Source of the DNA: Trypanosoma brucei
Taxonomy: Eukaryota
Direction of reading: 5' to 3'
DNA: 64,000 nt
NCBI GenBank assembly: GCA_000002445.1
Contig: AE017150.2
Location: 608,001 to 672,000, forward strand
Part shown: in pieces, positions 1 through 64,000 of the stretch
Layout: the number at the start of each line of letters is the position of its first letter
How positions within the stretch are numbered: position 1 is the first letter of the stretch
The notes under the pieces: generated by a model
Databases searched by the model: none
The model's input: only the letters and a program-made list of their open reading frames with translations
What the model was told of the DNA's origin: nothing
Program-made: the position numbers and the translations under genes

Positions 1-680
1 CTAGGGATCGAAAGCTCTCAGGTGGCAATGCTTGGCGGTGTAATGTATGCATGGCCGCAGTGTTGAATACCATTCCTTATATCTACTCGATGAGTTCAGT
101 TTTGGCGAGTTAGCCTATGATTGTGTCTTCGATGTTTTATCTCGGGGTTTAGTAGAGGTGGACACATATAAAGTTATGGGGGCGGCTGTTACCTGTGGGA
201 GTCCTATTATAAAGTGGTAAGTACTGTGCCTCTTTTATGGGTGCTGTCAGACAAGCATTTTGTTTTGTGTGGAGACGAACTTTCCTCCATCTGCTTTGGA
301 GGGACGATTTAAGTCACTGCTGGTTTCTGTTGTGCAATAGAAACGCGAGAGGCAAAGTGTGTCTGTTGAAGTGCGATAATTCTTTTTGGGCGCGTCTTCA
401 TTACCGGGATGTTGGGAATGCTGATTACTGCTGTTTCCACTGTAGTGAGGCGAATAAACAGCTGCAAGTGTGTTTCGAATCCCTTTAGTTTTTAGTAAAT
501 CCTTTTCCGAATATGTGAATACCAAGCATACACACGCAATAATTTCCAAGCTAATATTTGTAACTCTGGATATTTCACAACTTGGGTATGTATGTAACAT
601 TGTAAATTGCTTTGCTTCTTTTGCAAAATCATTTGTGGAAGAGTTCTTGATAAGACTGAAAGGTGGAATAATATAAAAAA

Positions 681-1991
681 ATGATGAAGTATTTGCTGGT
701 ATTTGCAATTATTGCCACAAGAATCCCTGTGTTGTTGGCGACTAATGGTGGAGATAAACATGTGAAAGCTAACAAGAAGTTGACGAAAGAGGGAGCAGCG
801 GCACTCTGTAAAATGAAGCATCTTGCTGATAAAGTTGCAGAGGAGAGATCACAAGAGTTGAAGGATAGAACTCAAAATTTTGCTGGTTATATAGAGTTCG
901 AGTTGTATAGAATAGATTATTGGTTGGAAAAGCTGAACGGTCCGAAGGGGCGAAAAGACGGTTATGCTAAGCTGTCTGACTCTGATATAGAAAAAGTAAA
1001 GGAGATATTCAACAAGGCAAAAGATGGAATAGCTAAGCAACTCCCTGAGGCAAAGAAAGCCGGTGAGGAAGCTGAAAAACTACACACCGAAGTGAAGAAG
1101 GCCGCGAAGAATGCACGCGGAGTGAGGTTAAGTGAAGGAACGAACTCTAGTGGCCTTTACAGGATTTTGGATTGGTATTGTTTTAAAGAAGGGGAGAATG
1201 CGGGTAAGAGCGACAACTGTGATGGCGTCAAGTTCAGCGTGCATTACGAAACGCACAGAAGAAGGAATGTTATTGACTGCAGCAGCACCGGCTATGAGGA
1301 GAATTATGATTGGTCTGCGAACGCGCTGCAGGTGGCCCTAAATAGCTGGGAGAATGTGAAGCCAAAAAAAGTGGAGTCAGCCGGGTCGGACATGAATTGC
1401 AACATCGGCCAATCTTCCGAGAGCCATCCGTGCACCATGACAGAGGAGTGGCAGACTCCATACAAGGAAACTGTCGAAAAGCTAAGGGAACTTGAGGATG
1501 CGTACCAAAGGGGAAAGAAGGCTCATGATGCTATGTTGGGTTACGCTAATACCGCATATGCTGTGAACACGAAAGTGGAACAGGAAAAGCCGCTGACAGA
1601 GGTGATAGCGGCAGCCAAGGAAGCAGGGAAAAAGGGCGCGAAAATTATAATACCCGCAGCTGCCCCAGCAACACCGACTAACAGCACAAAAAATGAAGAT
1701 AGTGCTTCAACCGAGCATGTTGATAGAGGGATTGCAACAAATGAAACACAGGTGGAAGTTGGTATTGATGCTGACTTTGATAGTCTCCTAGATGCCACAG
1801 AGGCTGCAGAGGTAACGCGTAGACATCAGAGAACAGCAATGATTATATTGGCAGTCCTTGTACCTGCCATTATTCTTGTGGTTACGGCCGTTGCATTCTT
1901 CATAATGGTGAAACGAAGGAGGAATAGCTCCAAGGATGTGGACACCGGAAAAGCGGAGGGTGGGGTTTCTAGCGTAAAAGTAGTAATGTAG
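681..1991 (+). CDS. ISG65: Invariant surface glycoprotein ISG65, copy 1 (436 aa). N-terminal signal peptide, a charged ectodomain rich in conserved Cys, one C-terminal TM helix, and a short Lys-containing cytoplasmic tail ending VKVVM.
   Basis: The ATG at 681 was checked by hand. Signal-like N-terminus MMKYLLVFAIIATRIPVLLA. TM segment MIILAVLVPAIILVVTAVAFFIMV followed by KRRRNSS...KAEGGVSSVKVVM. The overall architecture and sequence match my memory of T. brucei ISG65, a tandemly arrayed type-I surface protein. Confidence 0.85.
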   Translation: MMKYLLVFAIIATRIPVLLATNGGDKHVKANKKLTKEGAAALCKMKHLADKVAEERSQELKDRTQNFAGYIEFELYRIDYWLEKLNGPKGRKDGYAKLSDSDIEKVKEIFNKAKDGIAKQLPEAKKAGEEAEKLHTEVKKAAKNARGVRLSEGTNSSGLYRILDWYCFKEGENAGKSDNCDGVKFSVHYETHRRRNVIDCSSTGYEENYDWSANALQVALNSWENVKPKKVESAGSDMNCNIGQSSESHPCTMTEEWQTPYKETVEKLRELEDAYQRGKKAHDAMLGYANTAYAVNTKVEQEKPLTEVIAAAKEAGKKGAKIIIPAAAPATPTNSTKNEDSASTEHVDRGIATNETQVEVGIDADFDSLLDATEAAEVTRRHQRTAMIILAVLVPAIILVVTAVAFFIMVKRRRNSSKDVDTGKAEGGVSSVKVVM

Positions 1992-2303
1992 ACTCACCTT
2001 CACTCTTAGACAAATGTGCAGTTTTTTTTTTAAACAGCGAGTGTAAATAAGGAAAACCAAAGAGAATAAAAATGATAATGAGTTGAATGAAAGTATATAG
2101 ATTCATGAGATAAGGAAGAAGGTCTAGCAGCATTTTCGTTGTTTTTGTTTTGTGGTAATACCTTACCTATATTTTTTTTAAAAATAAAGAATTGACACAA
2201 TAGAGTAAATATTTTCGCTTGAAGAAGCCGTTGTTGATTTTCTCTTCCATTTGTAAATTCAGCTGATCGTTTGAAGCATCCATCTCTCACACTGTACGTC
2301 ATC

Positions 2304-2681
2304 ATGGCTGGCGTGCTTCATGAAACTGCCACAACCGTATCATACAGGGGAGCGCTATGCAAATTAGCAGGTGTTGAGCTACAAGGGATTAATTTATCAC
2401 CACCTCAAAGGTTGTGTCAGTTGGAGTTGCTGATCAGTCGTGAGATCAACTGGCTGGCAGCAGTCCTCGAGGAATGGGAAGAAAAATATATGCTCTTCAC
2501 ATGTGTGCCGTACCGTGGTGTTGTGGACGCGTTTACAACCCTGCTCAGGACAATTAAGCGGCACCTGGAGACAGAGAACAGTTCAAAGGACAATGAAAAG
2601 GAGTGGGATGCGTTGCTGGCTTCTAGCATTACTGAATTTCAGGTGGAGGTTATGGAAATCGGAAAGGGTAAGAGTTACTAG
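2304..2681 (+). CDS. Conserved hypothetical protein (125 aa), interleaved between ISG65 copies. No TM segment and no signal peptide are evident.
   Basis: The ORF track starts at 2271 on TTG. The first ATG is at 2304, which matches the ATG-initiated copy at 5848 exactly. Across the two copies there are only 3 aa differences. Confidence 0.5.
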   Translation: MAGVLHETATTVSYRGALCKLAGVELQGINLSPPQRLCQLELLISREINWLAAVLEEWEEKYMLFTCVPYRGVVDAFTTLLRTIKRHLETENSSKDNEKEWDALLASSITEFQVEVMEIGKGKSY

Positions 2682-4223
2682 CATTTTTTTCTTTTCTTCC
2701 TAAATGGACATTTAACTTTTTTTCCTCTTTTTTTTACGGTGGTATATCCTCTTTTTTTGTCACCCAATGGTTAAATTACCATGCGGTGACAAAACAAAGA
2801 CTCGGTTTTTAAACTCATTGAGAATAATAGAGTACGCATACCTAAAAAAAAGTGTATGCGGAGTGGATTATGTATTCTCATGAAATCAATCATTCAAATA
2901 TCTAATGCAAAGCGCAAACAACTGTACGACGGAAATTTTTTTAATTTTTGCGGTGCCTCTATAAATAACTCCTTCACTAACCGTTATTGCTCGACGTAGC
3001 ATCACTAGGTAAACCTTTACGCGTTCGTCTGCTTTGAATGCACTAGTTCATACAGCTCCCTAAAGTCTAACTCCGTCTCAACTTTTTCCCCACTCTTACA
3101 CATCGAATAGTCTCCGACAAAATACAAACCCTTGGGAGTCGCACCTCCACAAGAAATTAGTTATAGCTAGCCTTCCCCCACTGCCCACATTATGCATCCT
3201 TATCAATTGCCTCGGCTGATAACTTAAATTGACAGCGTAATTGAACTATCCGTCTCTGTTATGAGTCCCTGATGGCAGTACTCGTGGTTTCCATAGGAGG
3301 GGGAACGATCCGTCCGAATAATCCAAATTTGAGGGGTTAAAGGGTAGTAAAATACATTACTTTCATCAGATGAAGAACACACGAAATGACTTAAGGGTGC
3401 GAGAGTGGCATTCTGAACCTGTAAAATGTGTACCTTGCCTGCTTCTTCATGCCATGAAATGTAAATATATCCCAAACATTCAAGTCTGCTTTGTCGATAT
3501 ATTTGTCACAGAAGTGTAGTAGGTTACATGGTCTGTGTGAACTAGGGATCGAAAGCTCTCAGGTGGCAATGCTTGGCGGTGTAATGTATGCATGGCCGCA
3601 GTGTTGAATACCATTCCTTATATCTACTCGATGAGTTCAGTTTTGGCGAATTAGCCTATGATTGTGTCTTCGATGTTTTATCTCGGGGTTTAGTAGAGGT
3701 GGACACATATAAAGTTATGGGGGCGGCTGTTACCTGTGGGAGTCCTATTATAAAGTGGTAAGTACTGTGCCTCTTTTATGGGTGCTGTCAGACAAGCATT
3801 TTGTTTTGTGTGGAGACGGACTTTCCTCCATTTGCTTTGGAGGGACGATTTAAGTCACTGCTGGTTTCTGTTGTGCAATAGAAACGCGAGAGGCAAAGTG
3901 TGTCTGTTGAAGTGTGATTATTCTTTTTGGGTGCGTCTTCATTACCGGGATGTTGGGAATGCTGATTACTGCTGTTTCCACTGTAGTGAGGCGAATAAAC
4001 AGCTGCAAGTGTGTTTCGGATCCCTTTAGTTTTTAGTAAATCCTTTTCCGAATATGTGAATACCAAGCATACACATACGCAATAATTTCCAAGCTAATAT
4101 TTGTAACTCTGGATCTTTCACAACTTGGGTATGTATGTAACATTGTAAATTGCTTTGCTTCTTTTGCAAAATAATTTGTGGAAGAGTTCTTGATAAGACT
4201 GAAAGGTGGAATAATATAAAAAA

Positions 4224-5534
4224 ATGATGAAGTATTTGCTGGTATTTGCAATTATTGCCACAAGAATCCCTGTGTTGTTGGCGACTAATGGTGGAGATAA
4301 ACATGTGAAAGCTAACAAGAAGTTGACGAAAGAGGGAGCAGCGGCACTCTGTAAAATGAAGCATCTTGCTGATAAAGTTGCAGAGGAGAGATCACAAGAG
4401 TTGAAGGATAGAACTCAAATTTTTGCTGGTTATATAGAGTTCGAGTTGTATAGAATAGATTATTGGTTGGAAAAGCTGAACGGTCCGAAGGGGCGAAAAG
4501 ACGGTTATGCTAAGCTGTCTGACTCTGATATAGAAAAAGTAAAGGAGATATTCAACAAGGCAAAAGATGGAATAGCTAAGCAACTCCCTGAGGCAAAGAA
4601 AGCCGGTGAGGAAGCTGAAAAACTACACACCGAAGTGAAGAAGGCCGCGGCGAATGCACGTGGAGTGAGGTTAAGTGAAGGAACGAACTCTAGTGGCCTT
4701 TACAGGATTTTGGATTGGTATTGTTTTAAAGAAGGGGAGAATGCGGGTAAGAGCGACAACTGTGATGGCGTCAAGTTCAGCGTGCATTACGAAACGCACA
4801 GAAGAAGGAATGTTATTGACTGCAGCAGCACCGGCTATGAGGAGAATTATGATTGGTCTGCGAACGCGCTGCAGGTGGCCCTAAATAGCTGGGAGAATGT
4901 GAAGCCAAAAAAATTGGAGTCAGCCGGGTCGGACATGAATTGCAACATCGGCCAATCTTCCGAGAGCCATCCATGCACCATGACAGAGGAGTGGCAGACT
5001 CCATACAAGGAAACTGTCGAAAAGCTAAGGGAACTTGAGGATGCGTACCAAAGGGGAAAGAAGGCTCATGATGCTATGTTGGGTTACGCTAATACCGCAT
5101 ATGCTGTGAACACGAAAGTGGAACAGGAAAAGCCGCTGACAGAGGTGATAGCGGCAGCCAAGGAAGCAGGGAAAAAGGGCGCGAAAATTATAATACCCGC
5201 AGCTGCCCCAGCAACACCGACTAACAGCACAAAAAATGAAGATAGTGCTTCAACCGAGCATGTTGATAGAGGGATTGCAACAAATGAAACACAGGTGGAA
5301 GTTGGTATTGATGCTGACTTTGATAGTCTCCTAGATGCCACAGAGGCTGCAGAGGTAACGCGTAGACATCAGAGAACAGCAATGATTATATTGGCAGTCC
5401 TTGTACCTGCCATTATTCTTGTGGTTACGGCCGTTGCATTCTTCATAATGGTGAAACGAAGGAGGAATAGCTCCCAGGATGTGGACACCGGAAAAGCGGA
5501 GGGTGGGGTTTCTAGCGTAAAAGTAGTAATGTAG
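4224..5534 (+). CDS. ISG65: ISG65, copy 2 (436 aa). Differs from copy 1 at 4 residues: N66I, K143A, V222L and K422Q.
   Basis: Same features as copy 1. Start ATG checked at 4224. Confidence 0.85.
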   Translation: MMKYLLVFAIIATRIPVLLATNGGDKHVKANKKLTKEGAAALCKMKHLADKVAEERSQELKDRTQIFAGYIEFELYRIDYWLEKLNGPKGRKDGYAKLSDSDIEKVKEIFNKAKDGIAKQLPEAKKAGEEAEKLHTEVKKAAANARGVRLSEGTNSSGLYRILDWYCFKEGENAGKSDNCDGVKFSVHYETHRRRNVIDCSSTGYEENYDWSANALQVALNSWENVKPKKLESAGSDMNCNIGQSSESHPCTMTEEWQTPYKETVEKLRELEDAYQRGKKAHDAMLGYANTAYAVNTKVEQEKPLTEVIAAAKEAGKKGAKIIIPAAAPATPTNSTKNEDSASTEHVDRGIATNETQVEVGIDADFDSLLDATEAAEVTRRHQRTAMIILAVLVPAIILVVTAVAFFIMVKRRRNSSQDVDTGKAEGGVSSVKVVM

Positions 5535-5847
5535 ACTCACCTTCACTCTTGGACAAATGTGCAGTTTTTTTTTTTAAACAGCGAGTGTAAATAAGGAAAA
5601 CCAAAGAGAATAAAAATGATAATGAGTTGAATGAAAGTATATAGATTCATGAGATAAGGAAGAAGGTCTAGCAGCCTTTTCGTTGTTTTTGTTTTGTGGT
5701 AATACCTTACCTATATTTTTTTTAAAAATAAAGAATTGACACAATAGAGTAAATATTTTCGCTTGAAGAAGCCGTTGTTGATTTTCTCTTCCAGTCGTAA
5801 ATTCAGCTGATCGTTTAAAGCATCTATCTCTCACACTGTACGTCATC

Positions 5848-6225
5848 ATGGCTAGCATGCTTCATGAAACTGCCACAACCGTATCATACAGGGGAGCGCT
5901 ATGCAAATTAGCAGGTGTTGAGCTACAAGGGATTAATTTATCACCACCTCAAAGGCTGTGCCACTTGGGGTTGCTGATCAGTCGTGAGATCAACTGGCTG
6001 GCAGCAGTCCTCGAGGAATGGGAAGAAAAATATATGCTTTTGACATGTGTGCCGTACCGTGGTGTTGTGGACGCGTTTACAACCCTGCTCAGGACAATTA
6101 AGCGGCACCTGGAGACAGAGAACAGTTCAAAGGACAATGAAAAGGAGTGGGATGCGTTGCTGGCTTCTAGCATTACTGAATTTCAGGTGGAGGTTATGGA
6201 AATCGGAAAGGGTAAGAGTTACTAG
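5848..6225 (+). CDS. Conserved hypothetical protein, copy 2 (125 aa), interleaved between ISG65 copies.
   Basis: ATG-initiated. Near-identical to 2304..2681. Confidence 0.5.
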   Translation: MASMLHETATTVSYRGALCKLAGVELQGINLSPPQRLCHLGLLISREINWLAAVLEEWEEKYMLLTCVPYRGVVDAFTTLLRTIKRHLETENSSKDNEKEWDALLASSITEFQVEVMEIGKGKSY

Positions 6226-7765
6226 CATTTTTTTCTTTTCTTCCTAAATGGACATTTAACTTTTTTTCCTCTTTTTTTTACGGTGGTATATCCTCTTTTT
6301 TTGTCACCCAATGGTTAAATTACCATGCGGTGACAAAACAAAGACTCGGTTTTTAAACTCATTGAGAATAATAGAGTACGCATACCTAAAAAAAAGTGTA
6401 TGCGGAGTGGATTATGTATTCTCATGAAATCAATCATTCAAATATCTAATGCAAAGCGCAAACAACTGTACGACGGAAATTTTTTAAATTTTTGCGGTGC
6501 CTCTATAAATAACTCCTTCACTAACCGTTATTGCTCGACGTAGCATCACTAGGTAAACCTTTACGCGTTCGTCTGCTTTGAATGCACTAGTTCATACAGC
6601 TCCCTAAAGTCTAACTCCGTCTCAACTTTTTCCCCACTCTTACACATCGAATAGTCTTCGACAAAATACAAACCCTTGGGAGTCACACCTCCACAAGAAA
6701 TTAGTTATAGCTAGCCTTCCCCCACTGCGCAGATTATGCATCCTTATCAATTGCCTCGGCTGATAACTTAAATTGACAGCGTAATTGAACTATCCGTCTC
6801 TGTTATGAGTCCCTGATGGCAGTACTCGTGGTTTCCATAGGATGGGGAACGATCCGTCCGAATAATCCAAATTTGAGGGGTTAAAGGGTAGTAAAATACA
6901 TTACTTTCATCAGATGAAGAACACACGAAATGACTTAAGGGTGCGAGAGTGGCATTCTGAACCTGTAAAATGTGTACCTTGCCTGCTTCTTCATGCCATG
7001 AAATGTAAATATATCCCAAACATTCAAGTCTGCTTTGTCGATACATTTGTCACAGAAGTGTAGTAGGTTACATGGTCTGTGTGAACTGAGGATCGAAAGC
7101 TCTCAGGTGGCAATGCTTGGCGGTGTAATGTATGCATGGCCGCAGTGTTGAATACCATTCCTTATATCTACTCGATGAGTTCAGTTTTGGCGAGTTAGCC
7201 TATGATTGTGTCTTCGATGTTTTATCTCGGGGTTTAGTAGAGGTGGACACATATAAAGTTATGGGGGCGGCTGTTACCTGTGGGAGTCCTATTATAAAGT
7301 GGTAAGTACTGTGCCTCTTTTATGGGTGCTGTCAGACAAGCATTTTGTTTTGTGTGGAGACGAACTTTCCTCCATCTGCTTTGGAGGGACGATTTAAGTC
7401 ACTGCTGGTTTCTGTTGTGCAATAGAAACGCGAGAGGCAAAGTGTGTCTGTTGAAGTGCGATAATTCTTTTTGGGCGCGTCTTCATTACCGGGATGTTGG
7501 GAATGCTGATTACTGCTGTTTCCACTGTAGTGAGGCGAATAAACAGCTGCAAGTGTGTTTCGGATCCCTTTAGTTTTTAGTAAATCCTTTTCCGAATATG
7601 TGAATACCAAGCATACACACGCAATAATTTCCAAGCTAATATTTGTAACTCTGGATATTTCACAACTTGGGTATGTATGTAACATTGTAAATTGCTTTGC
7701 TTCTTTTGCAAAATCATTTGTGGAAGAGTTCTTGATAAGACTGAAAGGTGGAATAATATAAAAAA

Positions 7766-9079
7766 ATGATGAAGTATTTGCTGGTATTTGCAATTATTAC
7801 CACAAGAATCCCTGTGTTGTTAGTAATTGGCAGTGAGGATAACCGTGTTCCAGGAGACAAGAAGTTGACGAAAGAGGGAGCAGCGGCACTCTGTAAAATG
7901 AAGCATCTTGCTGATAAAGTTGCAGAGAAAGGAGCAGAGGACTTGAAGAAGAAAACTCAAAATTTTGCTGGTTTTATAGAGTTTGAGCAGGAGAAAGTTG
8001 ATAACTGGTTGGAGAAGCTGAGAAACCGGAAACAGTATAGCGACGGCTACGCTAAGCTATCTGATTCTGACGTTGAAAAAGTGAAGGAGATATTCGACAA
8101 GGCAAAAGATGGAATAACTAAACAACTCCCAGAAGCGGAGAAAGAGGCTAGAGAAGCTGAGAGGCTGTACGATGAAGTGAAGAAGGCGGCACAGGATGCA
8201 CGCGGACAGGATCTTGATGACGATACGGCGAAGTCCACGGGCTTGTACAGGGTGCTGAATTGGTACTGTATCACCAAAGACAACAACAAAGATATCACCC
8301 ACAATTGTGACGATGGGATCAAATTCAGAGATCATTATCTGTCGGTGAATAGAAGCGCTATTGACTGCAGCAGCACCGGCTATAAGGAGGATTATGATTG
8401 GTCTGCGAACGCGCTGCAGTCGGCTTTGAATGACTGGGAGAATGTGAAGCCAAAGGAAGTAAAACCAGAGAGCGGTGGTAATGACGTGTGCAAAAAGGAC
8501 GAATCTTCCGAGAGCCATCCGTGCACCATGACAGGAGGGTGGCAGACTCACTACAAGGATAGTATATTGAAGTTGAAAGAACTTGAAGATGCGCACAAAA
8601 GGGGAAAGGCGGCTCATGATGCTATGTTGGGTTACGCTAATACTGCACATGCGGCGAACACGAAAGTGGAACAGGAAAAGCCGCTGGCAGAGGTGATAAC
8701 GGCAGCCAAGGACGCAGGGAAAAAGGGCGCGAAAATTATAATACCCGCAGCTGCCCCAGCAACATCAACCGATAGCACAAAAAGTGAAGATAGTGCTCCA
8801 GCCGAGCATGTTGATAGAGGGATTGCAACAAATGAAACACAGGTGGAAGTTGGTATTGATGCTGACTTTGATAGTCTGCTGGAGGCCGCTGAAGCTGCCG
8901 AAGTAAAAAGCAGACATCAGAGAACAGCAATGATTATATTGGCAGTCCTTGTACCTGCCATTATTCTGGCTGCGGCCGTTGCATTCTTCATAATGGTGAA
9001 ACGAAGGAGGAATAGCTCCCAGGATGTGGACACTGGAAAAGCGGAGGGTGGGGTTTCTAGCGTAAAAGTAGTAATGTAG
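7766..9079 (+). CDS. ISG65: ISG65 family, divergent copy 3 (437 aa). The ectodomain is substantially diverged from copies 1 and 2. The first ~19 aa and the last ~130 aa (membrane-proximal region, TM and tail) are near-identical.
   Basis: Conserved Cys spacing is kept (CKMKHLADKVAE, WYC, IDCSSTGY, ESSESHPCTMT). The mature N-terminal region differs (VIGSEDNRVPGDKK versus ATNGGDKHVKANKK). The TM and tail are identical apart from LAAAVAF versus LVVTAVAF. Confidence 0.8.
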   Translation: MMKYLLVFAIITTRIPVLLVIGSEDNRVPGDKKLTKEGAAALCKMKHLADKVAEKGAEDLKKKTQNFAGFIEFEQEKVDNWLEKLRNRKQYSDGYAKLSDSDVEKVKEIFDKAKDGITKQLPEAEKEAREAERLYDEVKKAAQDARGQDLDDDTAKSTGLYRVLNWYCITKDNNKDITHNCDDGIKFRDHYLSVNRSAIDCSSTGYKEDYDWSANALQSALNDWENVKPKEVKPESGGNDVCKKDESSESHPCTMTGGWQTHYKDSILKLKELEDAHKRGKAAHDAMLGYANTAHAANTKVEQEKPLAEVITAAKDAGKKGAKIIIPAAAPATSTDSTKSEDSAPAEHVDRGIATNETQVEVGIDADFDSLLEAAEAAEVKSRHQRTAMIILAVLVPAIILAAAVAFFIMVKRRRNSSQDVDTGKAEGGVSSVKVVM

Positions 9080-11488
9080 ACTCACCTTCACTCTTATACA
9101 AATGTGCAGGTTTTTTTTTAAACAGCGAGTGTAAATAAAAAAAAAATAATAATGACAGTGAATTGAAAACAGCTGCATAGATCCGTGAGACAGGGAAGAA
9201 GTGCCGGCGACCTTTGCTTTTCTTTTTCCTTTTTTTCACTACTTTTATGGCCGTCCGTAAGGCGGTCTATAGAAAGGTAACGCCTTTCTGCGGAACGGTT
9301 TCCCACGCCGTAGTTGTTGTTTCCACCTTGCTCATCGTAAATGAGTGTTTCTACCGGAACTAACTGTCATGTAAACTATAAGCTTCTTCACCTCTTGCTA
9401 AACTAGGAGTTTCATGTTGCGACAATAAGCACATCCCTTGACGCACTCAGTGTTCTTTCCATACGGAAGTTGCCTGTGGTTTTCAATCTTTGAGAGGTAT
9501 TACCTTGTTTGTGGAATGTGGACCGGAGGGCGGTGGCGGAGACTGGTACCGGAAGGCCATTTGGCACTGTGTCTACCTGGTGGCGTCGTAGGGGGCACCG
9601 GGTAACGAGGCGAGGGCGCGATGTGGAGTCGCCTTTTGGGTCATGGGGTTTTTGTTTTACCGGGAGACATGGCTCCTTTTTTCGTCCGCCTCCACCTGGA
9701 CTCTTACTTCACGCTCTGCTTTCGCTTCCCATGTAACGCAAAGGCGCGGGGGCATTATGTACGATGCCGCAGGGGGCGGGTTGCTGGGCACATTCGTGTT
9801 CACATGACTGGCGCAGTTCCGTTAAGCTTAGAACGACCAACGCGGCTGGCATCTTCTCAAAAGAGCGTGGCGTTGGGGCGCTCCCCCGAATTTGCTCGGG
9901 AAGGTAATGCAGTACAATTTCTTCATCGTGACGAGGCGGGTTGTCTTCGGTCTCTTTGCTGGCTCACCGATGTGGGCGTACAGTCTCGTCCTTCCCGAGA
10001 AGTTTTTCGTGCAGCACTGACCTCTCTGGACAGGGAAATTTTACCACTCGTCAGAGCGCCGAAATGTAATGCCGTCGAAACTTCAGGAAGCCAAATCGTT
10101 ACTACTCCTTGAGGGTAAGGCGGTGAGACCTCTCCCCTCTGTTTTATTGGCTGTGGTTGCGTTTCCTCCACCACTGTTGGCGGCTTTTTTTTCCACTGCA
10201 TCTGTGAGCCCATTTTTTCCCCTTAGCTCCTTCGGGGCGCCATGCTGCAGCTGGCGGTCGACAATTTCTGGCAACCAATCTCTAATCTTCTTTGGAAACG
10301 ATTGTTGTGTAGCCCGCTAAAACCCTTCAGCGCGCTCTGTTAGCATCGCATCTACAGCTAAACATAACTCCTCTTTACAACTTTCGGTTCCAGCGCACGG
10401 AAGGTTAATTGCTTTTTCTGACATTTGGGAGCCGCACCGTGCATTTGTCTTCTCAGGCCTCTGAGGTTTTCGAGACGCAAAGCTGTTCCTCACCCCGGAG
10501 ATATCACAACCACTGATGCGGGGATGGATCCCCCATGAGCACTGCTTTGAAGCTTGTCGAGGTCCGTTTTCCTTTTTCTTTTCGGACGGGTGCCTGAATT
10601 CCTGCATGTGGTTCCTAAAGTTGGGGAAGCGCTTATTGGCGCTGTGTGCCAGCGGTCATGTGTAGTTTGCGCATTCATTCGTCCCGTGAGCGAGCCCCAA
10701 CGTAGCGGTGGGATCGTTGCAACAGAAGAGGAAGAGAAAGAGAGGTTGAAAGTCTATTCTAAGGCGGATATTGTTCCGGGTCTTTTCCCAAGAGCGTAAC
10801 CCTCTGGACACGCATTGTGTACGATTGGTCTTTGGACGCGAAAGGGTACGTTCAGCAAGGCCGCTCATACGGAACGCCCAACCAAAACGTTCCTGTTTCC
10901 GTCAAACCATTATGGAAAAGAAATTGCCAGTAGTTTGAAAGCATTTAACCAATGCAACACTTCTCACTCTTTTTCTTGAGTCCCCGTCTTTTGGCGATAT
11001 CTCCAATCTTACGCGGTGGTTACACTCGCACTTCCCCCTTTAATCCTTCAACCACACTGATTTTTCCTCTAATAATTATTAAGCACTACCTTAGCATAAG
11101 CAAGACCATCCGCTACCAGGGGTAAATGTGTCCTTGGCGACTTTTTCCCTACCCGCAGCATCCCCCCTTTTTTGTTTCAAAACCGACCCAAATCTATTTA
11201 AGGTAACGGAACAGCGTCAGTATACGCGCATGTATATATGCCCCTTTTTAAAAATCCATTCCTTCTGCCGCTGACCGAACAACACAAGGGTAGGGGACCG
11301 GAAAAGAAAGAAAACCAAACCCTCCAGAGACAGTGGGGGCCTCTTTAACAGGGCAAGGCCGCTGTTTACCGCAATAAAATCCTCGAAACAAATTTTCCAC
11401 GGAGAAGCTGCTTTGCCGCCTTGTGTCAGAAATGGCGGTGAATACTAGGAAGAAAAGAAAAAGATGTGATGGTGGGTCCTTTCCTCAG
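9080..11488. other. Convergent strand-switch region. The last + strand gene ends at 9079 and the first - strand gene's 3' end is at 11489. It contains a GC-rich island of about 1.4 kb at about 9500-10900.
   Basis: All supported CDS up to 9079 are on the + strand and all supported CDS from 11489 onward are on the - strand. The island's base composition is visibly GC-richer than any other non-coding stretch in the window. Confidence 0.75.
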
Positions 11489-12136
11489 TTACACCATTTC
11501 CACTCTCCTTGGATATCCCTGAACCCTCATTTGATGTTGTTGTTGTGTCAGCAGGCACCCCAAAATCATCTCTTGGAGGGCCAGCCAAGCCCCGGGAACA
11601 AAACGAGGATCCCATAACAACAATAACAACGGAAGGAAGCAGGCAGCCGCTATGACCACTGTGTTCACGAGACTTTCCTGAAGTCCATAGTGTTGAAGAA
11701 CCATGAACCGATTCGCAAACACGGCGCACCACGGGCAGCAGAAGACTTCCGTGCCCATACAACATTTTTCGAACCCATGACAAACACAGCATGAGCACTG
11801 GCCACACATACCACCAAAGCAGGTGTATTGTTGAAAGTCGCTTAGTAGTAGCGCTTCCCGTTGCGCATAGGCACAAAATATGGTACCAGCACAGGAACCC
11901 AAGCAAAAGCAGCAATCTTTACAAGGGGCGGTGATCATTCCTGTTTCCCACTCATTTTCGGACCCCGGCGCACCCGACGCTCCATCACCAAACCCTTGGC
12001 CGGGAGGAACGTACGTTGACTTGGGAGGTTGGGGATATCCCTGGCCTGGTTTTGAAATGTCAACTTCACCCACTACAGGTGCCATTTCAGTTTCCCTTCC
12101 CCCACTTGGGTAGCTTTGGGCGGGGTTTTCAGACAT
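11489..12136 (-). CDS. PLAC8-family (FW2.2/CNR-like) Cys-rich protein of about 215 aa, with a Pro/Gly-rich N-terminus and a hydrophobic C-terminal extension.
   Basis: Signature Cys clusters: WETGMITAPCKDCCFCLGSCAGTIFC and CCMGTEVFCCPWCAVFANR. Compare human PLAC8 ...WQTGMCDCFSDCGVCLCGTFCF... and CCPHCTLCQ. The track start at 12169 is GTG, so I reset it to the first ATG at 12136 (MSENPAQ...). Confidence 0.7.
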   Translation of the reverse strand: MSENPAQSYPSGGRETEMAPVVGEVDISKPGQGYPQPPKSTYVPPGQGFGDGASGAPGSENEWETGMITAPCKDCCFCLGSCAGTIFCAYAQREALLLSDFQQYTCFGGMCGQCSCCVCHGFEKCCMGTEVFCCPWCAVFANRFMVLQHYGLQESLVNTVVIAAACFLPLLLLLWDPRFVPGAWLALQEMILGCLLTQQQHQMRVQGYPRRVEMV

Positions 12137-12199
12137 GCAGCGTACTCTTGATTTTAAATTACTAACCACTGGTTGTGCAGAACCCGTAAGTGAAAAAGG

Positions 12200-15100
12200 C
12201 GAAGCGCTTTTACCATTTTCAGCAGGGGCGAACGGACCAGTGGTTTTATTAAATTGCGACTGGAAGAAAAAGTGACGTCACCAACCCGCTGACGAAACGG
12301 CGCGCGGACTATTCATTCTGAGATGGTCCGGAATTACGCTGAATAGTAAAAACAGCGATGGCGTACCTGGAAACGGCGTGTGGGTGTCTGCAGCGCAGTG
12401 CGGATCAACACCGTGCGGTATCATGATATTCACCACAGTTCCAAACGAATTTATATAAGGGAGTGCGTATGGAAAAATCCGGCGCCAAGTTTACAGCATT
12501 CTAGACGGTGTTAAAATTGCCCTCCTTTTACACGTTGACACAACTGTGGTATCAGCATCACTTTTTATGGTTCCCTTTACTCCGCCACAAAAGCAACTGC
12601 GCTTCTTAATACCGTAAAACGTTATAACTCCTTCTCCTTTCTCCATTGTTTGCTACCTCCCAATCACATGCCACTAAATCGTGGCGCAACCTTCTCCCCA
12701 TTTTCCGGTATGTCACTTCGCCACATCCAAATGAACTGGTACATTTTAATTTGTGGCGCCACATGTCTTTAATCAAATGTACCCATTGCTTCATTCCAAA
12801 CAACATATGTGCACAAATACGTCCCTCCCTATTCGCGTTTGGCGACGGAAATGGCAATATTCCCTTCTTTTTTTTCTTTTCCTCAACACCAACACGCTCC
12901 ACCCCGTAAGATCAAAATATTTCTTGTAAAGTCAAAACCATAATCCACCAGCTCCAATTGCTTTTACCGGTGTGGCGCCCGTCGTCTTTCCCCCCTCGTG
13001 AGAAGCGGCACCATCGGGGAAGTTTTGAGGGAGATGTGATGATATCGTGCATTTGAGCTTCAGTGCAAAGCGCAGAGCAGACAAACACACACGTAAAAGT
13101 GGTAAACATTGTTTAGAAATGAGACATCACTAAACCTTTCCTTTCTTTAGCGTTGGCACTTATTGAAACTTAAAACTGACAATACACCTTACATAATCCC
13201 TTTACGACTCCATTTCCCTTGTCGGCTGGGTAGTTTTTTTTTTCCCCCTTTTTCCCTCTTTTTGGAAGCTTCATTCCTCTCACCTATCGGAGTGTTTCAC
13301 CTGAATTAAGATGAGTAACCGGCATTATTCCTTCAGGTGTTCTGTGAAGTCCCTTAAACGGGATCCTATTATTATTATTATTGTTATTACAGTTAACGAG
13401 TCCGGATAAATAACTTCCCTTCATTGTTAGCGCACCTTCCCTCCACTATTCATCAGAATCAACAACATTTAACAACAACTGCAACGCACCTCGCTTTCCA
13501 ACACTCAACTGTTGAGAGTTTTTTTTTTCTTTTCCATCCTTGAGGCTTTAGCGTGTTATGAAATCGGGTCCGCTCAAATTGCGAGGCTTAAATTACCATT
13601 TATTTATTTTGCCCCCGTGTATGCAATAACATGTGCAAACCACCACGTATAGCCGGATGGAAAAAAATGATAATAATAAAATAAGGCGACATTATCCGAT
13701 AATTACGCACCATTTTCTCTTTACAATATCATTGGGAGTAAATTGTGCTCTCGTATGCGCGGCGAGATTACGAGACAATAGTGAAGTCAGAAAAAAAATA
13801 ATAATAATATAAACATGTTTTACCGGCAAAAGAAAAAAGCCGATTTAAAAGGAAATGTTTGTGCATTCCCTTACAGAAGTGAGGAATTGGAGGGGGGGGG
13901 GGAGGAATTATTGAGTCCGGTTACTGTTTTTTTTTTTAAATTAAATTTAATCTAATTTAACTTTATTATCCCCCATTGGAGTAAATTCACCTTCAGGGTT
14001 ACAAATATGAAGTGGAGGCGCAAACAAAAACATACCTCTGGTTGAAGTCCGCGACTGATACATTTATATTTGACCCCCACTTTTTTTTTTAAATCCTGAG
14101 GAAAAAAAAAAACTCAATAGTCGCTTATAATTCAATACAAAAACCTTTTTTTTTTTTTAAAGACGCGAGTTGCAACATTGCGGTTGCGCATGGAGAGGCT
14201 TCCAAAAGTTTGTTTGAGCTTACGGACGCGTGTATTTGTGGAAACTTTTGCATTTAAACTAAAAAGAAATAAATAAATAAATATATATTTCTATATTTAT
14301 ATATTTGAGCTTATGTAAGCAATTACCTTTTTTATATTCATGTACAAATGGAGGGGAGAGGATGGAAGAAAAAAAATAAAAAGAGAAGAAAAGAAAAGAG
14401 AAAATACCTGTGACTAGTAATTAAGCAAAACGAACCATTCACAGGATCTGGTAAATTAAAATAACAGCAGAAATAGAAAGAAAAGGAAAAAAAAAGGAGG
14501 AATTAAAATGGGTTCGTGAAGTTAATCTACCGTCCTGTTGGGTTTCGCTGTTGGACTCAACCCTCACTGTTACAATCATTAAAAGGAAAGAAAGAAAAAA
14601 AAAGAAAAAAAAACAAATACGAATAAATAAAAAAATTTTTGTACCGTTTAATTAATAAGCAGAAGTGAGTCGAAAACGTTCGCAAACAAACAAATAAATA
14701 AAAAGATGAGAGAAGCGAAGAGGGAAAATTAAAAAAAAAAATCAAGAAAAAAAAGAAGAAAAAGGAAAAAAAAAGCCCCCATCCGCTTTTTCTCTCCCCG
14801 TTTCCCGTCACTAAACATTTCCGTCCATTCCGCATTCCATATGTATGAAATAAGCAGTTGGGAGGAGAGCGGGTTATGTGGAAGGACTTAAATAAAAATA
14901 AGTGAACGAATAAACATGCGAACCACCACCAAAGTTACTACAACCACAACCACAACCACAACCACAACAAAAAAAAAACAACAATAAACCAAGGAGGAAG
15001 GAGAAAAAAAAAAGAGAAACAACAAAAACAAACAAACAAACGACATTGCCGTCGAAACCCCCACATGATAATTTGGGAAAATGTGTGCGAGTACGCGAAG

Positions 15101-15660
15101 GCAAAAATCCCCATTGTGTATACCCTCCTCACCTCCCGCTGTGATGCAGTACACGGGGTTAATCGATAAATTACAAAAAAAAATAATTAAGAAAACATAA
15201 ATGAAACAAATAAACAAAAGATATAAATAAAATAAATAAATAAATATATATGTAGGAGAGAACAGAAGTAAACACACACGAGAAAACAACAAAAACAACA
15301 ACAATTTGGAACGTAAATCGACCGCGCCTTGTACATTTCATTTCAGCTTTACCGCCACTTGCATCGTCAGTTCCCACATGCGCATCTGCCAATTCGCACA
15401 AGCAGCCATGCAGGCGGTTAGCCGACCCTCCGTGCGTAAATCAACATGTCCTAACCCATCCGTGTTGAGTGTGTAATACATACATGATTGCTAAACGGAC
15501 GAAAATGATAATAATAAAAATAATATTCAAACAAGTGGAAAATCGATGTTTTTCCTTTCCTTTACTTTCTTTTCTCTCATTTTTTTTCTCTTTTGTTGCG
15601 GTGGTCGCCCCCTTTTATTTAACTTAACACTCCCCTTCACCGGTAACTTTTACCAATTGG
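12200..15660. repeat. Low-complexity spacer of about 3.4 kb. It holds homopolymer runs (A/T tracts and G11 at about 13884), purine-rich tracts on the + strand (14560-15010), an (ACAACC)n run at 14938-14966, and AT microsatellites.
   Basis: Read directly from the sequence. ORFs called here (14557..14835, 14888..15304, 15171..15401) are Phe/Leu/Lys-rich translations of these tracts. Confidence 0.8.
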
Positions 15661-15668
15661 AGCCTAAA

Positions 15669-16802
15669 TCAGCATTTCCCACGAGCGAAATTTTTGTCTT
15701 TCCACTGCAGCACCACGGGCGGAGGCGTTTCCGAGTTGTTGGGAAACAACTTCATTAAATATCCGTAATCCTTTTCCTTAATATGATGAACAACCATAGT
15801 TTTTTCTGTAACCACCTTTGACAAACGCCTCCTTAAATGACTAATGTAGTGGCATCTACCAATATCAGCCGTCACAAGATCGCTATATCCCACCTTTTCC
15901 CCTAACGTCACGGCCACCATCACATCTTCATTAAACATCGCCATTTCACGGAAATCTTCTATGTTACTTTCCGAATAAGGTGTATTTACTAAACGCTCAA
16001 GTGGACTGTAATTTACTACACCATCTGCAACATCTCGTGATAATGTAACACAATATCCTGCTATAAATGGAACCCATCTGTCTACGAAAACTTCAGGTGT
16101 TAGGCCATACCAACCCATGTATAAACGATATTTTGGCATTAATTTCAGGCTAGATAAATAATACGGAACTCTAATGAACAAATCATCATCGGCCTTCATT
16201 ATATACGTTGCAGTTCCAAAAAAATTCGAGGCGAATTTGAGCCACAAATATGTCTTTTTGCTCATTACCAGTTCCACCTCATTTCCCCAACTTTGCAACT
16301 CGCCGATTACCTTACCATTTGTTGAGGGTACATCAAACGTTGGGAGCACAATAATATCATGATTTTTTTGTGCCTCAGCCCTCACGGAATCGGAGAGGAT
16401 GAAATCATTTCTCTCATGAGGGGAGAGAAGATATAATGGTATAAGATCGCCTGCGAAATCATTGCGTCTCGTGGCAACACCACCATATGTCCAACATGTG
16501 GATCGTTGCAACCCACGCCTTCTAAACCGCTCCTTGTTGTCTATTGAAGGTATGCCAGCTGCCACAAGATATTTGGAGCTCTCCCAGATTTTAATAGTTT
16601 TCTCGGGGACAAGTGTCAGGTACTCGTCATTATCGACTTCGGTTAAGTGCATCTGCTGACGCCTCTGCTGGAATGTTAGTTCTTTTCGTTTGGGTTGTTT
16701 ATTTATCCAAGCTATGAATAGTACAGCAAACACAAGAAAAACAACCAATACGATGCGCTTCCTTCGTGTGGAGCCCACCATCTGTAAACCCTTCGACACC
16801 AT
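15669..16802 (-). CDS. Putative UDP-sugar-dependent glycosyltransferase (377 aa), a type-II membrane protein. It resembles the trypanosomatid family of beta1-3 Gal/GlcNAc transferases.
   Basis: Short N-terminal cytoplasmic tail (MVSKGLQMVGSTRRKR) followed by one TM helix (IVLVVFLVFAVLFIAWI). A DxD-type motif sits at IMKADDDLFIRVPYY. The overall size and topology fit a Golgi glycosyltransferase. Start ATG checked. Confidence 0.65.
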   Translation of the reverse strand: MVSKGLQMVGSTRRKRIVLVVFLVFAVLFIAWINKQPKRKELTFQQRRQQMHLTEVDNDEYLTLVPEKTIKIWESSKYLVAAGIPSIDNKERFRRRGLQRSTCWTYGGVATRRNDFAGDLIPLYLLSPHERNDFILSDSVRAEAQKNHDIIVLPTFDVPSTNGKVIGELQSWGNEVELVMSKKTYLWLKFASNFFGTATYIMKADDDLFIRVPYYLSSLKLMPKYRLYMGWYGLTPEVFVDRWVPFIAGYCVTLSRDVADGVVNYSPLERLVNTPYSESNIEDFREMAMFNEDVMVAVTLGEKVGYSDLVTADIGRCHYISHLRRRLSKVVTEKTMVVHHIKEKDYGYLMKLFPNNSETPPPVVLQWKDKNFARGKC

Positions 16803-18204
16803 TTTCCGGATCGTATACCTAAAACAAGAGATTAAATAACAGCAACAATAATAATAACAGCAATAATAATAAAATCATCACATAATGATTAATTGTGGTG
16901 CCGCTACAGAGTAGAGGGTATTATTTCCACCAACACCTCACCGCCTTACGACTTACTTTCGGGGAGGGAAAACTGGGGAAGGGGGTTAGGAGGCGGGCTA
17001 AGCACCTCTTTTTTGTTTTGTTTTGTGTTTTTTTTTTCGATACGGACGAACTCCTTTTTGCATCCCCACATATGAGGGAGACCACGCTGCGTGAGGTGGA
17101 GCGTATAAGTAAAAAAGTAAAAAAATAAATAAATAAAATAATATATATATATATATATATACCATTGACGCCTAATCGTTTCCCCCCTTCCCCAACTCAG
17201 CAACCTTTCCTCATCTCCCCCCATTCACGTAAGTGAGTTGTAACAGCCAATTTGCGGAAACCTCCACTTATACGTCCAGATAAGTTACACCAGCCATAGA
17301 ATGGGTCATTCTCACAACATGGTGCTGGTACTTACGACATATATATATATATATATATATATTCATTTATATATACATAAATATATGTATACGTAAGTCC
17401 GCTTTTATATTATAGCTGGGTCTCGTGCTCCCGGTTGCGGTGGAGCGATTTGTCCCTTCTTCCTTCCCTTACATAAACTCTACACGTGAATGAGGGGGAA
17501 TGACCGCCCAAAGCATGAGTTAGTGTGCAACACGGCAAATGTGGATGATGTTCCTCACTCACTCACGCATGAGCAAGAACACACACACACAAAAAAAAGA
17601 AAAATAAATAAATAAAAGCAAGGGATATAGAAGGGTATTCACGCCACGCGCACATTAAAGCGCTTACATATATTTGTGCATTTACAAGGGACTTATTTTA
17701 TTGGCATCTACGAACGGGTACCATTTGGAGGTTCCAGCTTCACAAACACTGGGTTGTAGGGGCAGACACTTACTTTCACTTTTCGCACAATGGGGACTTC
17801 CCCCCCCCCCCTCGTAAGTACTAATGATGATCATGGATGCCCAAAGAATGAATTGGCGAGGCTTGAGCTAATACACACACATACACATACACGCACACAC
17901 ATACCTATATATAATTATATATGCAAATATATATATATATATATACGTATATATATTGTGTATACAATGTGAACAAGGGTAGCGAGAGAGGGCGCTTGGA
18001 CCCCTCGCCTATAGCAACAGCCCTCAGTTTCACATCATGCTTTGATAAACCTGTTCGAATAAGCACTACAGCGACTGCCACGTCCTTTACGTGCCCTTCA
18101 AAAAGCTCAGGTAAGCCGCAGTTACTGGACTTCCATTTGCGGCTTTTCATCGTTGATGGCCACCCTTTCTTTCCCTTTTCAACTTATAGGGCGATCACTT
18201 GCCT

Positions 18205-20490
18205 TCACATGAGCGCAGACAAGGCAAACGGAACTGTGCATGTGACATACCAACCCCACATGAGAGCCAGAAACCAATCCCGTGCAATGAGCGGTGCTCG
18301 CAGTCTGTCATAGCGCATCCGTATCATTGCCGTAAGCAAATATGATAGCGTGAAGGCTGTTACAGCAAGAATAAACGGTACAACAAATGGTACCAACTCC
18401 CTTGCTATAAGTCCATCGCAGCAACTTTGAGGTAACACTCGATCCCATCGTGGCAACCACAGAACAGGGGAAACACCGCACAAAGCAAGCGCCAGAGAAG
18501 GCCATCGGACTTGTGTAGAAATGTTGACAGGGTCTGACACTTTGATTGAGAATACCTGAGGCGGTTGGCGCTTCACGCACGCCACGGCCACTGTAAACAA
18601 TCGCAACGCGGTGAACTCCAGCAGCAACGTATTGAAGAGCATCTCAAAGATGAATATTTCCACTGCCATCACAGTGGAAACAACCAGCCACCAGTCATAC
18701 GGCAAAGAAACGGCTGAGGTAAGAACGAATAGAGTGTATATAGCGGCAAAGGAGGAGCTAAGAGTTATTTTCACCCCAACTGGTGTCGTCTCCGGCATCA
18801 CGGCGGCTGACAAATACCATAACATCCGTTCGATGACAACCAACAATAGTGGATGGAAAATATGTTCCATTCCCTTGTCAACCTTGATAGGCGCAATAAT
18901 GGGTGGCGACAGCAACGGAAAGGCATCCAATAGCATGAAGGGTACAACTAATCTGAAACACCCGTGATATTTCGCTACCGCCGCTAGCGGGGCACTCAAT
19001 GCCAGCACAAGCCCAGCGTCGTATATGAAAGCCAGTTTATCTGGACGGACAACTCGTGTATCCAAAACGGAAAACGAACCGAAACGTATCAGCACGACTA
19101 CCCAGAAGATGATGTTGGAAGCCAGGGTAGACAAAGCTGGAGGAAGATCCCACCGCAGAGCCCGCGTCGGTGCACTTTCATTGCGCGTACCGTAAGGCTC
19201 GCTTACCTCAAAATCATCACCGGCAACATTGTCGTGTGCGTGCTGTGAAATGTCATCTGAGGTGACGTAGCAGTGCATACGAGCGAGCCGCCGCTTCCGT
19301 TCACGATCCTCGGTGATTGAGTTTATGGTTAAGAAGAACAAGGCGGTCGGGAACAATGCAAATGGAACGTACACGTGCAAACCGTACGTCACGACATACT
19401 TTAACACATCTGTCAGGAGGCACGGGCACCTCCCCTCTGCATTGCAAAGCTTGTTCTCTTCGTGGTGAAGGTCGTTAAATACTAAAAACAGCACGTTTAT
19501 TACCGAGGCCAAAAGTATTCCATACAGTATGAAGACGACGCTGCTTGAGTGGTGTAACCCCGGGTCATGCCGATCCCCATCGGGGTTACTTTGAAACCCA
19601 TAAGCCTGGTAAAGTGGCTTCCTACCACGCAACTGCCCATCGTACATGACAATACCTGATAATGTCGGCTGCAACTTTTGCGCCTGCTGCATTTCATCCA
19701 CACTCGCAGTGTTTCTGTAAGGAGATCCCAATTCACTAAATGAGGGGAACACTGGCATGTCAAGTGCCTCGCCGGGTGTGTTGGTTAACACCGAATGTAG
19801 TGACGCCTGTGCAAAGTCCGTGCCGCTGCTCCAAACACGCGACGTGTTTACCCGCAGCGTCAGGTCGTTTGGTGAAGCGCATGCCATACCCTTCCGGTCA
19901 GCCCGGTCGGGGATACTCACTGGTGACAAGTCATGAGATGCAGTTGGCCTGTCTGCTATCGGTGGTTGCTCCGACATGCTGTTCAATGCGATATCAAGCC
20001 GTGAGCTGTATAATGAAAGAGGTCCTCCACTGTTTCTATACAAGCCAGCTATGAAATCGGCAGGTTCACTCCTGTTTTGATCAAATTGTGTTTCCAAACT
20101 TCTGTGATCCTCGCTATGGCTGTATCGCTCGACCCGGTAGTTCCCCATTCTATGATAGTCGCAAAAGCTTTGCCCGCTCCTATGCACGCTACTGTAAACA
20201 AGGGAGTCATCTATTCGCACGCAGTCATCCTCGTTAGAACGCCTGTTTGCGGTAAAAAAATCGTTGGGAGTCTCCATCAGAGCATTTGAACCGAACAACC
20301 GCTCCTCCAAGGGTTGGGAATAACCGGACAACCTCGCCGACCTCGCGCACGATGGCGTAGCTTCATCTACTCCGCGCGACTCCTTCTCTCCATGGGGCCA
20401 CTTGTTACCCGCTTCAGATCCTGTTTGAGCCCCGCTGTGATTTTGTTTTTTTTTTTCTTCGTGATGTTGCGTTCCATCACCCACGTGCAT
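18205..20490 (-). CDS. Hypothetical multi-pass membrane protein (761 aa). About 300 aa of hydrophilic N-terminal region are followed by at least 8 hydrophobic helices.
   Basis: Long ATG-initiated ORF on the strand of the surrounding polycistron. Repeated hydrophobic segments of about 20 aa in the C-terminal 450 aa. I recognise no family. Confidence 0.6.
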   Translation of the reverse strand: MHVGDGTQHHEEKKKQNHSGAQTGSEAGNKWPHGEKESRGVDEATPSCARSARLSGYSQPLEERLFGSNALMETPNDFFTANRRSNEDDCVRIDDSLVYSSVHRSGQSFCDYHRMGNYRVERYSHSEDHRSLETQFDQNRSEPADFIAGLYRNSGGPLSLYSSRLDIALNSMSEQPPIADRPTASHDLSPVSIPDRADRKGMACASPNDLTLRVNTSRVWSSGTDFAQASLHSVLTNTPGEALDMPVFPSFSELGSPYRNTASVDEMQQAQKLQPTLSGIVMYDGQLRGRKPLYQAYGFQSNPDGDRHDPGLHHSSSVVFILYGILLASVINVLFLVFNDLHHEENKLCNAEGRCPCLLTDVLKYVVTYGLHVYVPFALFPTALFFLTINSITEDRERKRRLARMHCYVTSDDISQHAHDNVAGDDFEVSEPYGTRNESAPTRALRWDLPPALSTLASNIIFWVVVLIRFGSFSVLDTRVVRPDKLAFIYDAGLVLALSAPLAAVAKYHGCFRLVVPFMLLDAFPLLSPPIIAPIKVDKGMEHIFHPLLLVVIERMLWYLSAAVMPETTPVGVKITLSSSFAAIYTLFVLTSAVSLPYDWWLVVSTVMAVEIFIFEMLFNTLLLEFTALRLFTVAVACVKRQPPQVFSIKVSDPVNISTQVRWPSLALALCGVSPVLWLPRWDRVLPQSCCDGLIARELVPFVVPFILAVTAFTLSYLLTAMIRMRYDRLRAPLIARDWFLALMWGWYVTCTVPFALSALM

Positions 20491-20936
20491 GTGGGCTCAA
20501 TGTTAGCCTATGATGGATAAGGGCTTTCCTCCCTCTTTTCCCTCCTCCAGAGGGGAGGGAAACTGCGAGCGTGCGTGTAGACACACACGGGGCCGGCCTG
20601 CCAAACGAGGTAGATGGTAAAGACGTCCTCTAGAAGGACGAGGAGGTAATTATTGTTGAAGAACCTTCAAAATAATAATAATAATAAATGAGCACAAAGA
20701 GGAGAAAAAATAGAAAGAGACTATGTGGGCAAAGAATTGGAACATATATTCCACCATTCAACTGCGGCAGATCCTACCACCATGCAACGTATACAAATAT
20801 AGGGAGAAGACATACCACGGTAACCGTTCCTTCGGTCACCGCAACTTACCTACGTGTAGGCGAGGTTTGATCAAAAAACGGAGCCAGACAAGTCCAAACT
20901 GTTGCTGGGCGAATCCCACCAGTTCATGTGATTAAC

Positions 20937-22088
20937 TTACTCACCCTTCTTGCGCTCGCGGTGAAACTGCTTCCGTTGTGCGCGCATACGCATGATTTCC
21001 TTTTGAACCCTCGCAGCTTCAGTCATATTTGACCATAATTGCTCACCATGTGGGGCCGTCTCCGCAGCCGAATTCGTAAGTGATTGCCGACCCTTCTGTT
21101 GTTCTATCCATGCAACTCGCCGCAGGTACGACCGCACGGCGTCTCCACCAGTTCCTTCCGTCCCGGCAACTACTTCACTACGACTCATGATGGATTCAGC
21201 CATAATTTCCCACTGCAACCGCTCTTCCACTTTCCCACTCCCAGCCACACCCCTGCTGGAGTTCTGATCGCCCCCGGGCGCTTTTTCCGAGCCGCAGGAG
21301 CCGTTGTTGTGCGCACCCGCTGAACGCATTCCCCCGTCTAGCGGCTTGCGAATAGCTTCCAATATCAAGCGGTCCTCCTCCTTGTGATGGGGGAATCCAC
21401 GTTCCACGCCGCTATCATTTTGTGTCGTCTTTCCCTCTCCGCCTTCTTGGCTGTGGCTTACCGTTCCATCTCTATTTTTTGCTTTCTTTCCCTTCTCATT
21501 GTCATCCGTTGTCTCCTTTTCTGGTGTTTTGCTTTTTTGAGCTGCACTTCGCAGCGCAGTTTCTGACCTACGGAGTTCGTTCTCCAACAACGTGAGGAAA
21601 CCTAATTGTGTTGGCAGCGCTACCCTGTCGTCTATTGACCGCAGAAGTGCTCCGCCATCGCCATTTGACGGCTCATCGTCAGTCCGCTGCCGTTTTTGCG
21701 GGTTGCTAAATATCACACCGCTGCCGTCCATTTCCGCTGAAGTTAAGGAATAAATGCGATAAACATCAGATCCGTAGCACAACAGATTACATTCCGCCCG
21801 CGGGTCATCTGGGGTTTCCTGGGCGTATGCGCGTGCTTTGGCGAGTAGAGGAAACTTTCGAAGCAGCAGTTGTGAGCCAACTCGACTCCGCACGTCACCT
21901 GAGGTGTCAGTTTCCCCTCCTAATTGTGGTGTTGCACTCATTCGTTTCCACACCAGCGCCACCGCCGCTACTGCTTGCGTGCTCCCTAAAAGTCCATTGA
22001 AAAAGAAAAAAAAAAGAGAAACAAAGACGTGAAAAGGAGTCGGTTGGTGGACGATGAGGGGGAAAAGAAACGCCACAACCGATGCCAT
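20937..22088 (-). CDS. Hypothetical protein (about 383 aa) with a basic C-terminus. The true start may be an internal Met (MSATPQ..., about 21941) because the first ~45 codons translate an A/T homopolymer region.
   Basis: Long ORF on the polycistron strand. The N-terminal FFFFF stretch derives from a poly(A) tract at about 22005-22020. Confidence 0.5.
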   Translation of the reverse strand: MASVVAFLFPLIVHQPTPFHVFVSLFFFFFNGLLGSTQAVAAVALVWKRMSATPQLGGETDTSGDVRSRVGSQLLLRKFPLLAKARAYAQETPDDPRAECNLLCYGSDVYRIYSLTSAEMDGSGVIFSNPQKRQRTDDEPSNGDGGALLRSIDDRVALPTQLGFLTLLENELRRSETALRSAAQKSKTPEKETTDDNEKGKKAKNRDGTVSHSQEGGEGKTTQNDSGVERGFPHHKEEDRLILEAIRKPLDGGMRSAGAHNNGSCGSEKAPGGDQNSSRGVAGSGKVEERLQWEIMAESIMSRSEVVAGTEGTGGDAVRSYLRRVAWIEQQKGRQSLTNSAAETAPHGEQLWSNMTEAARVQKEIMRMRAQRKQFHRERKKGE

Positions 22089-23649
22089 ACACCTTAGGGA
22101 CTTGTATAGTTACCGCAGTGCAGTTCTCCAATAATTTCCAACAAAGAAAGAAAGAAAGGAACCATGACAAATTACAATCTCACGAAGAGAGGTGCAGATT
22201 AAAATTGCTCCCCCGCACTCATACTTTTTTTTATTTTTTAAATTCTTTCTCGAATGTCCATACACAACTTGCGTTGAAGGAGGCAACGCACAAGACATTG
22301 AGACTGTGTTTTTGTTGCACTTTGCCCCGCGGTCAATAAGCCCCGACATTTTGTATAATATCCTTCTCTTCTCTTCTACTTTTTTTTCTTTTTAAATACC
22401 TTTTGCCGATGTTGTTTCGACGTACTCATTCTTCTGTAAAGGGCGGGATGCCGATCTCGCGCCAATCCGCCAGGAGGTTTCCCTCCGACCCGAGTCCCAT
22501 AACGCCGCTGAGGCCTCCCGTGGCAGTCGCTACAGCCGCCGCCCGTCGCATGCCTAAAGTTGGCGGGAGATTTGCAGGGAAGGCGAAACTTGAGGGATCA
22601 TCGAAGTCAACGAGTAACTCCAACTTGGGTTGTTGGATGGTAAGCGTAGCATCCTCTAAATACCAGCGGCGATGAATGTAACGGGAGTCCCTGGAAACCA
22701 TCACGACCTTTTCTTTTCTATCTCCCTCTCTCTCTCTCTCTTCTGTCTACTTCCTTTTTATCTTTCTTTTTTTTTTTTTGTGTGTGTGTGTGTGCGGACC
22801 CTTTTCTACTCCTCTGATTTTCTATTTAAGAAGCCTTTCCGTTGCGATCTCTGTAATGGAGTTACGCTTGCAAAAACTTCTATCGACGGCACATGCAACG
22901 GATTACGTGAATGCGGAAGGAATGCCAACATAAGAAAGCAACATAAATATATGAATGCTGGGAAAATGCATATAGAACGGTAGCCCCGCTGCGGAGCTAC
23001 AAACAAATTATAGGCGCCAGCGGATACACAAAACGTCGCAGCACTTAAATATCTCGGCTATCTGACGGTGCCCAATTCCGTCTCTTTTCCCTCTCGTTTG
23101 CGGCAGCGAGAAAACAAAAAGTCATGGGAATAGAATACACCCTGGAGGAATCCTGCGCCGCCTAAATACAAAGCCGCTCCGCTCAATGACGAAGAGGGCT
23201 AATGGTAGCAACGGATGGGAACGGATTTATGCGAATTGGTTGTCCAGTGGCATGCGCCACTCCACAGGACCGGGCACATCATATGAGGGTAATTCAGTGT
23301 AATGTAACAGAAGGGGAAGGCAACATAACAAAAAAAAGGAAGAAAGTACACCATGTACCTTACAACAAATCCAACTCCCTCCACATTCTGAGGCCAATAC
23401 CCATTTCCCCATGGGTACGACATTACGGCACGCGCCCGAAAAAAAGGGAAAAAATTGCTGCAAAAAGAAAATAGCAGCATCATACGGTCCGGCTCCACTT
23501 CACTCAAAACGGAAAAATAGTTAGGGTGAAGAAATCGGTTTGTATGAACAACATACGTGAGCGTATACATATATATATATATATATATATATTGCACAAA
23601 CGCTGGTCTCGCTCACACTCGTTTCAATTCGACATCAATCGAACTGATC

Positions 23650-24471
23650 TTATTCATACCGCACCCACCCCTGCACTGTGACATTATCCTTTTCACGTAC
23701 GGTACATGCCGTGCCATTGGGATTACATGACAAGTTAAGCACACGCGAGTAATTATGATACGGGCCTGGCCATGCTGTGTTTTCCCAGTTCTGTTCCGCT
23801 ACAAACATACGATCCCCTGTCACACCCGCAACAACGGCAACATGACCGTATGGAAAACCATTGGGTTGCCGTGGGTAAATCAACAAATCCCCCACACGCG
23901 GCTTAGAGTTTGCAGATGTTGCATTTCCGTTATGATATTTGAGTAATGGTTTCCGCTTTTGACCATTGAGCAGTTGAACATCTTTAAGATCCCAAATGTC
24001 AGCTGCTCCATCTACAGAACCAAAAGTGGCTGGTTGTGGTGTACCTCGAAGCATCCAATACCGTCGGGCATATTCCACGCATTGCCATTGCATACCATAT
24101 ATGGGTGGAACCGCATGAGGGTCCACACGACCAGCCGGTATCCGTATGTCTTCCACCTTGACAGTGTTCCAAAGTTCTGCTGTGCAACTATCACTGTTGC
24201 AATTGCTCATAGCTGGAACTCCGTTGTAAATTCCCAACACATTACCAAAAGGGGCCGAGCAATTCTGTTGGCAGCCCACTGAAAGACTCCCAGTGTTTGT
24301 ACTCACCGTATCTTTACTATTTTCCGCGCGAGGGACCTTCATAAGGCAGAGAATGATGACAACTCCCACAGCAAATGAGGCGCCTGCGTAAAGCTTATAT
24401 GAGTCGAAGTTTCTTGCCTCACCCTCACGTTGTAAAAGAGGTCTGGCGGTGCCTGCTTTCCTCGCCGCCAT
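23650..24471 (-). CDS. CHAP-domain protein (Cys/His amidohydrolase, like the glutathionylspermidine/trypanothione-synthetase amidase domain), 273 aa, with an N-terminal signal anchor.
   Basis: Catalytic-Cys motif QCVEYARRYW (compare Gsp/TryS amidase QCVEFARRF/W...). Catalytic-His motif GHVAVVAGVTGDRMFVAEQNW (compare GHVAIIT....IAEQN). Hydrophobic segment ASFAVGVVIILCLMKV near the N-terminus. N-glycosylation sequons (NGT, NYS, NLS, NVT) occur in the catalytic half. Confidence 0.8.
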   Translation of the reverse strand: MAARKAGTARPLLQREGEARNFDSYKLYAGASFAVGVVIILCLMKVPRAENSKDTVSTNTGSLSVGCQQNCSAPFGNVLGIYNGVPAMSNCNSDSCTAELWNTVKVEDIRIPAGRVDPHAVPPIYGMQWQCVEYARRYWMLRGTPQPATFGSVDGAADIWDLKDVQLLNGQKRKPLLKYHNGNATSANSKPRVGDLLIYPRQPNGFPYGHVAVVAGVTGDRMFVAEQNWENTAWPGPYHNYSRVLNLSCNPNGTACTVREKDNVTVQGWVRYE

Positions 24472-25648
24472 TGCTTCAATTTACACGATACCTCGGGGGA
24501 GGGGGAGGGGCAAAATTAAACTCGATAAACAGGCGAAAAGGGAGTAATGAAGAAGACGAAGGAATTATTTGGTTTATGAACTGTGAGGCTGTATAAATGA
24601 ACTATTATCCACTGTTTCGTACCCCAATCACGCGTGTGCTCACAGCAGGTACTTTCTTTCCTTCCCCCCTTTTTAGTTAATTTGTTTCCTTTTTACCTCC
24701 TAATTACGGGATGGGGTTTCTGTATTTGCTCCCGCTGACTTGTCAGTGAATGAGTATTTGGGACCTTTCAAAGCTGAATAGAAGAGCAACAAAACAAAAC
24801 AAAATGTATAACTCACGAAAAGAAGTCACGTTGTGCGACGTAGCTCCTCAATCGTTTGACAATAATAGATAGCATCACCATATTAAGCAGCAGTAAGGAA
24901 ATAAAAAATAATTTGAAGTAATATAGAAAAGTAAAGGTAGAAAAAATAGAAAAATAAAAATGTTTTCAACACCGTATCGCAGTTGCTTTACGTTTCGTTG
25001 CACCTTTCCTTTCTTTCCCCTTCCTGCCTCTCCACAGTTGTCTGTATTTTTATGCTAAATTTTGTCTACTTTCTCTTTTTTTTTTTTCGTGACCCGCTTC
25101 TCGTTCCCACCAATCACTTGCTCGTATGCCTTCCCTAGAACTAGATTTGTTAAAAAATATTACCCTAGTTAATTAATTAATTTAAATATATTTGCGTTTT
25201 TAAAGAAGGAACCGTTTGGTGGGGAGCGACACCAACTGGCTGGCACATTACCCTCATAACCGGCTTTGTGCTCCACTTCTTCACCGTTGCCGTTGTCGTT
25301 GTTGCTAAATACGCAATATATAAAACAACGTGGACGAAAAGAGGGTAAAATCAAAACAAATTTTGCGCGGAGAATCATCAATTGATGCGAAGCGAAGGCC
25401 AAATGCTTTGAAAAAGTGTGACAACGACACCAAACATATAAAATATGCTTAAATTGCTCCTCGAAAAATAAGATAAAAATAGGAAACTATGGGAGGAACA
25501 AGAAAATCACCTTCCCCCTGTTTTCCTACAGAATCCACCTACCTGTCACCAGAAGTTACCAACTGATGAAATTACTTGCCGTTTTTGTTAAGAAAGTCAC
25601 TAGTAGAGGAAAACAAAACAGAAAAAAAAACGAACAATCGAACTGATC

Positions 25649-26491
25649 TTATTCATACCGCACCCACCCCTGCACTGTGACATTATCCTTTTCACGTACG
25701 GTACATGCCGTGCCATTGGGATTACATGACAAGTTAAGCACACGCGAGTAATTATGATACGGGCCTGGCCATGCTGCGTTTTCCCAGTTCTGTTCCGCTA
25801 CAAACATACGATCCCCTGTCACACCCGCAACAACGGCAACATGACCGCATGGAAAGCCGTTGGGTTGCCGTGGGTAAATCAACAAATCCCCCACACGCGG
25901 CTTAGAGTTTGCAGATGTTGCATTTCCGTTATGATATTTGAGTAATGGTTTCCGCTTTTGACCATTGAGCAGTTGAACATCTTTAAGATCCCAAATGTCA
26001 GCTGCTCCATCTACAGAACCAAAAGTGGCTGGTTGTGGTGTACCTCGAAGCATCCAATACCGTCGGGCATATTCCACGCATTGCCACTTTAAGCCGCTTT
26101 GGTAACTGGTTCCAGCCACTGTGACGTTGTTATACGTAGTGGTATTCTCTGTTGCACCACAGTTGCTGTAAGAGAAGACGCCCTCATGTGCGCCAAGAAT
26201 AGCACCGACTGGATTGAGGCAATGTTTTTCCACTTTGCCGCTGCCTTCGGGGTAGCGAATGCCAGAGTAAAGCACGCCAAAGGCAATGAAAGAAATAAAA
26301 AGAAGAACGAGTACGCCAAATGTCCAAGCGAATATCGCCTGGGCAATTGAGCATAGGCGTTTTATACCACGCTTCCGGTTGTTGAAAGAACCATTAATGG
26401 CTCCATCATTGGTTTCTGGGACATCGTGAGGATCTTTTTCGTTAGATGAAAGTCGATTAGTCTTCGATGTTACCGCTGGCTCTCTTTCCAT
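25649..26491 (-). CDS. CHAP-domain protein, paralog 2 (280 aa). It has a longer cytoplasmic N-terminus and a different TM anchor and stalk. Its C-terminal ~154 aa are identical to the paralog except for 2 residues.
   Basis: Same catalytic motifs (QCVEYARRYW and GHVAVVAG). TM segment AIFAWTFGVLVLLFISFIAFGVL. Nucleotide identity with 23628-24085 extends about 10 bp past the stop codon. Confidence 0.8.
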   Translation of the reverse strand: MEREPAVTSKTNRLSSNEKDPHDVPETNDGAINGSFNNRKRGIKRLCSIAQAIFAWTFGVLVLLFISFIAFGVLYSGIRYPEGSGKVEKHCLNPVGAILGAHEGVFSYSNCGATENTTTYNNVTVAGTSYQSGLKWQCVEYARRYWMLRGTPQPATFGSVDGAADIWDLKDVQLLNGQKRKPLLKYHNGNATSANSKPRVGDLLIYPRQPNGFPCGHVAVVAGVTGDRMFVAEQNWENAAWPGPYHNYSRVLNLSCNPNGTACTVREKDNVTVQGWVRYE

Positions 26492-27581
26492 GCAGTTAGC
26501 TTATTTTGCCTCCCTTTTTTACTTTGACTCCTCTTTACGTCACCAATGGGCAGGGCGTCTTCTTCCTTTAGGTGAGAATTAATTTGCCGCTGCGGTACCG
26601 CGTTGAAGAAGCGCGCTGTAATATGCTTAAATGAGTAAAAATGACGAACACAATCTAAGAGAGTGTGCTGTGGCACTTCAAATACCCTTGTTGCTTTTGT
26701 TTTTTTTTTTAAAAAACTTGTAATGGTTGTTTGGTTACGTACGCTAAGTCCTTAGTGATCACTTAGGTGCAGACAATCAGAGATGGGCGGTGCACCACAG
26801 CCGAGTTAGTATATATTTTATCCTTAATTGCGAGATTCTAAAAAAGAAAACAACAACAGCAGCAGATGTGTGACTGAGGCACAAGAGATTGAAAGGAAAG
26901 CCACATATTGCGTCAGAGTCATTGACAAAGGGGGGGGGAAGGGTAGCAGGAGATCTATAACGGAATCAACTCCCGTTATTTCCCCATGCATTTTATTTTA
27001 TTATTATTGTTGTCGCTGTCGTTACTGTTGACGCCATCAAGAAGAGCAGTGGAAAAACACATGTGCTGAAGTGAAGACGATCTCAATAGAACTAATTCTA
27101 GCGGCAGAGAACAGTATTTACCCATCTGCAGTGATATCATGGTGAACAAGGGGGTAAGAAGAAAGCTCTTCCAACGTTTCACACTCGTAAGCCCCTTCCG
27201 TTCTGCTCCTTCTTTATCGCTGCTTGCAAAAGACAAAAATAAACCAACGACTATTCATTCTGCATTATTTTCTTATGTTTAAAGTTCTTCTTTCGGTATT
27301 ACACGTTCGTGGGCAAATATCAATTCCACTTACCTCATAAGCTGATCACGCACACACTCACGACTCATCTCCAACCCTGAGCGTCATTGCAGAGGCAACT
27401 GCGTGGCTGACCGATGGACCGAATCCCCGCACCGGGATTTCCCTCGGATGCGCGGTGTAGAAACTCATGCAAAAATTATCTTTTATCCCCCCCTCATATT
27501 CCCCGAAGCCGTGTCTACGGTTTTAACAGCTCTCTTCCACTTCGCGTGTTATTTTCACATGTCGCCACGGTGCACGTTTTA

Positions 27582-28727
27582 TCACTGTTCAGCACCATCC
27601 ACCACCTTCTCAGTTTCCTCCTTGTCCTCATGAACTTCCCCAACTGGCGTTGTTCCGAGGGCCCGCTTCGCCAGCAGTTGCTTCTGAACCTCCTCAGGCA
27701 GTTGGCGAAACCAGTAATCAAGAATGCCTTTAGAGAACCTAACAATATGAGGTGGAAAACCATCAGATAGGAATTGGCCCACAGCCACCCCAATCTTGGT
27801 GCCTATAAGTTGTTTCAGGGTAACGTTTGCACTCGCCAAGGAGGAAAGTAAGGAAACAATACGTTCCTCGTTTGCGATGCTAACCTCAACAACGTCACCG
27901 TTCAGACATTCCATGTACGTCTCTGTAAGTTCCTTCCCTGTAGTTTCTAAAGTTGCGTTCGTCACATCATGACGGCTCTTGCGCAGCATATCCACAACAT
28001 AAGCCACGTCGTCGTCTGCAGATGCGGCAGATCCTTCCCTTCCCACAGTGTCGTACGTTGCATTAGGGAGGTCTCTACCATCTTCACGGCCTCGTTTCCT
28101 TTCGGTACGTTTGCCGTACTCATCATCACTGGAGCCACCAGCCAACTCGGACTCGGAGCTGTCGCCACCAAAGTCCCTCAGAGTCTTGATTTTTCGCTTT
28201 TTTCTGTGGCGCTGCCCACTTTCCTCACTTTTTGTCTCCTTCCTTGAGATGTGATGACGTCCTTCGTCTTCTTTCCGCCTCTCTTCCACATGCTTTGATG
28301 CACCTCTTCTTAACGATAGTTTCCGTCGTTGCGGTGCTTCAACCGCTTTTTGCTCTCCGCCGTCGGCGAATTCCGTTTTTACACCTCTAACCCTCCGTTC
28401 ATTTGTTCCTCCAGCTTGTGCCTTGAGTTGTTCTTCATATAGTTGTATCGCCTCTTCGATTGCGACCGCGCAGCTCGCGTCTAACTTTCCTTCTTCCATC
28501 ATTCCCTCATCTCGATCCGGAAGAAAATATCTAATTTGCCCCTCATCTTCGCTGTTGGCGGCTGAGAGAGTGAGGGAATCGCGAGGAAGACAACAAACCC
28601 ACACGTCTGACCCCTCAGGCAGTGTTATGTCCCTGACCTCGTCGGGGTCCATGACAAAACCCGGCCACCAGGGGAATCGATCCTGTTTCAACCACACAAG
28701 GGTCCCTGGAGCAAATGATGGAATCAT
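27582..28727 (-). CDS. PWWP-domain protein (382 aa from the first ATG) with a C-terminal TFIIS N-terminal-type (TND/LW) domain and no TFIIS domains II/III or Zn ribbon.
   Basis: PWWP motif VWLKQDRFPWWPGFV near the N-terminus. The C-terminal segment SLASANVTLKQLIGTKIGVAVGQFLS parallels LASVSVTLRQLLRTKIGVSVSRALS of the neighbouring TFIIS paralog. The ORF-track start at 28787 is GTG. The first ATG (MIPSFAPG...) is at 28727. Confidence 0.7.
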   Translation of the reverse strand: MIPSFAPGTLVWLKQDRFPWWPGFVMDPDEVRDITLPEGSDVWVCCLPRDSLTLSAANSEDEGQIRYFLPDRDEGMMEEGKLDASCAVAIEEAIQLYEEQLKAQAGGTNERRVRGVKTEFADGGEQKAVEAPQRRKLSLRRGASKHVEERRKEDEGRHHISRKETKSEESGQRHRKKRKIKTLRDFGGDSSESELAGGSSDDEYGKRTERKRGREDGRDLPNATYDTVGREGSAASADDDVAYVVDMLRKSRHDVTNATLETTGKELTETYMECLNGDVVEVSIANEERIVSLLSSLASANVTLKQLIGTKIGVAVGQFLSDGFPPHIVRFSKGILDYWFRQLPEEVQKQLLAKRALGTTPVGEVHEDKEETEKVVDGAEQ

Positions 28728-30765
28728 TTTTTTTCTTTTCCCCCCGTGGCTGGATGGGTTCAAAATGATGTCCCGACTGGTGTGCACATGTTTTTTTTAC
28801 CCGGTAATTGTAATATATGTAATGTATATATAAATATATATACGTATACGTGGTGGTGTGTGTGTGTGGGAGGGGGGGGGGAGGTGAGTAAAGTATGAGA
28901 GGAAAAAAAGAAAAAGAAAAGGAGAAAGAACAGAGGAGTTGAGAGACACTGACTTGTGAAAAGTAAACTCAAATAAAGCAGGATGGGACCAGGAACTGGA
29001 AAACGTGCAGGGGTAAAGGGAGTTAATGTACTGCTCCACCTCGTTATTACGCCCTTGTTGTTATTTTCCGTTTAGTTTATTTATTTGTAGGGGGACAAAC
29101 AAAACAACGTGCTATAGGGAGGGTGGAGATTTCCACCGGTCTACAGTAGTGTGACAACAAATCGCACGGATATAAGTAGAAAAAAAAACTAAAGAAAATG
29201 AAAGAAAGCTCGCAAGGGTGGAGATTTTTAGAAATACGGTAATAGCATTGTTGGCTTTTCTTTTTCTCTTAACCTCTTGTTTGATGTACAAACACTCGTG
29301 GGGGTTCATTTACCTTTTGAATTCTTTCTGTATTTCCCCTTCAATGCGTGCTAATATATTTAAGAATATATTTCAATTGAAGAAGTATTCTTTCTCAGAA
29401 TCCACTCCACCATCCCCCACCTTTGGCTTCGGCTTTGGTCTCGTCTTTCTTTTTTTTTTTTTTGTAGCCTTCATGTATTTACATATTCCCTTCACTCGGA
29501 CGCTTGATCTGGCCTTTTTTTTCTTTACGTTTTACTCTACTTCCCCTTTTAAAATTCTTTGCAAATCAATATGTTGCTTCCGGCTCCCTCTTCGTCTCTT
29601 CCTCTTTTTTTTCCGTTATTTCTCTTTCAATGTTATAAAAGGAAATAAAAAATTCACAAGGCGACTCCACCGTCGACATGATGTACTGAAACACGTAGAC
29701 ATCTGAAGATAAGGAATAATAATAGTAATAATAAAGGCGAAGAGTAAAACACACGCACACACACAAAGCCCAAGGGAAGAGGAAAAAAAAAGGTATAAAT
29801 CAATACATACATTTTATGTGTGTACATGCCACACGTAAAATAAAGAAAGAAAGTAAAAGCAAAAACGTGCATTTGGTGCGGCGGCAAATGGGAACAACAA
29901 AAACAACAAAAGAAAATTGCGTAAAGGATACTCGTGGGGGCTTCGCTGTACGGGGGCAGAAGGAAACCCAGTGGCATGAAACTAATATATATATATATAT
30001 AATTAATTAATTATTTATTTATTATATTTCCTTCAAAGTTTCCCCCTCTGGCGTTTCAATCTTGCTTTTGGTTCTTATCCCCATTCTCATTTTCACTCTC
30101 CTCGCTTTCATTTTCCCCTTTTCTTCTCTTCTCTTTTTTTTCCTTTTCAAATTTAAGCTTGCTTTTGTCTCTTGAACTTAGCCGAAGATACGTTACCGTA
30201 AATAATCGCCTGAAAAAGATGTTAAAAAGCAAATTCTTCTTTCCGTCCTTTTTTTTTTTGAAAAATAAAACAAGCACATCCCTGTTGACTTCTTTTCCCT
30301 TCACTTCTCTTTTAGACCGCATAAAGTAACTCCTCTTCCGTTGGGCGTAAAACAGAATATGAAGAGAAAAAAAAAAGAAGGTGAAGGTGAAGGTAAAGGA
30401 AGAAACAGGGTACTCAAGAAAAAAAAAACGCAAAAAAAAACTACAAAAGCAAAATCAACGGCAAAGCAGTGTTTTTCCTTTTTTTTGATTCCTTCACCGC
30501 ATTTCACATTCTCTTCTGGTGACAAACTGAGGCTCAGGCTCCACCATAAGAGAATATGAAAAAAAACATACAAGAAAAAAGAAAAAAATAGTAACGGTAG
30601 ATAAGTAAGTGACGCCAAGTGAATTAATACATATATCCTGATCGGCATTAATTTACTTGGCATTATTCGTTAAACAGCACGTGTGCTCATAAAAAAAGAA
30701 AAAGAAAGAAAAACATCGGTGCAAGATAAGTAAGGACAAATGCAATGATACGCACGGTAGTGACA

Positions 30766-31613
30766 AGAAGAGAATTCAACTGTAAGAATAAAGAAGAAAA
30801 TTGCTTCGTGCCATATTGAATGATTTTCCATTTCCATCTCTTCTTCTTACAGTTGAATTCTCTTCTCTTTTTTTTCTTTTCCTTTTTTTTTTAAACATAA
30901 AAGTTACGTCATCATTACGACCATCACCCTTCATCTGATAAAGTTTCTGGCGTCTTTTTTTTCCCCCTTCTGTGCGTCCCATTTTACCACCTCACCTACT
31001 GTTTCACGATATGGTGAGATTCTACATTTTCATATCGTATCATATTTCATATTTCCTTTATTGCCTCACATATAAATACAAAAATATGTTAATACAAATA
31101 TATAAACATATGTTTGTTTATGCATTTATTGTATGACATCACAAACACTTGTGACTAACAACAACCACGACTACAAGAAGAATAACAGCAACTACAACAA
31201 AAAAAATGCCAGAAACTTTATCAGATGAGCCGTGATGGTCTTTTTTTTTCTTTTTTCTGGTGACCTAACGCCAATTTCCCCCACCATTTTGTTACCCCTT
31301 CCCCCACCCTTATAAATTAATATATAAATATATATCTATATCTATATATTTGTATTAAAAAATGTATTTTATACATATTTATGCGTAAGCTTTCCGTGTT
31401 CATCCGTACAAACCACCACAGACATATATAGATAGATAGATAGATCATGTTTCAATTGATCGCGCAAGAGGAACATAAATTGTAGGCAACAATGAAAGTA
31501 GGGATTTAATGGTTATAAGTGAATTAATAACCAAATAAATGAAAACCATATGAATAAATATGTATAAAATACATTTTTAAATACAAATATATATATTTAT
31601 TTATAAGGGTGGC
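30766..31613. repeat. Cluster of three inverted-repeat pairs within a 4.7-kb spacer. IR-A is a 23-bp perfect IR (30766-30788 and 30844-30866). IR-B is a 33-bp IR at about 91% identity (30919-30951 and 31208-31240, spacer about 256 bp). IR-C is an imperfect IR of about 65-80 bp (31303-31382 and 31549-31613, spacer about 165 bp containing (GATA)n).
   Basis: Reverse-complement matches checked by hand. Examples: agaagagaattcaactgtaagaa with ttcttacagttgaattctcttct; gaccatcacccttcatctgataaagtttctggc with gccagaaactttatcagatgagccgtgatggtc; tttgtattaaaaaatgtattttatacatatttat with ataaatatgtataaaatacatttttaaatacaaa. Confidence 0.85.
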
Positions 31614-33497
31614 GCACATGGCTCAGAAGAGGCAAGTGAAGGAATGCCTCAAATGTACAACAAAAGGCCGACGTTGGGTGAATTGCGGGAGGAAAAACAA
31701 AAAAAAGGTTGAAAAGCGTAGAGACGATCAAAGCAGTTGGGTGACCATAAAGGCAAGAAAAAGTATATCATTAAATGATGTGCACAGTCAGACACACACA
31801 CACACACACACACGCATGTGGACAGATGCATATATAAATATAAATAAATAAATAAATATATATATATATATATACAAAGGTAAACATACATGTCCGTACA
31901 ACAATAATGATAGTGTTTATGATAATAATTAGTAATATCATAAAGGGAATCACCTCCAGCAACAATAATAAAAGGGGGAAGTGATACTGAAATTTGTGGT
32001 GGTAGCAAAGATGGTAAGTAACAAAAACAGCAACAATAAAAGTAACGATGCCGACCGCCTTCGACGTTATGAAATTGTGCCGAAAGTTACGAAGCAAATA
32101 AGAGCATTGCGCCACAGTGGTTAAAAATAAGTGAAAAAAAAAGGAAGAAAGCAGAGATACGGTGCGAGCTGAATAAATATATTAATATATTAATATATAT
32201 ATATATATATTAATTAACTATATGACGGTCCATTCGAGAAAAATATACTTTCCTATTGTATTTATTTAATACACATTGAGACGCAAATGTACCATTTCTG
32301 TTATTTCTCTCCTTTCTTCTCTCAGTTTTTTAAAAATCCTGTCATTTTCTCCGTCCCCCTCCCCCCTCCTCTTCTTTTTTCCTTTCCGCACAGTAAACCT
32401 TCACGATTTCAAATAAATTGTGCATGTCGAAAAAAAAAACCAGCAAAATATAAATGGAAATGGGGCCGCCCGTAGTGCTGAGTTTTCTATATGACACAAA
32501 TGTTTCTTCCCCTCATTTCCATTAAAAAAAATTTTTTTCCCACCCTTCCCGCAAAGACTCGGCCCTCTCTCTTTTTCTTTTTCTCATTTATTCGAACTAT
32601 TTCACATTTCCCTCCGGTTGCTCACTCGCTTGCACCATTCTAGTGATGACTGTTTATTTATTTATAATAATTTTTTTTTAATTACAAAAAAAAACATTTA
32701 TTTATGTATATTTTAAAAAGGCTTTTGAAGGGGGCCGTCACAAATGATCAATGCAGTTTTCCCTTTTTTTTTAAAAAAAATCACTAAACAAAGGCAGAAA
32801 AACATTATTTTTTTTTTCCCCACTCGGTCCAGTAACTCCTCAATAAAAGTTCAGACGGATGGGGGCACACACTTTTCAACCGAGGAAAGTGAGTAGGGTT
32901 GGGGTTAGGGTTAGGAGGAGACAACCAAAAACAAAACTAAACAGGACAAAGGATCTTACAACTGAAAAAGAATAATACAAAACAAAACAATAACCGTGGC
33001 AAAAAGAATTATCCAAAACCTACAAGCACATAATTGTGAAGGACAGGGGGAAAAAAAAAGGAAACAAACGAACAAAGACAAAGCACAGAAAAGGCTCACA
33101 TTTGTTTCCCCCCTCCCTCATATCGGTCAAAGAATCGTTTCCATCTATTCGGCGACACCTTTCCTCCCAAACAGGTTGCGCCCCCTTTTTTTTTTCTTCC
33201 CCCCCTCCGCCCCCCTTTTTTTTTAAATACTTTCCCCTCCCCCGGAGTACAAAGCTGTTTTCACATTTTGCAATCTCCTTGTCTTCTTTTTTCTCGTTTT
33301 CGTAGATTTTACCTATTAAATTCACGAGTATTCGCACCTTTTTTTCTTTTCTTTTCTTTCCCCTCCCCTCTGCTCCGTGCCCCACCACCAATTTTGTGTT
33401 TGTTGTAACCATTTTAAATACAAGGTCCATATGGAACTGATTATGGCGAAGCGTCACATGATTAACATAACATTAATATGGCGACCTCCATCGGCAA

Positions 33498-34901
33498 CTA
33501 ATTCTCTGACCAATTATGTTTGCACTTAATGCACTTAATAAATTTAGTTGTCGGTTCATCCGCTGACCGGATCTGTAGTTCTCTCCATTCACATTCCCTT
33601 CCGTGACACTCCGGGCATTCAAAAAGTGAGGTGGTATGCAACAGCGACCGCTCGGTTTCTTCCAAGTTTCTTAGTTTCTCCGTAGTTCGGCGCTCTGCGT
33701 CCTCTTTTTCCTCTTGCGTCATTAGTTCCCAGCGACTGAGTTCGAGAAAATCCTTTCCACTCAGCTCCCCCATCGCCAGCCTGCGCCGTATTTCTGATAA
33801 CCCCGGTTTACTCAAATGCTCCAAAAGATACATGCGGTCCTCCGATCTTGTTACCTCAGCGCATATTTTTTCCGCTACAGATCTGAGATCATCACTTCTA
33901 ACACTAAAACTATGCGGATCCCCCGGTTGGAGAAGCAGCTTCTGCACCCGGTCAACAAACTGTGGTTGTGCCCCTCCTCCAATAGTAATTGGGTTGCCCA
34001 CGCTTTCACTTGTTGACGGTGTTGCCACATCCCGTTCCTCCCTCGTTTGTGAACTGGAAATGGTTCCCCGTCTTTTGTTATGGCGTGCACCGCCGCTCCG
34101 CGCCGTCCCCCCTCTTTTTTTGGCTTCCTGCTCGTACTTGTTGTACTCTTCAATTGCTCTCACAGTTTCCTCCGGTAGTTTGGCTGTCCAAGCGGAGATG
34201 ATACAAGTAGCCAGGCTCCTTTGTTCTTCTAGATCCTTTTTTGACAAGGCCCTTGAAACCGACACACCAATTTTTGTGCGCAAAAGCTGCCGGAGTGTAA
34301 CACTGACGCTCGCAAGTTTCAGAAGCGTGCTGGTAAGCAGAGCCCCGTCGCAGTTATCAGTGGCTTCATCAATATCTTTTTTCCATTGCACCAGTGCGTC
34401 GTCCGATGCGGGGGATAAGTGAGAGCCGGTACTCCTCTGTCGCATCCGGCTCACCTCACGGCTGCGTTTGCCCCCTGCAGTTTGCTGAGTGGCATTGTTA
34501 AGCGAACCCGCTCGCCCGCTTGTCGAAAACGCCCTCTGTGATGTTCCCCTCGGCGCCGTATTTTTTGAATGAGTCGGCTCAAATCGCAATGCGTTGGACT
34601 CCTTGTCCTCCTCTGCGTTACGAATAGCTTGCAGAAGATCCTCATTGGCGGTGACGGCTTTCTCAGATGAGGGCTCAAAAAATGTAATGGCGGAGGAGTG
34701 GCTGTCAACATTTTTATAGGTGGCCTTATTTTGGGTTCCTGGATACGTGAGAACGGTAACCGTAGATGTGCCAGTTTCTGACGACCTTCCGTCAACTCCC
34801 TCCACACCGGTAACTGAAGTGACTTTTGCCGGCCACCACGTGTTAGCTCCAGTCTTTAGCCAGACACGGTCGTTAATATGAAATACTCTTTCTTGAAGCA
34901 T
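33498..34901 (-). CDS. TFIIS2-2: Transcription elongation factor TFIIS paralog with an N-terminal PWWP domain (467 aa). The architecture matches the PWWP-containing trypanosome TFIIS2-2.
   Basis: N-terminal RVWLKTGANTWWPAKV (PWWP). Central TFIIS-N domain. Acidic-loop/domain III region. C-terminal Zn ribbon CPECHGRECEWRELQIRSADEPTTKFIKCIKCKHNW, with the canonical RSADEP motif and four Cys. ATG checked. Confidence 0.85.
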   Translation of the reverse strand: MLQERVFHINDRVWLKTGANTWWPAKVTSVTGVEGVDGRSSETGTSTVTVLTYPGTQNKATYKNVDSHSSAITFFEPSSEKAVTANEDLLQAIRNAEEDKESNALRFEPTHSKNTAPRGTSQRAFSTSGRAGSLNNATQQTAGGKRSREVSRMRQRSTGSHLSPASDDALVQWKKDIDEATDNCDGALLTSTLLKLASVSVTLRQLLRTKIGVSVSRALSKKDLEEQRSLATCIISAWTAKLPEETVRAIEEYNKYEQEAKKRGGTARSGGARHNKRRGTISSSQTREERDVATPSTSESVGNPITIGGGAQPQFVDRVQKLLLQPGDPHSFSVRSDDLRSVAEKICAEVTRSEDRMYLLEHLSKPGLSEIRRRLAMGELSGKDFLELSRWELMTQEEKEDAERRTTEKLRNLEETERSLLHTTSLFECPECHGRECEWRELQIRSADEPTTKFIKCIKCKHNWSEN

Positions 34902-37154
34902 CTTCTCCCCACAGTTTCCTTAGGCAAATAATGCTGTAAGTTTAAAGGAGTTTTTGCTTTCCTCCACCCTTTCTTTTCTTTCTTTCTCTCTCTTTCTTTC
35001 TATAAATAAATAAGGAAGTACCTTCCTCCCCGTTTGTTCTCCTTCTTGGCGAAAACCCCTCCCCCCACCGTGTGTATCGCAGCTCGGCGAATGGGTAAGT
35101 TCGGCGGCCTTTTTTTTTTAAAAAAACTATATATATATATATAGTTATGTATCGCTCGCCTTTCTCGCTTTCGCTTATATTCCACTAACCGCCTGATTGT
35201 TGTCGCCGCCTTTACTTGCCTTTTTTTTCTGGTTAACTGTGACACGGAAGTGCGGAAAACATTAAAGGAAAAGAAAAAAGAGAGGAAGAAAAAAAAAAAG
35301 AGAAGAGAAACACATGCTTGAAAATCATGTAGTTGTCCACTTGCTTACTTTTTTTTCTTTATTCTTCTAGTTTGCATACTCTGTTCATCTCACTTCGCGT
35401 CTGCAACGTGGTTTTACATCGTTAGAATTCTCCACTTTGTTGTTTTTTGCTTTTTTATTTTATTTTAAAATCCCCTCTTCCCCCTTTAACGACTACTTAA
35501 CACCTTATTTGAATATGATAATGTACAACTCCTCGCAGGTTCTCCTCCCTTCTGTGAAGAACAACATTCTGATGTTTCCCTCACCAATGTAGTTTACTTG
35601 GACTAGACTTGCTCTTAATTGAATGGTCACAAATGTAAGCCGAATAAAACAAGATATCTGGAATATGCGGCACGCCAATAACAGTCAAAAAAAAAAAAGA
35701 AAACTCGCGTGCAACGGGAGATCAACGGAGTCATTGCCACGCATGTCAAACGACCGTTTTGTTTTGCGTTTTTTTTTCTTTTACTAAACTGACTTTATTT
35801 TTTTTCTTCTTGGTTTTCCTCTTCTTCAATCTCTCCCCCCATCAAAATAGAACACTCACTTATGTCCCTTATTTTGAAATCATCCCTATGCCGTCTATTT
35901 ATATCCGCTCTGTCATTTAGATAGATGTGCGTTATCCTTTAATTGAAGTTGTGAGGGGTTTATCATTTGGCTTGAAATAATAACTTCTTGCTGATTCATG
36001 AGGGCATTAGGCGTTGTTTTTCTGAGACACACAGTTATGAAGTGTAAATACAAAAAAAAAGGGGGGGAGGAAGGGGGAAGGGGGAAGAGATAAATACGGA
36101 TGCAAATGCACTGCGACCATATGATACGATGGAAACAAAATACCCGAAAACATAATCATAAATATACATATACATATACATACGCACACTGGCACTTGGC
36201 GCAGCACAATCACCTTTCCTGAGAATCTCAGTTGTGCTTGAGCGTGTTTATCACGGCAGTTTGCGTCACTGTCCCGGTGGGTTCTCTCTTTCCTACCTTG
36301 TTATGATCTCACCCTCCCTCTTTTTTTTAAAAAAAATTATTATTTTTCTACACTTCATCATTCTGATTCGGTCACTGTGAGAAAATATTCATGTTGTCAT
36401 TTCAGCCTTCTGTTTCCTTATATGGAAGTCGCAGTAAACTATAGGCGTTGATCGGGGTTGAGAGCGCGCGGAAAGACGAGGGAGGGAACATTATTTGTGT
36501 GAGAACTGGTGGAAGGAAAAGACAAATAAAAAAAAAAGAAGACATAGAAGTGAGCTCAAAGCGGAAGCGGATCAAAGACATAGAAAGACATACAAAGACA
36601 GTATGGTGATCATCTTCACAAGCCCAACTCTGGAAGGTTCCACTCAACCACGACAGGAAGATGCAAAACCATTTGGTTTCTCAGTGCATGTGCGAGGCGA
36701 GGTTACGGAGCCAACAGATGCAACAAATAACTTCACTTCACTTTTCTTCTTTTTGCACGTTCCCTTTCCATTTACTTGTGTGTGTGTGTGTTTTTTTTTT
36801 TATAAATTTTAAACTTCACCACTCCCTACTGTCACATCTTCAACGGCCTTTCCCATTCCCTTAACGCGTTCTAAAACCTGGTGAAATCATCCAATCGAGA
36901 GATCGCCTCAGCCTAACACACCAATTTCATACGCCTTCATCGGTACCTAAAAATGCGCTAACCGCATAAACGCTCACCCTCTTCACACAAGCGCACACAA
37001 AATAATAATAATAATATGAAATAATTCATCAACCGTTGCGGTGCTTGTCATTACAGATGTTTCTGCTGCACGTCAAGGTCACTTCACCAACAAAACGTCA
37101 ACAGCAACATAACCAAATGCATGATCGAGTGTCAATCAATCAATCAATCAATCG

Positions 37155-37589
37155 CTAGTAGTTGGGATTTACCTTCGTTACCAGTGCTTCCACTAGTGGA
37201 GAATCCGGGTCGATTGGTGGAAAAATACTTTGCCTTCCCAACACTGTTCCAATGAGGAAAAGTACCACCAACTTCGTGAGGAAGCGAAGGTCCCAAATTA
37301 AATTCACTTTTGTGTACTGCGCGAAGTACTCGCCGGAGGTAATGTAGTGGCATTCGTCAAAGAAACGCACCACACGGTAGTGGAAAAGTTGTCTCTGTTC
37401 AGCCAAGTACCGTTTCGTACTGCTCACCGCTGCGTCAGTTCCGTTGGCGTTGTGTTCGCTGATGGTCTTTTGAATTCCCGCGTCTGTTAGTGCGGCAAGT
37501 TTCTTTGCAGAACGCGCTTGAACCTTACTGGCCGCATTGCATAACGGCGTCATGATCTTACAGGCAACGGCGCACTTCGTGGAAGACAT
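37155..37589 (-). CDS. Small hypothetical protein (144 aa) with a single C-terminal hydrophobic segment, giving a tail-anchored topology.
   Basis: ATG-initiated ORF on the polycistron strand. C-terminal LTKLVVLFLIGTVLG followed by about 30 residues. No family recognised. Confidence 0.4.
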   Translation of the reverse strand: MSSTKCAVACKIMTPLCNAASKVQARSAKKLAALTDAGIQKTISEHNANGTDAAVSSTKRYLAEQRQLFHYRVVRFFDECHYITSGEYFAQYTKVNLIWDLRFLTKLVVLFLIGTVLGRQSIFPPIDPDSPLVEALVTKVNPNY

Positions 37590-38501
37590 AACTTATGAGA
37601 GTCGTTCAGCTCACACAATTGCTTCTCTGCTTACTTTTTTTTTTTTGGGGGGTGCGCTCTCTTTCCATGTATGTATACATATATATATATTTTAGAGGGA
37701 GGCCGTGGGGAAGGGAGGGAAAAATTGTTAGAATAAAGCAGGGAATATGACAGCAGTGAGAAGAGGCGAAGCAGCACAGAATTTATATATGCCAGTGTTG
37801 TAAGTGGTTTTACTGTCGTCTCTCTACCAGTGTCGCCGCAGCACGTGGGGATTTAGACGGTTTGGGTAGAAGTAATAACACTGAGACAACGGAGAAGAAC
37901 TTTGACTTAGCAGCGCTTCTGTTTTTTTTTCTTTTCTTTCGCTGTTGCATGTTTTGAGTGTATTCACACTCTTGTATGATTGCCGTTGCCGCTTGCCAGT
38001 TCTATAGAAAAACTCCCCCCACCATTTGTACTAAAATTAGCTGCTCTTTTCTTTCTTTTTAAAAAATTTGAAAGAGCGCTCATATGGTAGGGATGTTGTG
38101 AATGCAGAGATATCCAACGACAACATAATCATCATCCTCTTTTTTACTTACCCCAAATAAGAATTTTTATGGTAAAAATGCGTATAAACTCGGTAAGAGT
38201 AGGACTAAACACAAGGGGCCAAAAAAGTGGTATACTTCAAACGACCACATGTCAGGACGACGCTGACGGCACATTGAATCAGAAAGGGATGTACGCAAAA
38301 CAAACATACTTTTCGCATTTAAATAATAAAAATTCCTTTCCCTTTCTCTTTTCTTCTTTTTTCTTTGATTTTCGTTTTTAACAACAAAAATGTGACTCCG
38401 TTTTGCGGATTCACTCATTTCCTCGTCCGTTTGAGCTACCTCTTCTTCTTTCCGTTACTAAACATACCATTTTATGAAAGTGCACAGCACATGACGAAGC
38501 A

Positions 38502-40919
38502 CTACGTTTCTTTATGTTTCAACCTCTTCGCCAAGAGTGACCCTTCCCGAGGGCCAATGAGATTAGTCACCGTTCCAATGCCTTTTGTCCGTCCCTCTCT
38601 GAAAATAAGCTGTTGCCCAACTTTCATGAACTCCGGTCGGTATAAGAAGTGAAATCGCACAAGTGACCGGTCACCTGTGCGCAGAACCTCTTTTTCCACA
38701 AATACAATTCGTGCTGATTGCCGCACTGTGGTGGAATGAATGACTGGCTCATAGTTCACAAGGATGGTGGTAGAATGATAGAGAATAACAACATCGGCCT
38801 CAAACTGCCAGTACGCCTCTACTGGATGCTTAGGATCTGTGAGTATATTTCCCTTGCGGATTCCCCGACGCTTCTCCTTCTTGAGGCAAAAGGATGCATC
38901 GCAACCGGCTACTGCACGCTGCTGCTCCACTCCCTTAACGTGGATTGATTTAATTTGTACGGTACGGAATCCACCACTGGCATCTGGCCCTAATAGCACA
39001 GCATCATTGACATTAAAGACACCCTGCGTGACGATTCCACCTACAACTGTTCCCACGCCCGCCACAAAAAATGTGCTGTCGATCACCATCTCACGTGGGA
39101 GCTGGCGAGCGTTACGCCAATCCTTCCGCATTGGTAAAAGGTTTAAAAATCGCACTAATGATTGTAGACCCTCGCCACTGACGTTGCTAATTTCAAAGAT
39201 GGGCGTGATGCGGTCGTTTCGAAGATTCTTAGCGGAAAGCACTACGTCATCTACACGACGCACGGGGTACGGCAGCTTTCTGACAGTGGGGACCTTGAGC
39301 AATTTGTGAACACTGGCAAGCGTCTCCTGCCGGATGTTTTCCGGTGTGGAGTCTATACGCGTGATAACGACAAAGAAAGGAATCTTCAAAGCAAGGCATA
39401 AAGCTACGTGCTCCTTTGTCATACGTTGGATACCGTTATTGGCGCTGATGACGACACAGGCATAATCGGGAATGTTACGCGTCATGCCAAGAACGGTCGT
39501 TTTCAAGTACCGCTCGTGTCCAGCGAGGTCATAAAGAGTAAGGACTTTTGAACTCTTTGCCGCAACCTCCTGCCCGAGCTGGTGTGAGTTAATGGTAACA
39601 GGTTTATTACCAATAGGACCATCACCACCACCACCACCACCGCCGCCGTCATTGGGAGTCTCCTCACCAAGACTTACACCGCCTAGAGAGTGCTTAGCAC
39701 CTGCAACCACGTAATTCACCACTTCACCTGCTTCCGAGAAGCCCAAGTGGTTTTCACTCACGCTAGAAGTACGACCCGTCGCGGCCTCGTGCTTGTGTTT
39801 GAAAACAAACGCCCGCGCAGACCCACGACCATTATCGCGACAACCACGTGTCAGTACCGAAGTAAGCGTAGATTTACCGCTATCGACATTCCCACACATC
39901 GCAATACGCATTTCAATATGCTGCTCAACGGATGCACCCTGGCGCACCAGAAACTCCTGCGCAAATACCTTTGTTTTGGTGCCACTGTTACTTGTTTGCA
40001 CTTCACGGGGTTCAGCTAATACGGGTGAGCAACCAACTCCAATACGTGCCGCAGAAGCCTTGAGCTCCCAAACGCGCTTCTGAAATTCTTCCATAGTTGT
40101 TCCCGATATGACAATGAAGCACTCACCTTGTCCTTCCTCCACACGTCCGGCGACAGCGGAGTCACTCAGATCTTCCACACCAATAACATTATTACCGCTC
40201 CCACCATCACCGGTACCATTCTGTGAACCCTTCTCTTTTTGAGTTACAGTAACTTTGTCTACCCTTCGGGATGCGGCTGCGTCAATACGAGTGGGATCGA
40301 CGTGCTCCGATGGGCCGCAAGCTGACTGCAATTTCTTGCGGAGGCTGCACACTACAGCATCAAGAGTTTCTACGAGTTTTTCATTACTCTTCTTGGCGTT
40401 CAACGCTTGAAGAACAATATGAACATTTGAACCTATCAGAGAAGGCAGCTTTTGCTTGCCGTCACTCCCGCTATTGTTAGCCTTATCCGCATTTACCTGA
40501 GGATCACTAGCTTGTTTGTTTGTTTCATCTGCCAACTCCCGGAGCCGAGCAAATTCCGCTTTCGCTGACTCACTCTGGCCGTCCCAAAACAGTGCTACAA
40601 CAAGAACTCGCATGGACGTCATCGGAACGCCATGTTTGCCGCTGTGATGAAACTCATTCAACACCCTGGTCAGGGCGTTTTGAAAGCATCCATTTCCCTC
40701 ACTCCCTCCAGATGCGGCGCGTCCGTTGCTGTTGCTGTTGTTGTTGTTGCTGCTGCTTTTACCACAGGCTTCACTGACGTTATAAAGCATTGCGTGCACC
40801 ACTGGGGGCATGAGATGCTTCTCCGCAACTTCCTTCAACCACTGCCCAACCGTCATGGCTTCAGGCTCCGATAGCACGAGGAAGAGAGCGGCTTCCCTGT
40901 CATGTGATCCGTCAGCCAT
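38502..40919 (-). CDS. GTPBP1/GTPBP2-like translational GTPase (EF-Tu superfamily), 805 aa. It has a long low-complexity N-terminal extension with poly-Asn/Ser and Gly9 tracts.
   Basis: G1 motif MCGNVDSGKSTLTSVLTRG. G3 motif DLAGHERYLKTTVLGMT, characteristic of GTPBP1 (compare DLAGHEKYLKTTVFGM). Downstream beta-barrel domains are typical of the EF-Tu family. Confidence 0.8.
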   Translation of the reverse strand: MADGSHDREAALFLVLSEPEAMTVGQWLKEVAEKHLMPPVVHAMLYNVSEACGKSSSNNNNSNSNGRAASGGSEGNGCFQNALTRVLNEFHHSGKHGVPMTSMRVLVVALFWDGQSESAKAEFARLRELADETNKQASDPQVNADKANNSGSDGKQKLPSLIGSNVHIVLQALNAKKSNEKLVETLDAVVCSLRKKLQSACGPSEHVDPTRIDAAASRRVDKVTVTQKEKGSQNGTGDGGSGNNVIGVEDLSDSAVAGRVEEGQGECFIVISGTTMEEFQKRVWELKASAARIGVGCSPVLAEPREVQTSNSGTKTKVFAQEFLVRQGASVEQHIEMRIAMCGNVDSGKSTLTSVLTRGCRDNGRGSARAFVFKHKHEAATGRTSSVSENHLGFSEAGEVVNYVVAGAKHSLGGVSLGEETPNDGGGGGGGGDGPIGNKPVTINSHQLGQEVAAKSSKVLTLYDLAGHERYLKTTVLGMTRNIPDYACVVISANNGIQRMTKEHVALCLALKIPFFVVITRIDSTPENIRQETLASVHKLLKVPTVRKLPYPVRRVDDVVLSAKNLRNDRITPIFEISNVSGEGLQSLVRFLNLLPMRKDWRNARQLPREMVIDSTFFVAGVGTVVGGIVTQGVFNVNDAVLLGPDASGGFRTVQIKSIHVKGVEQQRAVAGCDASFCLKKEKRRGIRKGNILTDPKHPVEAYWQFEADVVILYHSTTILVNYEPVIHSTTVRQSARIVFVEKEVLRTGDRSLVRFHFLYRPEFMKVGQQLIFREGRTKGIGTVTNLIGPREGSLLAKRLKHKET

Positions 40920-42278
40920 GGGCAGTGCGAGTCAAATGCACTGGTCTCTTTCCCTTCGCTAGACAGTGGGATGAGAGGAGAGTTATACACACTCTAACAA
41001 GAGAAGAAAATAAAACAAAAGGTGGATTTCCTCACTTTACTCTTTTCTTTTTTTTTTATTATTTATTTCTTCAGGTTTTATTTCTTGAGGTTCCTCTCCT
41101 CCACGTTTCCGCCTCCGGAAGAAACTGCCAGCTTGATAACTGAAGTTGTGAGAGAGTCAGAGGAAGAAATGGAGTACAAATGTGCGACAGCGAGTTACAT
41201 AAAACGGTAGCAGGGAATGTGTCACCAAACGATGAGTTACATAAAGAAATAAAGAGGGTGTGAGTGAAAGTCGTAGACTGGAAGAAAAATAAAATAAAAT
41301 AAAAATACGCCACTGCGCGGCCACTTGATGATGAGGGACCACCTCCACTAGCGGTTTCATAACATCGAACCCAAATGGGAAAGAAGAGAATAGGCAAATG
41401 CGAAGGGAGGATGCTGCTAATATCAACAGAAAGGAGGAGGAGAAAGAGGGAATGGGATAAAGGTTTGTATAGTGAAGGAAAGTGGTTGCGTAAGGTCGCA
41501 CAATATAATATACGGATGTATATTTAGATGTATACATCTGTGTCTGGCATTCAGTTGAGTACACACACACAAACGAAAACAAAAAACGGTGTGTGCGACA
41601 GCATGTTCCCCATTACTTTCTCTCTTTTTTTCCTTGTCGAATGGGTAGAAGTGAAAAGTTTTAGGAAAAGAAAAAAAGAAGATGGGTAAATGCTTACAAC
41701 GGGAAGCAGTTTTTTTTCTTTTGTATCGTGTTTATTTCCACTTCTCAACTGCCTGTTTAACCCATTCACGAGCGAAGGGGGGGGTGGAAAATTGGAAAAT
41801 AATTGAACAAACGACACATTTTGATAACACCATTTCCCTCGAGTGGTTCATCACAGCCAACAGCTGTACACATATCCCGTGCCCACATGCATGTCTCAAA
41901 GGGTAATACGATGCAAAAGCGAGAAAAATAGCAACGCCACAGAAAATAAAAAAGGAGGAAAACCCCTAATTGGAAGGGAAATAGATGGAACCAATGAAAC
42001 AACAAACAAATAACGAAATTCCCCTTCCACTCTCCTTATTTTCACTGAAGAGGTGCTAGTACAGTTGCCCACGTTATTCTTCATTTTCGCTGCAATCATC
42101 CCAGCATGTACTCCTCGCTAATGTGTGCTCGAAACTCATCTTTTTTTCAACGAACAAACAAACAACAACAACAACAAACACAAACACAAGCACAAGCAAA
42201 CAAACAATTCCCACCCACTTGAGCCCCAGGGGGCCGCCCTATCCTATCCTATCTGTTCTTGCATCCACGCTTTTCCTA

Positions 42279-45200
42279 CTAAGCTTTTCCCCCATATGGT
42301 GTAGCAAAACTCAGCGCCTTCACCTTGCCGCTTCCGTAACCAATTAAAAACGCCGGTTCACCCCATTGCTGCTGCTGCATTGCCGTTACAGACCCAAGAT
42401 TGGCTTGACAACTACCATCAACAATAATCGCATGGTGCGTCACACTAACGATGTTACCGTGTGTGACCCCATCAGGCGGCAGACGGACTGCCCGCCACAG
42501 CGAAATACTGCCATCCTCATGCCCAGTTAGCAAAAGCTGCGTGCCGTATGCCCACTCCAATGTATTGTACGGAGTCACAGCAGTTATAGCCGCGGTGCAT
42601 GATCCATCAAAACTGTGCACTGCTCCATGCAACTTTCCATTGCCCTGCATTGGTGTTTTAGTACCCTCCGTCGCAGAGAGAGAACCAACTCCGTAGCGAT
42701 CACCGTTGGAATCGAATATTAACAAATGACGTCGTGTAACCACAATAGTGTTTGAAGTCAGAGGGTCGATTACGGAAGCTACCACACGTGAGTCATCTTC
42801 ATCGACAAAAAGGTGACCAAGGGCGTGCACCACGTTAAGGCGGTGTAACATTACGACCCGTTCCTGCTGGACACACCAAACAATGGGGGCGTCATTTCCA
42901 CTAACTGTGAAGCTAACCATTCGGCCGTACTTCGTGTCAATAGTGAGTCCTGCAATGGCGTGCATGTGATGACACAGCGTTGAGCTCAATGTCAACACTC
43001 CACTGTCCATGCTAGGCCTGAGACAATATATTGTGCCAGTTGTGGAACCAACAGCCACCAAAGTCTCCCGACAACATACGCAGGTACAGCTTATATTCGC
43101 GGACGGCTCCAGTAGAGTTGAGTATCGCATTGTTGAAAGAAGATCTCCACCTTTCAGGTCAATGTATATCATAGTATCTGCACCTAAGTCGAAGCAAATT
43201 AGATAATCTTCGTCATCCACAGGTATGAGGTACCTATAGCAACAAGCTATTTCTCCGCTACGCGTGGTGGCGAAACCAACGACAGGCTCCCGCTGAGTGT
43301 TGCAGAATGCCACAGCAGCGACTGGGAGTGTCATTAGGCTTCCAGGAGTGAGGTCCTTCAGGGTGAACCTTGACTGGCGCCCAGCAGCAACAAACTCCAT
43401 CATCAAGTGTACTTTCGGGCTAGGGTCTCGAGCACCATGCAACTTTGAAGTTACTGTTCGCGAGGCAAAACTGCTGGTGGATGCAATAGAGTTGTTGCAA
43501 GCAAAAGAGGAGTTACTACCAGCAGTGTTCGTGCTGTTTTTGTAGCGATGGTCACCCTTCTTTGCTGTGCTGGAGGTACTCACGACTGTGAAAATGCCAC
43601 TACTCAAGCTCGCAGTGGGATTACTTTCACTTGACCCGCTGACGAGCAGGCGCAAGTCGCTTTGTGGGGGATGGTGCTCCTGGAACAACTGCATGGGCGT
43701 TTGTCCGAAGTTGTCAACCTCCGCAACAATTACGTCGATGTCACGTGAGTTTTGGCTTTCTTTCAGCGCCTTCACAACCTCTTCACCGTACGTCATGCGC
43801 TGAAAGACGTTATGGCAGTCCACCGCCAGCTTTCCTCGCCGACAAACACCGAAAACAAGATCGATCCAATGGTGGATTGAGTGCGCAACGCGGTCGCTCT
43901 CCAGTATGTACCGCATCACCGCAGTGAAAACTTGTGCAGAGTCCTTTGCCCACGGCGGAAGCTTCACATCATCCACGGCAGTCCCGTCGGACTTTGTACC
44001 AAAGTTACAACGATTCATATTCACGAGGAACGAGCCGTCCAAAAAGAACTCAGGAGTTAGCTCCTTACAATCCGCCGGCCCATTAACACACGATTGGAAT
44101 GAACCATCGATCGTGTCAAATAGTCGAGAAGCAACATCGAAATCCCCTCCTTGAAAGATACGAGCAAATGTTGTAAAGGGCTCCATGCGAATGAGATAAT
44201 AAAGTACCCCACCGCTGGTGGAGTAATGCGTACCGTGGTGAAAGGGCTGCGTTAGTTCCATTGCGGCAACACCGCCATCGCCAAGTTGTTGTGCTACCTC
44301 CATCATTTGTTGGTATAAATCCTCTACACTTCTGCGCCGCTCCTTTGTTTGTGCCCCCATTGGTCGGGACAAGTCACGATACGTCGAATCCGAGCTGAGA
44401 TCAAGTGTAGAAGATCTGTAGTCCGCAATAACCCAAGGGAAAATGGGGTATTGGTTGTAGTCGAGAATTGTACGGCCTGCGGCGCGGTTGAGGAAAAATA
44501 GGTACTCGAACGTAGAAACAGACCTCCCACCCCAACCTGCCAGCATGTTGCGCATATTTGAGATGCGTTTGCCATGGTCGTGAATGGTACACCGTTGTGT
44601 GCCGATGACTTCCTGTAGCACCTCAAGAAACTCGTCGCGGGCACGAGTGTTCATCGACTGTCGTGGATCCACGAGCGAAAGCATGAGCCCGTCACTGTAC
44701 ATAACGTCGAGAAAAATGGCAGTGTCCTGGTGCATGTAGAGTCCTACTCGTATGCTTCGAATGTTTCTAACTAGGTAACACCAGTAGAGACTTTTGCACG
44801 GATGTCCTGTTGCTTGCCTAACGGATTGAGCCACTTTCGTGCCATCTTCGTGCTCTTCGTGTTCTCGCCGCCGCCGTCCCTTAGTTCCCCCATCTGTGAG
44901 GAACCGTTGCAGTTTGTTCGTCATAGATACTGCAAAACCTCGTGTGGTATTGTGAGACCGCTGCTTTTGACCCTTCTGCACACCTCCTTCGCCCCCACGT
45001 GAGGAGGCGTTCACTTCATCAGTTTCCTCATCGCAGTCTCCGCCAAGGTTATTGCTGCCGTTGCCCTCATAGTCGTACAGGAACACATCGCCCTTTTCAG
45101 TAATGCGCGAGAAGGAAAAAACCTTCACTGCCACATTTGTCACTAGAATGAGACACGGCGCCACATGTATGCCGTTGACACGGAACCCATTACTGATGTA

Positions 45201-48200
45201 ACGCAACACCTCATTCGGTTCTAGGAGATGCTGCAGAAGAACCGCAGCGGAGGACGTTACCTTGCATCGTGGATCAATGAAAGGAACTGAACCGCAATCC
45301 ACATACGGGCGACACCGAACCGCGACAGGTGGGATAAGGGCAGAAATGTGGCAGACCTGCGGCTCGCAGCTGCTGGTGTTGAGTATAGTGATGTGATCCT
45401 CGGCAGAGACACCCTTCATATCATCTGATTCAGCATTCGCAAAAAATGTACTCGCAGTCAATATTGTGGACCGCTTGTGCCTAGAATCGATACGAAAAGC
45501 TTCACTCAAATGAGAGTCACCACGACTAAGTGAACTACGCGGCACTGCTAGCCAGTGTAGCTGTGCGGGTTGTAAGCGTGCAATGGAACCGACTCGTGAA
45601 GAGAACCGCCCATTATATGCCTGCACCAATACTGCGACACTATACCCATTCGACAATTTCGCGGTAGAATTGTAGCTCTCGTTGAACAAGCGCATCTGGT
45701 TAACATAAAATGACCGTTTCTTCAAAAAATGATTCACTGCTAACTCCACTTTCATTTTAAGCCGCCCCGACATAACCGCCTTCAGTTTGGAGGTATTACT
45801 ACTAATGTAAACGTCGAACGCCACGATAGCATTCGTCTCATCTTGCGAAAGTAATGCAGACACAAAGCCTTCGTAGATCGAGACTCGTGAAGCAAGTGAG
45901 TTCACGGTGACAGCTTTCTTTAGGTCCTTGCTTCCTTGGTAAACGAGTGCGATGCGCCGAAGGCACAATGTGATGACCTCTTTGCGCTTTCTGCTGTCCG
46001 GATTCATTGTGTCCTTGGATGATGGATCGTCGTAAACGCGCATCAAACTTCCGATCAAGCACGCCATCAACGGTTTCATAGGCCACGGTGAGTCTAGTAC
46101 ATGGGTAAGCATAGTGTGTATCAGCCCCATCTCCTCTAGACTCATTTCACTTACCGGCTTTCGATTAATGGCCGCGACACAAATCTTAACTATCTGCAGG
46201 CGAATTTCCAGCAAGTCTGAAAGATTCCAAGACACCCTCGCATACAGCAGGAGACGCACAAAGTATGGGGCAATGGTTGAGAGCTCAACTACATGAAAGG
46301 AGAGAAGATCCACCAGAAGATCATTGAAGGCACAGACATTGAAAGCGAATATATTCGAAATGATGCCCGCGTACGCTATGCCTCCATTCATTTCATTTTC
46401 CATGGGAACGCTGGCCGCGCACTCGTCGACCCTCTGTCCATTGTCAGCAAGCGACTCAGTTGATCTTGACAATGGTAACGATGACTTCATCCGCCCACCC
46501 GTTTCGGGGGGCAGCTGTAGTGCAGATTGCGTCTTGGGGCTTTTGCGTGTGGCGACCAGCTCCAGCACCTGATGCATGAAAAAATTGATGAGCACTGATG
46601 CCCCTTCTTCCTCGTTTGCCATGGTACCGGTGATTAGTATCAGCTGGAAAAGTAGATAACCGCAAGCACCATAGGAATAAGGATTAGCCGGCGCTGTCCT
46701 CGCGGGCATCGCTTGCAGCGACGATGCAACGATGTTGCTCAAAATGTCCACGGCAGGTTCCAGCAGAGAAGCAAGGGAATGCGATTGAAGGACATCCGGC
46801 CTCACAACAGATCCTATCGTCTCCGCCAATAGCAAATCCTCATTCCCTTCTTCCTCTTCTAGTTCACACCCATCCCTCTCCTCGAAACCAGTAAAACCCC
46901 TTGCAAACGGAGAAAAGCGTGTTTTTCTGATATCCAGCGACCGCACACTCTCAAAAGGATCGCTAATAAGCGTAGGCGGAGCGGCGTCACTTCTTTCGAG
47001 TGTTGATACTACGGTTCCGGACTGAGGCACATCATCGTGAGTATGAGTAGACTCAGATAACTCAGGAAGGTTTGTCAAAGGCAACGAAGGTGACATGTGG
47101 CACGGTAGAGCCACGTTCTCGACCTCACCGATACCGCTGAGCACATTCTCCTGGGGTGTTGGGGGCACTTTCCTTATTCCGCTTTCCATGGAAGAAGATG
47201 ACCTGCAGCACTTGCCATTCTGCGTTTGGCAATCGTCTCCCTCGACAGATTCCTCGTATGCATCATCTTCATAAGCGTTGTCCTCGCTATCAGCGTACAG
47301 TGGTGTTTTCAAATCAAGAATGCCAAAAATACTGTCTGCAGCAGAACCCTTCTTTCCATCGGTATCCACTTCCTGTTTTTGTAATGCCGAAGTTTCCACG
47401 GCCCCCCTTAACCTCATTATTTCCCGGCAGCCGAAGTCGTGCATGGCGGATGCGAGCTCCCCACTTTTTGCCATTACATCCTCCTTCCGCAGAAACGATC
47501 CGAAAAAAGCAAGCGTCGCCACCTGAAACGGAGATCGCGTCATGAGAGCAAAAGCATTTGGTTGCATAGATATCTGCAACAATGTTTTCAGTATAAATAG
47601 TGTTCCACACATTTCCTCCTTTTGGGCTCTTCCTCTTGCTCCTCCTCCGTCGATCAGAAGGAAAGGGATGTCATTTCTGAGCAGTCGTGCGTACCGTGAA
47701 CGCTGCACGCGGCGCCAAATGTAAGTGGCGATGCCAACAACAATGAACGATGGTCGATGCCACAAACTCCTTGTCACTACCGGCAAAGAGGAATCCTTTG
47801 CCTGCGCCCAATGCTCGCTTGCACCTCCCGCAGCTTCTGGAAGATGTGTGTTACTCGAATCCCTTGAAAGCGTGGGGTTCCACCAGAGCGACGAGCAAGC
47901 GTCAGGGACAGCACCTGTTGGGCGATGCGATAGTCGTTTCACATAAATGCCTAACATCAACCGCGAGCACACCACGGCAAGGTGAAGGTACTTAAACAGT
48001 CGAAAGGAGCGAAGGAGGCGACGGCCCCCCACCTGTGATATAGGCCCCGGACGAAAGAGAAGGGGTCGTGTCAACGACGCACTCAAATGAAGCATTAGCA
48101 ACCTGAAGAAAATTGGAGTTATGGCCGTGTCAGAATCGTGTAATGACGAACCCAGGGCGCTATCCAGCTGCAAATGCAGGGACTTGCTTGAGTGGAGTAA

Positions 48201-51200
48201 GTCCAAGAATCCATCGGCTCCCACGCTATGACCAAGAAGTAAAAGTAAAAGGTCCTCGCTGAAACTGTGTGGCTCCAGGGCGGTGGCTACGGTGGCTGGG
48301 TGTTGCATTACTTCCGCACGGAGCTCCTCGTTGAGCCGCAGCGCCCCAAGGAAGAGGTGTGTAGCGTACACAACGCAGGTAGTTTCTGCAAAGCGCGATA
48401 CACATACGACGAACCAGTTGAGGTCCACGAGACGCGAAAAGACGGAAAGGAATGCGTCACTCACGCGACTACACTCGATGAGGCACCTCAGAATTGCTAA
48501 AGAGACGTTGTAGGCTGTTTTATGTGACGCTTGAATTTGTGTAAAACGAGCTCGCGGAAGTTTCAACCGCTGCTTTTGTTTGCTCTGCGCATCCACCTCT
48601 GCAGGTGTAAGGACGGCTGCTGCTGTCATGAATGAACTCACCAGGTTGGTTTCAAAGCCACACGCGATGATGATGTGCTTTAAATTAGAAATCACACGAT
48701 TCAGGACGGTGAAGGGGAGCGACAGCCGGCTGTAAGACAAACTGTTGAGTATACCATCCACAAAGCGAAATGGGCGTATGTACTGCACGTTGTGATCAGC
48801 AAAACGGCAAGAGAAGACGTCAAACATTTTCCCCACGCGCTCTGTTACGTGCGTAGCGCTTTCGAGTGGCATCGCAGCGAGCAGCTCCATGTCTCCCAGT
48901 AAATGGTCAAAGACAAGACGATTTATAATAAAGGGATGAAATTCGTTGCCTGCCCGCACTTCCGCGGTAGCAAGATGCACCAGACTATCACAGACTGCTG
49001 GTGTGATTAGATGAGCTGAGCGACGAAGATAATAATGCAACATCGCGTAAGTGCGGAAGTCAGTTGCACTAGCATTTGCCGTGCAGCGCAAGGTTGTGCA
49101 CAGGAGTGATGTATTTCGTTCAAGCTCAGCCGAGTCCTTTGATTTCCCTATCCAACGCAGTAAGTGCATAAGTCCACCTCGGTTACTGAAGAAACTCTTG
49201 TAATCGATCCAACAACGCGGTGGCTGAACGCATCCTCCAATTGCTTTAGCAGTGATCATAGAACAACCCTCCGCGCTACGGAACAATGTGTTCAAGAGCA
49301 CTTGGCCGTCATCTACTTCGCATGGGCTGAAGTGCGCAACGCAATCCCCAACAGGGGAGACACTTCGTGACCCTGAAATCTCCCTTGGCACTTCACAGGG
49401 AAGGAGTTTACACACGCCTGCTTCATGACTCCTGCCAGCCAAGTGAGCTTCTACTTGGGGGGTTATAAGTTCTTCCTCCCACAAACTTATGTTTCCAATA
49501 GAATAGAGGGCGTTTGGCACTACCGTGTTGACGAGGCCAATGTGAATCAAAGCCTGCGACCCTGAGTGGAAGTAAGGCAGCGAACACGTACCGATCTTCA
49601 TAGCGTTGAAGTACACACTGACAGTGTGAGCAACACTCATCACGATATGAAAATGTACCCACTCTCTGGGGGCAAGTCCCTTCAGCATTCCGGGTTCGCT
49701 CAACTGCACCGTTTTACCAGCGTACTCAATATGCACGCTCTCGCCCCCCAATAGAAATACGCATGTTGGTGAGCGCAGCGTCCCGTCAATTCCCACGAAT
49801 TGAAAAATATTTACCCGAGGGTATATTTCTTCGAAGCGAAAACATGAAGCCATGGAGAACCCCTTCTTTGGCCACTCCCCAACAGTAATGACCACACCAC
49901 CAGACCAACTGAACCGCATTTCACTACGCTCCGAAGCATTTGACAAAATAGGCGTCCAAAACGCCTTCAAATCTTCCGCATCACCGGAAGAAACTAGTGG
50001 CAACCGCTGCTCCGCTGAGGTGGCATCAAGCTCAAGGTATGGCACTAGTGACGCGTGCCCCATCTCTATTGCCCAGTCCAACAAAGCATCGCAGCGCACA
50101 ACTGCGGTGGCGCGTAACACGTCCCGCACAGCGCGGAGTACATCATTTTCCAACTCCGAGGCATGCACATGCATATGGCGTAGCAGAGGTGGGAGCAACT
50201 CCATGAACACGGGTTTCCTTAGGCAGCAGTTCGGGTGGGGTAGTGACAACTGGCCGTAAGTATTCAACTTAGATGAGGCATTTCCAGCACTGTCATAGGT
50301 CGACATTGCCGCATCGAGAACTGCCTGCACGATGAATACGATGTGCTCCACGCTCTTAATGGAAGCAAGACTGCTGGAGAATACTTGTGCCAGGTTTGTA
50401 TTTGAAAGGTGAGCGCCGAGACCGTAGACGGGCTCAGCTACTGAGAGGAAGCAGAACAGTTGGCGAATGAGTTGCTTGAACTGTTTCAATTGATTGGATA
50501 TCTTCAGCACGCGCTCCATCACTACTATCACGGCATCTACACAATTGAATTTAAATAGCCACACCTGCCGTTCGTATTTGGCAGCAGCGGCAAGCCCGTC
50601 TGAGGTCAGCTGACTGGAAAGGAATGAAAGTAGGTCCAACAGTAGGGCGGGTGACGCCCCGCGAATAAGCTCCTCGAGAACTACATAAACCTCACTATGT
50701 GAAAGGCTACAAGAGAGGGATGCGGATCCTAATCTGGTCAACAGCTCACCCTTGGCTGACACAAGGTTGAGCAACATTTCCAATTCCCTCGCAGAAAGGA
50801 AGCGTGGATTCCTCTGTAGGAGAAGCGCCAACACGCCACGTAAGTGGACAACAATATCATCGCTCTCTTCCAGTTGCTGGTTCCCAGAAAGGCTGACCAG
50901 TTCACCTTTTCCGGAGCTGCTCGCACTCACACCACCATCATCCGCACCACTTCGATGTTCCCGCACTAATATCTGCTGAATAATTGATGTCTCACCGTCG
51001 TCCAAGATGTTTCGCAGAAGTTCCGGAAGAACCTCCTGCGAGCGTTTGATATTTGCTTCGTCGACGTTGAGTGCCAGAACGGTGTACCACAGAGCGGTAG
51101 CTTGGGACATTAAGCGCCGTGACAACTCCCTTTCCTCGTTGGATTCCATGGTGTCAAGATGTTTTAATAATAAGGGCGGGAGTTCTATGATGTCCGCGAC

Positions 51201-53012
51201 GTCACAAGGACGCGGTTGCACGCGAAGTTTACCGTACAAGTGCAACAGTGCCGCGGTGACACGGTGTAACAATGTTAAGAGCACCAGTCTCTCTTCAGCC
51301 TCCATCGGTGTAGAAGTGGACTGCGACCGTCGTACGCATTTGAGTGACAATGAGAGAATGCACTGAACTACACAATGACCTTCCACCGCAACAAAGGCAT
51401 CCTTGCTTCTCATTGTTATTTGTATTAGAGACTCCACAATATGCTCCGTCAATGAAGTCGACATGATGGCAGTCTCGAGTGCGTCCTTGAGTACTTGTGT
51501 GATGCTGCTAGTTATGGTGATGAATGGTTTATTATTGTACCACCACGTGCTGTCCAACTCTGATCCTAGTTGTGAATTTTGCAAAGATTCTTCAGCACCA
51601 CTGTTCCCCAAGAGACCCCCGAGTGACTCATCGCATGCGCCGCCATAAGATTTCGCCCAAAAAACGGATGGAGTACATTGAAGCGTGACAACCCTAAACA
51701 ATGTCGGATCTGCGCTTAGTAACTCAGCGCAGTTCTCTAAGAGCTGCTTCAGACTTCCAGCCATATCATGCTTCAGTTGGTGCCGCAAAAATGCATCACG
51801 GCGAGCGCCAAGGGGTGTGGACGAGCTGCAACCTTTAGTAGAATGCAGCAACTTACACAGCCCCCTCCAAGCAGAAATTACATTCTCGTACATAGCGATC
51901 CGCACTTCCGGAGGTGCATTCACCGGCAAACCGTCTTTCCTTTCTGGCATGAGGGAGCGAGCGCTCAGTTCAATAATGAGACAGAGCGCTGTGATAACTG
52001 TGGGACTCTCGTATCCGGCTGCCATTTCCACAACGATAAGCGCAACCTCCAGTGCCTTTCTGTTGAGTTCGTCGTACACATTGCCACGACCCCTGGTGAG
52101 CAAATCAACCAACTCACCTTTCCCCAACCTCTCCAGTGACTCAGTATTTTGAAAAATCACAGGGAGTGCAAGAGATGGATCAGTTGGGGCTATTGAAACA
52201 GATGAAGTCAACATACCATTATCGTCCTGCAATGGCTTGTCATCGTACACATGTGGACGGATGAGCGAGTTGTGAGCAATACGAATACGGAGCCCATGAA
52301 TCAAGTTGACAACAAGCGGCTTCGGCTCCGTATGCATGAGGGCACGAGCGCAATCAGCGCTAGTCATGGAGCATTCCTCCAATATACCTAAAATCTCACG
52401 CACGGTACAAACTAAAGATGAAGCAAGACCCGTCTGTTTCGCGTATGCGCGCTGCGCGGCACTGCAGAAATCCTGAAACACAGCTGTCATCCACCGGAAG
52501 TGTTGTTGATTAATCAATATGTCGTGCATGTGAATGCAAAGGTCATTTCCCGCATCGCTGTCGCCGTTCATTAATTTGGTACATCTGCTGGGCGTGCAAA
52601 ACGCCCCGATGAAAGATAACACATGATCATTTCCAAGTGATGTTACTCTCTCGAGCAATGTCGCAGAGGAGCTACTGTTCCCGTCATTAGTTAACCTTTG
52701 AGACGCGTAATTCAGTAGTCCCTCGCACAATCGATACAGTAAGCAGCATGCATCGCCAGAAACCTGTGAGAGGAGTTGCAACTTATTCTCCCGCATGATT
52801 CGCCATAATAGAGTTGCTGCTTCCTTCCAACCATTTCGTTCTTCCATTGAAATACCCGCAGCTGATGAGACTGTGCCTGACGAGGAGGTTTTATCATGCG
52901 AAGATTTCATCTCCTGCTCACGCCGACGACTATCTGCAACCTCTAACACACTAGCGGCGCTTTTGAAGAACTTCTGCGCTGTGGAGAGATCAACATCGCA
53001 ACCATTATCCAT
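42279..53012 (-). CDS. BEACH-domain protein with C-terminal WD40 repeats (3577 aa), in the LYST/neurobeachin/LRBA class.
   Basis: BEACH core motifs are present: ...[43 protein letters not shown]... and ...[12 protein letters not shown]... WD-like repeats at the C-terminus (...[15 protein letters not shown]...). A single uninterrupted ATG-initiated ORF. Confidence 0.85.
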   Translation of the reverse strand: [3577 protein letters not shown]

Positions 53013-55361
53013 TCCTCCGAAAACTTCTCTTTCTTATTTTCACTTTTATTTGCTTTCTCACCAGAATGAAAATATTATTCGACTTTCGTGTTATGTCGTT
53101 GTTCTATTTCTTTGCTTCCCGTCCAAATTCACTGTTTAGACGTACCAACGACTACTATACTAATTAATGTATTACTCCAACCTTCCTTCACTCGGCCCCA
53201 AACCTATATATATATATATATATATATAATTTTTTTTTTTGAGGTGTGACGGATATTTTTATTATCCTCTCCTCGCCTTTTCCCGTCTTGGATTTGGAGC
53301 CCTGCCAATATTTCGCCGCTACAACAACAACAACGTCACGAGTTCTCTTCTTTTTTTTTTTGTTGTCTCCTCACCCTTTCCTTCCCCGTTTTTTCAACTA
53401 TATTTTACAAATACAAATATGTATTTGTTGCTTTCGTTTTTGAGAGTCGTGCTTAATATATATATATATATATCTTCAAGCACAAGGAGCAACGCCGTGC
53501 AAATCACTGCAGGTTCACTACGACTTTGCGGCAATACGTGTGGAATGAATTCCCTTTTCTTTTTCTCTGCCGCATCTTTTGTGGTAAATGAAGTACAATT
53601 TATTATCGTATCGTATCAGCATTACGCACATGTGCGTGTATGTGTATATGTATGTGTAATACAACAGAAAACAAAGAAGCGGAAAGAAGAGTAATATTTT
53701 TTAAAAAGGGAAAGTGGTAAAAAAGCATCGAGGAAAATGTGAGAGAACAACTTTTTATTTTTTTATCTTTGAAATGAGGGGGGGGGGAAGTTGAGAAGAA
53801 GACAAATAACACGATTGAACATGACAGTTAATGAAGCGGCAGTGACGCCTGCAGCACAGAATTAAATGGAAAATGAAATGAAATAATAAAAAAAAATTGC
53901 ATGAACACCTCCCCTCACCTCCTCTTCCTTCTACTCCCTTCTTTTTATATTATTATTATTATTTATCCCTCCCTTCTTGCAGAGACTGTAAACAATACTG
54001 GATGAATTTCATTTTATTTTTTTTTAAATTTTCCTTTCCCTTTTCTTTTTTTCCTCCTTTTGAATTTTAATTCTCTTCATTGAAAACTTGTACAAACCCG
54101 TATAAATAAATACACACAAACACACAGTTGTAAATAACTAAATATAATTAATATATTTATATATTTGCATATTGGGAATTATAAACTTACTCGCATTGAA
54201 TCCATCATCGTCCCGATGTTGCGAAGATACGAAGCAAAAAAAAAAAAAAGGAAAGAAAAAAAGAAAGAAAGACAGGGAAGACAAACAAACACACACAAAT
54301 AGAGAGAAAGAGAAAGAGAAAGAGAAATAAAGAGGTACGGTCATGCACGGGTAGGTGATAAATAATAATAATAATATTAACAAAAAAAACAATTATGATG
54401 GTAATAACAATAATAGTACAAGATCAACAATATATGTACATATACAAATATAAATATATAAATAAATATATATATATATATATAAGCAAATAAGCAAGGG
54501 AGGGAGAAAGAGGAAGAGAAAGAGGGTAAAAGACAGAAAAATAGGGGGGGGGGGGAGAAAATGAAAATCGAAAATCATAAAAGAGGAAGAGGGGAGGAGG
54601 GGGAAAGAAGAAAGAAAAAAGAAAAAAGAAAAGGACTCACACGATTCGAGCCGAGGGGACTGACAAGTAAAAAAAAAAGAGAAAGCTGATGTACAAACAA
54701 ATCAAATACACTACAGAAGCCACCCATACAAAACAAACAAACAAGGGTAAATACAAGCGTAAAACTGAATTAAACTAAATAATGAAATGAATGGAAGAAC
54801 ATTTAGATAATACACAGAAAATGAACAGCAGGAGGTGAGAAAAAAAAAGTTAAAAAGAGAATTTTTTAAAAAAAAGATGAGTCACTGGAGTTGGAAATAA
54901 TATAAATGCGGATTCATCACTCACATTACCTCTCTCTTCTTTTCATCATGCCTTGCATGCACTTAATGCTGCTGCGTCTCTCACGCAAACAAATCTGCGT
55001 TACAAAACCGTGGATTCTTTCTTTTTTTAAAAAAAAAATTATTATTTCTCCCCTTTTATATTGAATCCCAAACGGTACGGTGGCAAGTGCCCCAAAACAG
55101 TTCTTCACCTTCACTTATACAAACTTATACAAAATGTTACGTATAAATGAATATACAAATCAAAGAAACAACAACAACAACAACCCTTACTTTAACTTTA
55201 CTTGTGCTCTCTTGCATTTTCATCATTCGTTCGATCATTCTTTTGGTTTTATTATTTGCCTCAAACCTACGCTAATTCTACTCTTATCTCTCTATTTTTT
55301 TTTCTTTACTTTTGCATCACAGTTGTGTGAGCAACGCAAGGGCGGAACAAATTCACATTTT

Positions 55362-55363
<2 letters not shown>

Positions 55364-55433
<70 letters not shown>

Positions 55434-55442
55434 TTTTTCCCC
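55364..55442. repeat. (CT)n dinucleotide microsatellite of about 31 units, immediately followed by a T17 homopolymer.
   Basis: Read directly: ctctctctct...ctctcttttttttttttttttt. Confidence 0.95.
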
Positions 55443-55509
55443 CTCTCCTTCACCTGTTGTTATAATAAACAAAAATAAATGGTAGGTAACTATAGAAATA
55501 TATATATAT

Positions 55510-55541
<32 letters not shown>

Positions 55542-56927
55542 ACAGTGAAAGTTCGTTACAATTTCAAATAAGCGAAAACAACAGCAACAGCAACAAAACA
55601 GGCAACAAACAGACACACGAAAAATTGAAAAATTAAGTAACGGAGATTTAAAACAAGAACAAAGAAACAACTGGATGCCACCGCTCATGAGCAGAAGGCC
55701 ACAGAAAATTGTTACGCAACTTGAATAAAATGATCGAACAAAAAAGTGAGAAGGTAACAAAAGAAAAAAAAGAAAAAAGAAAGAAGAGAAAATTTATCTC
55801 CTCTGAAGCTCCATCCGACAAATTGATGAAACACAAGTACAAACGGCAGAAGACGCGGAAGAGCAGCCGGAAATTGGCATTTGACGAGTAATTTATTTTT
55901 CTTTAAAAAAAAAAGCAAAATCAAAACACCTTCACATATAAAAATGAAATGAATAGATAAACGAATATTTATATGTTTTAATTATATACCATGATTGATT
56001 TTTTATGTGGCTACTCAACTGCTCAATCTATTTTCCCTCTCCCTCTCTCCTTTTGTTTTGTTTTGTTTTCTTTTTTCTTTTCTTTTCATTTCTTTTCCAC
56101 TGTGCAGTAATAAAAATATTTGAACATTTAAGAAAAAACAAATGCCGACTCGGTTTGTGCTTGCACTGCTCTCAACCCTTCGTTCTATTTTTTTCCTTTT
56201 TTTTCCCCCTACCTCTTAGCGTAAACAAACTGGCACCAAAGTTAACTTTTTCAGTCTACAAATACAATAATATCATACACTAATTTATTTTTTCATCTTG
56301 TCTAATTAGTAAGTCCCCTACTTGTTTTTTTCTTTGTTATCATTATTTGTATACAAACGCCGACTAGGGTAAAAACAAAACAAAACAAAAACAAAAACAA
56401 CAGCAATAAAAATCGACCCCTTGTGCACTCGAATCCGTTTCTTTTGTCTCATTTTTTTAAAAAAAAACTGGAAGGCTTCCCCGCGATGAAATAAAACACG
56501 GGAAGCGAACAAGCGAACAGAAGGAAAAAAAAAGAAACGGCGTTCATGCGTATTTTTAAAAATTTCTTTGACACATTTTATCTTCTGTTGTATACAAGAG
56601 TTTACCTACCATTTCTCACCCCTTTGCTTTAACAATTTTCCACCGCAACGTAAATTAGATGTGCTGGGAACCTTTTTTTTAAAAAATTATTGAAAGATGA
56701 TAATTCTCTTTTTTTTTTCTTTCCTTCTTTTGTTTCTGTTTCTTTTCGTTTTCCACCCCCTTTTCATTCTCTGTTTTGCCTCCCATACAAACCGCAACAC
56801 AACAAAAACATGAAACTCGCTCCCTCCCCCCTCCTACAAAAAAGAAAGAGAAAAAGAGAAAAAAAAAGACACAAAAAAAACAAGAAAAGAAATTGTGATT
56901 AAACTTCATCTATCTCTCTCTCTCCCA

Positions 56928-57683
56928 TCAAATACGTCTGAGTGCTGCCCGCTTCTTCTCCACAGCTTTTTTTGCCGCTGTGGCTGCTGCTGCTGCCGCT
57001 GATGATGATAATGATAATGATGAGGAAGCCGGTAATTCCCCCAATGTCCCTTTATTGTCTACATTGTTCATATGAAGCGAAAGCCTTAAACCACCTCCAC
57101 CCACTGCGTTATTGCTGTCATTTTCCTCCTCATCATTACATTTGCCGCTGCTCGTCACCCCGCCGTTTTCTTGAAAGCCATCGACTCCATTAAAAGGCCG
57201 TTGGGATTCCATTGGAGCCCTCCCACTTTTTATCGCATGTACTTTTGTCATCATATCTGCCTTGCGCCTGTATGCATCATAATCCTCCATCAGGAGCCGT
57301 GCTGCCTCTTCATTTAGCGCACTTTCTGCATTCGGTTCAATAAGAAGACACCGCACAATCGTGAGTACATGCCGCAAACCCAAACTTGGATTCCAGTCCC
57401 TTTTGAGTACATTCACACAAATGTCTCCCTTTTCTGCTATGTTGGGATGAAATATTTTGGTCCGGAATACACCCCGTGGTGGCACCTCCGGATATCCCTC
57501 ATCAAAATGAAACACAACTTGAAATGAGCCGCCAGCGAAGGGAGTTCCTTCAGGTCCAGTGATCTCAAATAACAACTCGCTGAGATCATCAGATCTCACC
57601 AACCGAATCCCTTCCGTGGGATTCGAATTAATATCTTGCACTTGTCGCATTATGAGGTGCATGGCAGCCGGTGAAACGGGCAT
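56928..57683 (-). CDS. Ubiquitin-conjugating enzyme E2 (UBC fold) with a low-complexity C-terminal extension of about 100 aa (251 aa total).
   Basis: HPN motif and active-site Cys: KIFHPNIAEKGDICVNVLKRDWNPSLGLRHVLTIVRCLLIEPNAESALNEEAA. The C-terminal tail is Ser/Ala-rich (SSSLSLSSSAAAAAATAAKK). Confidence 0.85.
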   Translation of the reverse strand: MPVSPAAMHLIMRQVQDINSNPTEGIRLVRSDDLSELLFEITGPEGTPFAGGSFQVVFHFDEGYPEVPPRGVFRTKIFHPNIAEKGDICVNVLKRDWNPSLGLRHVLTIVRCLLIEPNAESALNEEAARLLMEDYDAYRRKADMMTKVHAIKSGRAPMESQRPFNGVDGFQENGGVTSSGKCNDEEENDSNNAVGGGGLRLSLHMNNVDNKGTLGELPASSSLSLSSSAAAAAATAAKKAVEKKRAALRRI

Positions 57684-58966
57684 TGCAAATACGTATGTGC
57701 GAAATCCTGTAAGTTATATCTGTTAATATTAATATCCTCTAATAACAGCAGTAATAGTTGTGGTGATGGTATATATTTTTATTACTATTATTATTACTAT
57801 TGTTATTATTAGTATTAATATATTACACTCAAGAGAATATTCACCTATATCGGTTCAAATCTCTTTTTTCTTGTATTGATACTACTTTTTTCTTTTCGCT
57901 CAGTTTTTCCTTTCTCTGTTGATTATACCCCTCTTGTGAAGTGTGAGACGGTCAAATAATAATAATAATGCACCCACTCCCCCCAAAAAAAAACAGCAAT
58001 AAAAACGAAGTGTCAAAGAAGCAGAAGTGGAGTAGCAGACGATACGGGAAATAAAACCCTGCTGATGAAAGTAAAAAAGAAATATTACTGCTTTAGTATC
58101 TAAAGCATACATATATATATATATATATATATATAGGCGCAAAATAAACATATCATTCACACACAACTCAAATGTACAGATGCAGCCGCGGCGTGAAAAG
58201 AGAGCCGGGGGAGTAAGCGATAGTAATACATTGATTACAGAAACATATTTGTGTCTGCAGCTCTACCACACTCAGAAATGCAGCAAAAACTAAAAAAAAA
58301 AGGTCAGCACACCGACCATCACGACTATTTTTGAGCCCTTTTCCTTTTTCCCCCTTTCTCTCTAACATTGTGTGATATGTGAAAAGACATTAAATAGTAA
58401 TAATAATAATATAAACGTATATTATTTTTAAAACAGTACAAGTGACACCTAATTTTTGCATAGCGCAAAGAACTGAAATAATATTTCTGGCCTTCGTTTG
58501 CTTTTCCCCCCCTCTCCGACCATATTTACGACACGCGTGCCTGAGTGTAATATTACCGCTTATGATCAGTCGGTCATCTCGTTGTGGTACGCCGCCCATA
58601 GACGTCGCCTAGCGAATAACTGCAATACCATTGAAAAAACAAAGCTTAAGAGAAAAGTTAACAGCATTGTTTAAAGAATAAGTAAAGAGATGTTGCAGCG
58701 AAACCCGCAAGTGGTGTTGACGCCTAACTGAAGCTTACATGCGGAATATTTCACATGTTATGGGCGCAGCGGTGGCAACTTCGTGAGTTTTGTGGATAAT
58801 CTCCCGCGCTGCCTGCCACTCTCCTTTGAGAAAATCGTAAAGGTCGGGTATTAAAAGAAAAAAAAATGTACAAGTGCATGCAGAAGGTGAATGGGAATTG
58901 GGATAATTATATACCGCCACATGAGATAAAATTGACGAATGGATTGTGCCCATAATAGAACTCTCA

Positions 58967-60730
58967 TCATCCGTCTGTTTTGACACTATTCGTAGCTAAA
59001 TTTTCTTCTATTTTCTCTTCTCCGTGCCCCTCTTTTAGTTCCGAATTTCTCTCGCTATGTTTCTCGCCGATGGCGAGACAACCTTCTCGGAACTTTCTCA
59101 TCAAATCAACGTCCCACTCACAAGCTTCTATGATTTCAACTTCCCGTGCATGACAACGCTCCATCAAAGCGAACACAAAAAGGTGTTTCTTGGCTCGCTC
59201 CGCGTTCTCTTCCTCTTCAATCGACCGCCGCTTGATCTCTTCTGAAAATAACGCAATATCATCGAGCTCCATCGCGCAGCGTAGAACCGTGCGGCCATGT
59301 TCCTCGAAAAGAGCCAACGCATCTCTGTCATTTTGGCATCTCAAAACAAGTTCTCTAAAAAGCGTTACACCTGTTGCACGTCCACACACCAAGCGCCGTG
59401 TCATTTCAATACCATACAATTTTGGGTATACATCAACCTGAGATTGCATAAACAGCCATGCATGGACTTGTGCCACTTGTGTAAGCAATTGAAACGACTC
59501 CAACTCTACACGGAACAGTGTCTCCATTGTGCTCAACAAGTGGCTAAAAAGTTCTTGCTCAAGAGAAGCATGCTCCTCCATGATCTCGCTGCGTGACTTT
59601 TCCTCGCGCTCGTGAAGTTGCTGCAAGCTAACGCGGTAACGCTCCTTGCGTCCCCTTGTCAGGTACACCCAACGCCTGAGATAATTCTTCAATGGGGCAC
59701 TTCCAAGCAACATGCCTCGATGCACAAAAACAAACAAATCCCAGATGGGTTGGAATGCTTTGTTCTCCTCCTCAAGTACATAACTTCGGTTGATTTCTTC
59801 TCTGTAATTTATCGCCTGGAGTCCATTCAGCATCGTGTCTTGCAGTAATTTTTGCACCGGCTCGCCGTATTCACTCTCCTTGTCACAACTATCCACGAGG
59901 TGCAACGCGCCCAGGTGTTGAGAAAATAACTTAACAGCTTCAAGGTGTTCCTCATCTACAATCGTTTCGCGAGCGACAAGTTCTTCGCGTATGTATGACA
60001 ACCGAAGTGTCGCAAGCTCCCGTGGCCCAAGTGACTTCCACTCACCGTTCACAAGTATTGTCCTCCGTTTAAACCTTGCCTCATCCAGCAATGAGGCGTG
60101 GTTTGCAAAATCTGCTGACAGACGGCTTGCTCGACCGGGAACAAAAACGCTCGGGCCCCATCCTGAACTTGCAGATGAAGCAACACGTGTCTCTGTAGCA
60201 TTATCGCTTATATGAATACCATGGTTACAAAATGTATTTCCCCACGGAGATGGGGCCGTAGGGTAATTCACCGGCGGGCCTTGTGTATGAACTGATGTGC
60301 AGCCGCCGAAGCTCGTTGGCCGGATGATGGAACCTCTATTATTGCTATACCGCGTACCAAGTTTTCTTAAAGCATCGCCAACCAAGTAATCAAGGCGTGT
60401 TTTCAACGACTTGGACCACAATGGATGCTCACTCACATGAACCACCGTCCGCACGTTATACGTTGGGCACGTTGATACTGGTTTAAGCGCTAACTTTTCC
60501 CAAGATGTAAGCGGCCTGCTGAACTGTCCAAACGGCTCAGTGGGCTGATCCCCATAGCTTTCAGTTGGGCAACTTCGATATGTCATGGTGTAATCACGTA
60601 AGCTTTCCCCTTCTACATCACGGCCTTCAGATGACGAAGTTCCCAGGGGGGGAAGAAATGACGTGTGACTCACGCGAGGAGTCTGTGGGCACTCACCAGG
60701 CGGATTCCCATCTCCTTCAGTGTAACTCAT
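58967..60730 (-). CDS. Hypothetical protein (587 aa). No family recognised.
   Basis: Long ATG-initiated ORF on the polycistron strand. The composition is non-repetitive. Confidence 0.55.
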   Translation of the reverse strand: MSYTEGDGNPPGECPQTPRVSHTSFLPPLGTSSSEGRDVEGESLRDYTMTYRSCPTESYGDQPTEPFGQFSRPLTSWEKLALKPVSTCPTYNVRTVVHVSEHPLWSKSLKTRLDYLVGDALRKLGTRYSNNRGSIIRPTSFGGCTSVHTQGPPVNYPTAPSPWGNTFCNHGIHISDNATETRVASSASSGWGPSVFVPGRASRLSADFANHASLLDEARFKRRTILVNGEWKSLGPRELATLRLSYIREELVARETIVDEEHLEAVKLFSQHLGALHLVDSCDKESEYGEPVQKLLQDTMLNGLQAINYREEINRSYVLEEENKAFQPIWDLFVFVHRGMLLGSAPLKNYLRRWVYLTRGRKERYRVSLQQLHEREEKSRSEIMEEHASLEQELFSHLLSTMETLFRVELESFQLLTQVAQVHAWLFMQSQVDVYPKLYGIEMTRRLVCGRATGVTLFRELVLRCQNDRDALALFEEHGRTVLRCAMELDDIALFSEEIKRRSIEEEENAERAKKHLFVFALMERCHAREVEIIEACEWDVDLMRKFREGCLAIGEKHSERNSELKEGHGEEKIEENLATNSVKTDG

Positions 60731-61477
60731 TTCTTCTTTTTTACAGATATCGAAATATCAGACACGCAGGTACGCCCTGGTGTATTGAGACAAAGAGCCC
60801 ACGTAAACAGTGCAAGAAAAAAAAATAATTATTATAAAGAAAGAAAGGAGGATGCGACTTGAAGCGATAATTCACTCTATCTTCCCCCCCTCTCTCTTCT
60901 TTAGAGTATGTTTCTCCCAGAAAGAAACAAAAACCTAGAAATACTCTATGGTAGAGTGAAAGGTGCTCTACTCACCTCTTCCTTCCTTCCTTCCTTTGAA
61001 CTTTCTTTTCTACTATTGAGTATATTGAAAAATCATAGGTGATGTGACGGAAATATTACAAGCATTTTTTTAAAAATTCATACAGGGATTCAAAAGGAAC
61101 GAGACAAGAAAGAAATATGGTCAAGCGCACCTGCAACATGAGGCAGTACAACGGCTCCAGGACAGTTCACCCTTATAATACACACGAACGCAGGTGGAGT
61201 GAGGGTTCAACACTCCCTTCTGTAACTTCGAGCCTCTCTATTCCAGCTTCACCCACATCAACGGGACAATCTATGGGAGAGACACACATATGACAAATTT
61301 TAACGTGCACTCATTCTATTAACAGAACAGTATGCAGGGCAAAATGGACCTCGTTTCGAGGAACGAAAAAAGAACAAGGAAAAGAGCCGTAATTCCAGTT
61401 TCTGCTGACGCCACGGCAGCAAACGGGCTGGAGATATGGATAGTTGTATAAACGTACGCAAGACACCAGTCAGTCAC

Positions 61478-63694
61478 TCAAGTGAAATAAGTCGAATCGT
61501 CTCGGTTTAGTAGCGATCGATTTGTCCGGCATAACTTATCACTCCCGTCCAGAAGCTCCCTCGTGCGCTCAAACAGAGCCTGAAGGTTCCGCTCCACTTG
61601 GTTTGTTTGCTGCCATTCTGTCTCCTCTAGAAACTGTAGTTTAAGCTCATTTGTGCCTTCCACAACGGCATTCCGCGCCTCAGGAGAGAGGCGTACGAAC
61701 CGACGAAAGCGCAAAGCGTACGCCACATACTGAAACATCGGGTTATTATTGAGACACTTCGACAGACGTATGGAACACTGAGTAGCGTCACGGAAGAGAC
61801 ACGTAGCCACAAGGTTCTCTTCCTTGTCATCCCCACCTGGAATAAGATATAAAATCGTTCGGTCGTCAAAATGACACCGCACCGTGCCATTCGTTAGTGC
61901 GGCAAACGTACCGATCCCATCGATGGCACTTGTGAGGAACACAACACTTCCAGCGGTAGCCGCAGCATTGATTGCGGGGTCGTCGCTTACCATACGCATT
62001 TGCGTACGGTCGATGGCGGCTTCTGCTGCATCTGAAGGTGATATCGGGCCTATGGTCAACCCAGACGTGGAGCATGCGGTGGCACTTCTAGCAATCCTGT
62101 CGGCCCCGTTTGCAAGAGCAAACCTCAAATCAAAGCCCGCTATTTCGTCAAACATTTCCCGTTGCTTTTCTACACGCGCTGCAGCAATATTCCGTTGTGA
62201 TATTTCAATGCAAGAACCACCCACTTCCGGGAGGTAACGACCACGCTGAGCAACAGCAAATGGCGCCTCTTCCAATACACTACTAAAGTAAAGTAGTGAT
62301 CCTCCAGCCCTTGACATGACAACACCATCGCTGTACTCGCCTTCTGGGACTGGCGGTGATGATGGATCTTCTGGAGGGAGTTGACTGTTTCCATTATTAC
62401 TCAACGGTCCCTCATGTTGCTCCGGAGGAATAACAGGTGGGAGGCCTAATAGTCCATCCGCGCTTTGATGGTACACCTTGTATCCACCACTGCGACGCCA
62501 GTGATGCACGACATAACTTTCACCTATTGGTTCCACCAACGCAACGCTTTCATCTTCTCGTATCATACAAAGTACGGATCCGGCTACGAAATATGGTTCG
62601 CGGGGCCCTGACGTTGCTGATGCGTCAACAGTACGAGTATTCTCCCTATTAACACCACTATTCGGCCAACTTGCTTTACGTCCTTCAGGAAGGCACAATG
62701 AATGTCGCACATCTTTGGTCTCGCAAACACCAAGGCCCCAGTAAATTGCATGCGGTACACGACCCATAGGGTCGGCGTCGTAGCGCCACACAACCCGCTC
62801 TCGCGGATTACGTATCTGTCCATTGCACATGGCATTTTGCATCTGTGGGTTGGCAATGAGTGCGTGTACATGATCATACCGGATGGAAGAGAAACGGCAA
62901 GGTTTATGATCTTGCGCTGTGCGAGGTGTTGTCTCGTAGTACATGCGACACTCTTCATCTTCAGTAGCTAATGCTGCGGCCTCTGCTGGGGTATGATCCG
63001 CTGGTAACTCCTCATCGAACTGGAGGGCAACCTCAAGCATACGAATCCACTCACGTGGCGGGTCAATGAGAGGAAACGTTTGCTCCATCCACACATAATG
63101 AAAGGCCCGTAGACTATCAACGGTCCCTGTGATGAACCCCCGTGAATCAGTGGGGCGAACAAAAATAGACCTTGCTCCGCTCCTCTCCACAGCTGGTGCC
63201 GGCCAACGCACTGAAAAAGTCATTCGTCCACCGTGAAGTGTCAGTGAGACACGTCGCAGTGCACACCACAGTGTGGCTCGCGATCCGCAACGCTCAAATA
63301 GCCTTCGGTCAACAGCTACCACGAGAGAGTCAATGGGGCCTGGGTGCCGCCACACTTCACATGGTGTCACTGTGAGCCCAGAAATGACACGTGGATGAGG
63401 AGAGTAGTAATTATATATCTGCAAAGCCTCACTTACCTTTTTCTCGTACTTTGAGAGAGTGAGGGCAGTAAAATAATAATCACCTCCCTTCCCTTCATCG
63501 CCTGTTTCGCTTATGTCAAGACGGCTGCGTGCCCCCATACTTCCATCAATAGCAACAAACGTTTGCATCTCATCACAGAATGAAAGCACCGTGCCATCCC
63601 CATAGACGAAATCTACCGAACTGTCGGTCCACGCACAGGCTTTTACAACATGATCAGCGACGGAAACCTCATTGTAGAATCTGCGAAGACTCAT
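61478..63694 (-). CDS. Hypothetical protein (738 aa from the first ATG). No family recognised.
   Basis: The ORF-track start at 63703 is GTG (translated MAVM...). The first ATG is codon 4, at 63694. Long ORF on the polycistron strand. Confidence 0.55.
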   Translation of the reverse strand: MSLRRFYNEVSVADHVVKACAWTDSSVDFVYGDGTVLSFCDEMQTFVAIDGSMGARSRLDISETGDEGKGGDYYFTALTLSKYEKKVSEALQIYNYYSPHPRVISGLTVTPCEVWRHPGPIDSLVVAVDRRLFERCGSRATLWCALRRVSLTLHGGRMTFSVRWPAPAVERSGARSIFVRPTDSRGFITGTVDSLRAFHYVWMEQTFPLIDPPREWIRMLEVALQFDEELPADHTPAEAAALATEDEECRMYYETTPRTAQDHKPCRFSSIRYDHVHALIANPQMQNAMCNGQIRNPRERVVWRYDADPMGRVPHAIYWGLGVCETKDVRHSLCLPEGRKASWPNSGVNRENTRTVDASATSGPREPYFVAGSVLCMIREDESVALVEPIGESYVVHHWRRSGGYKVYHQSADGLLGLPPVIPPEQHEGPLSNNGNSQLPPEDPSSPPVPEGEYSDGVVMSRAGGSLLYFSSVLEEAPFAVAQRGRYLPEVGGSCIEISQRNIAAARVEKQREMFDEIAGFDLRFALANGADRIARSATACSTSGLTIGPISPSDAAEAAIDRTQMRMVSDDPAINAAATAGSVVFLTSAIDGIGTFAALTNGTVRCHFDDRTILYLIPGGDDKEENLVATCLFRDATQCSIRLSKCLNNNPMFQYVAYALRFRRFVRLSPEARNAVVEGTNELKLQFLEETEWQQTNQVERNLQALFERTRELLDGSDKLCRTNRSLLNRDDSTYFT

Positions 63695-64000
63695 GACAGC
63701 CACAATTCCTGATTTAAGTAGATATAATCGATATTATTAGTTGCTGATTTTTTTAATTTTTCCTTTACTAAAGAAAGTTAATTTATAGTCCCCACCGTAA
63801 CCGGAGGCGTAGCAGTGGGCACTACAGCTCCACCGTTAGAAGTTGACAGATTCACCTTTTGCTAACAAATAAAGTAGAAGCATAATGGAAGGAGAACATA
63901 CAAGACAGGTAATGGCTTTGAAGAGTTGTTGCATTTAAACAACAATGCGACGTAAACAAGCAAACCACCACGGGCGGGGTTGAACAATATGTGTACAAAC

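What the first reader, a model, noticed from the sequence alone, without database searches (positions are those of the whole stretch)
681..9079. ISG65 array: two homogenised copies plus a mosaic third copy with a diversified ectodomain but conserved termini
Copies 1 and 2 differ at only 4 of 436 residues. Copy 3 shares the 5' flank, the first ~19 codons and the last ~130 codons with them almost exactly, but its ectodomain core is extensively substituted while every Cys and several motifs are retained. This pattern implies recombination breakpoints inside the CDS. It also implies either diversifying selection or an older paralog, which matters for a surface receptor exposed to host immunity. 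ISG65 is established as an abundant, VSG-shielded type-I surface protein that engages complement C3. Ectodomain variation within an array could broaden ligand or host range.
Basis: partly seen in the sequence, partly recalled or inferred. Interest (0 to 1): 0.5.

Follow-up and report, generated by a model that had tools for sequence, protein, structure and literature searches.

The report
Known mosaic ISG65 gene array end
These are the last three genes (Tb927.2.3300, .3310, .3320) of the six-gene ISG65 complement-receptor array of Trypanosoma brucei TREU927; the odd third copy is an old, conserved end-of-array paralogue whose flanks were homogenised by gene conversion, a pattern already published for this exact locus.

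Summary
There are three ISG65 CDSs (681-1991, 4224-5534, 7766-9079) in 3.54-kb tandem units. Copies 1 and 2 differ at 4 aa / 7 nt. Copy 3 has a 5' flank that is 675/676 identical to copy 1, and the identity runs 33 nt into the CDS. Its core (codons 20-282) is only 66% identical in aa, and its C-terminal third is 89% identical, so "almost exactly" overstates that part. All six Cys are kept.

The window is T. brucei TREU927 chromosome 2. The copies are Tb927.2.3300, .3310 and .3320, the last three of six.

Recombination is supported:
- A two-breakpoint scan gives LLR 44, against at most 13 in permutations.
- Silent changes are about 3-fold denser in the core (p=2.5e-4).
- PHI is 0.177, against 0.401 expected.
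- The flank groups by genome, whereas the core groups with the T. b. gambiense orthologue (98-100% nt).

Diversifying selection is not supported. dN/dS is 0.37 in the core and 0.33 in the C-terminal third, and no region exceeds 1. Copy 3 is an old paralogue that sits last in the array in TREU927, Lister 427 and DAL972.

This is already published. Jackson et al. 2010 ran GARD and PHI on Tb927.2.3270-3320, and Macleod et al. 2022 described a "mosaic of N-terminal domains". Any functional specialisation of copy 3 remains untested.

The parts
1..680 (+). 5' part of repeat unit 1, the intergenic spacer upstream of copy 1. The array continues upstream beyond the window edge.
   Evidence: Direct-repeat families D1/D2. 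Unit 1 = 1-3545 matches 3542-7087 at 98.9% and 7090-9201 at 87%. Three further ISG65 genes (Tb927.2.3270-3290) precede it in the genome.
681..1991 (+). ISG65 copy 1 CDS = Tb927.2.3300 ('927D'), 436 aa. It is an internal, homogenised array member.
   Evidence: ORF. Exact match to XP_951585/AAQ15787 and to the 927D sequence in Macleod 2022 Supp Data 1. All 18 C3d-contact residues are identical to the crystallised 1125G variant.
1992..4223 (+). Intergenic spacer between copies 1 and 2. It holds the 3'UTR of copy 1 and the 5' region of copy 2.
   Evidence: Repeat alignment shows 96-100% identity between units 1 and 2.
4224..5534 (+). ISG65 copy 2 CDS = Tb927.2.3310 ('927E'), 436 aa.
   Evidence: ORF. 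It differs from copy 1 at 4 aa / 7 nt. Exact match to XP_951586 and to 927E, with the diagnostic N66I.
5535..7765 (+). Intergenic spacer between copies 2 and 3. It evolves in concert with the other spacers of the same genome.
   Evidence: It is 96-100% identical to the copy 1-2 spacer but only 87-100% (mostly 92-97%) identical to the orthologous T. b. gambiense spacer. That gambiense spacer is in turn about 100% identical to its own neighbour.
7564..7798 (+). Longest tract that is base-for-base identical between units 1 and 3. It spans the ATG and ends 33 nt into the CDS. The 5' recombination breakpoint lies just 3' of it, at about 7799-7822.
   Evidence: tract 479-713 = 7564-7798. The breakpoint scan places the rate change at alignment nt 57, codon 19.
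7766..9079 (+). ISG65 copy 3 CDS = Tb927.2.3320 ('927F'), 437 aa. It is the terminal array member.
   Evidence: ORF. PF11727 at E=6.2e-101. Exact match to XP_951587 and to 927F. It is 97% identical in aa to the last gene of the DAL972 array.
7823..8611 (+). Old, divergent ectodomain core of copy 3 (residues 20-282). It is itself built of blocks of different ages.
   Evidence: Difference rate to copy 1 is 0.256, against 0.063 outside. Core dS is 0.66, and block dS ranges from 0.27 to 1.83. It is 94-100% identical in nt to the gambiense orthologue (98-100% except one window).
8612..9079 (+). Less diverged C-terminal third of copy 3: helix 4/5 end, disordered linker, TM helix (8927-8998) and cytoplasmic tail.
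   Evidence: dS 0.15, dN 0.05 against copy 1. There are only 2 mismatches in the last 106 nt. TM helix located.
9080..9201 (+). Short stretch of 3' flank still shared with the other units. It marks the right-hand end of the tandem array.
   Evidence: blastn homology of unit 1 ends at 9201. Identity falls from 0.83 to below 0.5 after this point. The left edge of the gambiense array starts about 2090 nt upstream of its first ATG, so copy 3's unit is complete.
9202..11488 (.). Unique sequence downstream of copy 3. It holds the copy-3-specific 3'UTR and a convergent strand-switch region; every large ORF from 11489 onward is on the minus strand.
   Evidence: There is no similarity to the internal spacers. 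It is 98.5% identical to the gambiense downstream region. ORF strands are and the GC-skew sign change. [quoted passage not shown]

Best explanation
Window 1-9201 is the right-hand end of the six-gene ISG65 tandem array on chromosome 2 of T. brucei brucei TREU927. It holds Tb927.2.3300, .3310 and .3320.

The internal units are kept nearly identical by ongoing unequal crossing-over and gene conversion (concerted evolution).

The terminal unit carries an old ectodomain core that has escaped this homogenisation. That core predates the split of the T. brucei subspecies and is preserved under purifying selection.

Its 5' spacer plus the first 33 nt of the CDS were homogenised very recently with the other TREU927 units. 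Its C-terminal third was homogenised less recently.

Across the whole family, each ectodomain block exists as two or three alternative 'cassettes'. Segmental gene conversion has shuffled these into different combinations, and copy 3 is one such combination.

- Shown here: the anatomy, the breakpoints, the age heterogeneity, the orthology and the absence of raised dN/dS.
- Inferred: the mechanism (conversion or unequal exchange, with weaker homogenisation at array edges and a barrier to exchange across 60-80%-identical DNA).
For: **Identity of the genes.** All three are exact protein matches to TREU927 accessions and to 927D/E/F in Macleod 2022 Supp Data 1.

**Recent homogenisation of the flank.**
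- Copy 3's upstream 676 nt differ from copy 1 at 1 base.
- The same spacer is only about 92-97% identical to the orthologous gambiense spacer.
- That gambiense spacer is about 100% identical to its own neighbouring unit.

**Old, orthologous core.**
- Window 7827-8623 is 94-100% identical to gambiense copy 11 (98-100% except one window), but 63-85% identical to copies 1 and 2.
- dS is 0.66 (copy 3 vs copy 1), against 0.03 (copy 3 vs its orthologue).

**The heterogeneity is in age, not only in constraint.**
- Among codons with the same amino acid, 36/168 carry a silent change in the core, against 11/155 outside (Fisher p=2.5e-4).
- Third-position sites alone give LLR 22.5, against a permutation maximum of 10.3.

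**Family-wide recombination.**
- PHI is 0.177, against a permuted 0.401±0.004 (p≤0.001).
- The cassette pattern is visible in the alignment.
- The solved variants 7PI6 and 7ZGJ are themselves mixtures of copy-1-type and copy-3-type blocks.

**Edge effect.** In TREU927 the four internal proteins differ by 1-6 aa. The first copy differs from them by 44-47 aa, and the last copy by 117-119 aa.

**Published agreement.**
- Jackson 2010 used Tb927.2.3270-3320 as the exemplar, with at least 5 GARD breakpoints and PHI 0.161 against 0.384.
Against: - DNA for the other three TREU927 copies was not retrievable. Within-genome donors for copy 3's blocks could therefore only be inferred from protein sequences and from T. 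b. gambiense DNA.
- The near-identity at the extreme 3' end of the CDS (about 97-98% to both the paralogues and the orthologue) does not distinguish recent conversion from strong constraint.
- Pairwise Nei-Gojobori dN/dS cannot detect selection acting on a few sites.
- The reason the core persists (a mechanical edge effect, or selection for a distinct isoform) is not resolved.
- TREU927 copy number and the identity of copies 1 and 2 could be affected by assembly collapse, which cannot be tested here.
Confidence: 0.9

Rival explanations
1. Diversifying (positive) selection by host immunity or by host C3 variation drove rapid amino-acid change in copy 3's ectodomain, while the termini stayed constrained.
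For: - Substitution density is highest in the exposed, disordered loops: L1 5/7, L2 22/41, L3 9/21.
- 7 of 18 C3d-contact residues differ.
- N-glycosylation sequons differ between the copies.
- A few small windows have higher dN/dS: 0.89 at codons 241-270 and L1 0.80, with very wide confidence intervals.
Against: - dN/dS is 0.37 in the core and 0.33 in the C-terminal third. The loops give 0.39 (CI 0.17-0.81). No region is significantly above 1.
- Synonymous divergence is raised as much as non-synonymous divergence.
- The core is 98-100% identical in nt to the gambiense orthologue, and the same protein type is present in Lister 427 and EATRO1125. It is old and stable rather than fast-evolving.
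- Interface residues are not enriched for change (7/18 vs 50/202, p=0.26).
Confidence: 0.07
2. There was no recombination. Copy 3 is simply an old duplicate, and the conserved termini reflect stronger purifying selection on the signal peptide, TM helix and cytoplasmic tail.
For: The TM and cytoplasmic parts are functionally constrained, and their dN is low (0.027).
Against: - The non-coding 5' spacer is 675/676 identical to a paralogue, yet about 5% diverged from the orthologue.
- Silent sites show the same mosaic.
- The flank and the core give opposite groupings, by genome and by orthologue respectively.
- The PHI test is significant at p≤0.001.
Confidence: 0.02
3. Assembly artefact: the mosaic third copy, or the near-identity of copies 1 and 2, arose from mis-assembly or collapse of a repetitive array.
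For: - Tandem arrays of 99%-identical 3.5-kb units are hard to assemble.
- The DAL972 array has 5 N-gaps and gene fragments, and the T. equiperdum copies are frameshifted.
- Copy number differs between strains: 6, 11, 12 and at least 7.
Against: - The copy-3 type, with the same block structure, is found independently in DAL972, in Lister 427 (427K), in EATRO1125 cosmid clones (1125E) and, with some blocks replaced by other cassettes, in T. equiperdum.
- In all three assembled arrays it is the last gene.
- Copies 1 and 2 carry 7 distinguishing nucleotides and their spacers differ by 1-3%.
Confidence: 0.02

Closest known systems
The ISG65 tandem array Tb927.2.3270-3320 itself, as analysed by Jackson et al. 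2010 (PLoS NTD 4:e658, Fig. 3/Table 2) and Macleod et al. 2022 (Nat Commun 13:5085, Supp Figs 1-2, Supp Data 1)
   Same: - It is the same locus and the same genes. Copies 1-3 are 927D, 927E and 927F.
- It has the same roughly 3550-bp unit.
- The conclusion is the same: variation is confined to blocks in the ectodomain, and recombination has produced mosaics.
- My PHI values (0.177 observed, 0.401 expected) reproduce theirs (0.161, 0.384).
   Different: Nothing differs in kind. The details added here, which I did not find stated in the passages I read, are:
- the base-level position of the 5' breakpoint (33 nt into the CDS);
- the contrast between concerted evolution in the flank and orthology in the core;
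- equal dN/dS in core and termini;
- the list of C3d-contact substitutions in 927F.
ISG75 array (Tb927.5.350-400) and other T. brucei arrays with 'mixed dynamics' (Jackson 2007, BMC Evol Biol 7:54)
   Same: It is a tandem array of a PF11727 surface glycoprotein. Most copies evolve in concert, while a divergent copy sits at one end of the array.
   Different: - In ISG75 the divergent copy is at the 5' end.
- Divergent copies in these arrays are described as 'always accompanied by radically remodelled' spacers.
- Here the divergent copy is at the 3' end, and its upstream spacer is essentially identical to the others.
Segmental gene conversion producing mosaic VSG genes in T. brucei
   Same: Short conversion tracts between diverged paralogues create new block combinations in a surface-protein ectodomain (established knowledge; the comparison rests on my own knowledge).
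   Different: - ISG65 genes sit in a chromosome-internal Pol II transcription unit and are presumably all co-expressed.
- There is no evidence of somatic switching.
- The mosaics are germline variants that are stable across strains.
Transferrin-receptor (ESAG6/7) variants in different expression sites, proposed to match different host transferrins
   Same: A family of receptor variants with polymorphic ligand-facing residues, for which a host-range hypothesis has been raised (own knowledge).
   Different: - For ISG65, a single variant binds C3 of six mammals.
- No differential binding between array members has been reported in the papers read.

Membership tests
[quoted passage not shown] | PF11727 ISG65-75 ectodomain | tested here: met
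   Copy 3 matches at E=6.2e-101, 337.8 bits, covering residues 22-284. All homologues carry PF11727 in the precomputed annotation.
[quoted passage not shown] | Sequence identity to the named ISG65 genes of the chromosome 2 array | tested here: met
   Exact-sequence look-up assigns copy 1 to XP_951585, copy 2 to XP_951586 and copy 3 to XP_951587 of TREU927. They equal 927D, 927E and 927F (Tb927.2.3300/3310/3320) in Macleod 2022 Supp Data 1.
[quoted passage not shown] | Type I membrane topology: N-terminal signal peptide, a single TM helix near the C-terminus, and a short Lys-containing cytoplasmic tail | tested here: met
   This was read directly from the translations; no predictor was run. There is a hydrophobic N-terminus (MMKYLLVFAIIATRIPVLLA), a TM helix at residues 386-410 (copy 1) and 388-411 (copy 3), and the tail KRRRNSS(K/Q)DVDTGKAEGGVSSVKVVM. 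TM positions agree with the table in PMC4619645.
[quoted passage not shown] | Tandem array of units of about 3.55 kb on chromosome 2 | tested here: met
   Start-to-start spacing is 3541-3548 bp and unit identities are given. This matches the '3550 bp BamHI fragment' of Macleod 2022.
[quoted passage not shown] | C3d/TED-contact residues (interface 1, 18 residues) and the CUB-contact motif N188-H189-Y190 of the solved complexes | tested here: inconclusive
   - Copies 1 and 2: 18/18 interface-1 residues are identical to the crystallised 1125G variant, with N188V in interface 2.
- Copy 3: 11/18 are identical. The changes are E59D, R63K, Y70F, Y76E, R77K, Y80N and Y293H, with N188D in interface 2. 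W81, K84, E74, L286, A289, N290, N296, T297 and Q301 are kept (residue lists).
- Variant 1125A shares five of these changes (E59D, R63K, Y76E, Y80N, Y293H), differs again at Y70 and still binds bovine C3, so binding by copy 3 is likely but unproven.
[quoted passage not shown] | Binding of C3/C3b and bloodstream-form surface expression | not testable with these tools
   Literature only. Tb927.2.3320 is listed as its own protein group in the SILAC proteome table of PMC4619645. No binding data for the 927F type were found.
Concertedly evolving tandem array with gene-conversion mosaics (sensu Jackson 2007/2010) | In some segments, paralogues within a genome are more alike than orthologues between genomes | tested here: met
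   For the 5' spacer, copy 3 vs copy 1 is about 100% identical and copy 3 vs gambiense copy 11 is 92-97%, while gambiense copies 10 and 11 are about 100% identical to each other.
Concertedly evolving tandem array with gene-conversion mosaics (sensu Jackson 2007/2010) | Statistical signal of recombination and breakpoints within the alignment | tested here: met
   PHI p≤0.001. Two-breakpoint LLR of 44, against a permutation maximum of 13. Silent-site heterogeneity at p=2.5e-4. Published GARD found at least 5 breakpoints.
Diversifying-selection / antigenic-variation-like surface gene family | dN/dS above 1 in exposed regions | tested here: not met
   The loops give 0.39 (CI 0.17-0.81) and the ordered core 0.36. 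No region is significantly above 1 in three pairwise comparisons.
Diversifying-selection / antigenic-variation-like surface gene family | Rapid turnover of the variable region between closely related strains | tested here: not met
   The copy 3 core is 98-100% identical in nt to its T. b. gambiense orthologue. 427K and 1125E are the same type.

The most novel reading that the evidence does not exclude
The terminal '927F-type' ISG65 (Tb927.2.3320) could be a functionally specialised isoform, not merely a passive leftover at the array edge. It has:
- an alternative set of TED contacts (D59/K63/F70/E76/K77/N80) that is conserved in TREU927, DAL972, Lister 427 and EATRO1125;
- an acidic residue (D188) at the CUB-contact position;
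- a different N-glycan pattern (no sequon at N155 or N334; a sequon at N195 in TREU927 that the gambiense orthologue lacks);
- its own unique, conserved 3'UTR next to a transcription-termination region.

Together these could give it a different C3 affinity or species preference, or a different expression level or stage profile, maintained by selection.
Probability: 0.2. Interest if true: 0.45.

Novelty: already known. Interest (0 to 1): 0.13.

Why it matters
ISG65 is the trypanosome's receptor for complement C3, and (from my own knowledge) it is also used as an antigen in serodiagnosis of sleeping sickness. Knowing which array members differ, and where, therefore matters for structure-function work, diagnostics and vaccine ideas.

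The mosaic nature of this exact array is already in the literature, so the finding adds no new principle. What remains open, and modestly interesting, is whether the conserved terminal isoform binds C3 differently or is regulated differently through its unique 3'UTR.

Tried and rejected
1. **TREU927 DNA upstream of the window.** I tried to fetch DNA for Tb927.2.3270 and .3280. Neither product is on record in the contig index, so within-genome donor analysis used proteins only.
2. **T. equiperdum as a second DNA outgroup.** Most of its copies are frameshifted or fragmentary, so only one intact copy was used.
3. **Enrichment of copy-3 substitutions at the C3d interface.** The result was not significant (7/18 vs 50/202, p=0.26). 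This rejects both 'interface specifically conserved' and 'interface specifically diversified'.
4. **dN/dS above 1.** I looked in sliding windows and by structural region and found none.
5. **tRNA genes or tandem repeats marking the strand-switch region.** No tRNAs were found, and the only tandem repeat is a (TC)32 tract far away.
6. **Structure prediction and fold search.** I did not run them because solved structures of close variants exist.
7. **First PHI / breakpoint script.** The first version crashed in its permutation step. It was re-run correctly.

Full report
**1. What is in the sequence**

Three + strand ORFs of 436, 436 and 437 aa lie at 681-1991, 4224-5534 and 7766-9079. They sit in direct repeats spaced about 3543 bp apart. 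By blastn, unit 1 (1-3545) matches 3542-7087 at 98.9% and 7090-9201 at 87%, and nothing else in the 64-kb window. tblastn finds no further ISG65-like sequence in the window.

Copies 1 and 2 differ at 4 residues (N66I, K143A, V231L, K418Q) and 7 nucleotides.

Against copy 1, copy 3 shows this pattern:

| Region | Identity |
|---|---|
| 676 nt upstream of the ATG | 1 mismatch; identical tract 7564-7798 ends 33 nt into the CDS |
| Residues 1-19 | 18/19 aa |
| Residues 20-300 | 185/279 aa, plus 6 gap columns |
| Residues 301-436 | 120/135 aa |

All six cysteines are kept. It also includes a one-codon deletion in the TM helix.

**2. Where it comes from**

- Exact-sequence look-up places all three proteins on the 1.19-Mb chromosome 2 record of T. 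brucei brucei TREU927. They are XP_951585, XP_951586 and XP_951587, the last three of six consecutive ISG65 accessions.
- Supplementary Data 1 of Macleod et al. 2022 gives the same sequences as 927D (Tb927.2.3300), 927E (Tb927.2.3310) and 927F (Tb927.2.3320).
- The window therefore begins inside the array, and three more copies lie upstream.
- Copy 3 matches Pfam PF11727 at E=6e-101.
- Close variants have been solved with C3d (7PI6) and with C3/C3b (7ZGJ, 7ZGK and 8OVB).

**3. Is the mosaic real, and is it recombination?**

*Breakpoint scan.* A two-breakpoint likelihood scan of copy 1 against copy 3 puts the change points at alignment codons 19 and 284 (window 7823-8611 in copy 3). The difference rate is 0.256 inside and 0.063 outside. 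The LLR is 44.4, against a maximum of 13.1 in permutations.

*Silent sites show the same pattern.*
- Third positions alone give LLR 22.5, against a permutation maximum of 10.3.
- Among codons that encode the same amino acid in both copies, 36/168 carry a silent change in the core and 11/155 do so outside it (Fisher p=2.5e-4).
- The contrast is therefore in age, not only in protein constraint.

*Comparison with another genome is the decisive test.* I fetched the T. b. gambiense DAL972 array and merged it. It contains 11 intact copies and 5 assembly gaps. The results:

| Segment of copy 3 | vs TREU927 copy 1 | vs TREU927 copy 2 | vs gambiense copy 11 (orthologue) |
|---|---|---|---|
| 2.2-kb upstream spacer | 95-100% (last ~700 nt only) | 96-100% | 87-100%, mostly 92-97% |
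| CDS core (7827-8623) | 63-85% | 63-85% | 94-100%, 98-100% except one window |

- The gambiense copy 11 spacer is itself about 100% identical to that of gambiense copy 10.
- The flank and the core therefore have opposite histories. The flank shows concerted evolution within each genome, and the core shows orthology.
- A PHI test on 15 sequences gives 0.177, against a permuted 0.401±0.004 (p≤0.001).

**4. Selection**

Nei-Gojobori estimates for copy 1 against copy 3, with the orthologue comparison alongside:

| Comparison | Region | dS | dN | dN/dS |
|---|---|---|---|---|
| Copy 1 vs copy 3 | Core | 0.66 | 0.24 | 0.37 |
| Copy 1 vs copy 3 | C-terminal third | 0.15 | 0.05 | 0.33 |
| Copy 3 vs gambiense orthologue | Whole CDS | 0.039 | 0.016 | 0.41 |

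- One search gave similar values with slightly different boundaries.
- By structural region (boundaries from Macleod 2022), the disordered loops L1-L3 give 0.39 (bootstrap CI 0.17-0.81) and the ordered helices 0.36 (0.23-0.54).
- Block dS ranges from 0.056 (TM and tail) to 1.83 (L2). The core is thus itself a patchwork of ages.
- No region has dN/dS significantly above 1, and this also holds in comparisons with a third cassette type (gambiense copy 7).
- Diversifying selection is therefore not needed to explain the pattern.
- The 'older paralog' alternative is supported. The 927F type is also present as 1125E in EATRO1125 and as 427K in Lister 427. It is the last gene of the array in TREU927, Lister 427 and DAL972.

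**5. Family context**

- The alignment of 15 DNA-backed copies, plus the published EATRO1125, Lister 427 and TREU927 proteins, shows two or three alternative haplotypes for each ectodomain block. These occur in many combinations.
- Examples are residues 20-32 (ATNGGDKHVKAN or VIGSEDNRVPGD), the helix-1 contact region, L2, and the 201-250 region.
- Copy 3 shares its 20-32 cassette at 99% nt identity with gambiense copies 1-3 and 5. It shares part of L2 with copies 3-6 and 9. Its remaining blocks are found only in its orthologues.
- In TREU927 the four internal proteins differ by 1-6 aa.
- The first copy differs from them by 44-47 aa, confined to two cassettes, and the last copy differs by 117-119 aa. 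This is an array-edge effect.
- The repeat phase was defined from the left edge of the gambiense array. The unit runs from about 2090 nt upstream of the ATG to about 122-142 nt after the stop. Copy 3's unit is therefore complete.
- Beyond about 130 nt, copy 3's 3'UTR runs into unique sequence that is 98.5% conserved in gambiense.
- Every large ORF from 11489 onward is on the minus strand and the GC skew changes sign. Copy 3 is therefore the last gene of its transcription unit, next to a convergent strand-switch region.
- The strand-switch region downstream of Tb927.2.3320 is named in PMC4162612, which validated transcripts from it as RBP33 targets.

**6. Mapping onto the C3 complex**

The 18 ISG65 residues that contact C3d come from Macleod 2022 Supp Table 5. 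The three L2 residues that contact the CUB domain come from Cook et al. 2024.

- Copies 1 and 2 are identical to the crystallised 1125G variant at all 18 positions, and carry N188V at the CUB contact.
- Copy 3 differs at 7 of 18: E59D, R63K, Y70F, Y76E, R77K, Y80N and Y293H. It carries N188D at the CUB contact.
- Copy 3 retains W81, K84, E74, L286, A289, N290, N296, T297 and Q301.
- This substitution rate is not different from other ordered residues (50/202; p=0.26).
- The helix-1 changes (D59, K63, F70, E76, K77, N80) are conserved in all four 927F-type genes.
- Variant 1125A shares five of the copy-3 changes (E59D, R63K, Y76E, Y80N, Y293H), has a non-conservative Y70D and further changes (F73L, Y209G, T297R), and still pulled down bovine C3. 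Variant 1125G binds C3 of six mammals.
- Copy 3 probably still binds C3. Whether its affinity or species preference differs is untested.
- Tb927.2.3320 is listed as a separate protein group in the SILAC proteome table of Zoltner et al. 2015.

**7. Prior knowledge**

- Jackson et al. 2010 used exactly Tb927.2.3270-3320 as their exemplar of 'sequence mosaics' in tandem arrays. They reported 6 copies in T. b. brucei and 12 in T. b. gambiense, at least five GARD breakpoints, PHI 0.161 against 0.384 (p<0.001), and a reticulate network.
- Jackson 2007 listed the array among concertedly evolving arrays. That paper also described divergent end copies in other arrays such as ISG75.
- Macleod et al. [quoted passage not shown]

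**8. Verdict**

Recombination and an older paralogue are supported, diversifying selection is not, and a host-range role is untested.
- Novelty: already known.
- The only open angle is whether the conserved terminal isoform, with its variant C3-contact set and private 3'UTR, is functionally specialised. I give that about 0.2 probability on present evidence.

Noticed in passing
window 8495-8539 (copy 3 residues 244-258): TREU927 copy 3 carries two small patches, K244-D245-E246 and G257-G258. Its orthologues in DAL972, EATRO1125 and Lister 427 instead read A-T-A and E-E, the same as other paralogues such as gambiense copy 10. This looks like a micro-conversion tract or clustered point changes, and the direction is unknown.
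   Followed up: partly
window 5-680 vs 3546-4223 vs 7090-7765: The 5' spacers of units 1 and 3 are identical except at 1 base. The spacer of the unit between them differs from both by about 1-3% and an indel. Non-adjacent units are therefore more alike than adjacent ones.
   Followed up: partly
window 247-708 (-), 7332-7793 (-), 8057-8650 (-): Two identical 153-aa antisense ORFs overlap the ISG65 start codons, and a 197-aa antisense ORF lies inside copy 3. They are probably chance ORFs. In DAL972, 121- and 125-aa ORFs are annotated after ISG65 copies, lying in what Macleod 2022 treats as the ISG65 3'UTR.
   Followed up: no
window 9621-10112 (+): A 163-aa ORF lies in the unique sequence after copy 3. 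It is annotated as a gene in DAL972 (L001 11851-12342) and T. equiperdum, with no Pfam hit on record. It lies in the presumed copy-3 3'UTR / convergent strand-switch region, so it may not be a real gene.
   Followed up: no
copy 1 N155, N334, N354; copy 3 N195, N356: The ectodomain N-glycosylation sequons differ between the two types. Copy 3 lacks the L2 and first linker sequons of copies 1 and 2 and has one at N195. The gambiense orthologue has K at 195.
   Followed up: no
window 23650-24471 (-) and 25649-26491 (-); 27582-28787 (-) and 33498-34901 (-): There are two neighbouring pairs of paralogues downstream: two CHAP-domain proteins, and two PWWP + TFIIS-type proteins.
   Followed up: no
window 42279-53012 (-): A single 3577-aa ORF, which I did not examine.
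   Followed up: no
window 14001-16000, 30001-32000, 54001-56000; 55362-55425: There are three low-GC stretches (0.31-0.36, against about 0.45 elsewhere) and a (TC)32 tract. They are presumably intergenic.
   Followed up: no
L001-L004 (DAL972, FN554965.1 295768-362763) and L005 (T. equiperdum): The DAL972 ISG65 array contains five 100-N gaps and several gene fragments. The T. equiperdum array has frameshifted copies. Published copy numbers for these genomes are therefore lower bounds or uncertain.
   Followed up: partly

What the first reader, a model, noticed from the sequence alone, without database searches (positions are those of the whole stretch)
9500..10900. GC-rich ORF-less island of about 1.4 kb in the convergent strand-switch region
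The + strand ISG65 array and the - strand polycistron converge here. The intervening DNA is not the usual AT-rich low-complexity spacer. It is a compositionally distinct, GC-rich block of non-repetitive sequence with no ORF over about 160 codons in any frame and no tRNA-like T-loop motif that I could find. Convergent strand-switch regions in trypanosomatids are pol II termination sites and often hold pol III genes, retroelement relics or pseudogenes. This island could be a decayed retroelement, a pseudogene remnant, or a structured non-coding RNA locus.
Basis: seen in the sequence. Interest (0 to 1): 0.55.

Follow-up and report, generated by a model that had tools for sequence, protein, structure and literature searches.

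The report
GC-rich transcription-termination zone, already annotated
The GC-rich block is real, but it is the already-annotated and already-studied meeting point of two converging gene arrays on Trypanosoma brucei chromosome 2, where low-level 'junk' transcripts are made and destroyed; only its high GC content remains unexplained.

Summary
The window is T. brucei brucei TREU927 chromosome 2. In detail: 9500-10900 is 53.5% GC, against 36.8 +/- 4.2% (max 46%) for other non-ORF DNA and 49.4% for coding DNA. It is single-copy and non-repetitive, and has no tRNA, B-box or Rfam match.

It is not unannotated. Its 163-codon ORF is gene Tb927.2.3330 ('T. brucei spp.-specific protein'). In T. b. gambiense a second, 183-codon minus-strand ORF is annotated. 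That ORF carries a stop codon or a frameshift in three of the four strains compared.

The island varies between strains at the spacer rate (1.8%; coding 0.3-1.1%). ORFs of this length are expected by chance in DNA this GC-rich.

Published work already covers the locus. An RBP33 RIP-qPCR amplicon maps to 10544-10801. Tb927.2.3330 RNA is scarce, is scored as the last ORF of its transcription unit, and rises 8.7-fold on CTR9 depletion.

Best reading: the termination and overlap zone of a convergent strand-switch region, giving non-productive, surveillance-degraded transcripts. A young orphan gene or an old gene relic cannot be excluded. Low interest.

The parts
7766..9079 (+). Last ISG65 copy of the + strand array. 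I assign it to Tb927.2.3320 from the gene numbering and from the primer description in PMC4162612; the ISG65 protein itself was not matched to an accession.
   Evidence: 437-aa ORF; Pfam PF11727 ISG65-75, E=3.5e-97; PMC4162612 calls the region 'SSR downstream gene Tb927.2.3320'.
9080..9201 (+). ISG65 3' flank shared with the other array copies. Array similarity ends at 9201.
   Evidence: 78-79% identity to 1992-2121 and 5535-5665.
9210..9246 (+). Polypyrimidine tract. Inferred processing signal: polyadenylation of ISG65 mRNA and a trans-splice acceptor for whatever RNA lies downstream.
   Evidence: Tract scan. The function is inferred from the general trypanosome coupling of trans-splicing and polyadenylation, not tested.
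9450..10950 (.). GC-rich, single-copy island (formal left edge of the high-GC segment is 9518). It drifts at the spacer rate.
   Evidence: GC 0.49-0.58. 27 variable sites = 1.80% among four T. brucei-group sequences, against 1.57-1.85% in spacers and 0.31-1.08% in CDS.
9621..10112 (+). 163-codon ORF, the annotated gene Tb927.2.3330 ('T. brucei spp.-specific protein'). Probably a chance ORF; a young orphan gene is not excluded.
   Evidence: Exact match to XP_951588.1. Length P=0.05-0.07 against shuffles. Codon score 0.005, within the spurious-ORF range. pN/pS 0.45-0.57 on 7-8 changes. Both indels are 3 nt. pLDDT 35.9. No PDB match.
10317..10868 (-). Minus-strand ORF annotated as a 183-aa gene in T. 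b. gambiense DAL972. In TREU927 it is broken by a TGA at 10656-10658.
   Evidence: L003 gene call at 10697-11248. Position 10658 is A in the window and in OVI (L002), G in L001. L001 has a 1-nt deletion at 10397. Only a self-hit among 1.84e9 proteins. pN/pS about 1.
10086..10316 (-). 77-codon stop-free segment without an ATG, in frame behind the TAG at 10317-10319, which shows no difference in the three-way comparison. It is the only piece with gene-like codon usage (weak hint).
   Evidence: Codon score 0.186. Null P=0.0065 per segment, about 0.11 after 18 segments.
10544..10801 (.). Published qRT-PCR amplicon used to show that RBP33 binds transcripts from this SSR.
   Evidence: Primers AE691/AE692 from PMC4162612 supplementary file 4 map uniquely with 0 mismatches to 10544-10565 (+) and 10779-10801 (-).
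10719..10752 (-). Minus-strand polypyrimidine tract. Inferred signal for polyadenylation of the Tb927.2.3340 mRNA and for a cryptic downstream trans-splice site.
   Evidence: Tract scan. Function inferred.
10951..11488 (-). Strongly conserved block downstream of the Tb927.2.3340 stop codon. Probably its 3' UTR.
   Evidence: 1 variable site in 538 nt (0.19%), against about 9 expected at the spacer rate. My own Poisson estimate from those counts is P about 0.001.
11489..12136 (-). First gene met on the minus-strand side: a PLAC8-like Cys-rich protein of 215 aa. I assign it to Tb927.2.3340 from the gene numbering; the accession-level match is to T. equiperdum TEOVI_000211700.
   Evidence: Exact match to TEOVI_000211700, and 42%-identical paralogues named 'PLAC8 family'. 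Pfam itself gave no hit.

Best explanation
The island is the termination and overlap zone of a convergent strand-switch region on T. brucei chromosome 2, between the last ISG65 gene (Tb927.2.3320, + strand) and the PLAC8-like gene Tb927.2.3340 (- strand). Pol II from both polycistronic units runs past the last productive processing sites into this 1.5-kb stretch. Those sites are inferred to be the + strand pyrimidine tract at 9210-9246 and the - strand tract at 10752-10719, the latter following the conserved 3340 3' block. The resulting RNAs are scarce and polyadenylated; as a class such RNAs are trans-spliced. They are non-productive: they are bound by the nuclear protein RBP33 and, as shown for this class of cSSR transcripts, degraded by the exosome. 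Sense/antisense overlap also yields a few DCL2-dependent siRNAs. The two gene models inside it (Tb927.2.3330 on +; a 183-codon ORF on - in T. b. gambiense) are most likely chance ORFs, which appear readily because stop codons are rare in GC-rich DNA. Shown here: the composition, the lack of homology, structure and repeats, the spacer-like divergence, and the position of the published amplicon. Taken from papers: RBP33 binding, low abundance, CTR9 sensitivity. Inferred: the processing sites and that termination occurs here. Not explained: why the block is 53-58% GC.
For: Identity of the locus. Convergent layout. [quoted passage not shown] 58 of 59 cSSRs are over-expressed on RBP33 depletion, and such transcripts are trans-spliced, stabilised on depletion and exosome-degraded (PMC9757043). 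siRNAs were found at all 49 surveyed convergent units, including Tb927_02 CTU3 at 615.5-623 kb (101 reads, both strands, 94% DCL2-dependent) (PMC3447711). Spacer-like divergence of 1.80%. The minus ORF is broken in three of four strains. ORF length is within chance, and spurious ORFs of up to 197 aa occur inside real genes of this window. No Pfam, Rfam, tRNA or folding signal.
Against: It does not explain the GC content. In this window every other GC-rich segment is coding, including a 91-codon ORF at 22426-22701, so the composition argues for present or past coding. ORF 3330 is intact in all four strains, and both of its indels are 3 nt while most indels outside it are not. Its ATG-ORF length is marginal (P=0.05-0.07). 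The real gene 3340 also fails the codon and periodicity tests, so those tests lack power for lineage-specific genes. Equating Tschudi's CTU3 with this locus rests on position only. No H3.V, H4.V, base J or run-on data for this locus could be inspected.
Confidence: 0.55

Rival explanations
1. Tb927.2.3330 is a real, young, T. brucei-group-specific protein-coding gene, the last gene of the + strand unit, and its coding nature explains the GC-rich, non-repetitive composition of the left half of the island.
For: Annotated in TREU927, DAL972 and T. b. equiperdum. The ORF is intact in all four sequences, and both indels inside it are 3 nt (9996, 10105) while five of the six indels outside it in the SSR are not multiples of 3. 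ATG-ORF length P=0.05-0.07. Polyadenylated RNA is detected and regulated (PMC3332058, PMC8648117). A pyrimidine tract lies upstream at 9210-9246. pN/pS of 0.45-0.57 is similar to the neighbouring real genes. GC-rich means coding everywhere else in the window.
Against: The codon score of 0.005 lies inside the spurious-ORF distribution and below all 15 conserved genes. Periodicity is 1.49 against a CDS median of 3.5. pN (0.011-0.014) exceeds that of every real-gene comparison (0.000-0.008). No homologue outside the T. brucei group is named in the public annotation. No Pfam or PDB match. pLDDT is 35.9. The RNA level is about a sixth of the median. The Arg/Cys-rich sequence looks like a translation of GC-rich DNA (my own reading of the sequence). 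It cannot explain the right half of the island, where the only ORF is broken in three of four strains.
Confidence: 0.2
2. The island is the decayed relic of one or two former protein-coding genes (last genes of the converging units). It is now neutral, with homology to any parent lost or the parent itself lineage-specific and gone.
For: Coding-like GC and non-repetitive complexity, unlike any other spacer. Very few indels compared with ordinary spacers. The minus frame 10901-10086 is open for 272 codons with only one or two stops, and it is visibly dying in different ways in different strains: a TGA in TREU927 and OVI, a frameshift in T. b. equiperdum. The 77-codon segment 10086-10316 has gene-like codon usage. 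Neutral divergence rate.
Against: No homologue for the 112-aa minus segment in 1.84e9 proteins. No Pfam domain in any frame. No 3-base periodicity (island 1.36). The codon hint is not significant after multiple testing (about 0.11). There is no similarity to the flank of the PLAC8 paralogue. A relic old enough to lose all homology would be expected to have lost its GC excess as well, yet its GC exceeds the coding mean (this last point is my inference).
Confidence: 0.15
3. The GC-rich composition is itself functional or mechanistically caused at the DNA or chromatin level. Examples: a nucleosome-favouring block that helps deposit H3.V/H4.V and base J to stop pol II, or a by-product of thymine modification and repair in J-rich chromatin that erodes T:A pairs.
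For: The location is exactly between the last processing signals of two converging units. The sequence drifts freely while GC stays high in all four strains. G3+ runs are twice the window average (16.7 against 7.8 per kb). Hairpin+T-run motifs are mildly enriched on the + strand at 9295-10000 (8 against 3.5 +/- 1.7). H3.V, H4.V and base J are known to mark cSSRs (PMC4721609, PMC4721952).
Against: No data for this locus. No paper found describes GC-rich cSSRs as a class. There are no G-quadruplex motifs in the island. Polarised substitutions show no W>S excess (4 against 6). With one SSR in the window the generality cannot be tested. The four strains are too close for composition conservation to mean anything.
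Confidence: 0.07
4. A structured non-coding RNA gene, a pol III gene or a retroelement fragment.
For: Convergent SSRs in trypanosomes often hold tRNA genes and sometimes retroelements (PMC9757043).
Against: No Rfam family at gathering thresholds, and in permissive mode all E-values are 0.3 or higher. No tRNA. No B-box. Folding z-scores average -0.29 and +0.27, with a minimum of -2.5 in 68 windows. Spacer-like divergence. No RT or endonuclease domain. Single copy.
Confidence: 0.03

Closest known systems
Convergent strand-switch regions (cSSRs / transcription termination sites) of T. brucei that give RBP33-bound, exosome-degraded non-productive transcripts
   Same: Two pol II polycistronic units converge here. 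RNA is scarce in wild type. Transcripts from this very SSR were shown to be bound by RBP33, with the amplicon at 10544-10801. The last-ORF RNA rises when the Paf-complex subunit CTR9 is depleted. The gene models within are 'hypothetical / species-specific', as is typical of RBP33 targets.
   Different: No tRNA genes, unlike many cSSRs. The striking 53-58% GC, non-repetitive composition has not been described as a feature of the class in the papers I could search.
siRNA-producing convergent transcription units (Tschudi et al. 2012, CTU3 on chromosome 2)
   Same: Convergent overlap, reads on both strands in equal numbers, and DCL2 dependence.
   Different: It is among the weakest loci (101 reads). 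Identity with this locus is inferred from coordinates only (615.5-623 kb of a 1.19-Mb chromosome).
Lineage-specific orphan ('T. brucei spp.-specific') gene models at the ends of polycistronic units
   Same: Tb927.2.3330 carries exactly this label, is the last ORF of its unit, is poorly expressed and has no homologues named outside the group.
   Different: Whether it is translated at all is unknown. Its statistics are those of a chance ORF, and its counterpart on the other strand is broken in most strains.
Degenerate retroelements (DIRE, ingi/RIME relics) at trypanosome strand-switch regions
   Same: The location at a strand switch and a composition unlike spacer DNA.
   Different: No reverse-transcriptase or endonuclease remnant in any frame, single copy, and no terminal repeats or target-site duplications seen.

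Membership tests
T. brucei convergent SSR / pol II termination region | Flanking polycistronic units transcribed towards each other | tested here: met
   ISG65 array on + up to 9079; every convincing gene from 11489 onward is on -.
T. brucei convergent SSR / pol II termination region | Enrichment of H3.V, H4.V and base J | not testable with these tools
   No ChIP or J-IP data are accessible. Tb927.2.3340 appears in the TTS-adjacent gene table of PMC4721952, which is only indirect.
T. brucei convergent SSR / pol II termination region | Low-abundance SSR-derived transcripts bound or controlled by RBP33 | tested here: met
   The published RIP-qPCR primers for this SSR map uniquely inside the island at 10544-10801. 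The binding itself is the paper's result, not mine.
T. brucei convergent SSR / pol II termination region | DCL2-dependent siRNAs from both strands | tested here: inconclusive
   CTU3 on chromosome 2 (615.5-623 kb) fits by position: 46 top and 55 bottom reads, and dcl2-/- at 5.8% of wild type. The window's chromosomal coordinates could not be verified.
Protein-coding gene (Tb927.2.3330) | ORF longer than expected by chance for its composition | tested here: inconclusive
   Stop-free run of 168 codons, P about 0.2; ATG-ORF of 163 codons, P=0.05-0.07.
Protein-coding gene (Tb927.2.3330) | Purifying selection (pN/pS clearly below 1; frame preserved) | tested here: inconclusive
   pN/pS is 0.45-0.57 on 7-8 substitutions. 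There are two in-frame 3-nt indels and the ORF is intact in four strains. The divergence is too low to decide.
Protein-coding gene (Tb927.2.3330) | Codon usage and 3-base periodicity like known genes of the genome | tested here: not met
   Codon score 0.005 against 0.097-0.282 for the 15 true genes; periodicity 1.49 against a median of 3.5. Caveat: the real gene 3340 also fails both tests.
Protein-coding gene (Tb927.2.3330) | Homologues, domains or a confident fold | tested here: not met
   The 90%-identity cluster holds only T. brucei-group members. No Pfam match, no PDB match, pLDDT 35.9. The large-database search that included this ORF failed its positive control and is not counted.
Protein-coding gene (Tb927.2.3330) | Evidence of translation (ribosome footprints, peptides) | not testable with these tools
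   The gene is not found in the held supplements of PMC3973304 or PMC4285177. Those files may be truncated.
Pseudogene of a known gene family | Detectable similarity to a parent gene or domain | tested here: not met
   The 112-aa segment of the best frame hits only the T. b. gambiense copy of itself among 1.84e9 proteins. All six frames have no Pfam hit. There is no similarity to the rest of the window or to the paralogue locus. Frames other than the one searched were not scanned exhaustively against a protein database.
Non-LTR retroelement relic (ingi/RIME/DIRE/SLACS) | Remnants of reverse-transcriptase, endonuclease or RNase H coding sequence | tested here: not met
   Six full frames of 9202-11488 against Pfam at E<=1 gave nothing, and the control scored 3.5e-97.
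Non-LTR retroelement relic (ingi/RIME/DIRE/SLACS) | Nucleotide similarity to element consensus sequences; multiple genomic copies | not testable with these tools
   No trypanosome repeat library or whole genome is available. Within the 64-kb window the sequence is single-copy.
tRNA / pol III gene | Cloverleaf, or internal A/B-box promoter | tested here: not met
   ARAGORN finds 0 genes. The B-box pattern has no match in 9000-11600.
Structured ncRNA (any Rfam family, including T. brucei snoRNAs) | Covariance-model match or thermodynamic stability beyond shuffles | tested here: not met
   0 hits at gathering score. In permissive mode only chance-level hits with E>=0.3. Folding z-scores are around 0.

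The most novel reading that the evidence does not exclude
The GC-rich, sequence-unconstrained block is a compositional signature of pol II termination chromatin. One version: it is a nucleosome-favouring platform for depositing H3.V, H4.V and base J where no tRNA gene is present. Another version: it is a mutational footprint of long-term thymine hydroxylation and glucosylation (base J synthesis and repair) that erodes T:A pairs at termination sites. If this holds across T. brucei cSSRs, it would be the first sequence-level determinant, or evolutionary scar, of polycistron termination in trypanosomes.
Probability: 0.06. Interest if true: 0.6.

Novelty: already known. Interest (0 to 1): 0.15.

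Why it matters
As it stands, little changes. The locus is annotated (Tb927.2.3330) and was used experimentally as an example of a convergent strand-switch region whose transcripts are bound by RBP33. Two modest points have value. First, the gene models in the island are weakly founded, and one of them is demonstrably decaying across strains. That is useful for curation and a caution against counting such ORFs as 'species-specific proteins'. Second, the composition is odd for non-coding trypanosome DNA. If other tRNA-free cSSRs share it, that would point to a sequence or mutational component of pol II termination, for which no DNA determinant is known.

Tried and rejected
(1) Six-frame concatenated pseudo-protein search. 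It returned nothing although it contained the exact Tb927.2.3330 sequence, which is in the database. The positive control therefore failed, and I discarded the result as evidence.

(2) Distant synteny with T. congolense, T. vivax or T. cruzi. The two nearest anchors (the PLAC8-like gene, and the 761-aa gene) returned only T. brucei-group proteins. Exact-match look-ups of ISG65, the galactosyltransferase-like gene and paralogue P0003 found nothing. No distant orthologous locus could be fetched.

(3) Joining the two best minus-frame segments, or submitting the frame with its stops, to the exhaustive HMMER job. Only the 112-aa segment was searched.

(4) Segmental-duplication origin. The flank of the PLAC8 paralogue (L004) is unrelated and not GC-rich.

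(5) Supplement searches of base J / H3.V / PJW papers and of ribosome-profiling and mRNA-decay papers for Tb927.2.3330. Nothing was found in the held text. Only 3340 appears, in PMC4721952.

(6) Polarising strain differences to see whether GC is decaying. There were too few sites: 4 W>S against 6 S>W.

(7) G-quadruplex motifs: none in the island.

(8) Bacterial-type promoter and terminator scan. It is not meaningful for a trypanosome and is kept only as a side note.

(9) AlphaFold on the 163-aa ORF. The model has low confidence, so no fold search was attempted.

(10) Codon-usage and periodicity tests proved to have low power, because the real neighbour 3340 also fails them.
Full report
**Where the window comes from.** The island's 163-codon ORF (9621-10112, +) is identical to XP_951588.1, gene Tb927.2.3330 of Trypanosoma brucei brucei TREU927, named 'T. 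brucei spp.-specific protein', on a 1,193,948-bp contig (chromosome 2). The adjacent minus-strand ORF (11489-12136) is identical to a T. equiperdum protein and has 42%-identical 'PLAC8 family' paralogues. By gene numbering I take it to be Tb927.2.3340, and the last ISG65 copy (7766-9079) to be Tb927.2.3320. Three related assemblies carry the locus at 98-99.6% identity: T. b. equiperdum (L001), T. equiperdum OVI (L002) and T. b. gambiense DAL972 (L003).

**1.
- Layout: three ISG65 ORFs lie on the + strand, and every convincing gene from 11489 onward is on the - strand.
- Composition: 9500-10900 is 53.5% GC. All other non-ORF 1.4-kb windows give 36.8 +/- 4.2% (maximum 46%), and the coding mean is 49.4%. 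CpG observed/expected is unremarkable at 0.96.
- Uniqueness: in a maximal-segment scan every other large high-GC segment lies 82-100% inside long ORFs. The segment 9518-12418 is only 22% ORF.
- Repeats: the block is single-copy. It has no tandem or direct repeats, and similarity to the ISG65 repeat unit stops at 9201.
- RNA genes: there is no tRNA, no B-box and no Rfam match at curated or permissive thresholds.
- ORFs: the longest ATG-ORF is 163 codons and the longest stop-free run is 168.

**2a. Coding tests on ORF 3330.** A stop-free run of 168 codons is what dinucleotide shuffles of the same DNA give (146 +/- 34; P about 0.2). The 163-codon ATG-ORF is marginal (P=0.05-0.07). Real genes of this window contain 13 spurious antisense or out-of-frame ATG-ORFs of at least 90 aa, the longest 197 aa. 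ORF 3330's in-frame codon score (0.005) lies within that spurious distribution (-0.03 +/- 0.07) and below all 15 conserved genes (0.097-0.282). Three-base periodicity is 1.36 for the island, against 7.9-18 for 1.5-kb coding blocks.

These two tests have low power. The real lineage-specific gene 3340 also fails them (codon score 0.010, periodicity 0.85). No Pfam domain is found in any of the six complete frames of 9202-11488, while an X-interrupted ISG65 control scored 3.5e-97. There is no PDB match, and AlphaFold gives pLDDT 35.9.

**2b. The minus-strand frame.** The minus frame 10901-10086 is open for 272 codons apart from a TGA (10656-10658) and a TAG (10317-10319). In T. b. gambiense the part corresponding to 10317-10868 is annotated as a 183-aa gene. 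In TREU927 and OVI it carries the TGA. T. b. equiperdum lacks that stop but has a 1-nt deletion at 10397. An exhaustive HMMER search of its 112-aa segment against 1.84 billion representative proteins found only the gambiense copy of itself. A 77-codon tail (10086-10316) has gene-like codon usage (0.186), but this is not significant after correction (about 0.11).

**2c. Constraint.** Variable sites among the four sequences:

| Region | Variable sites |
|---|---|
| Island, 9450-10950 | 1.80% |
| Ordinary spacers | 1.57-1.85% |
| Coding sequences | 0.31-1.08% |
| 10951-11488 (next to the 3340 stop) | 0.19% (1 in 538) |

The island therefore drifts like spacer. The 10951-11488 block is unusually conserved and is probably the 3340 3' UTR. 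pN/pS for ORF 3330 is 0.45-0.57, but on only 7-8 changes, so it is undecidable. In its favour, both indels inside it are 3 nt and it is intact in all four strains.

**2d. RNA structure and origin.** Folding z-scores across 9000-11600 average -0.29 (+ strand) and +0.27 (- strand), with a minimum of -2.5 in 68 windows. There is no excess structure. The flank of a PLAC8 paralogue (L004) shares nothing with the island and is not GC-rich, so the island is not the relic of a duplicated neighbour.

**3. What is already published on this locus.**
- Fernandez-Moya et al. [quoted passage not shown] RBP33 is a nuclear protein whose loss de-represses convergent-SSR RNAs. The primers (supplementary file 4) map uniquely and perfectly to 10544-10565 (+) and 10779-10801 (-), inside the island.
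- Ouna et al. [quoted passage not shown]
- In acoziborole-resistant, procyclic-like cells (stranded poly(A)+ libraries), 3330 and 3340 fall together, with log2 changes of -3.66 and -3.33 (PMC8648117).
- Gomez-Linan et al. 2022 (PMC9757043) show that 58 of 59 cSSRs are over-expressed on RBP33 depletion. The RNAs are trans-spliced, are stabilised on depletion, and are degraded by the exosome.
- Tschudi et al. 2012 (PMC3447711) found DCL2-dependent siRNAs at all 49 surveyed convergent units. CTU3 on chromosome 2 (615.5-623 kb; 46 + 55 reads; dcl2-/- at 5.8% of wild type) fits this locus by position, which I could not verify.

**4. Most likely mechanism (confidence 0.55).** The island is the overlap and termination zone between the last productive processing sites of two converging pol II units. 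I infer those sites from the + strand pyrimidine tract at 9210-9246 and the - strand tract at 10752-10719, the latter following the conserved 3340 3' block. Polymerases that run on produce scarce, processed but non-productive RNAs from both strands. RBP33 and the exosome remove them, and a trickle is diced into siRNAs. The gene models inside are most likely chance ORFs favoured by the scarcity of stop codons in GC-rich DNA.

This account does not explain the GC content. Because every other GC-rich block in the window is coding, including a 91-codon ORF at 22426-22701, two rivals stay open:
- a young orphan gene (0.20);
- an old gene relic (0.15).

A compositional or chromatin role, or a mutational footprint of base J, is possible but unsupported (0.07). 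A structured ncRNA, a pol III gene or a retroelement is essentially excluded (0.03).

**5. Comparison and novelty.** The locus is a member of the known class of T. brucei convergent SSRs that yield RBP33-controlled non-productive transcripts. Convergence and the RBP33 amplicon position were checked here. The chromatin marks could not be checked. It is already annotated and has already been used experimentally, so I rate it 'already known'. The one feature not described in the papers I could search is its coding-like GC content without coding-like constraint.

**6. Limits.**
- No distant orthologous locus could be obtained.
- One large search failed its positive control and is discarded.
- Only one of the six frames was searched exhaustively.
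- No trypanosome repeat library or functional-genomics track was available.
- The four strains are too close (under 2% divergence) to resolve selection on a 492-nt ORF.

Noticed in passing
window 10951-11488 (-): The block immediately downstream of the Tb927.2.3340 stop codon has 1 variable site in 538 nt among four T. brucei-group sequences (0.19%, against 1.6-1.9% in spacers; my Poisson estimate is P about 0.001). It ends near a minus-strand pyrimidine tract at 10752-10719. It is probably a constrained 3' UTR with regulatory content.
   Followed up: partly
window 22426-22701 (-): A 91-codon ORF (MVSRDSRYIHRRWYLEDATL...) that was not in the 150-aa ORF list. It forms the only other GC spike outside long ORFs (GC 0.59), is flanked by (GA)n and A-rich spacer, and has a gene-like codon score of 0.108. 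The RNA fold z-score is +0.94, so it is not a structured RNA. Its identity was not determined.
   Followed up: partly
window 10086-10316 (-): A 77-codon stop-free segment without an ATG, in frame behind the TAG at 10317-10319 (no difference there in the three-way comparison). It has the most gene-like codon usage in the SSR (0.186; 2 of 308 null segments reach it; about 0.11 after multiple testing). It may be the last trace of an old reading frame.
   Followed up: partly
window 9295-10000 (+): GC-hairpin-plus-T-run motifs are mildly enriched in the SSR (8 against 3.5 +/- 1.7 in shuffles), and six of them lie on the + strand in the left half of the island. The scan is designed for bacteria, and no role is known for trypanosome pol II.
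   Followed up: no
window 12170-15668 and 16803-18204: Ordinary AT-rich spacers are extremely indel-prone between strains (395 and 63 gapped positions), while the GC-rich island has only 5. Low-complexity slippage accounts for most structural variation here.
   Followed up: no
L001 15894-16271; L003 6230-6607: In T. b. equiperdum and T. b. gambiense a 125-aa gene is called between ISG65 copies. ISG65 array spacing also differs between assemblies: L001 has an extra copy-length interval next to the island-proximal copy.
   Followed up: no
window 23650-24471 / 25649-26491 and 27582-28787 / 33498-34901 (-): Two tandem gene pairs lie in the minus-strand unit: two CHAP-domain proteins (E about 1e-13 each) and two PWWP + TFIIS-type proteins.
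   Followed up: no
tool behaviour: A 3131-aa query made of six-frame segments joined by XXXXX returned no hits, although it contained an exact database sequence. Concatenated X-linked queries appear to break that search, so negative results from such queries should not be trusted.
   Followed up: yes

What the first reader, a model, noticed from the sequence alone, without database searches (positions are those of the whole stretch)
23628..26491. Tandem pair of membrane-anchored CHAP (trypanothione-amidase-like) proteins: identical catalytic halves, unrelated N-terminal halves
The two adjacent - strand genes share an identical tract of about 460 nt covering the whole C-terminal catalytic half. 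There are 2 aa differences in 154 aa, and the identity runs about 10 bp past the stop codon. The N-terminal 120 aa (cytoplasmic tail, TM anchor and stalk) are unrelated between the two. This is the footprint of recent gene conversion, or of a domain-swap duplication. The catalytic half matches the CHAP amidase of glutathionylspermidine/trypanothione synthetase-amidase through the QCVEYARRYW Cys motif and the GHVAVVAG...AEQNW His motif. Unlike that cytosolic enzyme, these proteins have a signal anchor and several N-x-S/T sequons inside the catalytic half. That predicts a lumenal or extracellular, N-glycosylated amidase. Trypanothione and glutathionylspermidine are cytosolic, so a secretory-pathway or surface CHAP amidase would be expected to act on a different gamma-glutamyl or amide substrate. 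I am not aware that this has been characterised.
Basis: partly seen in the sequence, partly recalled or inferred. Interest (0 to 1): 0.75.

Follow-up and report, generated by a model that had tools for sequence, protein, structure and literature searches.

The report
Gene-converted pair of membrane CHAP amidases
Two neighbouring Trypanosoma brucei genes encode membrane-anchored enzymes that probably face away from the cytoplasm and resemble the amidase that splits glutathione from spermidine; their catalytic ends are kept almost identical by repeated copying between the genes, in every trypanosome species examined, and the enzymes' substrate is still unknown.

Summary
Two minus-strand genes of T. 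brucei TREU927 chromosome 2 (273 and 280 aa; probably Tb927.2.3440 and Tb927.2.3460) share a 452-nt tract with 4 mismatches. It starts 6 nt before the catalytic Cys codon and ends 14 nt after the stop.

The "unrelated" N-terminal halves are only partly unrelated. Their last 45-60 residues are the diverged first third of the same amidase domain, so the tract boundary lies inside the domain.

The pair is ancient. A-type and B-type N-termini are orthologous across Trypanosoma and Leishmaniinae, in conserved synteny. In seven Trypanosoma species the C-terminal halves are near-identical within species; in the five checked at the DNA level, synonymous sites match too and the boundaries are the same. 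That is recurrent partial gene conversion, not a recent domain swap.

Sequence and predicted fold place both proteins in the glutathionylspermidine/trypanothione-amidase branch of CHAP, not with peptidoglycan hydrolases, despite the database name "D-alanyl-glycyl endopeptidase-like".

They look like type II membrane proteins, and the L. major A-type orthologue carries an N-glycan inside the CHAP domain. The nearest non-trypanosomatid relatives are bacterial proteins with signal peptides or lipoboxes.

The genes were already catalogued as uncharacterised MEROPS C51 members. The substrate remains unknown. Interest is moderate.

The parts
23650..24471 (-). Gene A (273 aa; XP_951594/Q586Y2; probably Tb927.2.3440): short cytoplasmic tail, one membrane anchor, Gsp-amidase-like CHAP domain
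   Evidence: ORF; 100% match to the T. brucei TREU927 protein; Pfam CHAP 52.1 bits against a cut-off of 26. The gene id is inferred from gene order relative to Tb927.2.3370.3400.3480 and .3580.
25649..26491 (-). Gene B (280 aa; XP_951595/Q586Y1; probably Tb927.2.3460): longer cytoplasmic tail, long membrane anchor, Gsp-amidase-like CHAP domain
   Evidence: ORF; database match; Pfam CHAP 50.3 bits. Tb927.2.3460 is called a 'cysteine peptidase family gene' that is up-regulated during differentiation.
23636..24087 (-). Converted tract, copy in gene A: codons 129-273, the stop codon and 14 nt of 3' flank
   Evidence: 452 nt with 4 mismatches to 25635-26086.
25635..26086 (-). Converted tract, copy in gene B: codons 136-280, the stop codon and 14 nt of 3' flank
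24088..24273 (-). Gene A residues 67-128: non-converted first third of the amidase domain (CxxxC...PFG..LG...SNCxSxC, four Cys), including the loop that lines the active-site cleft in L. major trypanothione synthetase-amidase
   Evidence: Aligns to E. coli Gsp amidase residues 5-55 and to LmTSA residues 12-58; 33% identical to the B counterpart. Role of the loop in LmTSA is from PMC2427367.
26087..26230 (-). Gene B residues 88-135: non-converted first third of the amidase domain. It keeps only two of the four Cys, has two sequons (NTT, NVT) in the cleft loop, and is about 13 codons shorter than in A
24334..24402 (-). Gene A membrane anchor (about residues 24-46)
   Evidence: AlphaFold2 helix 24-44; Kyte-Doolittle maximum 2.06 at residues 28-46, and a charged N-terminal tail.
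26258..26356 (-). Gene B membrane anchor (about residues 46-78), preceded by NRKRGIKR
   Evidence: Kyte-Doolittle maximum 2.53 at residues 53-71; 5 K+R residues in the N-flank against 2 in the C-flank. The motif FGVL..LF...FGILYSGI.Y is conserved in B-type orthologues.
24079..24081 (-). Catalytic Cys131 codon of A. The B equivalent, Cys138, is at 26078-26080
   Evidence: Aligned to Cys59 of E. coli Gsp amidase and of LmTSA; invariant in 71 family members.
23842..23844 (-). Catalytic His210 codon of A. The B equivalent, His217, is at 25841-25843. Glu226 and Asn228 follow in the motif AEQN
   Evidence: Aligned to His131, Glu147 and Asn149 of E. coli Gsp amidase; all invariant.
24472..25648 (-). 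1,177-nt spacer between the genes (B 3' flank and A 5' flank). It is not homogenised
   Evidence: Background identity outside the tract.

Best explanation
A and B are ancient tandem paralogues. They arose before Trypanosoma and Leishmaniinae split. Both encode type II (N-in, C-out) membrane-anchored, N-glycosylated cysteine amidases of the glutathionylspermidine/trypanothione-amidase branch of the CHAP superfamily. The family most likely came from a bacterial clade of secreted or lipoprotein homologues.

In Trypanosoma the two genes remain 1.2-2.4 kb apart. There the 3' ~450 nt, from just before the catalytic Cys codon to just after the stop, are repeatedly overwritten by intrachromosomal gene conversion. 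Both proteins therefore carry the same catalytic core (Cys-His-Glu triad plus the oxyanion Asn).

The 5' ~385-405 nt of each coding sequence evolve independently and stay orthologous between species. They encode the cytoplasmic tail, the membrane anchor and the first third of the domain, including a loop that lines the active-site cleft. The flanking untranslated regions also evolve independently of each other.

Shown here: the tract, its boundaries, the homogenisation of synonymous sites, the orthology of the N-termini, the synteny, the family and fold assignment, and the conserved catalytic residues. Glycosylation was shown by others, for the L. major orthologue only.

Inferred: the sharp boundaries are held by lack of homology (an indel plus high divergence upstream, divergent 3' flanks downstream). 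The enzymes hydrolyse a glutathionyl- or gamma-glutamyl-type amide in the secretory or endocytic lumen or at the cell surface. A and B differ in targeting, in stage regulation and possibly in preference for the leaving group.
For: Tract: 452 nt with 4 mismatches.

Same pattern elsewhere: T. theileri, T. vivax, T. cruzi and T. melophagium have tracts of 449-491 nt with 0-4 mismatches. They start between -29 and +4 nt from the Cys codon and end 1-31 nt after the stop, and identity in the 200 nt on either side is 0.28-0.45.

Synonymous sites: 4-fold sites in the C-terminal part differ by 0-3% within a species, by 57-77% between species, and by 32% between the close pair T. theileri and T. melophagium.

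Trees: in the C-part tree the two paralogues of a species are sisters with 100% bootstrap in 7 Trypanosoma species, while Leishmaniinae A and B form separate clades at 100%.

N-terminal regions: the best cross-species BLASTP hit is of the same type in 28 of 28 cases. Orthologues score 57-186 bits in Trypanosoma (up to 384 in Leishmaniinae), against 29-44 bits for a protein's own paralogue.

Synteny: the order TFIIS2-1, TFIIS2-2, B, A is conserved. In L. major and Leptomonas, B and A are separated by at least two other genes and are not homogenised.

Strain level: V165I in A and V172I in B change together in gambiense and in one of the two equiperdum assemblies.

Family: Pfam CHAP; family profile against E. 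coli Gsp amidase E 1e-39 over residues 5-193, and against LmTSA 1.5e-33; NCBIfam best hit is GspSA at 1e-21.

Fold: the top 20 Foldseek hits are all Gsp or trypanothione amidases (E 4e-14, TM up to 0.85, rmsd 2.4-2.8 A over about 204 columns). Endolysin CHAP domains reach only E 1e-4 and TM below 0.45.

Catalytic residues C131, H210, E226 and N228 are invariant in 71 sequences.

Topology: one hydrophobic segment follows a hydrophilic tail of 22-154 aa in 27 orthologues, with a mean of 2.9 K+R in the N-flank against 1.3 in the C-flank. An L. major glycopeptide lies within the CHAP domain.

Bacterial relatives have a signal peptide or lipobox and the same CxxxC...SNCxSxC pattern.
Against: No biochemical, localisation or glycosylation data exist for the T. 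brucei proteins themselves. The sequon that is glycosylated in L. major is not a sequon in T. brucei (LLNGQ).

The positive-inside bias is only moderate: the N-flank has more K+R than the C-flank in 18 of 27 proteins.

The tree for the N-terminal part of the domain is weak, with 62 columns, ortholog pairs at 57-76% bootstrap and a global A/B split at only 30%. In that tree the T. vivax pair groups together (70%), so conversion has sometimes reached further upstream.

The residues proposed to bind polyamine in LmTSA (Asp38, His39, Thr123, Asn126) are not conserved here. They are not conserved in E. coli Gsp amidase either, so this says little about the substrate.

The gene neighbourhoods of the bacterial relatives gave no metabolic clue.

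The mechanism that fixes the tract boundaries is inferred, not tested.
Confidence: 0.8

Rival explanations
1. A recent duplication in T. brucei followed by replacement of the 5' half of one copy with unrelated sequence (a domain or exon swap). On this view the shared half is simply young.
For: Within T. brucei alone the pattern of an identical 3' half and unalignable tails and anchors fits this reading.
Against: The same B-then-A pair sits in the same syntenic position in T. theileri, T. vivax, T. cruzi, T. melophagium, L. major and Leptomonas. The N-termini are orthologous by type in 28 of 28 best hits. The non-converted part still contains a homologous but diverged third of the domain.
Confidence: 0.03
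2. The identity reflects extreme purifying selection on the catalytic half, without any sequence exchange between the copies.
For: The catalytic core is conserved across the family.
Against: 4-fold degenerate sites are 97-100% identical within a species but 57-77% different between species. The identity also runs 1-31 nt into the 3' flank.
Confidence: 0.01
3. The identical tract is an assembly artefact.
For: Repeats like this do disturb assemblies. The T. conorhini contig ends 1.5 kb after gene B and gene A lies on a contig of 4,957 bp. T. grayi and T. rangeli each show a single copy.
Against: The two TREU927 copies differ at 4 positions and have unique flanks. Both genes are present in independent assemblies of T. 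b. gambiense and T. equiperdum with strain-specific substitutions. The same structure is seen in long contigs of four other species.
Confidence: 0.01
4. The proteins are peptidoglycan hydrolases, as the database name 'D-alanyl-glycyl endopeptidase-like' suggests. They would be displayed or secreted to attack or digest bacteria in the insect gut.
For: Most extracytoplasmic CHAP domains are cell-wall hydrolases. The family was probably acquired from bacteria (PMC4711719). Trypanosomatids share the insect gut with bacteria. There are weak hits to PcsB, ScrM and endolysin CHAP domains.
Against: Similarity to peptidoglycan hydrolases is marginal and partial (E 1e-3 to 1e-5, TM below 0.45). Similarity to Gsp/trypanothione amidases covers the whole domain (E 1e-39 for the profile, TM 0.85), including the N-terminal PFG..LG..YSN segment and the QCVE[YF]ARR signature. 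Pfam finds no cell-wall-binding module.
Confidence: 0.12
5. The proteins are non-catalytic, for example receptors or scaffolds built on a dead amidase fold.
For: A neighbouring third paralogue in L. major has Cys replaced by Ala, so pseudo-enzymes do arise in this family.
Against: Cys, His, Glu and Asn are invariant in A and B and in 71 relatives.
Confidence: 0.04

Closest known systems
Amidase domain of E. coli glutathionylspermidine synthetase/amidase (GspSA; PDB 2IO7, 3A2Y, 3A2Z, 3A30)
   Same: Homology and predicted fold match over the whole domain of about 190 aa (profile E 1e-39; Foldseek E 4e-14, TM up to 0.85). The Cys59/His131/Glu147/Asn149 equivalents, the QCVE[FY]ARR signature and the N-terminal PFG..LG..YS segment are all present.
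   Different: It is a cytosolic domain fused to an ATP-grasp synthetase. It has no membrane anchor, no N-glycans and none of the four N-terminal Cys. Identity is only about 26%.
[quoted passage not shown]
   Same: Same CHAP branch (profile E 1.5e-33; Foldseek E 7e-12). Both belong to MEROPS C51, and the T. brucei members were grouped together by Mashiyama et al. 2012 (PMC3516576).
   Different: TryS is cytosolic and bifunctional, and its amidase site is gated by the synthetase C-terminus (PMC2427367). A and B are stand-alone, membrane-anchored and extracytoplasmic. They are no closer to TryS than to bacterial Gsp amidase, so they are not a recent copy of the TryS domain.
Uncharacterised bacterial stand-alone homologues with a signal peptide or lipobox (about 205-235 aa; e.g. 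Plasticicumulans acidivorans DSM 23606, Ectothiorhodospiraceae and Thiotrichales genomes)
   Same: These are the closest relatives outside trypanosomatids, at 35-42% identity. They are extracytoplasmic, share the CxxxC...P[FY]G..LG...AYSNCxSxC four-Cys pattern with the A type, and have the same catalytic signature.
   Different: They carry a cleaved signal peptide or lipid anchor rather than a type II anchor with a cytoplasmic tail. They are single-copy. Their function is also unknown.
CHAP peptidoglycan hydrolases (staphylococcal and phage D-alanyl-glycyl endopeptidases, LysK/LysGH15 CHAP, PcsB), the source of the database name
   Same: Same superfamily, the same Cys-His core, and extracytoplasmic action.
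   Different: Only marginal, partial similarity (E 1e-3 to 1e-5, TM below 0.45). They lack the N-terminal subdomain and the QCVE[FY]ARR signature. A and B have no cell-wall-binding modules.
Partial gene conversion and concerted evolution in T. brucei tandem arrays (Jackson 2007, PMC1855330; PGK array)
   Same: Paralogues are more alike within a species than between species; copies are chimaeric; copies with disrupted flanks keep their orthology.
   Different: This is a two-gene array, and it is not named in the main text of that survey. The same intragenic boundaries recur in five species checked at the DNA level, and the pattern recurs in seven at the protein level. The boundary cuts through a single catalytic domain.

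Membership tests
CHAP domain (Pfam PF05257; MEROPS clan CA, family C51) | HMM match above the curated threshold | tested here: met
   52.1 bits (A) and 50.3 bits (B) against a cut-off of 26.
CHAP domain (Pfam PF05257; MEROPS clan CA, family C51) | Conserved catalytic Cys and His in the expected motifs | tested here: met
   C131 and H210 in A, C138 and H217 in B. They align to Cys59 and His131 of Gsp amidase and are invariant in 71 relatives.
Glutathionylspermidine/trypanothione amidase branch of CHAP | Homology over the whole ~190-aa amidase domain, including the N-terminal PFG..LG..YS subdomain | tested here: met
   Profile against 3A2Z covers residues 5-193 at E 1e-39; NCBIfam GspSA positions 8-189 at E 1e-21.
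Glutathionylspermidine/trypanothione amidase branch of CHAP | Third triad residue (Glu147/Asp146) and oxyanion Asn (Asn149/Asn148) in the motif AEQN | tested here: met
   E226 and N228 are invariant. The roles of these residues are taken from PMC2427367.
Glutathionylspermidine/trypanothione amidase branch of CHAP | Predicted fold superposes on solved Gsp amidase better than on any other CHAP structure | tested here: met
   The top 20 PDB hits are all GspSA or TryS (TM up to 0.85, rmsd 2.4-2.8 A); the next class of hits has E 1e-4. The model has a mean pLDDT of 80.7, and above 90 in the core.
Glutathionylspermidine/trypanothione amidase branch of CHAP | Fusion to an ATP-grasp synthetase domain and a cytosolic location | tested here: not met
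   The proteins are 273 and 280 aa with only a CHAP domain. They have an N-terminal anchor, and the orthologue is N-glycosylated.
Glutathionylspermidine/trypanothione amidase branch of CHAP | Hydrolysis of glutathionylspermidine or trypanothione | not testable with these tools
   This needs an enzyme assay. The proposed polyamine-contact residues of LmTSA are not conserved, but they are not conserved in E. coli GspA either.
CHAP peptidoglycan hydrolases (D-alanyl-glycyl endopeptidase type) | Significant full-domain similarity to characterised muralytic CHAP domains | tested here: not met
   Only partial matches: E 1.6e-5 for PcsB over 49 profile positions, Foldseek E 1e-4 or weaker with TM below 0.45, and NCBIfam ScrM/PcsB at E 6e-4 or weaker.
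CHAP peptidoglycan hydrolases (D-alanyl-glycyl endopeptidase type) | An accompanying cell-wall-binding module (SH3b, LysM and the like) | tested here: not met
   No other Pfam domain at E up to 1.
Type II (signal-anchor) N-glycosylated membrane protein | A single internal hydrophobic helix after a hydrophilic tail too long for a signal peptide, with more positive charge on the N-terminal side | tested here: met
   Tails of 22-154 aa in 27 orthologues; Kyte-Doolittle maxima 2.06-2.92; mean K+R 2.9 in the N-flank against 1.3 in the C-flank, with the N-flank higher in 18 of 27; AlphaFold2 helix 24-44. This is prediction only.
Type II (signal-anchor) N-glycosylated membrane protein | Occupied N-glycan sites in the C-terminal domain | tested here: inconclusive
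   Shown by mass spectrometry for L. major LmjF.33.2850 (Hex6HexNAc2 on the NAT sequon of GAADIW...LDNATTAPLLK; supplement of PMC9769760). There are no data for the T. brucei proteins, and that particular sequon is absent in T. brucei.
Concerted evolution by partial gene conversion | Paralogues are more similar within a species than orthologues between species, at synonymous sites too | tested here: met
   4-fold site differences of 0-3% within species against 57-77% between species; 100% bootstrap for conspecific pairs in 7 species.
Concerted evolution by partial gene conversion | Discrete tract boundaries, with the flanks keeping orthology | tested here: met
   Boundaries lie within 33 nt of each other at the 5' end and within 30 nt at the 3' end in 5 species. 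N-terminal best hits are of the same type in 28 of 28 cases.
Concerted evolution by partial gene conversion | Exchange still going on among present-day lineages | tested here: inconclusive
   V165I in A and V172I in B change together in gambiense and in one of the two equiperdum assemblies relative to TREU927. This is protein-level only and could also reflect sorting of ancestral variation.

The most novel reading that the evidence does not exclude
Trypanosomatids, and a sizeable group of mostly gammaproteobacterial species, may have an unrecognised extracytoplasmic arm of glutathionyl-amide metabolism. A Gsp-amidase-like enzyme facing the lumen or the cell surface would cleave exported or environmental glutathionyl-polyamine or related gamma-glutamyl/glycyl amides, for example to salvage spermidine and thiol, or to process a conjugate not yet described. 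In Trypanosoma, gene conversion keeps one catalytic core while two diverged N-terminal modules deliver it to different compartments or life-cycle stages, possibly with different preference for the leaving group. Each module comprises the tail, the anchor and the cleft loop.
Probability: 0.2. Interest if true: 0.65.

Novelty: new member of a known kind. Interest (0 to 1): 0.4.

Why it matters
1. The database name "D-alanyl-glycyl endopeptidase-like", and the GO terms "cytoplasm" and "ligase" carried over from TryS (seen in the supplement read), probably mislead. The evidence points to an extracytoplasmic amidase of the Gsp type.

2. Thiol-polyamine metabolism in trypanosomatids is a long-standing drug-target area and is treated as purely cytosolic. 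A lumenal or surface homologue that is absent from mammals raises a concrete, testable question about its substrate and its role.

3. The locus is a clean natural example of concerted evolution confined to part of a single domain. The same boundaries recur across the genus Trypanosoma, and the process is switched off in Leishmaniinae, where other genes separate the paralogues.

4. It is also a practical warning. Orthology calls and trees built on the CHAP domain alone will wrongly suggest independent duplications in each species, and short-read assemblies break or lose a copy at this point.

Tried and rejected
- **Substrate from LmTSA residues.** I compared the LmTSA residues proposed to contact spermidine (Asp38, His39, Thr123, Asn126; PMC2427367) with A and B. 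They are not conserved, but they are not conserved in E. coli GspA either, so the comparison is uninformative.
- **Gsp-complex structure paper.** The paper on the Gsp amidase complex (doi 10.1002/pro.589) is not held in the library, and the review that is held gives no binding residues.
- **Gene neighbourhoods of the bacterial relatives.** Across 80 loci the recurrent neighbours are tig (27 loci), clpP (10 loci) and a 293-aa membrane protein (17 loci). No glutathione or polyamine operon appears. One locus lies next to a phytochelatin-synthase-like gene, which is a single case.
- **A third paralogue in T. brucei.** I tested whether the T. brucei gene downstream of A (20937-22088) is a third CHAP paralogue like the one in L. 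major. It shows no similarity.
- **Bootstrapping.** A Biopython bootstrap run timed out. I replaced it with my own neighbour-joining bootstrap.
- **RNA and repeats.** An Rfam scan of the whole window found nothing. The tandem-repeat scan of 22.0-33.5 kb found only short simple repeats.
- **Literature on function.** Searches by gene id found no localisation, knock-out or enzymology data for Tb927.2.3440, Tb927.2.3460, LmjF.33.2830 or LmjF.33.2850.
- **Disulfide geometry.** The model coordinates are not exposed to scripts, so the predicted Cys pairing could not be checked.

Full report
**Where this is.** The window is Trypanosoma brucei brucei TREU927 chromosome 2. The two proteins match XP_951594 and XP_951595 at 100%, on a contig of 1,193,948 bp. 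The neighbours are the ISG65 array (681-9079), a galactosyltransferase gene at 15669-16802 (probably TbGT3), TFIIS2-2 (27582-28787, Tb927.2.3480) and TFIIS2-1 (33498-34901, Tb927.2.3580). By gene order, the gene I call A (23650-24471) is probably Tb927.2.3440 and the gene I call B (25649-26491) is probably Tb927.2.3460. That assignment is an inference. The literature names both ids in this context: Tb927.2.3440 as a gene of prokaryotic origin, and Tb927.2.3460 as a "cysteine peptidase family gene".

**The observation.** An ungapped comparison at offset 1999 shows a block, 23636-24087 = 25635-26086. It is 452 nt long with 4 mismatches, and identity drops to background immediately on both sides. 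The block covers codons 129-273 of A (136-280 of B), the stop codon and 14 nt of 3' flank. Two mismatches are synonymous (N204, G205) and two change the protein (Y208C, T232A).

The real correction concerns the "unrelated" N-terminal halves. A residues 68-127 align with B residues 88-134 (33% identity over 45 codons). Both stretches align to residues 5-55 of the E. coli Gsp amidase domain. So the tract starts inside the catalytic domain, 6 nt before the Cys codon, and not at a stalk/domain junction.

The tract is not an assembly artefact. Both genes occur in independent assemblies of T. b. gambiense DAL972 and T. equiperdum, each with its own substitutions.

**What the proteins are.**
- Both pass Pfam CHAP (52 and 50 bits against a cut-off of 26).
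- A profile of 71 family members matches E. coli Gsp amidase at E 1e-39 over residues 5-193 of 197, and L. major trypanothione synthetase-amidase at 1.5e-33. Peptidoglycan hydrolases reach only about 1e-5, over a fragment.
- The best NCBIfam hit is the amidase part of bifunctional GspSA, at 1e-21.
- An AlphaFold2 model of A has a mean pLDDT of 80.7, and above 90 across the core. Its top 20 PDB matches are all GspSA or TryS amidase domains, with TM up to 0.85 and rmsd 2.4-2.8 A over about 204 columns. A gap then separates them from phage endolysin CHAP domains at E 1e-4 and TM below 0.45.
- C131, H210, E226 and N228 align with the Cys/His/Glu(Asp) triad and the oxyanion Asn of those enzymes, and are invariant in the family (roles from PMC2427367).

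The database name "D-alanyl-glycyl endopeptidase-like" comes from the type peptidase of MEROPS C51. It is probably misleading.

**Topology.**
- All 27 trypanosomatid orthologues examined have one hydrophobic segment after a hydrophilic tail of 22-154 aa. That tail is too long for a cleaved signal peptide.
- There are more K+R residues on the N-terminal side: a mean of 2.9 against 1.3, with the N-flank higher in 18 of 27 proteins.
- The model of A has a helix at residues 24-44.
- Direct experimental support exists for an orthologue. The L. major A-type protein LmjF.33.2850 is listed in an N-glycoproteome, with the peptide GAADIWDSLTHVTFLDNATTAPLLK carrying Hex6HexNAc2. This peptide lies between the catalytic Cys and His (PMC9769760 table and supplement).

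The CHAP domain of that orthologue therefore enters the ER lumen. For T. brucei this is inference from homology, because that particular sequon is absent there (LLNGQ).

**Where the family comes from.** The nearest non-trypanosomatid relatives are 35-42% identical, against about 26% for GspA. They are bacterial proteins of about 205-235 aa, with classical signal peptides or lipoboxes. They share the cysteine pattern CxxxC...P[FY]G..LG...AYSNCxSxC with the trypanosomatid A type (TbruA C67, C71, C91, C96). The cytosolic Gsp and TryS amidases lack these Cys.

A genome scan found at least 105 such loci. Most are in Gammaproteobacteria (Ectothiorhodospiraceae, Thiotrichales, Plasticicumulans acidivorans and P. 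lactativorans type strains), and some are in Bdellovibrionota. This fits the published listing of Tb927.2.3440 and LmjF.33.2830 among genes of prokaryotic origin (PMC4711719). So the enzyme was probably extracytoplasmic before trypanosomatids acquired it, rather than a relocated copy of TryS. The bacterial proteins are uncharacterised too, and their gene neighbourhoods (tig, clpP, a membrane protein) give no functional clue.

**The identical tract is recurrent partial gene conversion between ancient paralogues.**
- *Synteny.* The order TFIIS2-1, TFIIS2-2, B, A is conserved in T. theileri, T. vivax, T. cruzi and T. melophagium; the T. conorhini contig ends just after B. In L. major and Leptomonas the order is the same, but a 394-438-aa gene and one to four phosphatase genes lie between B and A.
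- *N-termini.* In an all-against-all BLASTP of the regions upstream of WQCVEY, the best cross-species hit was of the same type in 28 of 28 cases. Orthologues scored 57-186 bits in Trypanosoma and up to 384 bits in Leishmaniinae, against 29-44 bits for a protein's own paralogue. B-type anchors share FGVL..LF...FGILYSGI.Y from T. brucei to Leishmania.
- *C-termini.* By contrast, the tree of the C-terminal part places the two paralogues of each of seven Trypanosoma species together with 100% bootstrap. Leishmaniinae A and B form two separate clades, also at 100%.
- *DNA level.* In five species the near-identical tract is 449-491 nt with 0-4 mismatches. It starts between -29 and +4 nt from the Cys codon and ends 1-31 nt after the stop. 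Identity in the 200 nt on either side is 0.28-0.45.
- *Synonymous sites.* 4-fold degenerate sites in this part differ by 0-3% within a species and by 57-77% between species. They differ by 32% even between the close relatives T. theileri and T. melophagium.

This rules out purifying selection as the cause. It also shows that exchange has continued since those two species separated. Within T. brucei, position 165 of A and position 172 of B carry Val in TREU927 and Ile in gambiense and in one of the two equiperdum assemblies. That hints at exchange after strain divergence, though sorting of ancestral variation is not excluded.

**Why the boundaries are sharp (inference).** Between the SNC motif and the Trp before the catalytic Cys, the A type is about 13 codons longer than the B type. 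The alignments of all five species place an indel block directly upstream of the tract. Downstream, the 3' flanks do not align. Once the flanking sequence is too diverged to form heteroduplex, conversion cannot extend into it, and the boundary then maintains itself. T. brucei recombination is known to be sensitive to mismatches; I state this from general knowledge and did not test it here.

Adjacency seems to matter. The Trypanosoma pairs are 1.2-2.4 kb apart and are homogenised. The Leishmaniinae pairs are separated by other genes and are not. T. vivax has the longest upstream extension (-29 nt) and the most similar N-terminal domain parts (51% aa identity), and its pair groups together in the weak N-part tree (70%). 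So the boundary has not been absolute.

**Functional reading.** Both proteins carry the same catalytic core. They differ in three ways.
- The cytoplasmic tail and the anchor differ, which probably affects sorting.
- The untranslated flanks differ. In trypanosomes these control stage-specific expression. Tb927.2.3460 is reported as up-regulated during the bloodstream-to-procyclic transition and from midgut to salivary gland.
- The first third of the domain differs. That part includes the loop after YSN, which in LmTSA carries Asp38 and His39 at the amidase cleft. In A this loop is Cys-rich (SNCNSDSC). In B it carries two sequons (SNCGATENTTTYNNVT).

I therefore propose that A and B deliver one amidase core to different places or stages, possibly with different preference for the leaving group. 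The substrate is not known. The full-domain similarity and the QCVE[FY]ARR signature suggest a glutathionyl- or gamma-glutamyl/glycyl-type amide. The alternative, a peptidoglycan substrate, is possible but less well supported.

**What was already known.** The genes are annotated. CHAP/C51 proteins of L. major were noted as "not yet investigated" in 2007 (PMC2244715). Mashiyama et al. 2012 listed five T. brucei C51 members, with TryS the only one characterised. They noted aligned active-site residues and predicted amidase activity (PMC3516576).

Concerted evolution and chimaeric copies in T. brucei tandem arrays are well described: 21 of 47 arrays, with PGK as the classic case (PMC1855330). That paper's main text does not name this pair.

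What I did not find in the literature searched:
- the extracytoplasmic topology discussed as such;
- the link to a secreted bacterial clade;
- the genus-wide conversion with conserved boundaries inside the domain.

**Verdict.** The feature is real and well explained. It is a new, tidy instance of known kinds of thing: a CHAP amidase family, and partial gene conversion in a trypanosome tandem array. One open and testable question remains, namely the substrate and role of an extracytoplasmic Gsp-amidase-like enzyme. Interest is 0.4.

Noticed in passing
window 681-9079 (+) and about 9100-11500: Three tandem ISG65 genes (436-437 aa; Pfam ISG65-75, E 1e-101) are transcribed towards the minus-strand gene cluster that begins at about 11.5 kb. 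GC skew changes sign near 10 kb. This looks like a convergent strand-switch (transcription termination) region.
   Followed up: partly
L006 9631-11088 (L. major, directly downstream of LmjF.33.2850): A third, very diverged CHAP-like gene (485 aa) whose catalytic motif reads KWQAL, with Cys replaced by Ala. Only weak hits (tblastn 25-36% identity; NCBIfam GspSA 5e-5; Pfam CHAP 0.005). Probably a pseudo-enzyme. The T. brucei gene in the equivalent position (window 20937-22088) is unrelated.
   Followed up: partly
L002 9046-9813 (T. vivax A copy): An in-frame 33-nt deletion inside the otherwise 100% identical converted tract removes 11 residues (NGTSVPLAKIT in the B copy). It must be younger than the last conversion across that spot.
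   Followed up: no
L003 7001-7933 (T. cruzi B copy): The catalytic motif reads LEWDCMEFARRYW, where the A copy has WQCVEYARRYW. In this species the identical tract starts 4 nt after the first base of the Cys codon, so the residues around the nucleophile differ between the two T. cruzi paralogues.
   Followed up: no
L005 (T. conorhini) and protein hits P0009, P0011, P0015: The T. conorhini contig ends 1.5 kb after gene B, and gene A lies on a separate contig of 4,957 bp. T. grayi and T. rangeli each show only one paralogue. This is probably assembly breakage or collapse caused by the repeat, not gene loss.
   Followed up: no
window 27582-28787 (-) and 33498-34901 (-): A second pair of old neighbouring paralogues lies next door: TFIIS2-2 (PWWP plus Med26, no zinc ribbon) and TFIIS2-1 (PWWP, Med26 and the TFIIS zinc ribbon). 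Their synteny with the CHAP pair is conserved from Trypanosoma to Leishmania and Leptomonas.
   Followed up: partly
L011 6001-7514 (Ectothiorhodospiraceae genome): One bacterial homologue lies tail-to-tail with a phytochelatin-synthase-like gene, which belongs to a family of glutathione-processing papain-like enzymes. This is a single case and does not recur in the other 80 loci.
   Followed up: partly
window 23849-23860: Three of the four tract mismatches cluster within 12 nt, just before the catalytic His (N204, G205, Y208C). The Y/C difference is shared by TREU927, gambiense and one equiperdum assembly, while another T. equiperdum B copy has Y. It is either a patch that escapes conversion or a maintained difference next to the active site.
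   Followed up: partly
supplement of PMC9769760 (file 4): Automated GO terms for LmjF.33.2830 and LmjF.33.2850 read 'ligase activity; cytoplasm'. They seem to have been carried over from trypanothione synthetase, and they contradict the same paper's glycopeptide evidence.
   Followed up: no

What the first reader, a model, noticed from the sequence alone, without database searches (positions are those of the whole stretch)
27582..34901. LEDGF-like architecture: a PWWP reader fused to a TFIIS N-terminal-type domain, next to the PWWP-TFIIS paralog
Two neighbouring - strand genes are clearly paralogous. Both have an N-terminal PWWP motif (FPWWPGFV and NTWWPAKV). Both have a TFIIS N-terminal (TND/LW) domain (TLKQLIGTKIGVAVGQFLS and TLRQLLRTKIGVSVSRALS). 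Only the downstream gene carries TFIIS domains II/III and the RSADEP Zn ribbon, so only it can stimulate RNA pol II transcript cleavage. The upstream protein is therefore a chromatin reader joined to an elongation-factor docking module. In domain logic this is the same pairing as metazoan LEDGF/HRP2 (PWWP plus IBD), where the IBD is itself a TFIIS-N-like fold. In an organism with polycistronic pol II transcription and few defined promoters, such a protein could tether elongation or termination machinery to marked chromatin. It could alternatively compete with the full TFIIS paralog for the same partners.
Basis: partly seen in the sequence, partly recalled or inferred. Interest (0 to 1): 0.7.

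Follow-up and report, generated by a model that had tools for sequence, protein, structure and literature searches.

The report
Known trypanosome TFIIS2-1/TFIIS2-2 gene pair

Summary
Two minus-strand genes, 27582..28727 (381 aa) and 33498..34901 (467 aa), both encode an N-terminal PWWP domain and a TFIIS N-terminal (TND/LW) domain. Only the longer one has TFIIS domain II and the RSADEP zinc ribbon.

The window is T. brucei chromosome 2. The genes are TbTFIIS2-2 (Tb927.2.3480) and TbTFIIS2-1 (Tb927.2.3580), described as adjacent paralogs in 2008. Solved structures match all four N-terminal domains essentially exactly, including a TFIIS2-2 TND complex with TbLeo1 (7FAX).

Reviews report that the TFIIS2-2 PWWP binds H4K17me3 and H3K32me3 in vitro. 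Published ChIP-seq places TFIIS2-2 at Pol II termination regions next to Pol III genes. Published pull-downs recover PAF1C, Pol II and TFIIS2-1.

The short gene is not a pseudogene. No frameshifted remnant of domains II/III lies downstream. T. congolense and T. vivax orthologs share the same short form. T. cruzi and Novymonas orthologs keep a ribbon with a mutated catalytic loop.

The LEDGF comparison is a fair analogy of domain logic, not family membership. The "competitor" alternative is disfavoured because the two paralogs co-purify.

Verdict: interpretation supported, already known, low interest.

The parts
27582..28727 (-). TbTFIIS2-2 (Tb927.2.3480) coding sequence, 381 aa plus stop; PWWP-linker-TND, no TFIIS domains II/III
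   Evidence: ORF. 98% identical to the T. b. gambiense 'PWWP domain-containing' protein. Residues 1-110 and 235-359 are identical to PDB 2NAS and 7XGW over the aligned stretches. Gene ID from the Staneva supplement.
28404..28727 (-). TFIIS2-2 PWWP domain (aa 1-108)
   Evidence: Pfam PWWP E 1.6e-9. PDB 2NAS is identical over aa 1-110. AF2 model pLDDT about 90, five strands plus helices. F18 and W21 occupy two canonical cage positions.
28023..28403 (-). Basic/acidic disordered linker (aa 109-235) with NLS-like RKKRK at aa 175
   Evidence: pLDDT below 50 over most of it. 34 K/R and 26 D/E in 127 aa. Three of the six substitutions versus T. b. gambiense fall inside it (172, 195, 217), and two more at the adjoining PWWP C-terminal boundary, aa 107-108.
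27654..28022 (-). TFIIS2-2 TND / LW domain (aa 236-358), seven helices
   Evidence: Pfam Med26 PF08711, 22.8 bits against a 20.6 cutoff. PDB 7XGW (apo) and 7FAX (complex with TbLeo1); model against 7FAX gives TM 0.97, rmsd 0.7 A.
27585..27653 (-). Short acidic disordered tail (aa 359-381), followed by the stop codon at 27582..27584
   Evidence: pLDDT about 36. All three frames downstream of the stop are full of stop codons and show no similarity to TFIIS domains II/III.
28728..33497 (-). 4.8-kb AT-rich spacer between the two genes. Most of it is reported as the long 3' UTR of TFIIS2-1. A polypyrimidine tract at about 28880-28950 lies upstream of the TFIIS2-2 ATG.
   Evidence: GC 0.33 at 30-32 kb. 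Sequence. Uzureau 2008 reports the neighbour 4.8 kb downstream and a 3' UTR of at least about 3.5 kb. Only simple AT/CT repeats are present.
33498..34901 (-). TbTFIIS2-1 (Tb927.2.3580) coding sequence, 467 aa plus stop; PWWP-TND-domain II-Zn ribbon
   Evidence: ORF, Pfam, PDB 2M1H and 9JVB. Residues 165-465 align to human TCEA1 residues 3-302, E 2.1e-16.
34569..34901 (-). TFIIS2-1 PWWP domain (aa 1-111); Asn20 sits where the first cage aromatic is expected
   Evidence: PDB 2M1H matches aa 1-111. Alignment. Reviews report no methyl-histone or DNA binding.
34098..34424 (-). TFIIS2-1 TND / LW domain (aa 160-268)
   Evidence: PDB 9JVB E 4.3e-64. Pfam Med26 E 2.3e-5.
33510..33623 (-). TFIIS2-1 domain III zinc ribbon (aa 427-464) with intact CxxC...CxxC and the RSADEP acidic loop
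   Evidence: Pfam Zn_ribbon_TFIIS E 1.4e-16. Sequence.

Best explanation
The region holds the T. brucei chromosome 2 tandem pair TFIIS2-1 (a full PWWP-TFIIS) and TFIIS2-2 (PWWP plus TND only).

Proposed mechanism. TFIIS2-2 is an adaptor. Its PWWP domain contacts methylated histone tails (H4K17me3 and H3K32me3 in vitro). Its TFIIS-type TND binds a short motif in LEO1. It thereby joins PAF1C, and with it Pol II and the catalytically competent paralog TFIIS2-1. It accumulates at Pol II termination regions that coincide with Pol III genes.

Origin. TFIIS2-2 arose by duplication of a PWWP-TFIIS gene. The catalytic acidic loop was mutated in trypanosomatids generally. Domains II and III were then lost entirely in African (salivarian) trypanosomes.

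Shown: domain folds, the LEO1 complex, peptide binding, ChIP-seq localisation, co-purification, the truncation and its phylogenetic spread.

Inferred: that PWWP reading drives the localisation in vivo, and that the complex acts in elongation or termination at those sites.
For: - Domain calls and paralogy.
- Identity to solved T. brucei structures 2NAS, 7XGW, 7FAX, 2M1H and 9JVB.
- The 7FAX title names a TbLeo1-LW complex; model against 7FAX gives TM 0.97.
- Gene names and adjacency: PMC2610381.
- H4K17me3 and H3K32me3 binding by the TFIIS2-2 PWWP, and none by the TFIIS2-1 PWWP: PMC8638923 and PMC7468196.
- Nuclear localisation, ChIP-seq peaks at termination regions with Pol III genes, and a PAF1C/Pol II interaction: PMC8559703.
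- IP table, log2 enrichment: DCNL 14.2, LEO1 14.1, CTR9 13.8, TFIIS2-1 13.7, RTF1L 12.3, CDC73 11.7, SPT6 6.3, RPB2 5.9, RPB1 5.7.
- The paralogs share no tryptic peptide of 6 aa or more, so the TFIIS2-1 signal is not misassignment.
- The human TFIIS TND binds motifs in LEO1, PAF1 and IWS1: PMC9987994.
- No remnant of domains II/III lies downstream of the stop.
- Short orthologs occur in T. congolense (377 aa) and T. vivax (371 aa). Long orthologs with SVQAHD[NS] in place of RSADEP occur in T. cruzi and Novymonas.
- All six substitutions versus T. b. gambiense lie outside the domain cores.
Against: - Histone-peptide binding is in vitro only, and I know it through reviews, not the primary paper (not held).
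- The third canonical cage position (LEDGF F44) aligns to Cys46 by hhalign. The cage is therefore not canonical by sequence.
- Deleting the PWWP of the paralog TFIIS2-1 did not change its subnuclear pattern.
- No loss-of-function phenotype for TFIIS2-2 was found in the library searched.
- ChIP peaks at Pol III genes could reflect high-occupancy or open chromatin and not mark reading.
Confidence: 0.8

Rival explanations
1. TFIIS2-2 is a natural competitor or dominant-negative. By occupying the LEO1/PAF1C docking site with a TND that carries no cleavage module, it would keep TFIIS2-1 off Pol II at particular sites, for example to favour pausing or termination.
For: The two TNDs are paralogous, 39% identical. 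Both are of TFIIS type. TFIIS2-2 lacks domains II/III. Its long orthologs carry a mutated acidic loop; from general knowledge of yeast TFIIS D290/E291 mutants, that class of mutation is inhibitory. TFIIS2-2 is enriched at termination regions.
Against: TFIIS2-1 is one of the strongest co-purifying proteins in the TFIIS2-2 pull-down, log2 13.7, comparable to the PAF1C subunits. That indicates co-residence, not mutual exclusion. Human LEO1 has two TND-binding motifs, so simultaneous binding is plausible. In T. brucei TFIIS2-2 has no domain III to insert into the Pol II pore, so a classical dominant-negative mechanism is impossible.
Confidence: 0.12
2. The short gene is a decaying remnant, a truncated pseudogene-like copy of TFIIS2-1 with no function of its own.
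For: It lacks the catalytic half of TFIIS. The linker is low-complexity. No essential phenotype is on record in the library searched.
Against: The open frame is intact, with a polypyrimidine tract upstream. The same short architecture is kept in T. congolense and T. vivax. PWWP and TND are conserved across trypanosomatids, with 11 of 12 aligned homologs scoring for each domain. Substitutions versus T. b. gambiense avoid both domain cores. The protein is expressed, nuclear and recovered by mass spectrometry. It forms a specific complex with Leo1 (7FAX).
Confidence: 0.02
3. The PWWP domain is not a methyl-lysine reader in vivo. It would be a nucleosome or protein contact surface, with targeting coming entirely from PAF1C and Pol II. 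TFIIS2-2 would then be just an accessory PAF1C subunit.
For: The third canonical cage residue is not aromatic by profile alignment. W43 of T. brucei is not conserved in orthologs. The TFIIS2-1 PWWP binds nothing and is dispensable for localisation. Peptide binding by isolated PWWP domains is typically weak (general knowledge).
Against: Binding to H4K17me3 and H3K32me3 is reported. The Y/F18 and W21 positions are nearly invariant across orthologs.
Confidence: 0.2

Closest known systems
TbTFIIS2-2 (Tb927.2.3480) and TbTFIIS2-1 (Tb927.2.3580) of Trypanosoma brucei
   Same: These are the same genes. The solved domains match essentially exactly over the aligned stretches (2NAS, 7XGW, 7FAX, 2M1H, 9JVB). 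Adjacency and spacing match: the neighbour lies 4.8 kb downstream of TFIIS2-1. The domain content is as published.
   Different: Nothing substantive. The window differs at six residues from the T. b. gambiense copy.
Metazoan LEDGF/p75 (PSIP1) and HRP2 (HDGFL2)
   Same: The domain logic is the same: an N-terminal PWWP methyl-histone reader, a long charged disordered linker, and a C-terminal TND-fold helical bundle that binds short motifs in elongation factors. The LEDGF IBD is a structural neighbour of the TFIIS2-2 TND (TMt about 0.66). The PWWP domains align at 94.7% hhalign probability.
   Different: The TND here is TFIIS-type (PF08711). Its closest non-self structures are TFIIS domain I from mouse, yeast, human and Arabidopsis. 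LEDGF's IBD is PF11467 and was not detected by sequence or profile. The partner here is LEO1/PAF1C, not FxGF-motif proteins such as MLL, JPO2, POGZ or IWS1. The ChIP pattern is sharp peaks at termination regions, not H3K36me3 gene bodies. The origin is loss of domains II/III from a real TFIIS, so the architecture is convergent.
Canonical TFIIS (yeast Dst1, human TCEA1)
   Same: TFIIS2-1 aligns end to end with TCEA1 and keeps the RSADEP zinc ribbon. Both TNDs are homologous to TFIIS domain I. The TND-LEO1/PAF1C contact is also described for human TFIIS.
   Different: Both trypanosome proteins carry an extra N-terminal PWWP. TFIIS2-2 lacks domains II and III and so cannot stimulate transcript cleavage.
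TFIIS2-2 orthologs of T. cruzi, Novymonas esmeraldas and other (unnamed) kinetoplastid-like homologs
   Same: PWWP and TND are conserved. Uzureau 2008 reports that the T. cruzi and L. major TFIIS2-2 genes also lie next to TFIIS2-1.
   Different: They keep a roughly 150-200 aa C-terminal part with a CxxC...CxxC ribbon whose acidic loop reads SVQAHD[NS] where TFIIS has RSADEP. The salivarian proteins stop about 20 residues after the TND.

Membership tests
PWWP domain (PF00855) | Profile match above the curated threshold, and a beta-barrel plus helices fold | tested here: met
   TFIIS2-2 scores 38.6 bits against a 25.6 cutoff; PDB 2NAS is identical; Foldseek hits to NSD2/3 and DNMT3A/B PWWP domains. 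TFIIS2-1 scores 24.1 bits, just under the cutoff, but 2M1H is its solved PWWP.
PWWP domain (PF00855) | Three-residue aromatic cage for methyl-lysine | tested here: inconclusive
   In TFIIS2-2, F18 and W21 are aromatic at two canonical positions. The position aligned to LEDGF F44 is Cys46. W43 lies nearby but is not conserved in orthologs. In TFIIS2-1, Asn20 replaces the first aromatic. Reviews report that TFIIS2-2 binds peptides and TFIIS2-1 does not.
TFIIS N-terminal domain / TND (PF08711, LW domain) | Profile match above threshold, and a helical-bundle fold shared with TFIIS domain I | tested here: met
   22.8 and 24.6 bits against a 20.6 cutoff. Solved LW structures 7XGW, 7FAX and 9JVB. Nearest non-self folds are 1WJT, 7FAW, 6ZUY and 8H6R.
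TFIIS N-terminal domain / TND (PF08711, LW domain) | Binds a short disordered motif of an elongation factor | not testable with these tools
   The PDB 7FAX title is 'Complex structure of TbLeo1 and LW domain from Trypanosoma brucei'. PAF1C co-purifies. I did not see the interface itself.
Functional TFIIS (transcript-cleavage factor) | Domain II plus a domain III zinc ribbon with the acidic RSADEP loop | tested here: not met
   This row concerns TFIIS2-2. It has no Pfam hit for these domains, no tblastn similarity downstream of the stop in any frame, and the protein ends 23 aa after the TND. For TFIIS2-1 the feature is met: Zn_ribbon_TFIIS E 1.4e-16 with RSADEP present.
LEDGF/HRP2 (HDGF-related) family | HDGF-type PWWP together with an IBD of the LEDGF family (PF11467) | tested here: not met
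   LEDGF itself scores PF11467 at E 7.7e-29; TFIIS2-2 does not. phmmer against the PDB finds no LEDGF chain at E up to 1. hhalign aligns only the PWWP. The IBD is a more distant fold neighbour than TFIIS domain I. TFIIS2-2 works like LEDGF but is not a member.

The most novel reading that the evidence does not exclude
The two paralogs may have split the functions of an ancestral PWWP-TFIIS and be re-joined on one PAF1C. TFIIS2-2 would keep the working histone reader and TFIIS2-1 would keep the cleavage module; its PWWP lacks the first cage aromatic and reportedly binds nothing. Both TNDs would dock on separate LEO1 motifs.

The near-equal enrichment of TFIIS2-1 and the PAF1C subunits in the TFIIS2-2 pull-down sits in a supplementary table and is not discussed in the main text of that paper. 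It is the main hint. The salivarian-wide loss of the dead domains II/III would fit a protein whose only remaining roles are reading and docking.
Probability: 0.3. Interest if true: 0.4.

Novelty: already known. Interest (0 to 1): 0.1.

Why it matters
Trypanosomes transcribe long polycistronic units with few defined promoters, so how elongation and termination machinery is positioned on chromatin is a real question. A PWWP reader coupled to a PAF1C-docking TND is a plausible positioning device. However, this pair has already been named (2008), solved domain by domain (2013-2025 PDB entries), mapped by ChIP-seq and analysed by pull-down (2021). The scan rediscovers it and reveals nothing new. 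The small additions here are the salivarian-wide extent of the truncation and attention to the strong TFIIS2-1 co-purification.

Tried and rejected
- Frameshifted continuation or pseudogene: tblastn of TFIIS2-1, whole and C-terminal half, against the window at E up to 10 found nothing downstream of the 27582 stop. All three frames there are full of stops. Rejected.
- GTG start at 28787: rejected, because an in-frame stop lies just upstream, this is a eukaryote, and PDB 2NAS starts at the ATG Met.
- Peptide misassignment as the cause of TFIIS2-1 in the TFIIS2-2 pull-down: no shared tryptic peptide of 6 aa or more. Rejected.
- Sequence-level homology of the TND to the LEDGF IBD: not detected by phmmer, Pfam or hhalign. 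Only fold-level similarity exists.
- The exact protein was not on record for context look-up.
- The primary papers on PWWP binding (Biochem J 2019) and on the TFIIS-Paf1C LW structures are not in the library. I recall a 2023 Int J Biol Macromol paper by Gao et al. on conserved TFIIS-Paf1C interactions. That is memory only; the PDB titles are the evidence used.
- The MAFFT alignment of PWWP strands beyond the motif was unreliable for locating the third cage residue.
- Searches for tRNA genes and Rfam families in the window, relevant because TFIIS2-2 binds near Pol III genes, found none.

Full report
**What is in the sequence**

The window has two minus-strand ORFs, at 27582..28727 (381 aa from the ATG) and 33498..34901 (467 aa).

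Pfam results:

| Gene | Domain | E-value | Bits (cutoff) |
|---|---|---|---|
| 27582..28727 | PWWP | 1.6e-9 | 38.6 (25.6) |
| 27582..28727 | Med26 / TFIIS-N, PF08711 | 8.1e-5 | 22.8 (20.6) |
| 33498..34901 | PWWP | 5.2e-5 | 24.1 (25.6) |
| 33498..34901 | Med26 / TFIIS-N, PF08711 | 2.3e-5 | 24.6 (20.6) |
| 33498..34901 | TFIIS_M | 0.0057 | 17.5 (29.2) |
| 33498..34901 | Zn_ribbon_TFIIS | 1.4e-16 | 60.5 (21) |

The two proteins are 39% identical over 62 aa of the TND (E 3e-9) and share the WLK...WWP core of the PWWP.

The only slip is directional. On the minus strand the full TFIIS gene is the 5' one.

**Identity**

The short protein is 98% identical to a T. brucei gambiense protein. The window also carries three tandem ISG65 genes (PF11727, E 1e-101). 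This is T. brucei chromosome 2.

Uzureau et al. 2008 (PMC2610381) named these genes:
- TbTFIIS2-1 (Tb927.2.3580) has PWWP, domain I, domain II and domain III.
- TbTFIIS2-2 (Tb927.2.3480) is its paralog.
- The TFIIS2-2 gene lies directly next to TFIIS2-1 in each of the three trypanosomatid genomes they analysed (T. brucei, T. cruzi, L. major).
- Domain III is absent in T. brucei and mutated in T. cruzi and L. major.
- A neighbour gene lies 4.8 kb downstream of TFIIS2-1, and the TFIIS2-1 3' UTR is at least about 3.5 kb. This matches the 4.8-kb AT-rich spacer at 28728..33497.

**Solved structures**

phmmer against the PDB gave near-exact matches for four domains:

| Protein | Domain | PDB entry | Residues covered |
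|---|---|---|---|
| TFIIS2-2 | PWWP | 2NAS | 1-110 |
| TFIIS2-2 | TND | 7XGW | 235-359 |
| TFIIS2-2 | TND | 7FAX | 250-358 |
| TFIIS2-1 | PWWP | 2M1H | 1-111 |
| TFIIS2-1 | TND | 9JVB | 160-268 |

Foldseek supplied the entry titles. 7FAX is [quoted passage not shown] (released 2022). 7XGW is the apo LW domain.

My AF2 model of the TND superposes on 7FAX at TM 0.97 and rmsd 0.7 A.

The full-length model has two confident domains, residues 1-108 and 236-358. They are joined by a disordered, highly charged linker, and a short disordered acidic tail follows.

**Published function**

[quoted passage not shown] The TFIIS2-1 PWWP binds neither (PMC8638923 and PMC7468196).
- Staneva et al. 2021 (PMC8559703) found YFP-TFIIS2-2 to be nuclear.
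- The same study found ChIP-seq peaks at Pol II termination regions that coincide with Pol III genes.
- It also found association with PAF1C and Pol II.

The supplementary pull-down table ranks the co-purifying proteins as follows:

| Protein | log2 enrichment |
|---|---|
| Tb927.3.5070 (DCNL) | 14.2 |
| LEO1 | 14.1 |
| CTR9 | 13.8 |
| TFIIS2-1 | 13.7 |
| Tb927.7.4030 (RTF1L) | 12.3 |
| CDC73 | 11.7 |
| TFIIS2-2 (bait) | 11.4 |
| SPT6 | 6.3 |
| RPB2 | 5.9 |
| RPB1 | 5.7 |

This is exactly the PAF1C-like set purified with CTR9 in T. brucei and with LEO1 in Leishmania. The human TFIIS TND also binds motifs in LEO1, PAF1 and IWS1 (PMC9987994).

1. The TND scores above threshold and is a solved LW domain.
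2. Aromatic cage:
   - F18 and W21 of TFIIS2-2 match LEDGF Y18 and W21.
   - The position aligned to LEDGF F44 is Cys46 by hhalign.
   - The nearby W43 is not conserved in orthologs.
   - By sequence the cage is therefore non-canonical, although binding is reported.
   - TFIIS2-1 has Asn20 at the first position, which fits its reported lack of binding.
3. Pseudogene:
   - No similarity to domains II/III lies downstream of the stop in any frame.
   - The six differences from T. b. gambiense are at residues 107, 108, 172, 195, 217 and 375, all outside the domain cores.
   - The protein is expressed and recovered by mass spectrometry.

**Evolution**

An exhaustive HMMER search found 37 relatives.
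- The T. congolense (377 aa) and T. vivax (371 aa) orthologs end about 20 residues after the TND, as in T. brucei.
- The T. cruzi (517 aa), Novymonas (591 aa) and other homologs continue into a CxxC...CxxC ribbon. Its loop reads SVQAHD[NS] where TFIIS has RSADEP.
- This suggests inactivation of the catalytic loop early in trypanosomatids, followed by complete loss of domains II/III in the salivarian lineage. It is a small extension of what Uzureau et al. stated.

**Comparison with LEDGF**

I checked my recalled LEDGF/p75 sequence against the PDB, and it matched the 530-aa chain end to end.
- LEDGF scores PWWP plus PF11467. TFIIS2-2 scores PWWP plus PF08711.
- hhalign aligns only the PWWP domains.
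- By fold, the nearest non-self neighbours of the TFIIS2-2 TND are TFIIS domain I from mouse, yeast, human and Arabidopsis. MED26, Elongin A, PPP1R10 and the LEDGF IBD follow at TMt about 0.66.

LEDGF is therefore a sound functional analogy: reader, charged linker, TND. It is not a family assignment. The architecture arose here by domain loss from a genuine TFIIS.

**Competition versus co-assembly**

TFIIS2-1 co-purifies with TFIIS2-2 as strongly as the PAF1C subunits do. The two proteins share no tryptic peptide that could cause misassignment.

A co-assembly model fits better: reader from one paralog, cleavage module from the other, both on PAF1C. It remains untested.

**Verdict**

Interest is low.

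Noticed in passing
window 681..9079 (+): Three tandem ORFs of 436, 436 and 437 aa. The first (681..1991) matches the invariant surface glycoprotein family ISG65-75 (PF11727, E 1.3e-101); the other two were not scanned. This looks like the known ISG65 array of T. brucei chromosome 2.
   Followed up: partly
window about 9100..11500: Convergent strand switch. Plus-strand genes end at 9079 and all later large ORFs are on the minus strand. GC skew changes sign at about 10 kb. No tRNA or Rfam RNA gene occurs here or anywhere else in the window.
   Followed up: partly
window 23650..24471 (-) and 25649..26491 (-): Two neighbouring CHAP-domain (PF05257) proteins, 71% identical overall. Their C-terminal 148 residues or so (from aa 126 of the first copy) differ at only two positions while the N-terminal parts diverge. 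This pattern suggests recent gene conversion.
   Followed up: partly
window 28728..33497: A 4.8-kb AT-rich spacer (GC 0.33 at 30-32 kb) between the two TFIIS2 genes, holding only simple AT/CT repeats. It has been reported as an unusually long 3' UTR of TFIIS2-1.
   Followed up: partly
window 42279..53012 (-): A 3577-aa ORF with a BEACH domain (PF02138, E 1.3e-97), i.e. a neurobeachin/beige-type protein.
   Followed up: no
window 38502..40919 (-): An 805-aa protein with EF-Tu-type GTPase domains 1-3 in its C-terminal half and a long N-terminal extension, an eRF3/HBS1-like architecture.
   Followed up: no
window 54001..56000: The lowest-GC stretch of the window (0.31) with strong AT skew (0.23), lying between the BEACH gene and a ubiquitin-conjugating enzyme gene at 56928..57683.
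   Followed up: no
orthologs P0003, P0009, P0002, P0008, P0010, P0024 (alignment A3): The long TFIIS2-2 homologs share a conserved replacement of the TFIIS acidic loop: SVQAHD[NS] (TVSAHDN in two) where TFIIS has RSADEP. A more distant group (P0011, P0016) has TGSHGEDH. The dead ribbon therefore seems to be under its own constraint outside the salivarian trypanosomes.
   Followed up: partly
PDB hit 9JVD: A third solved LW-type domain, labelled 'Transcription elongation factor-like protein' (111 aa), matches both TNDs weakly (E 4e-4 and 1e-6). Its source protein was not identified.
   Followed up: no
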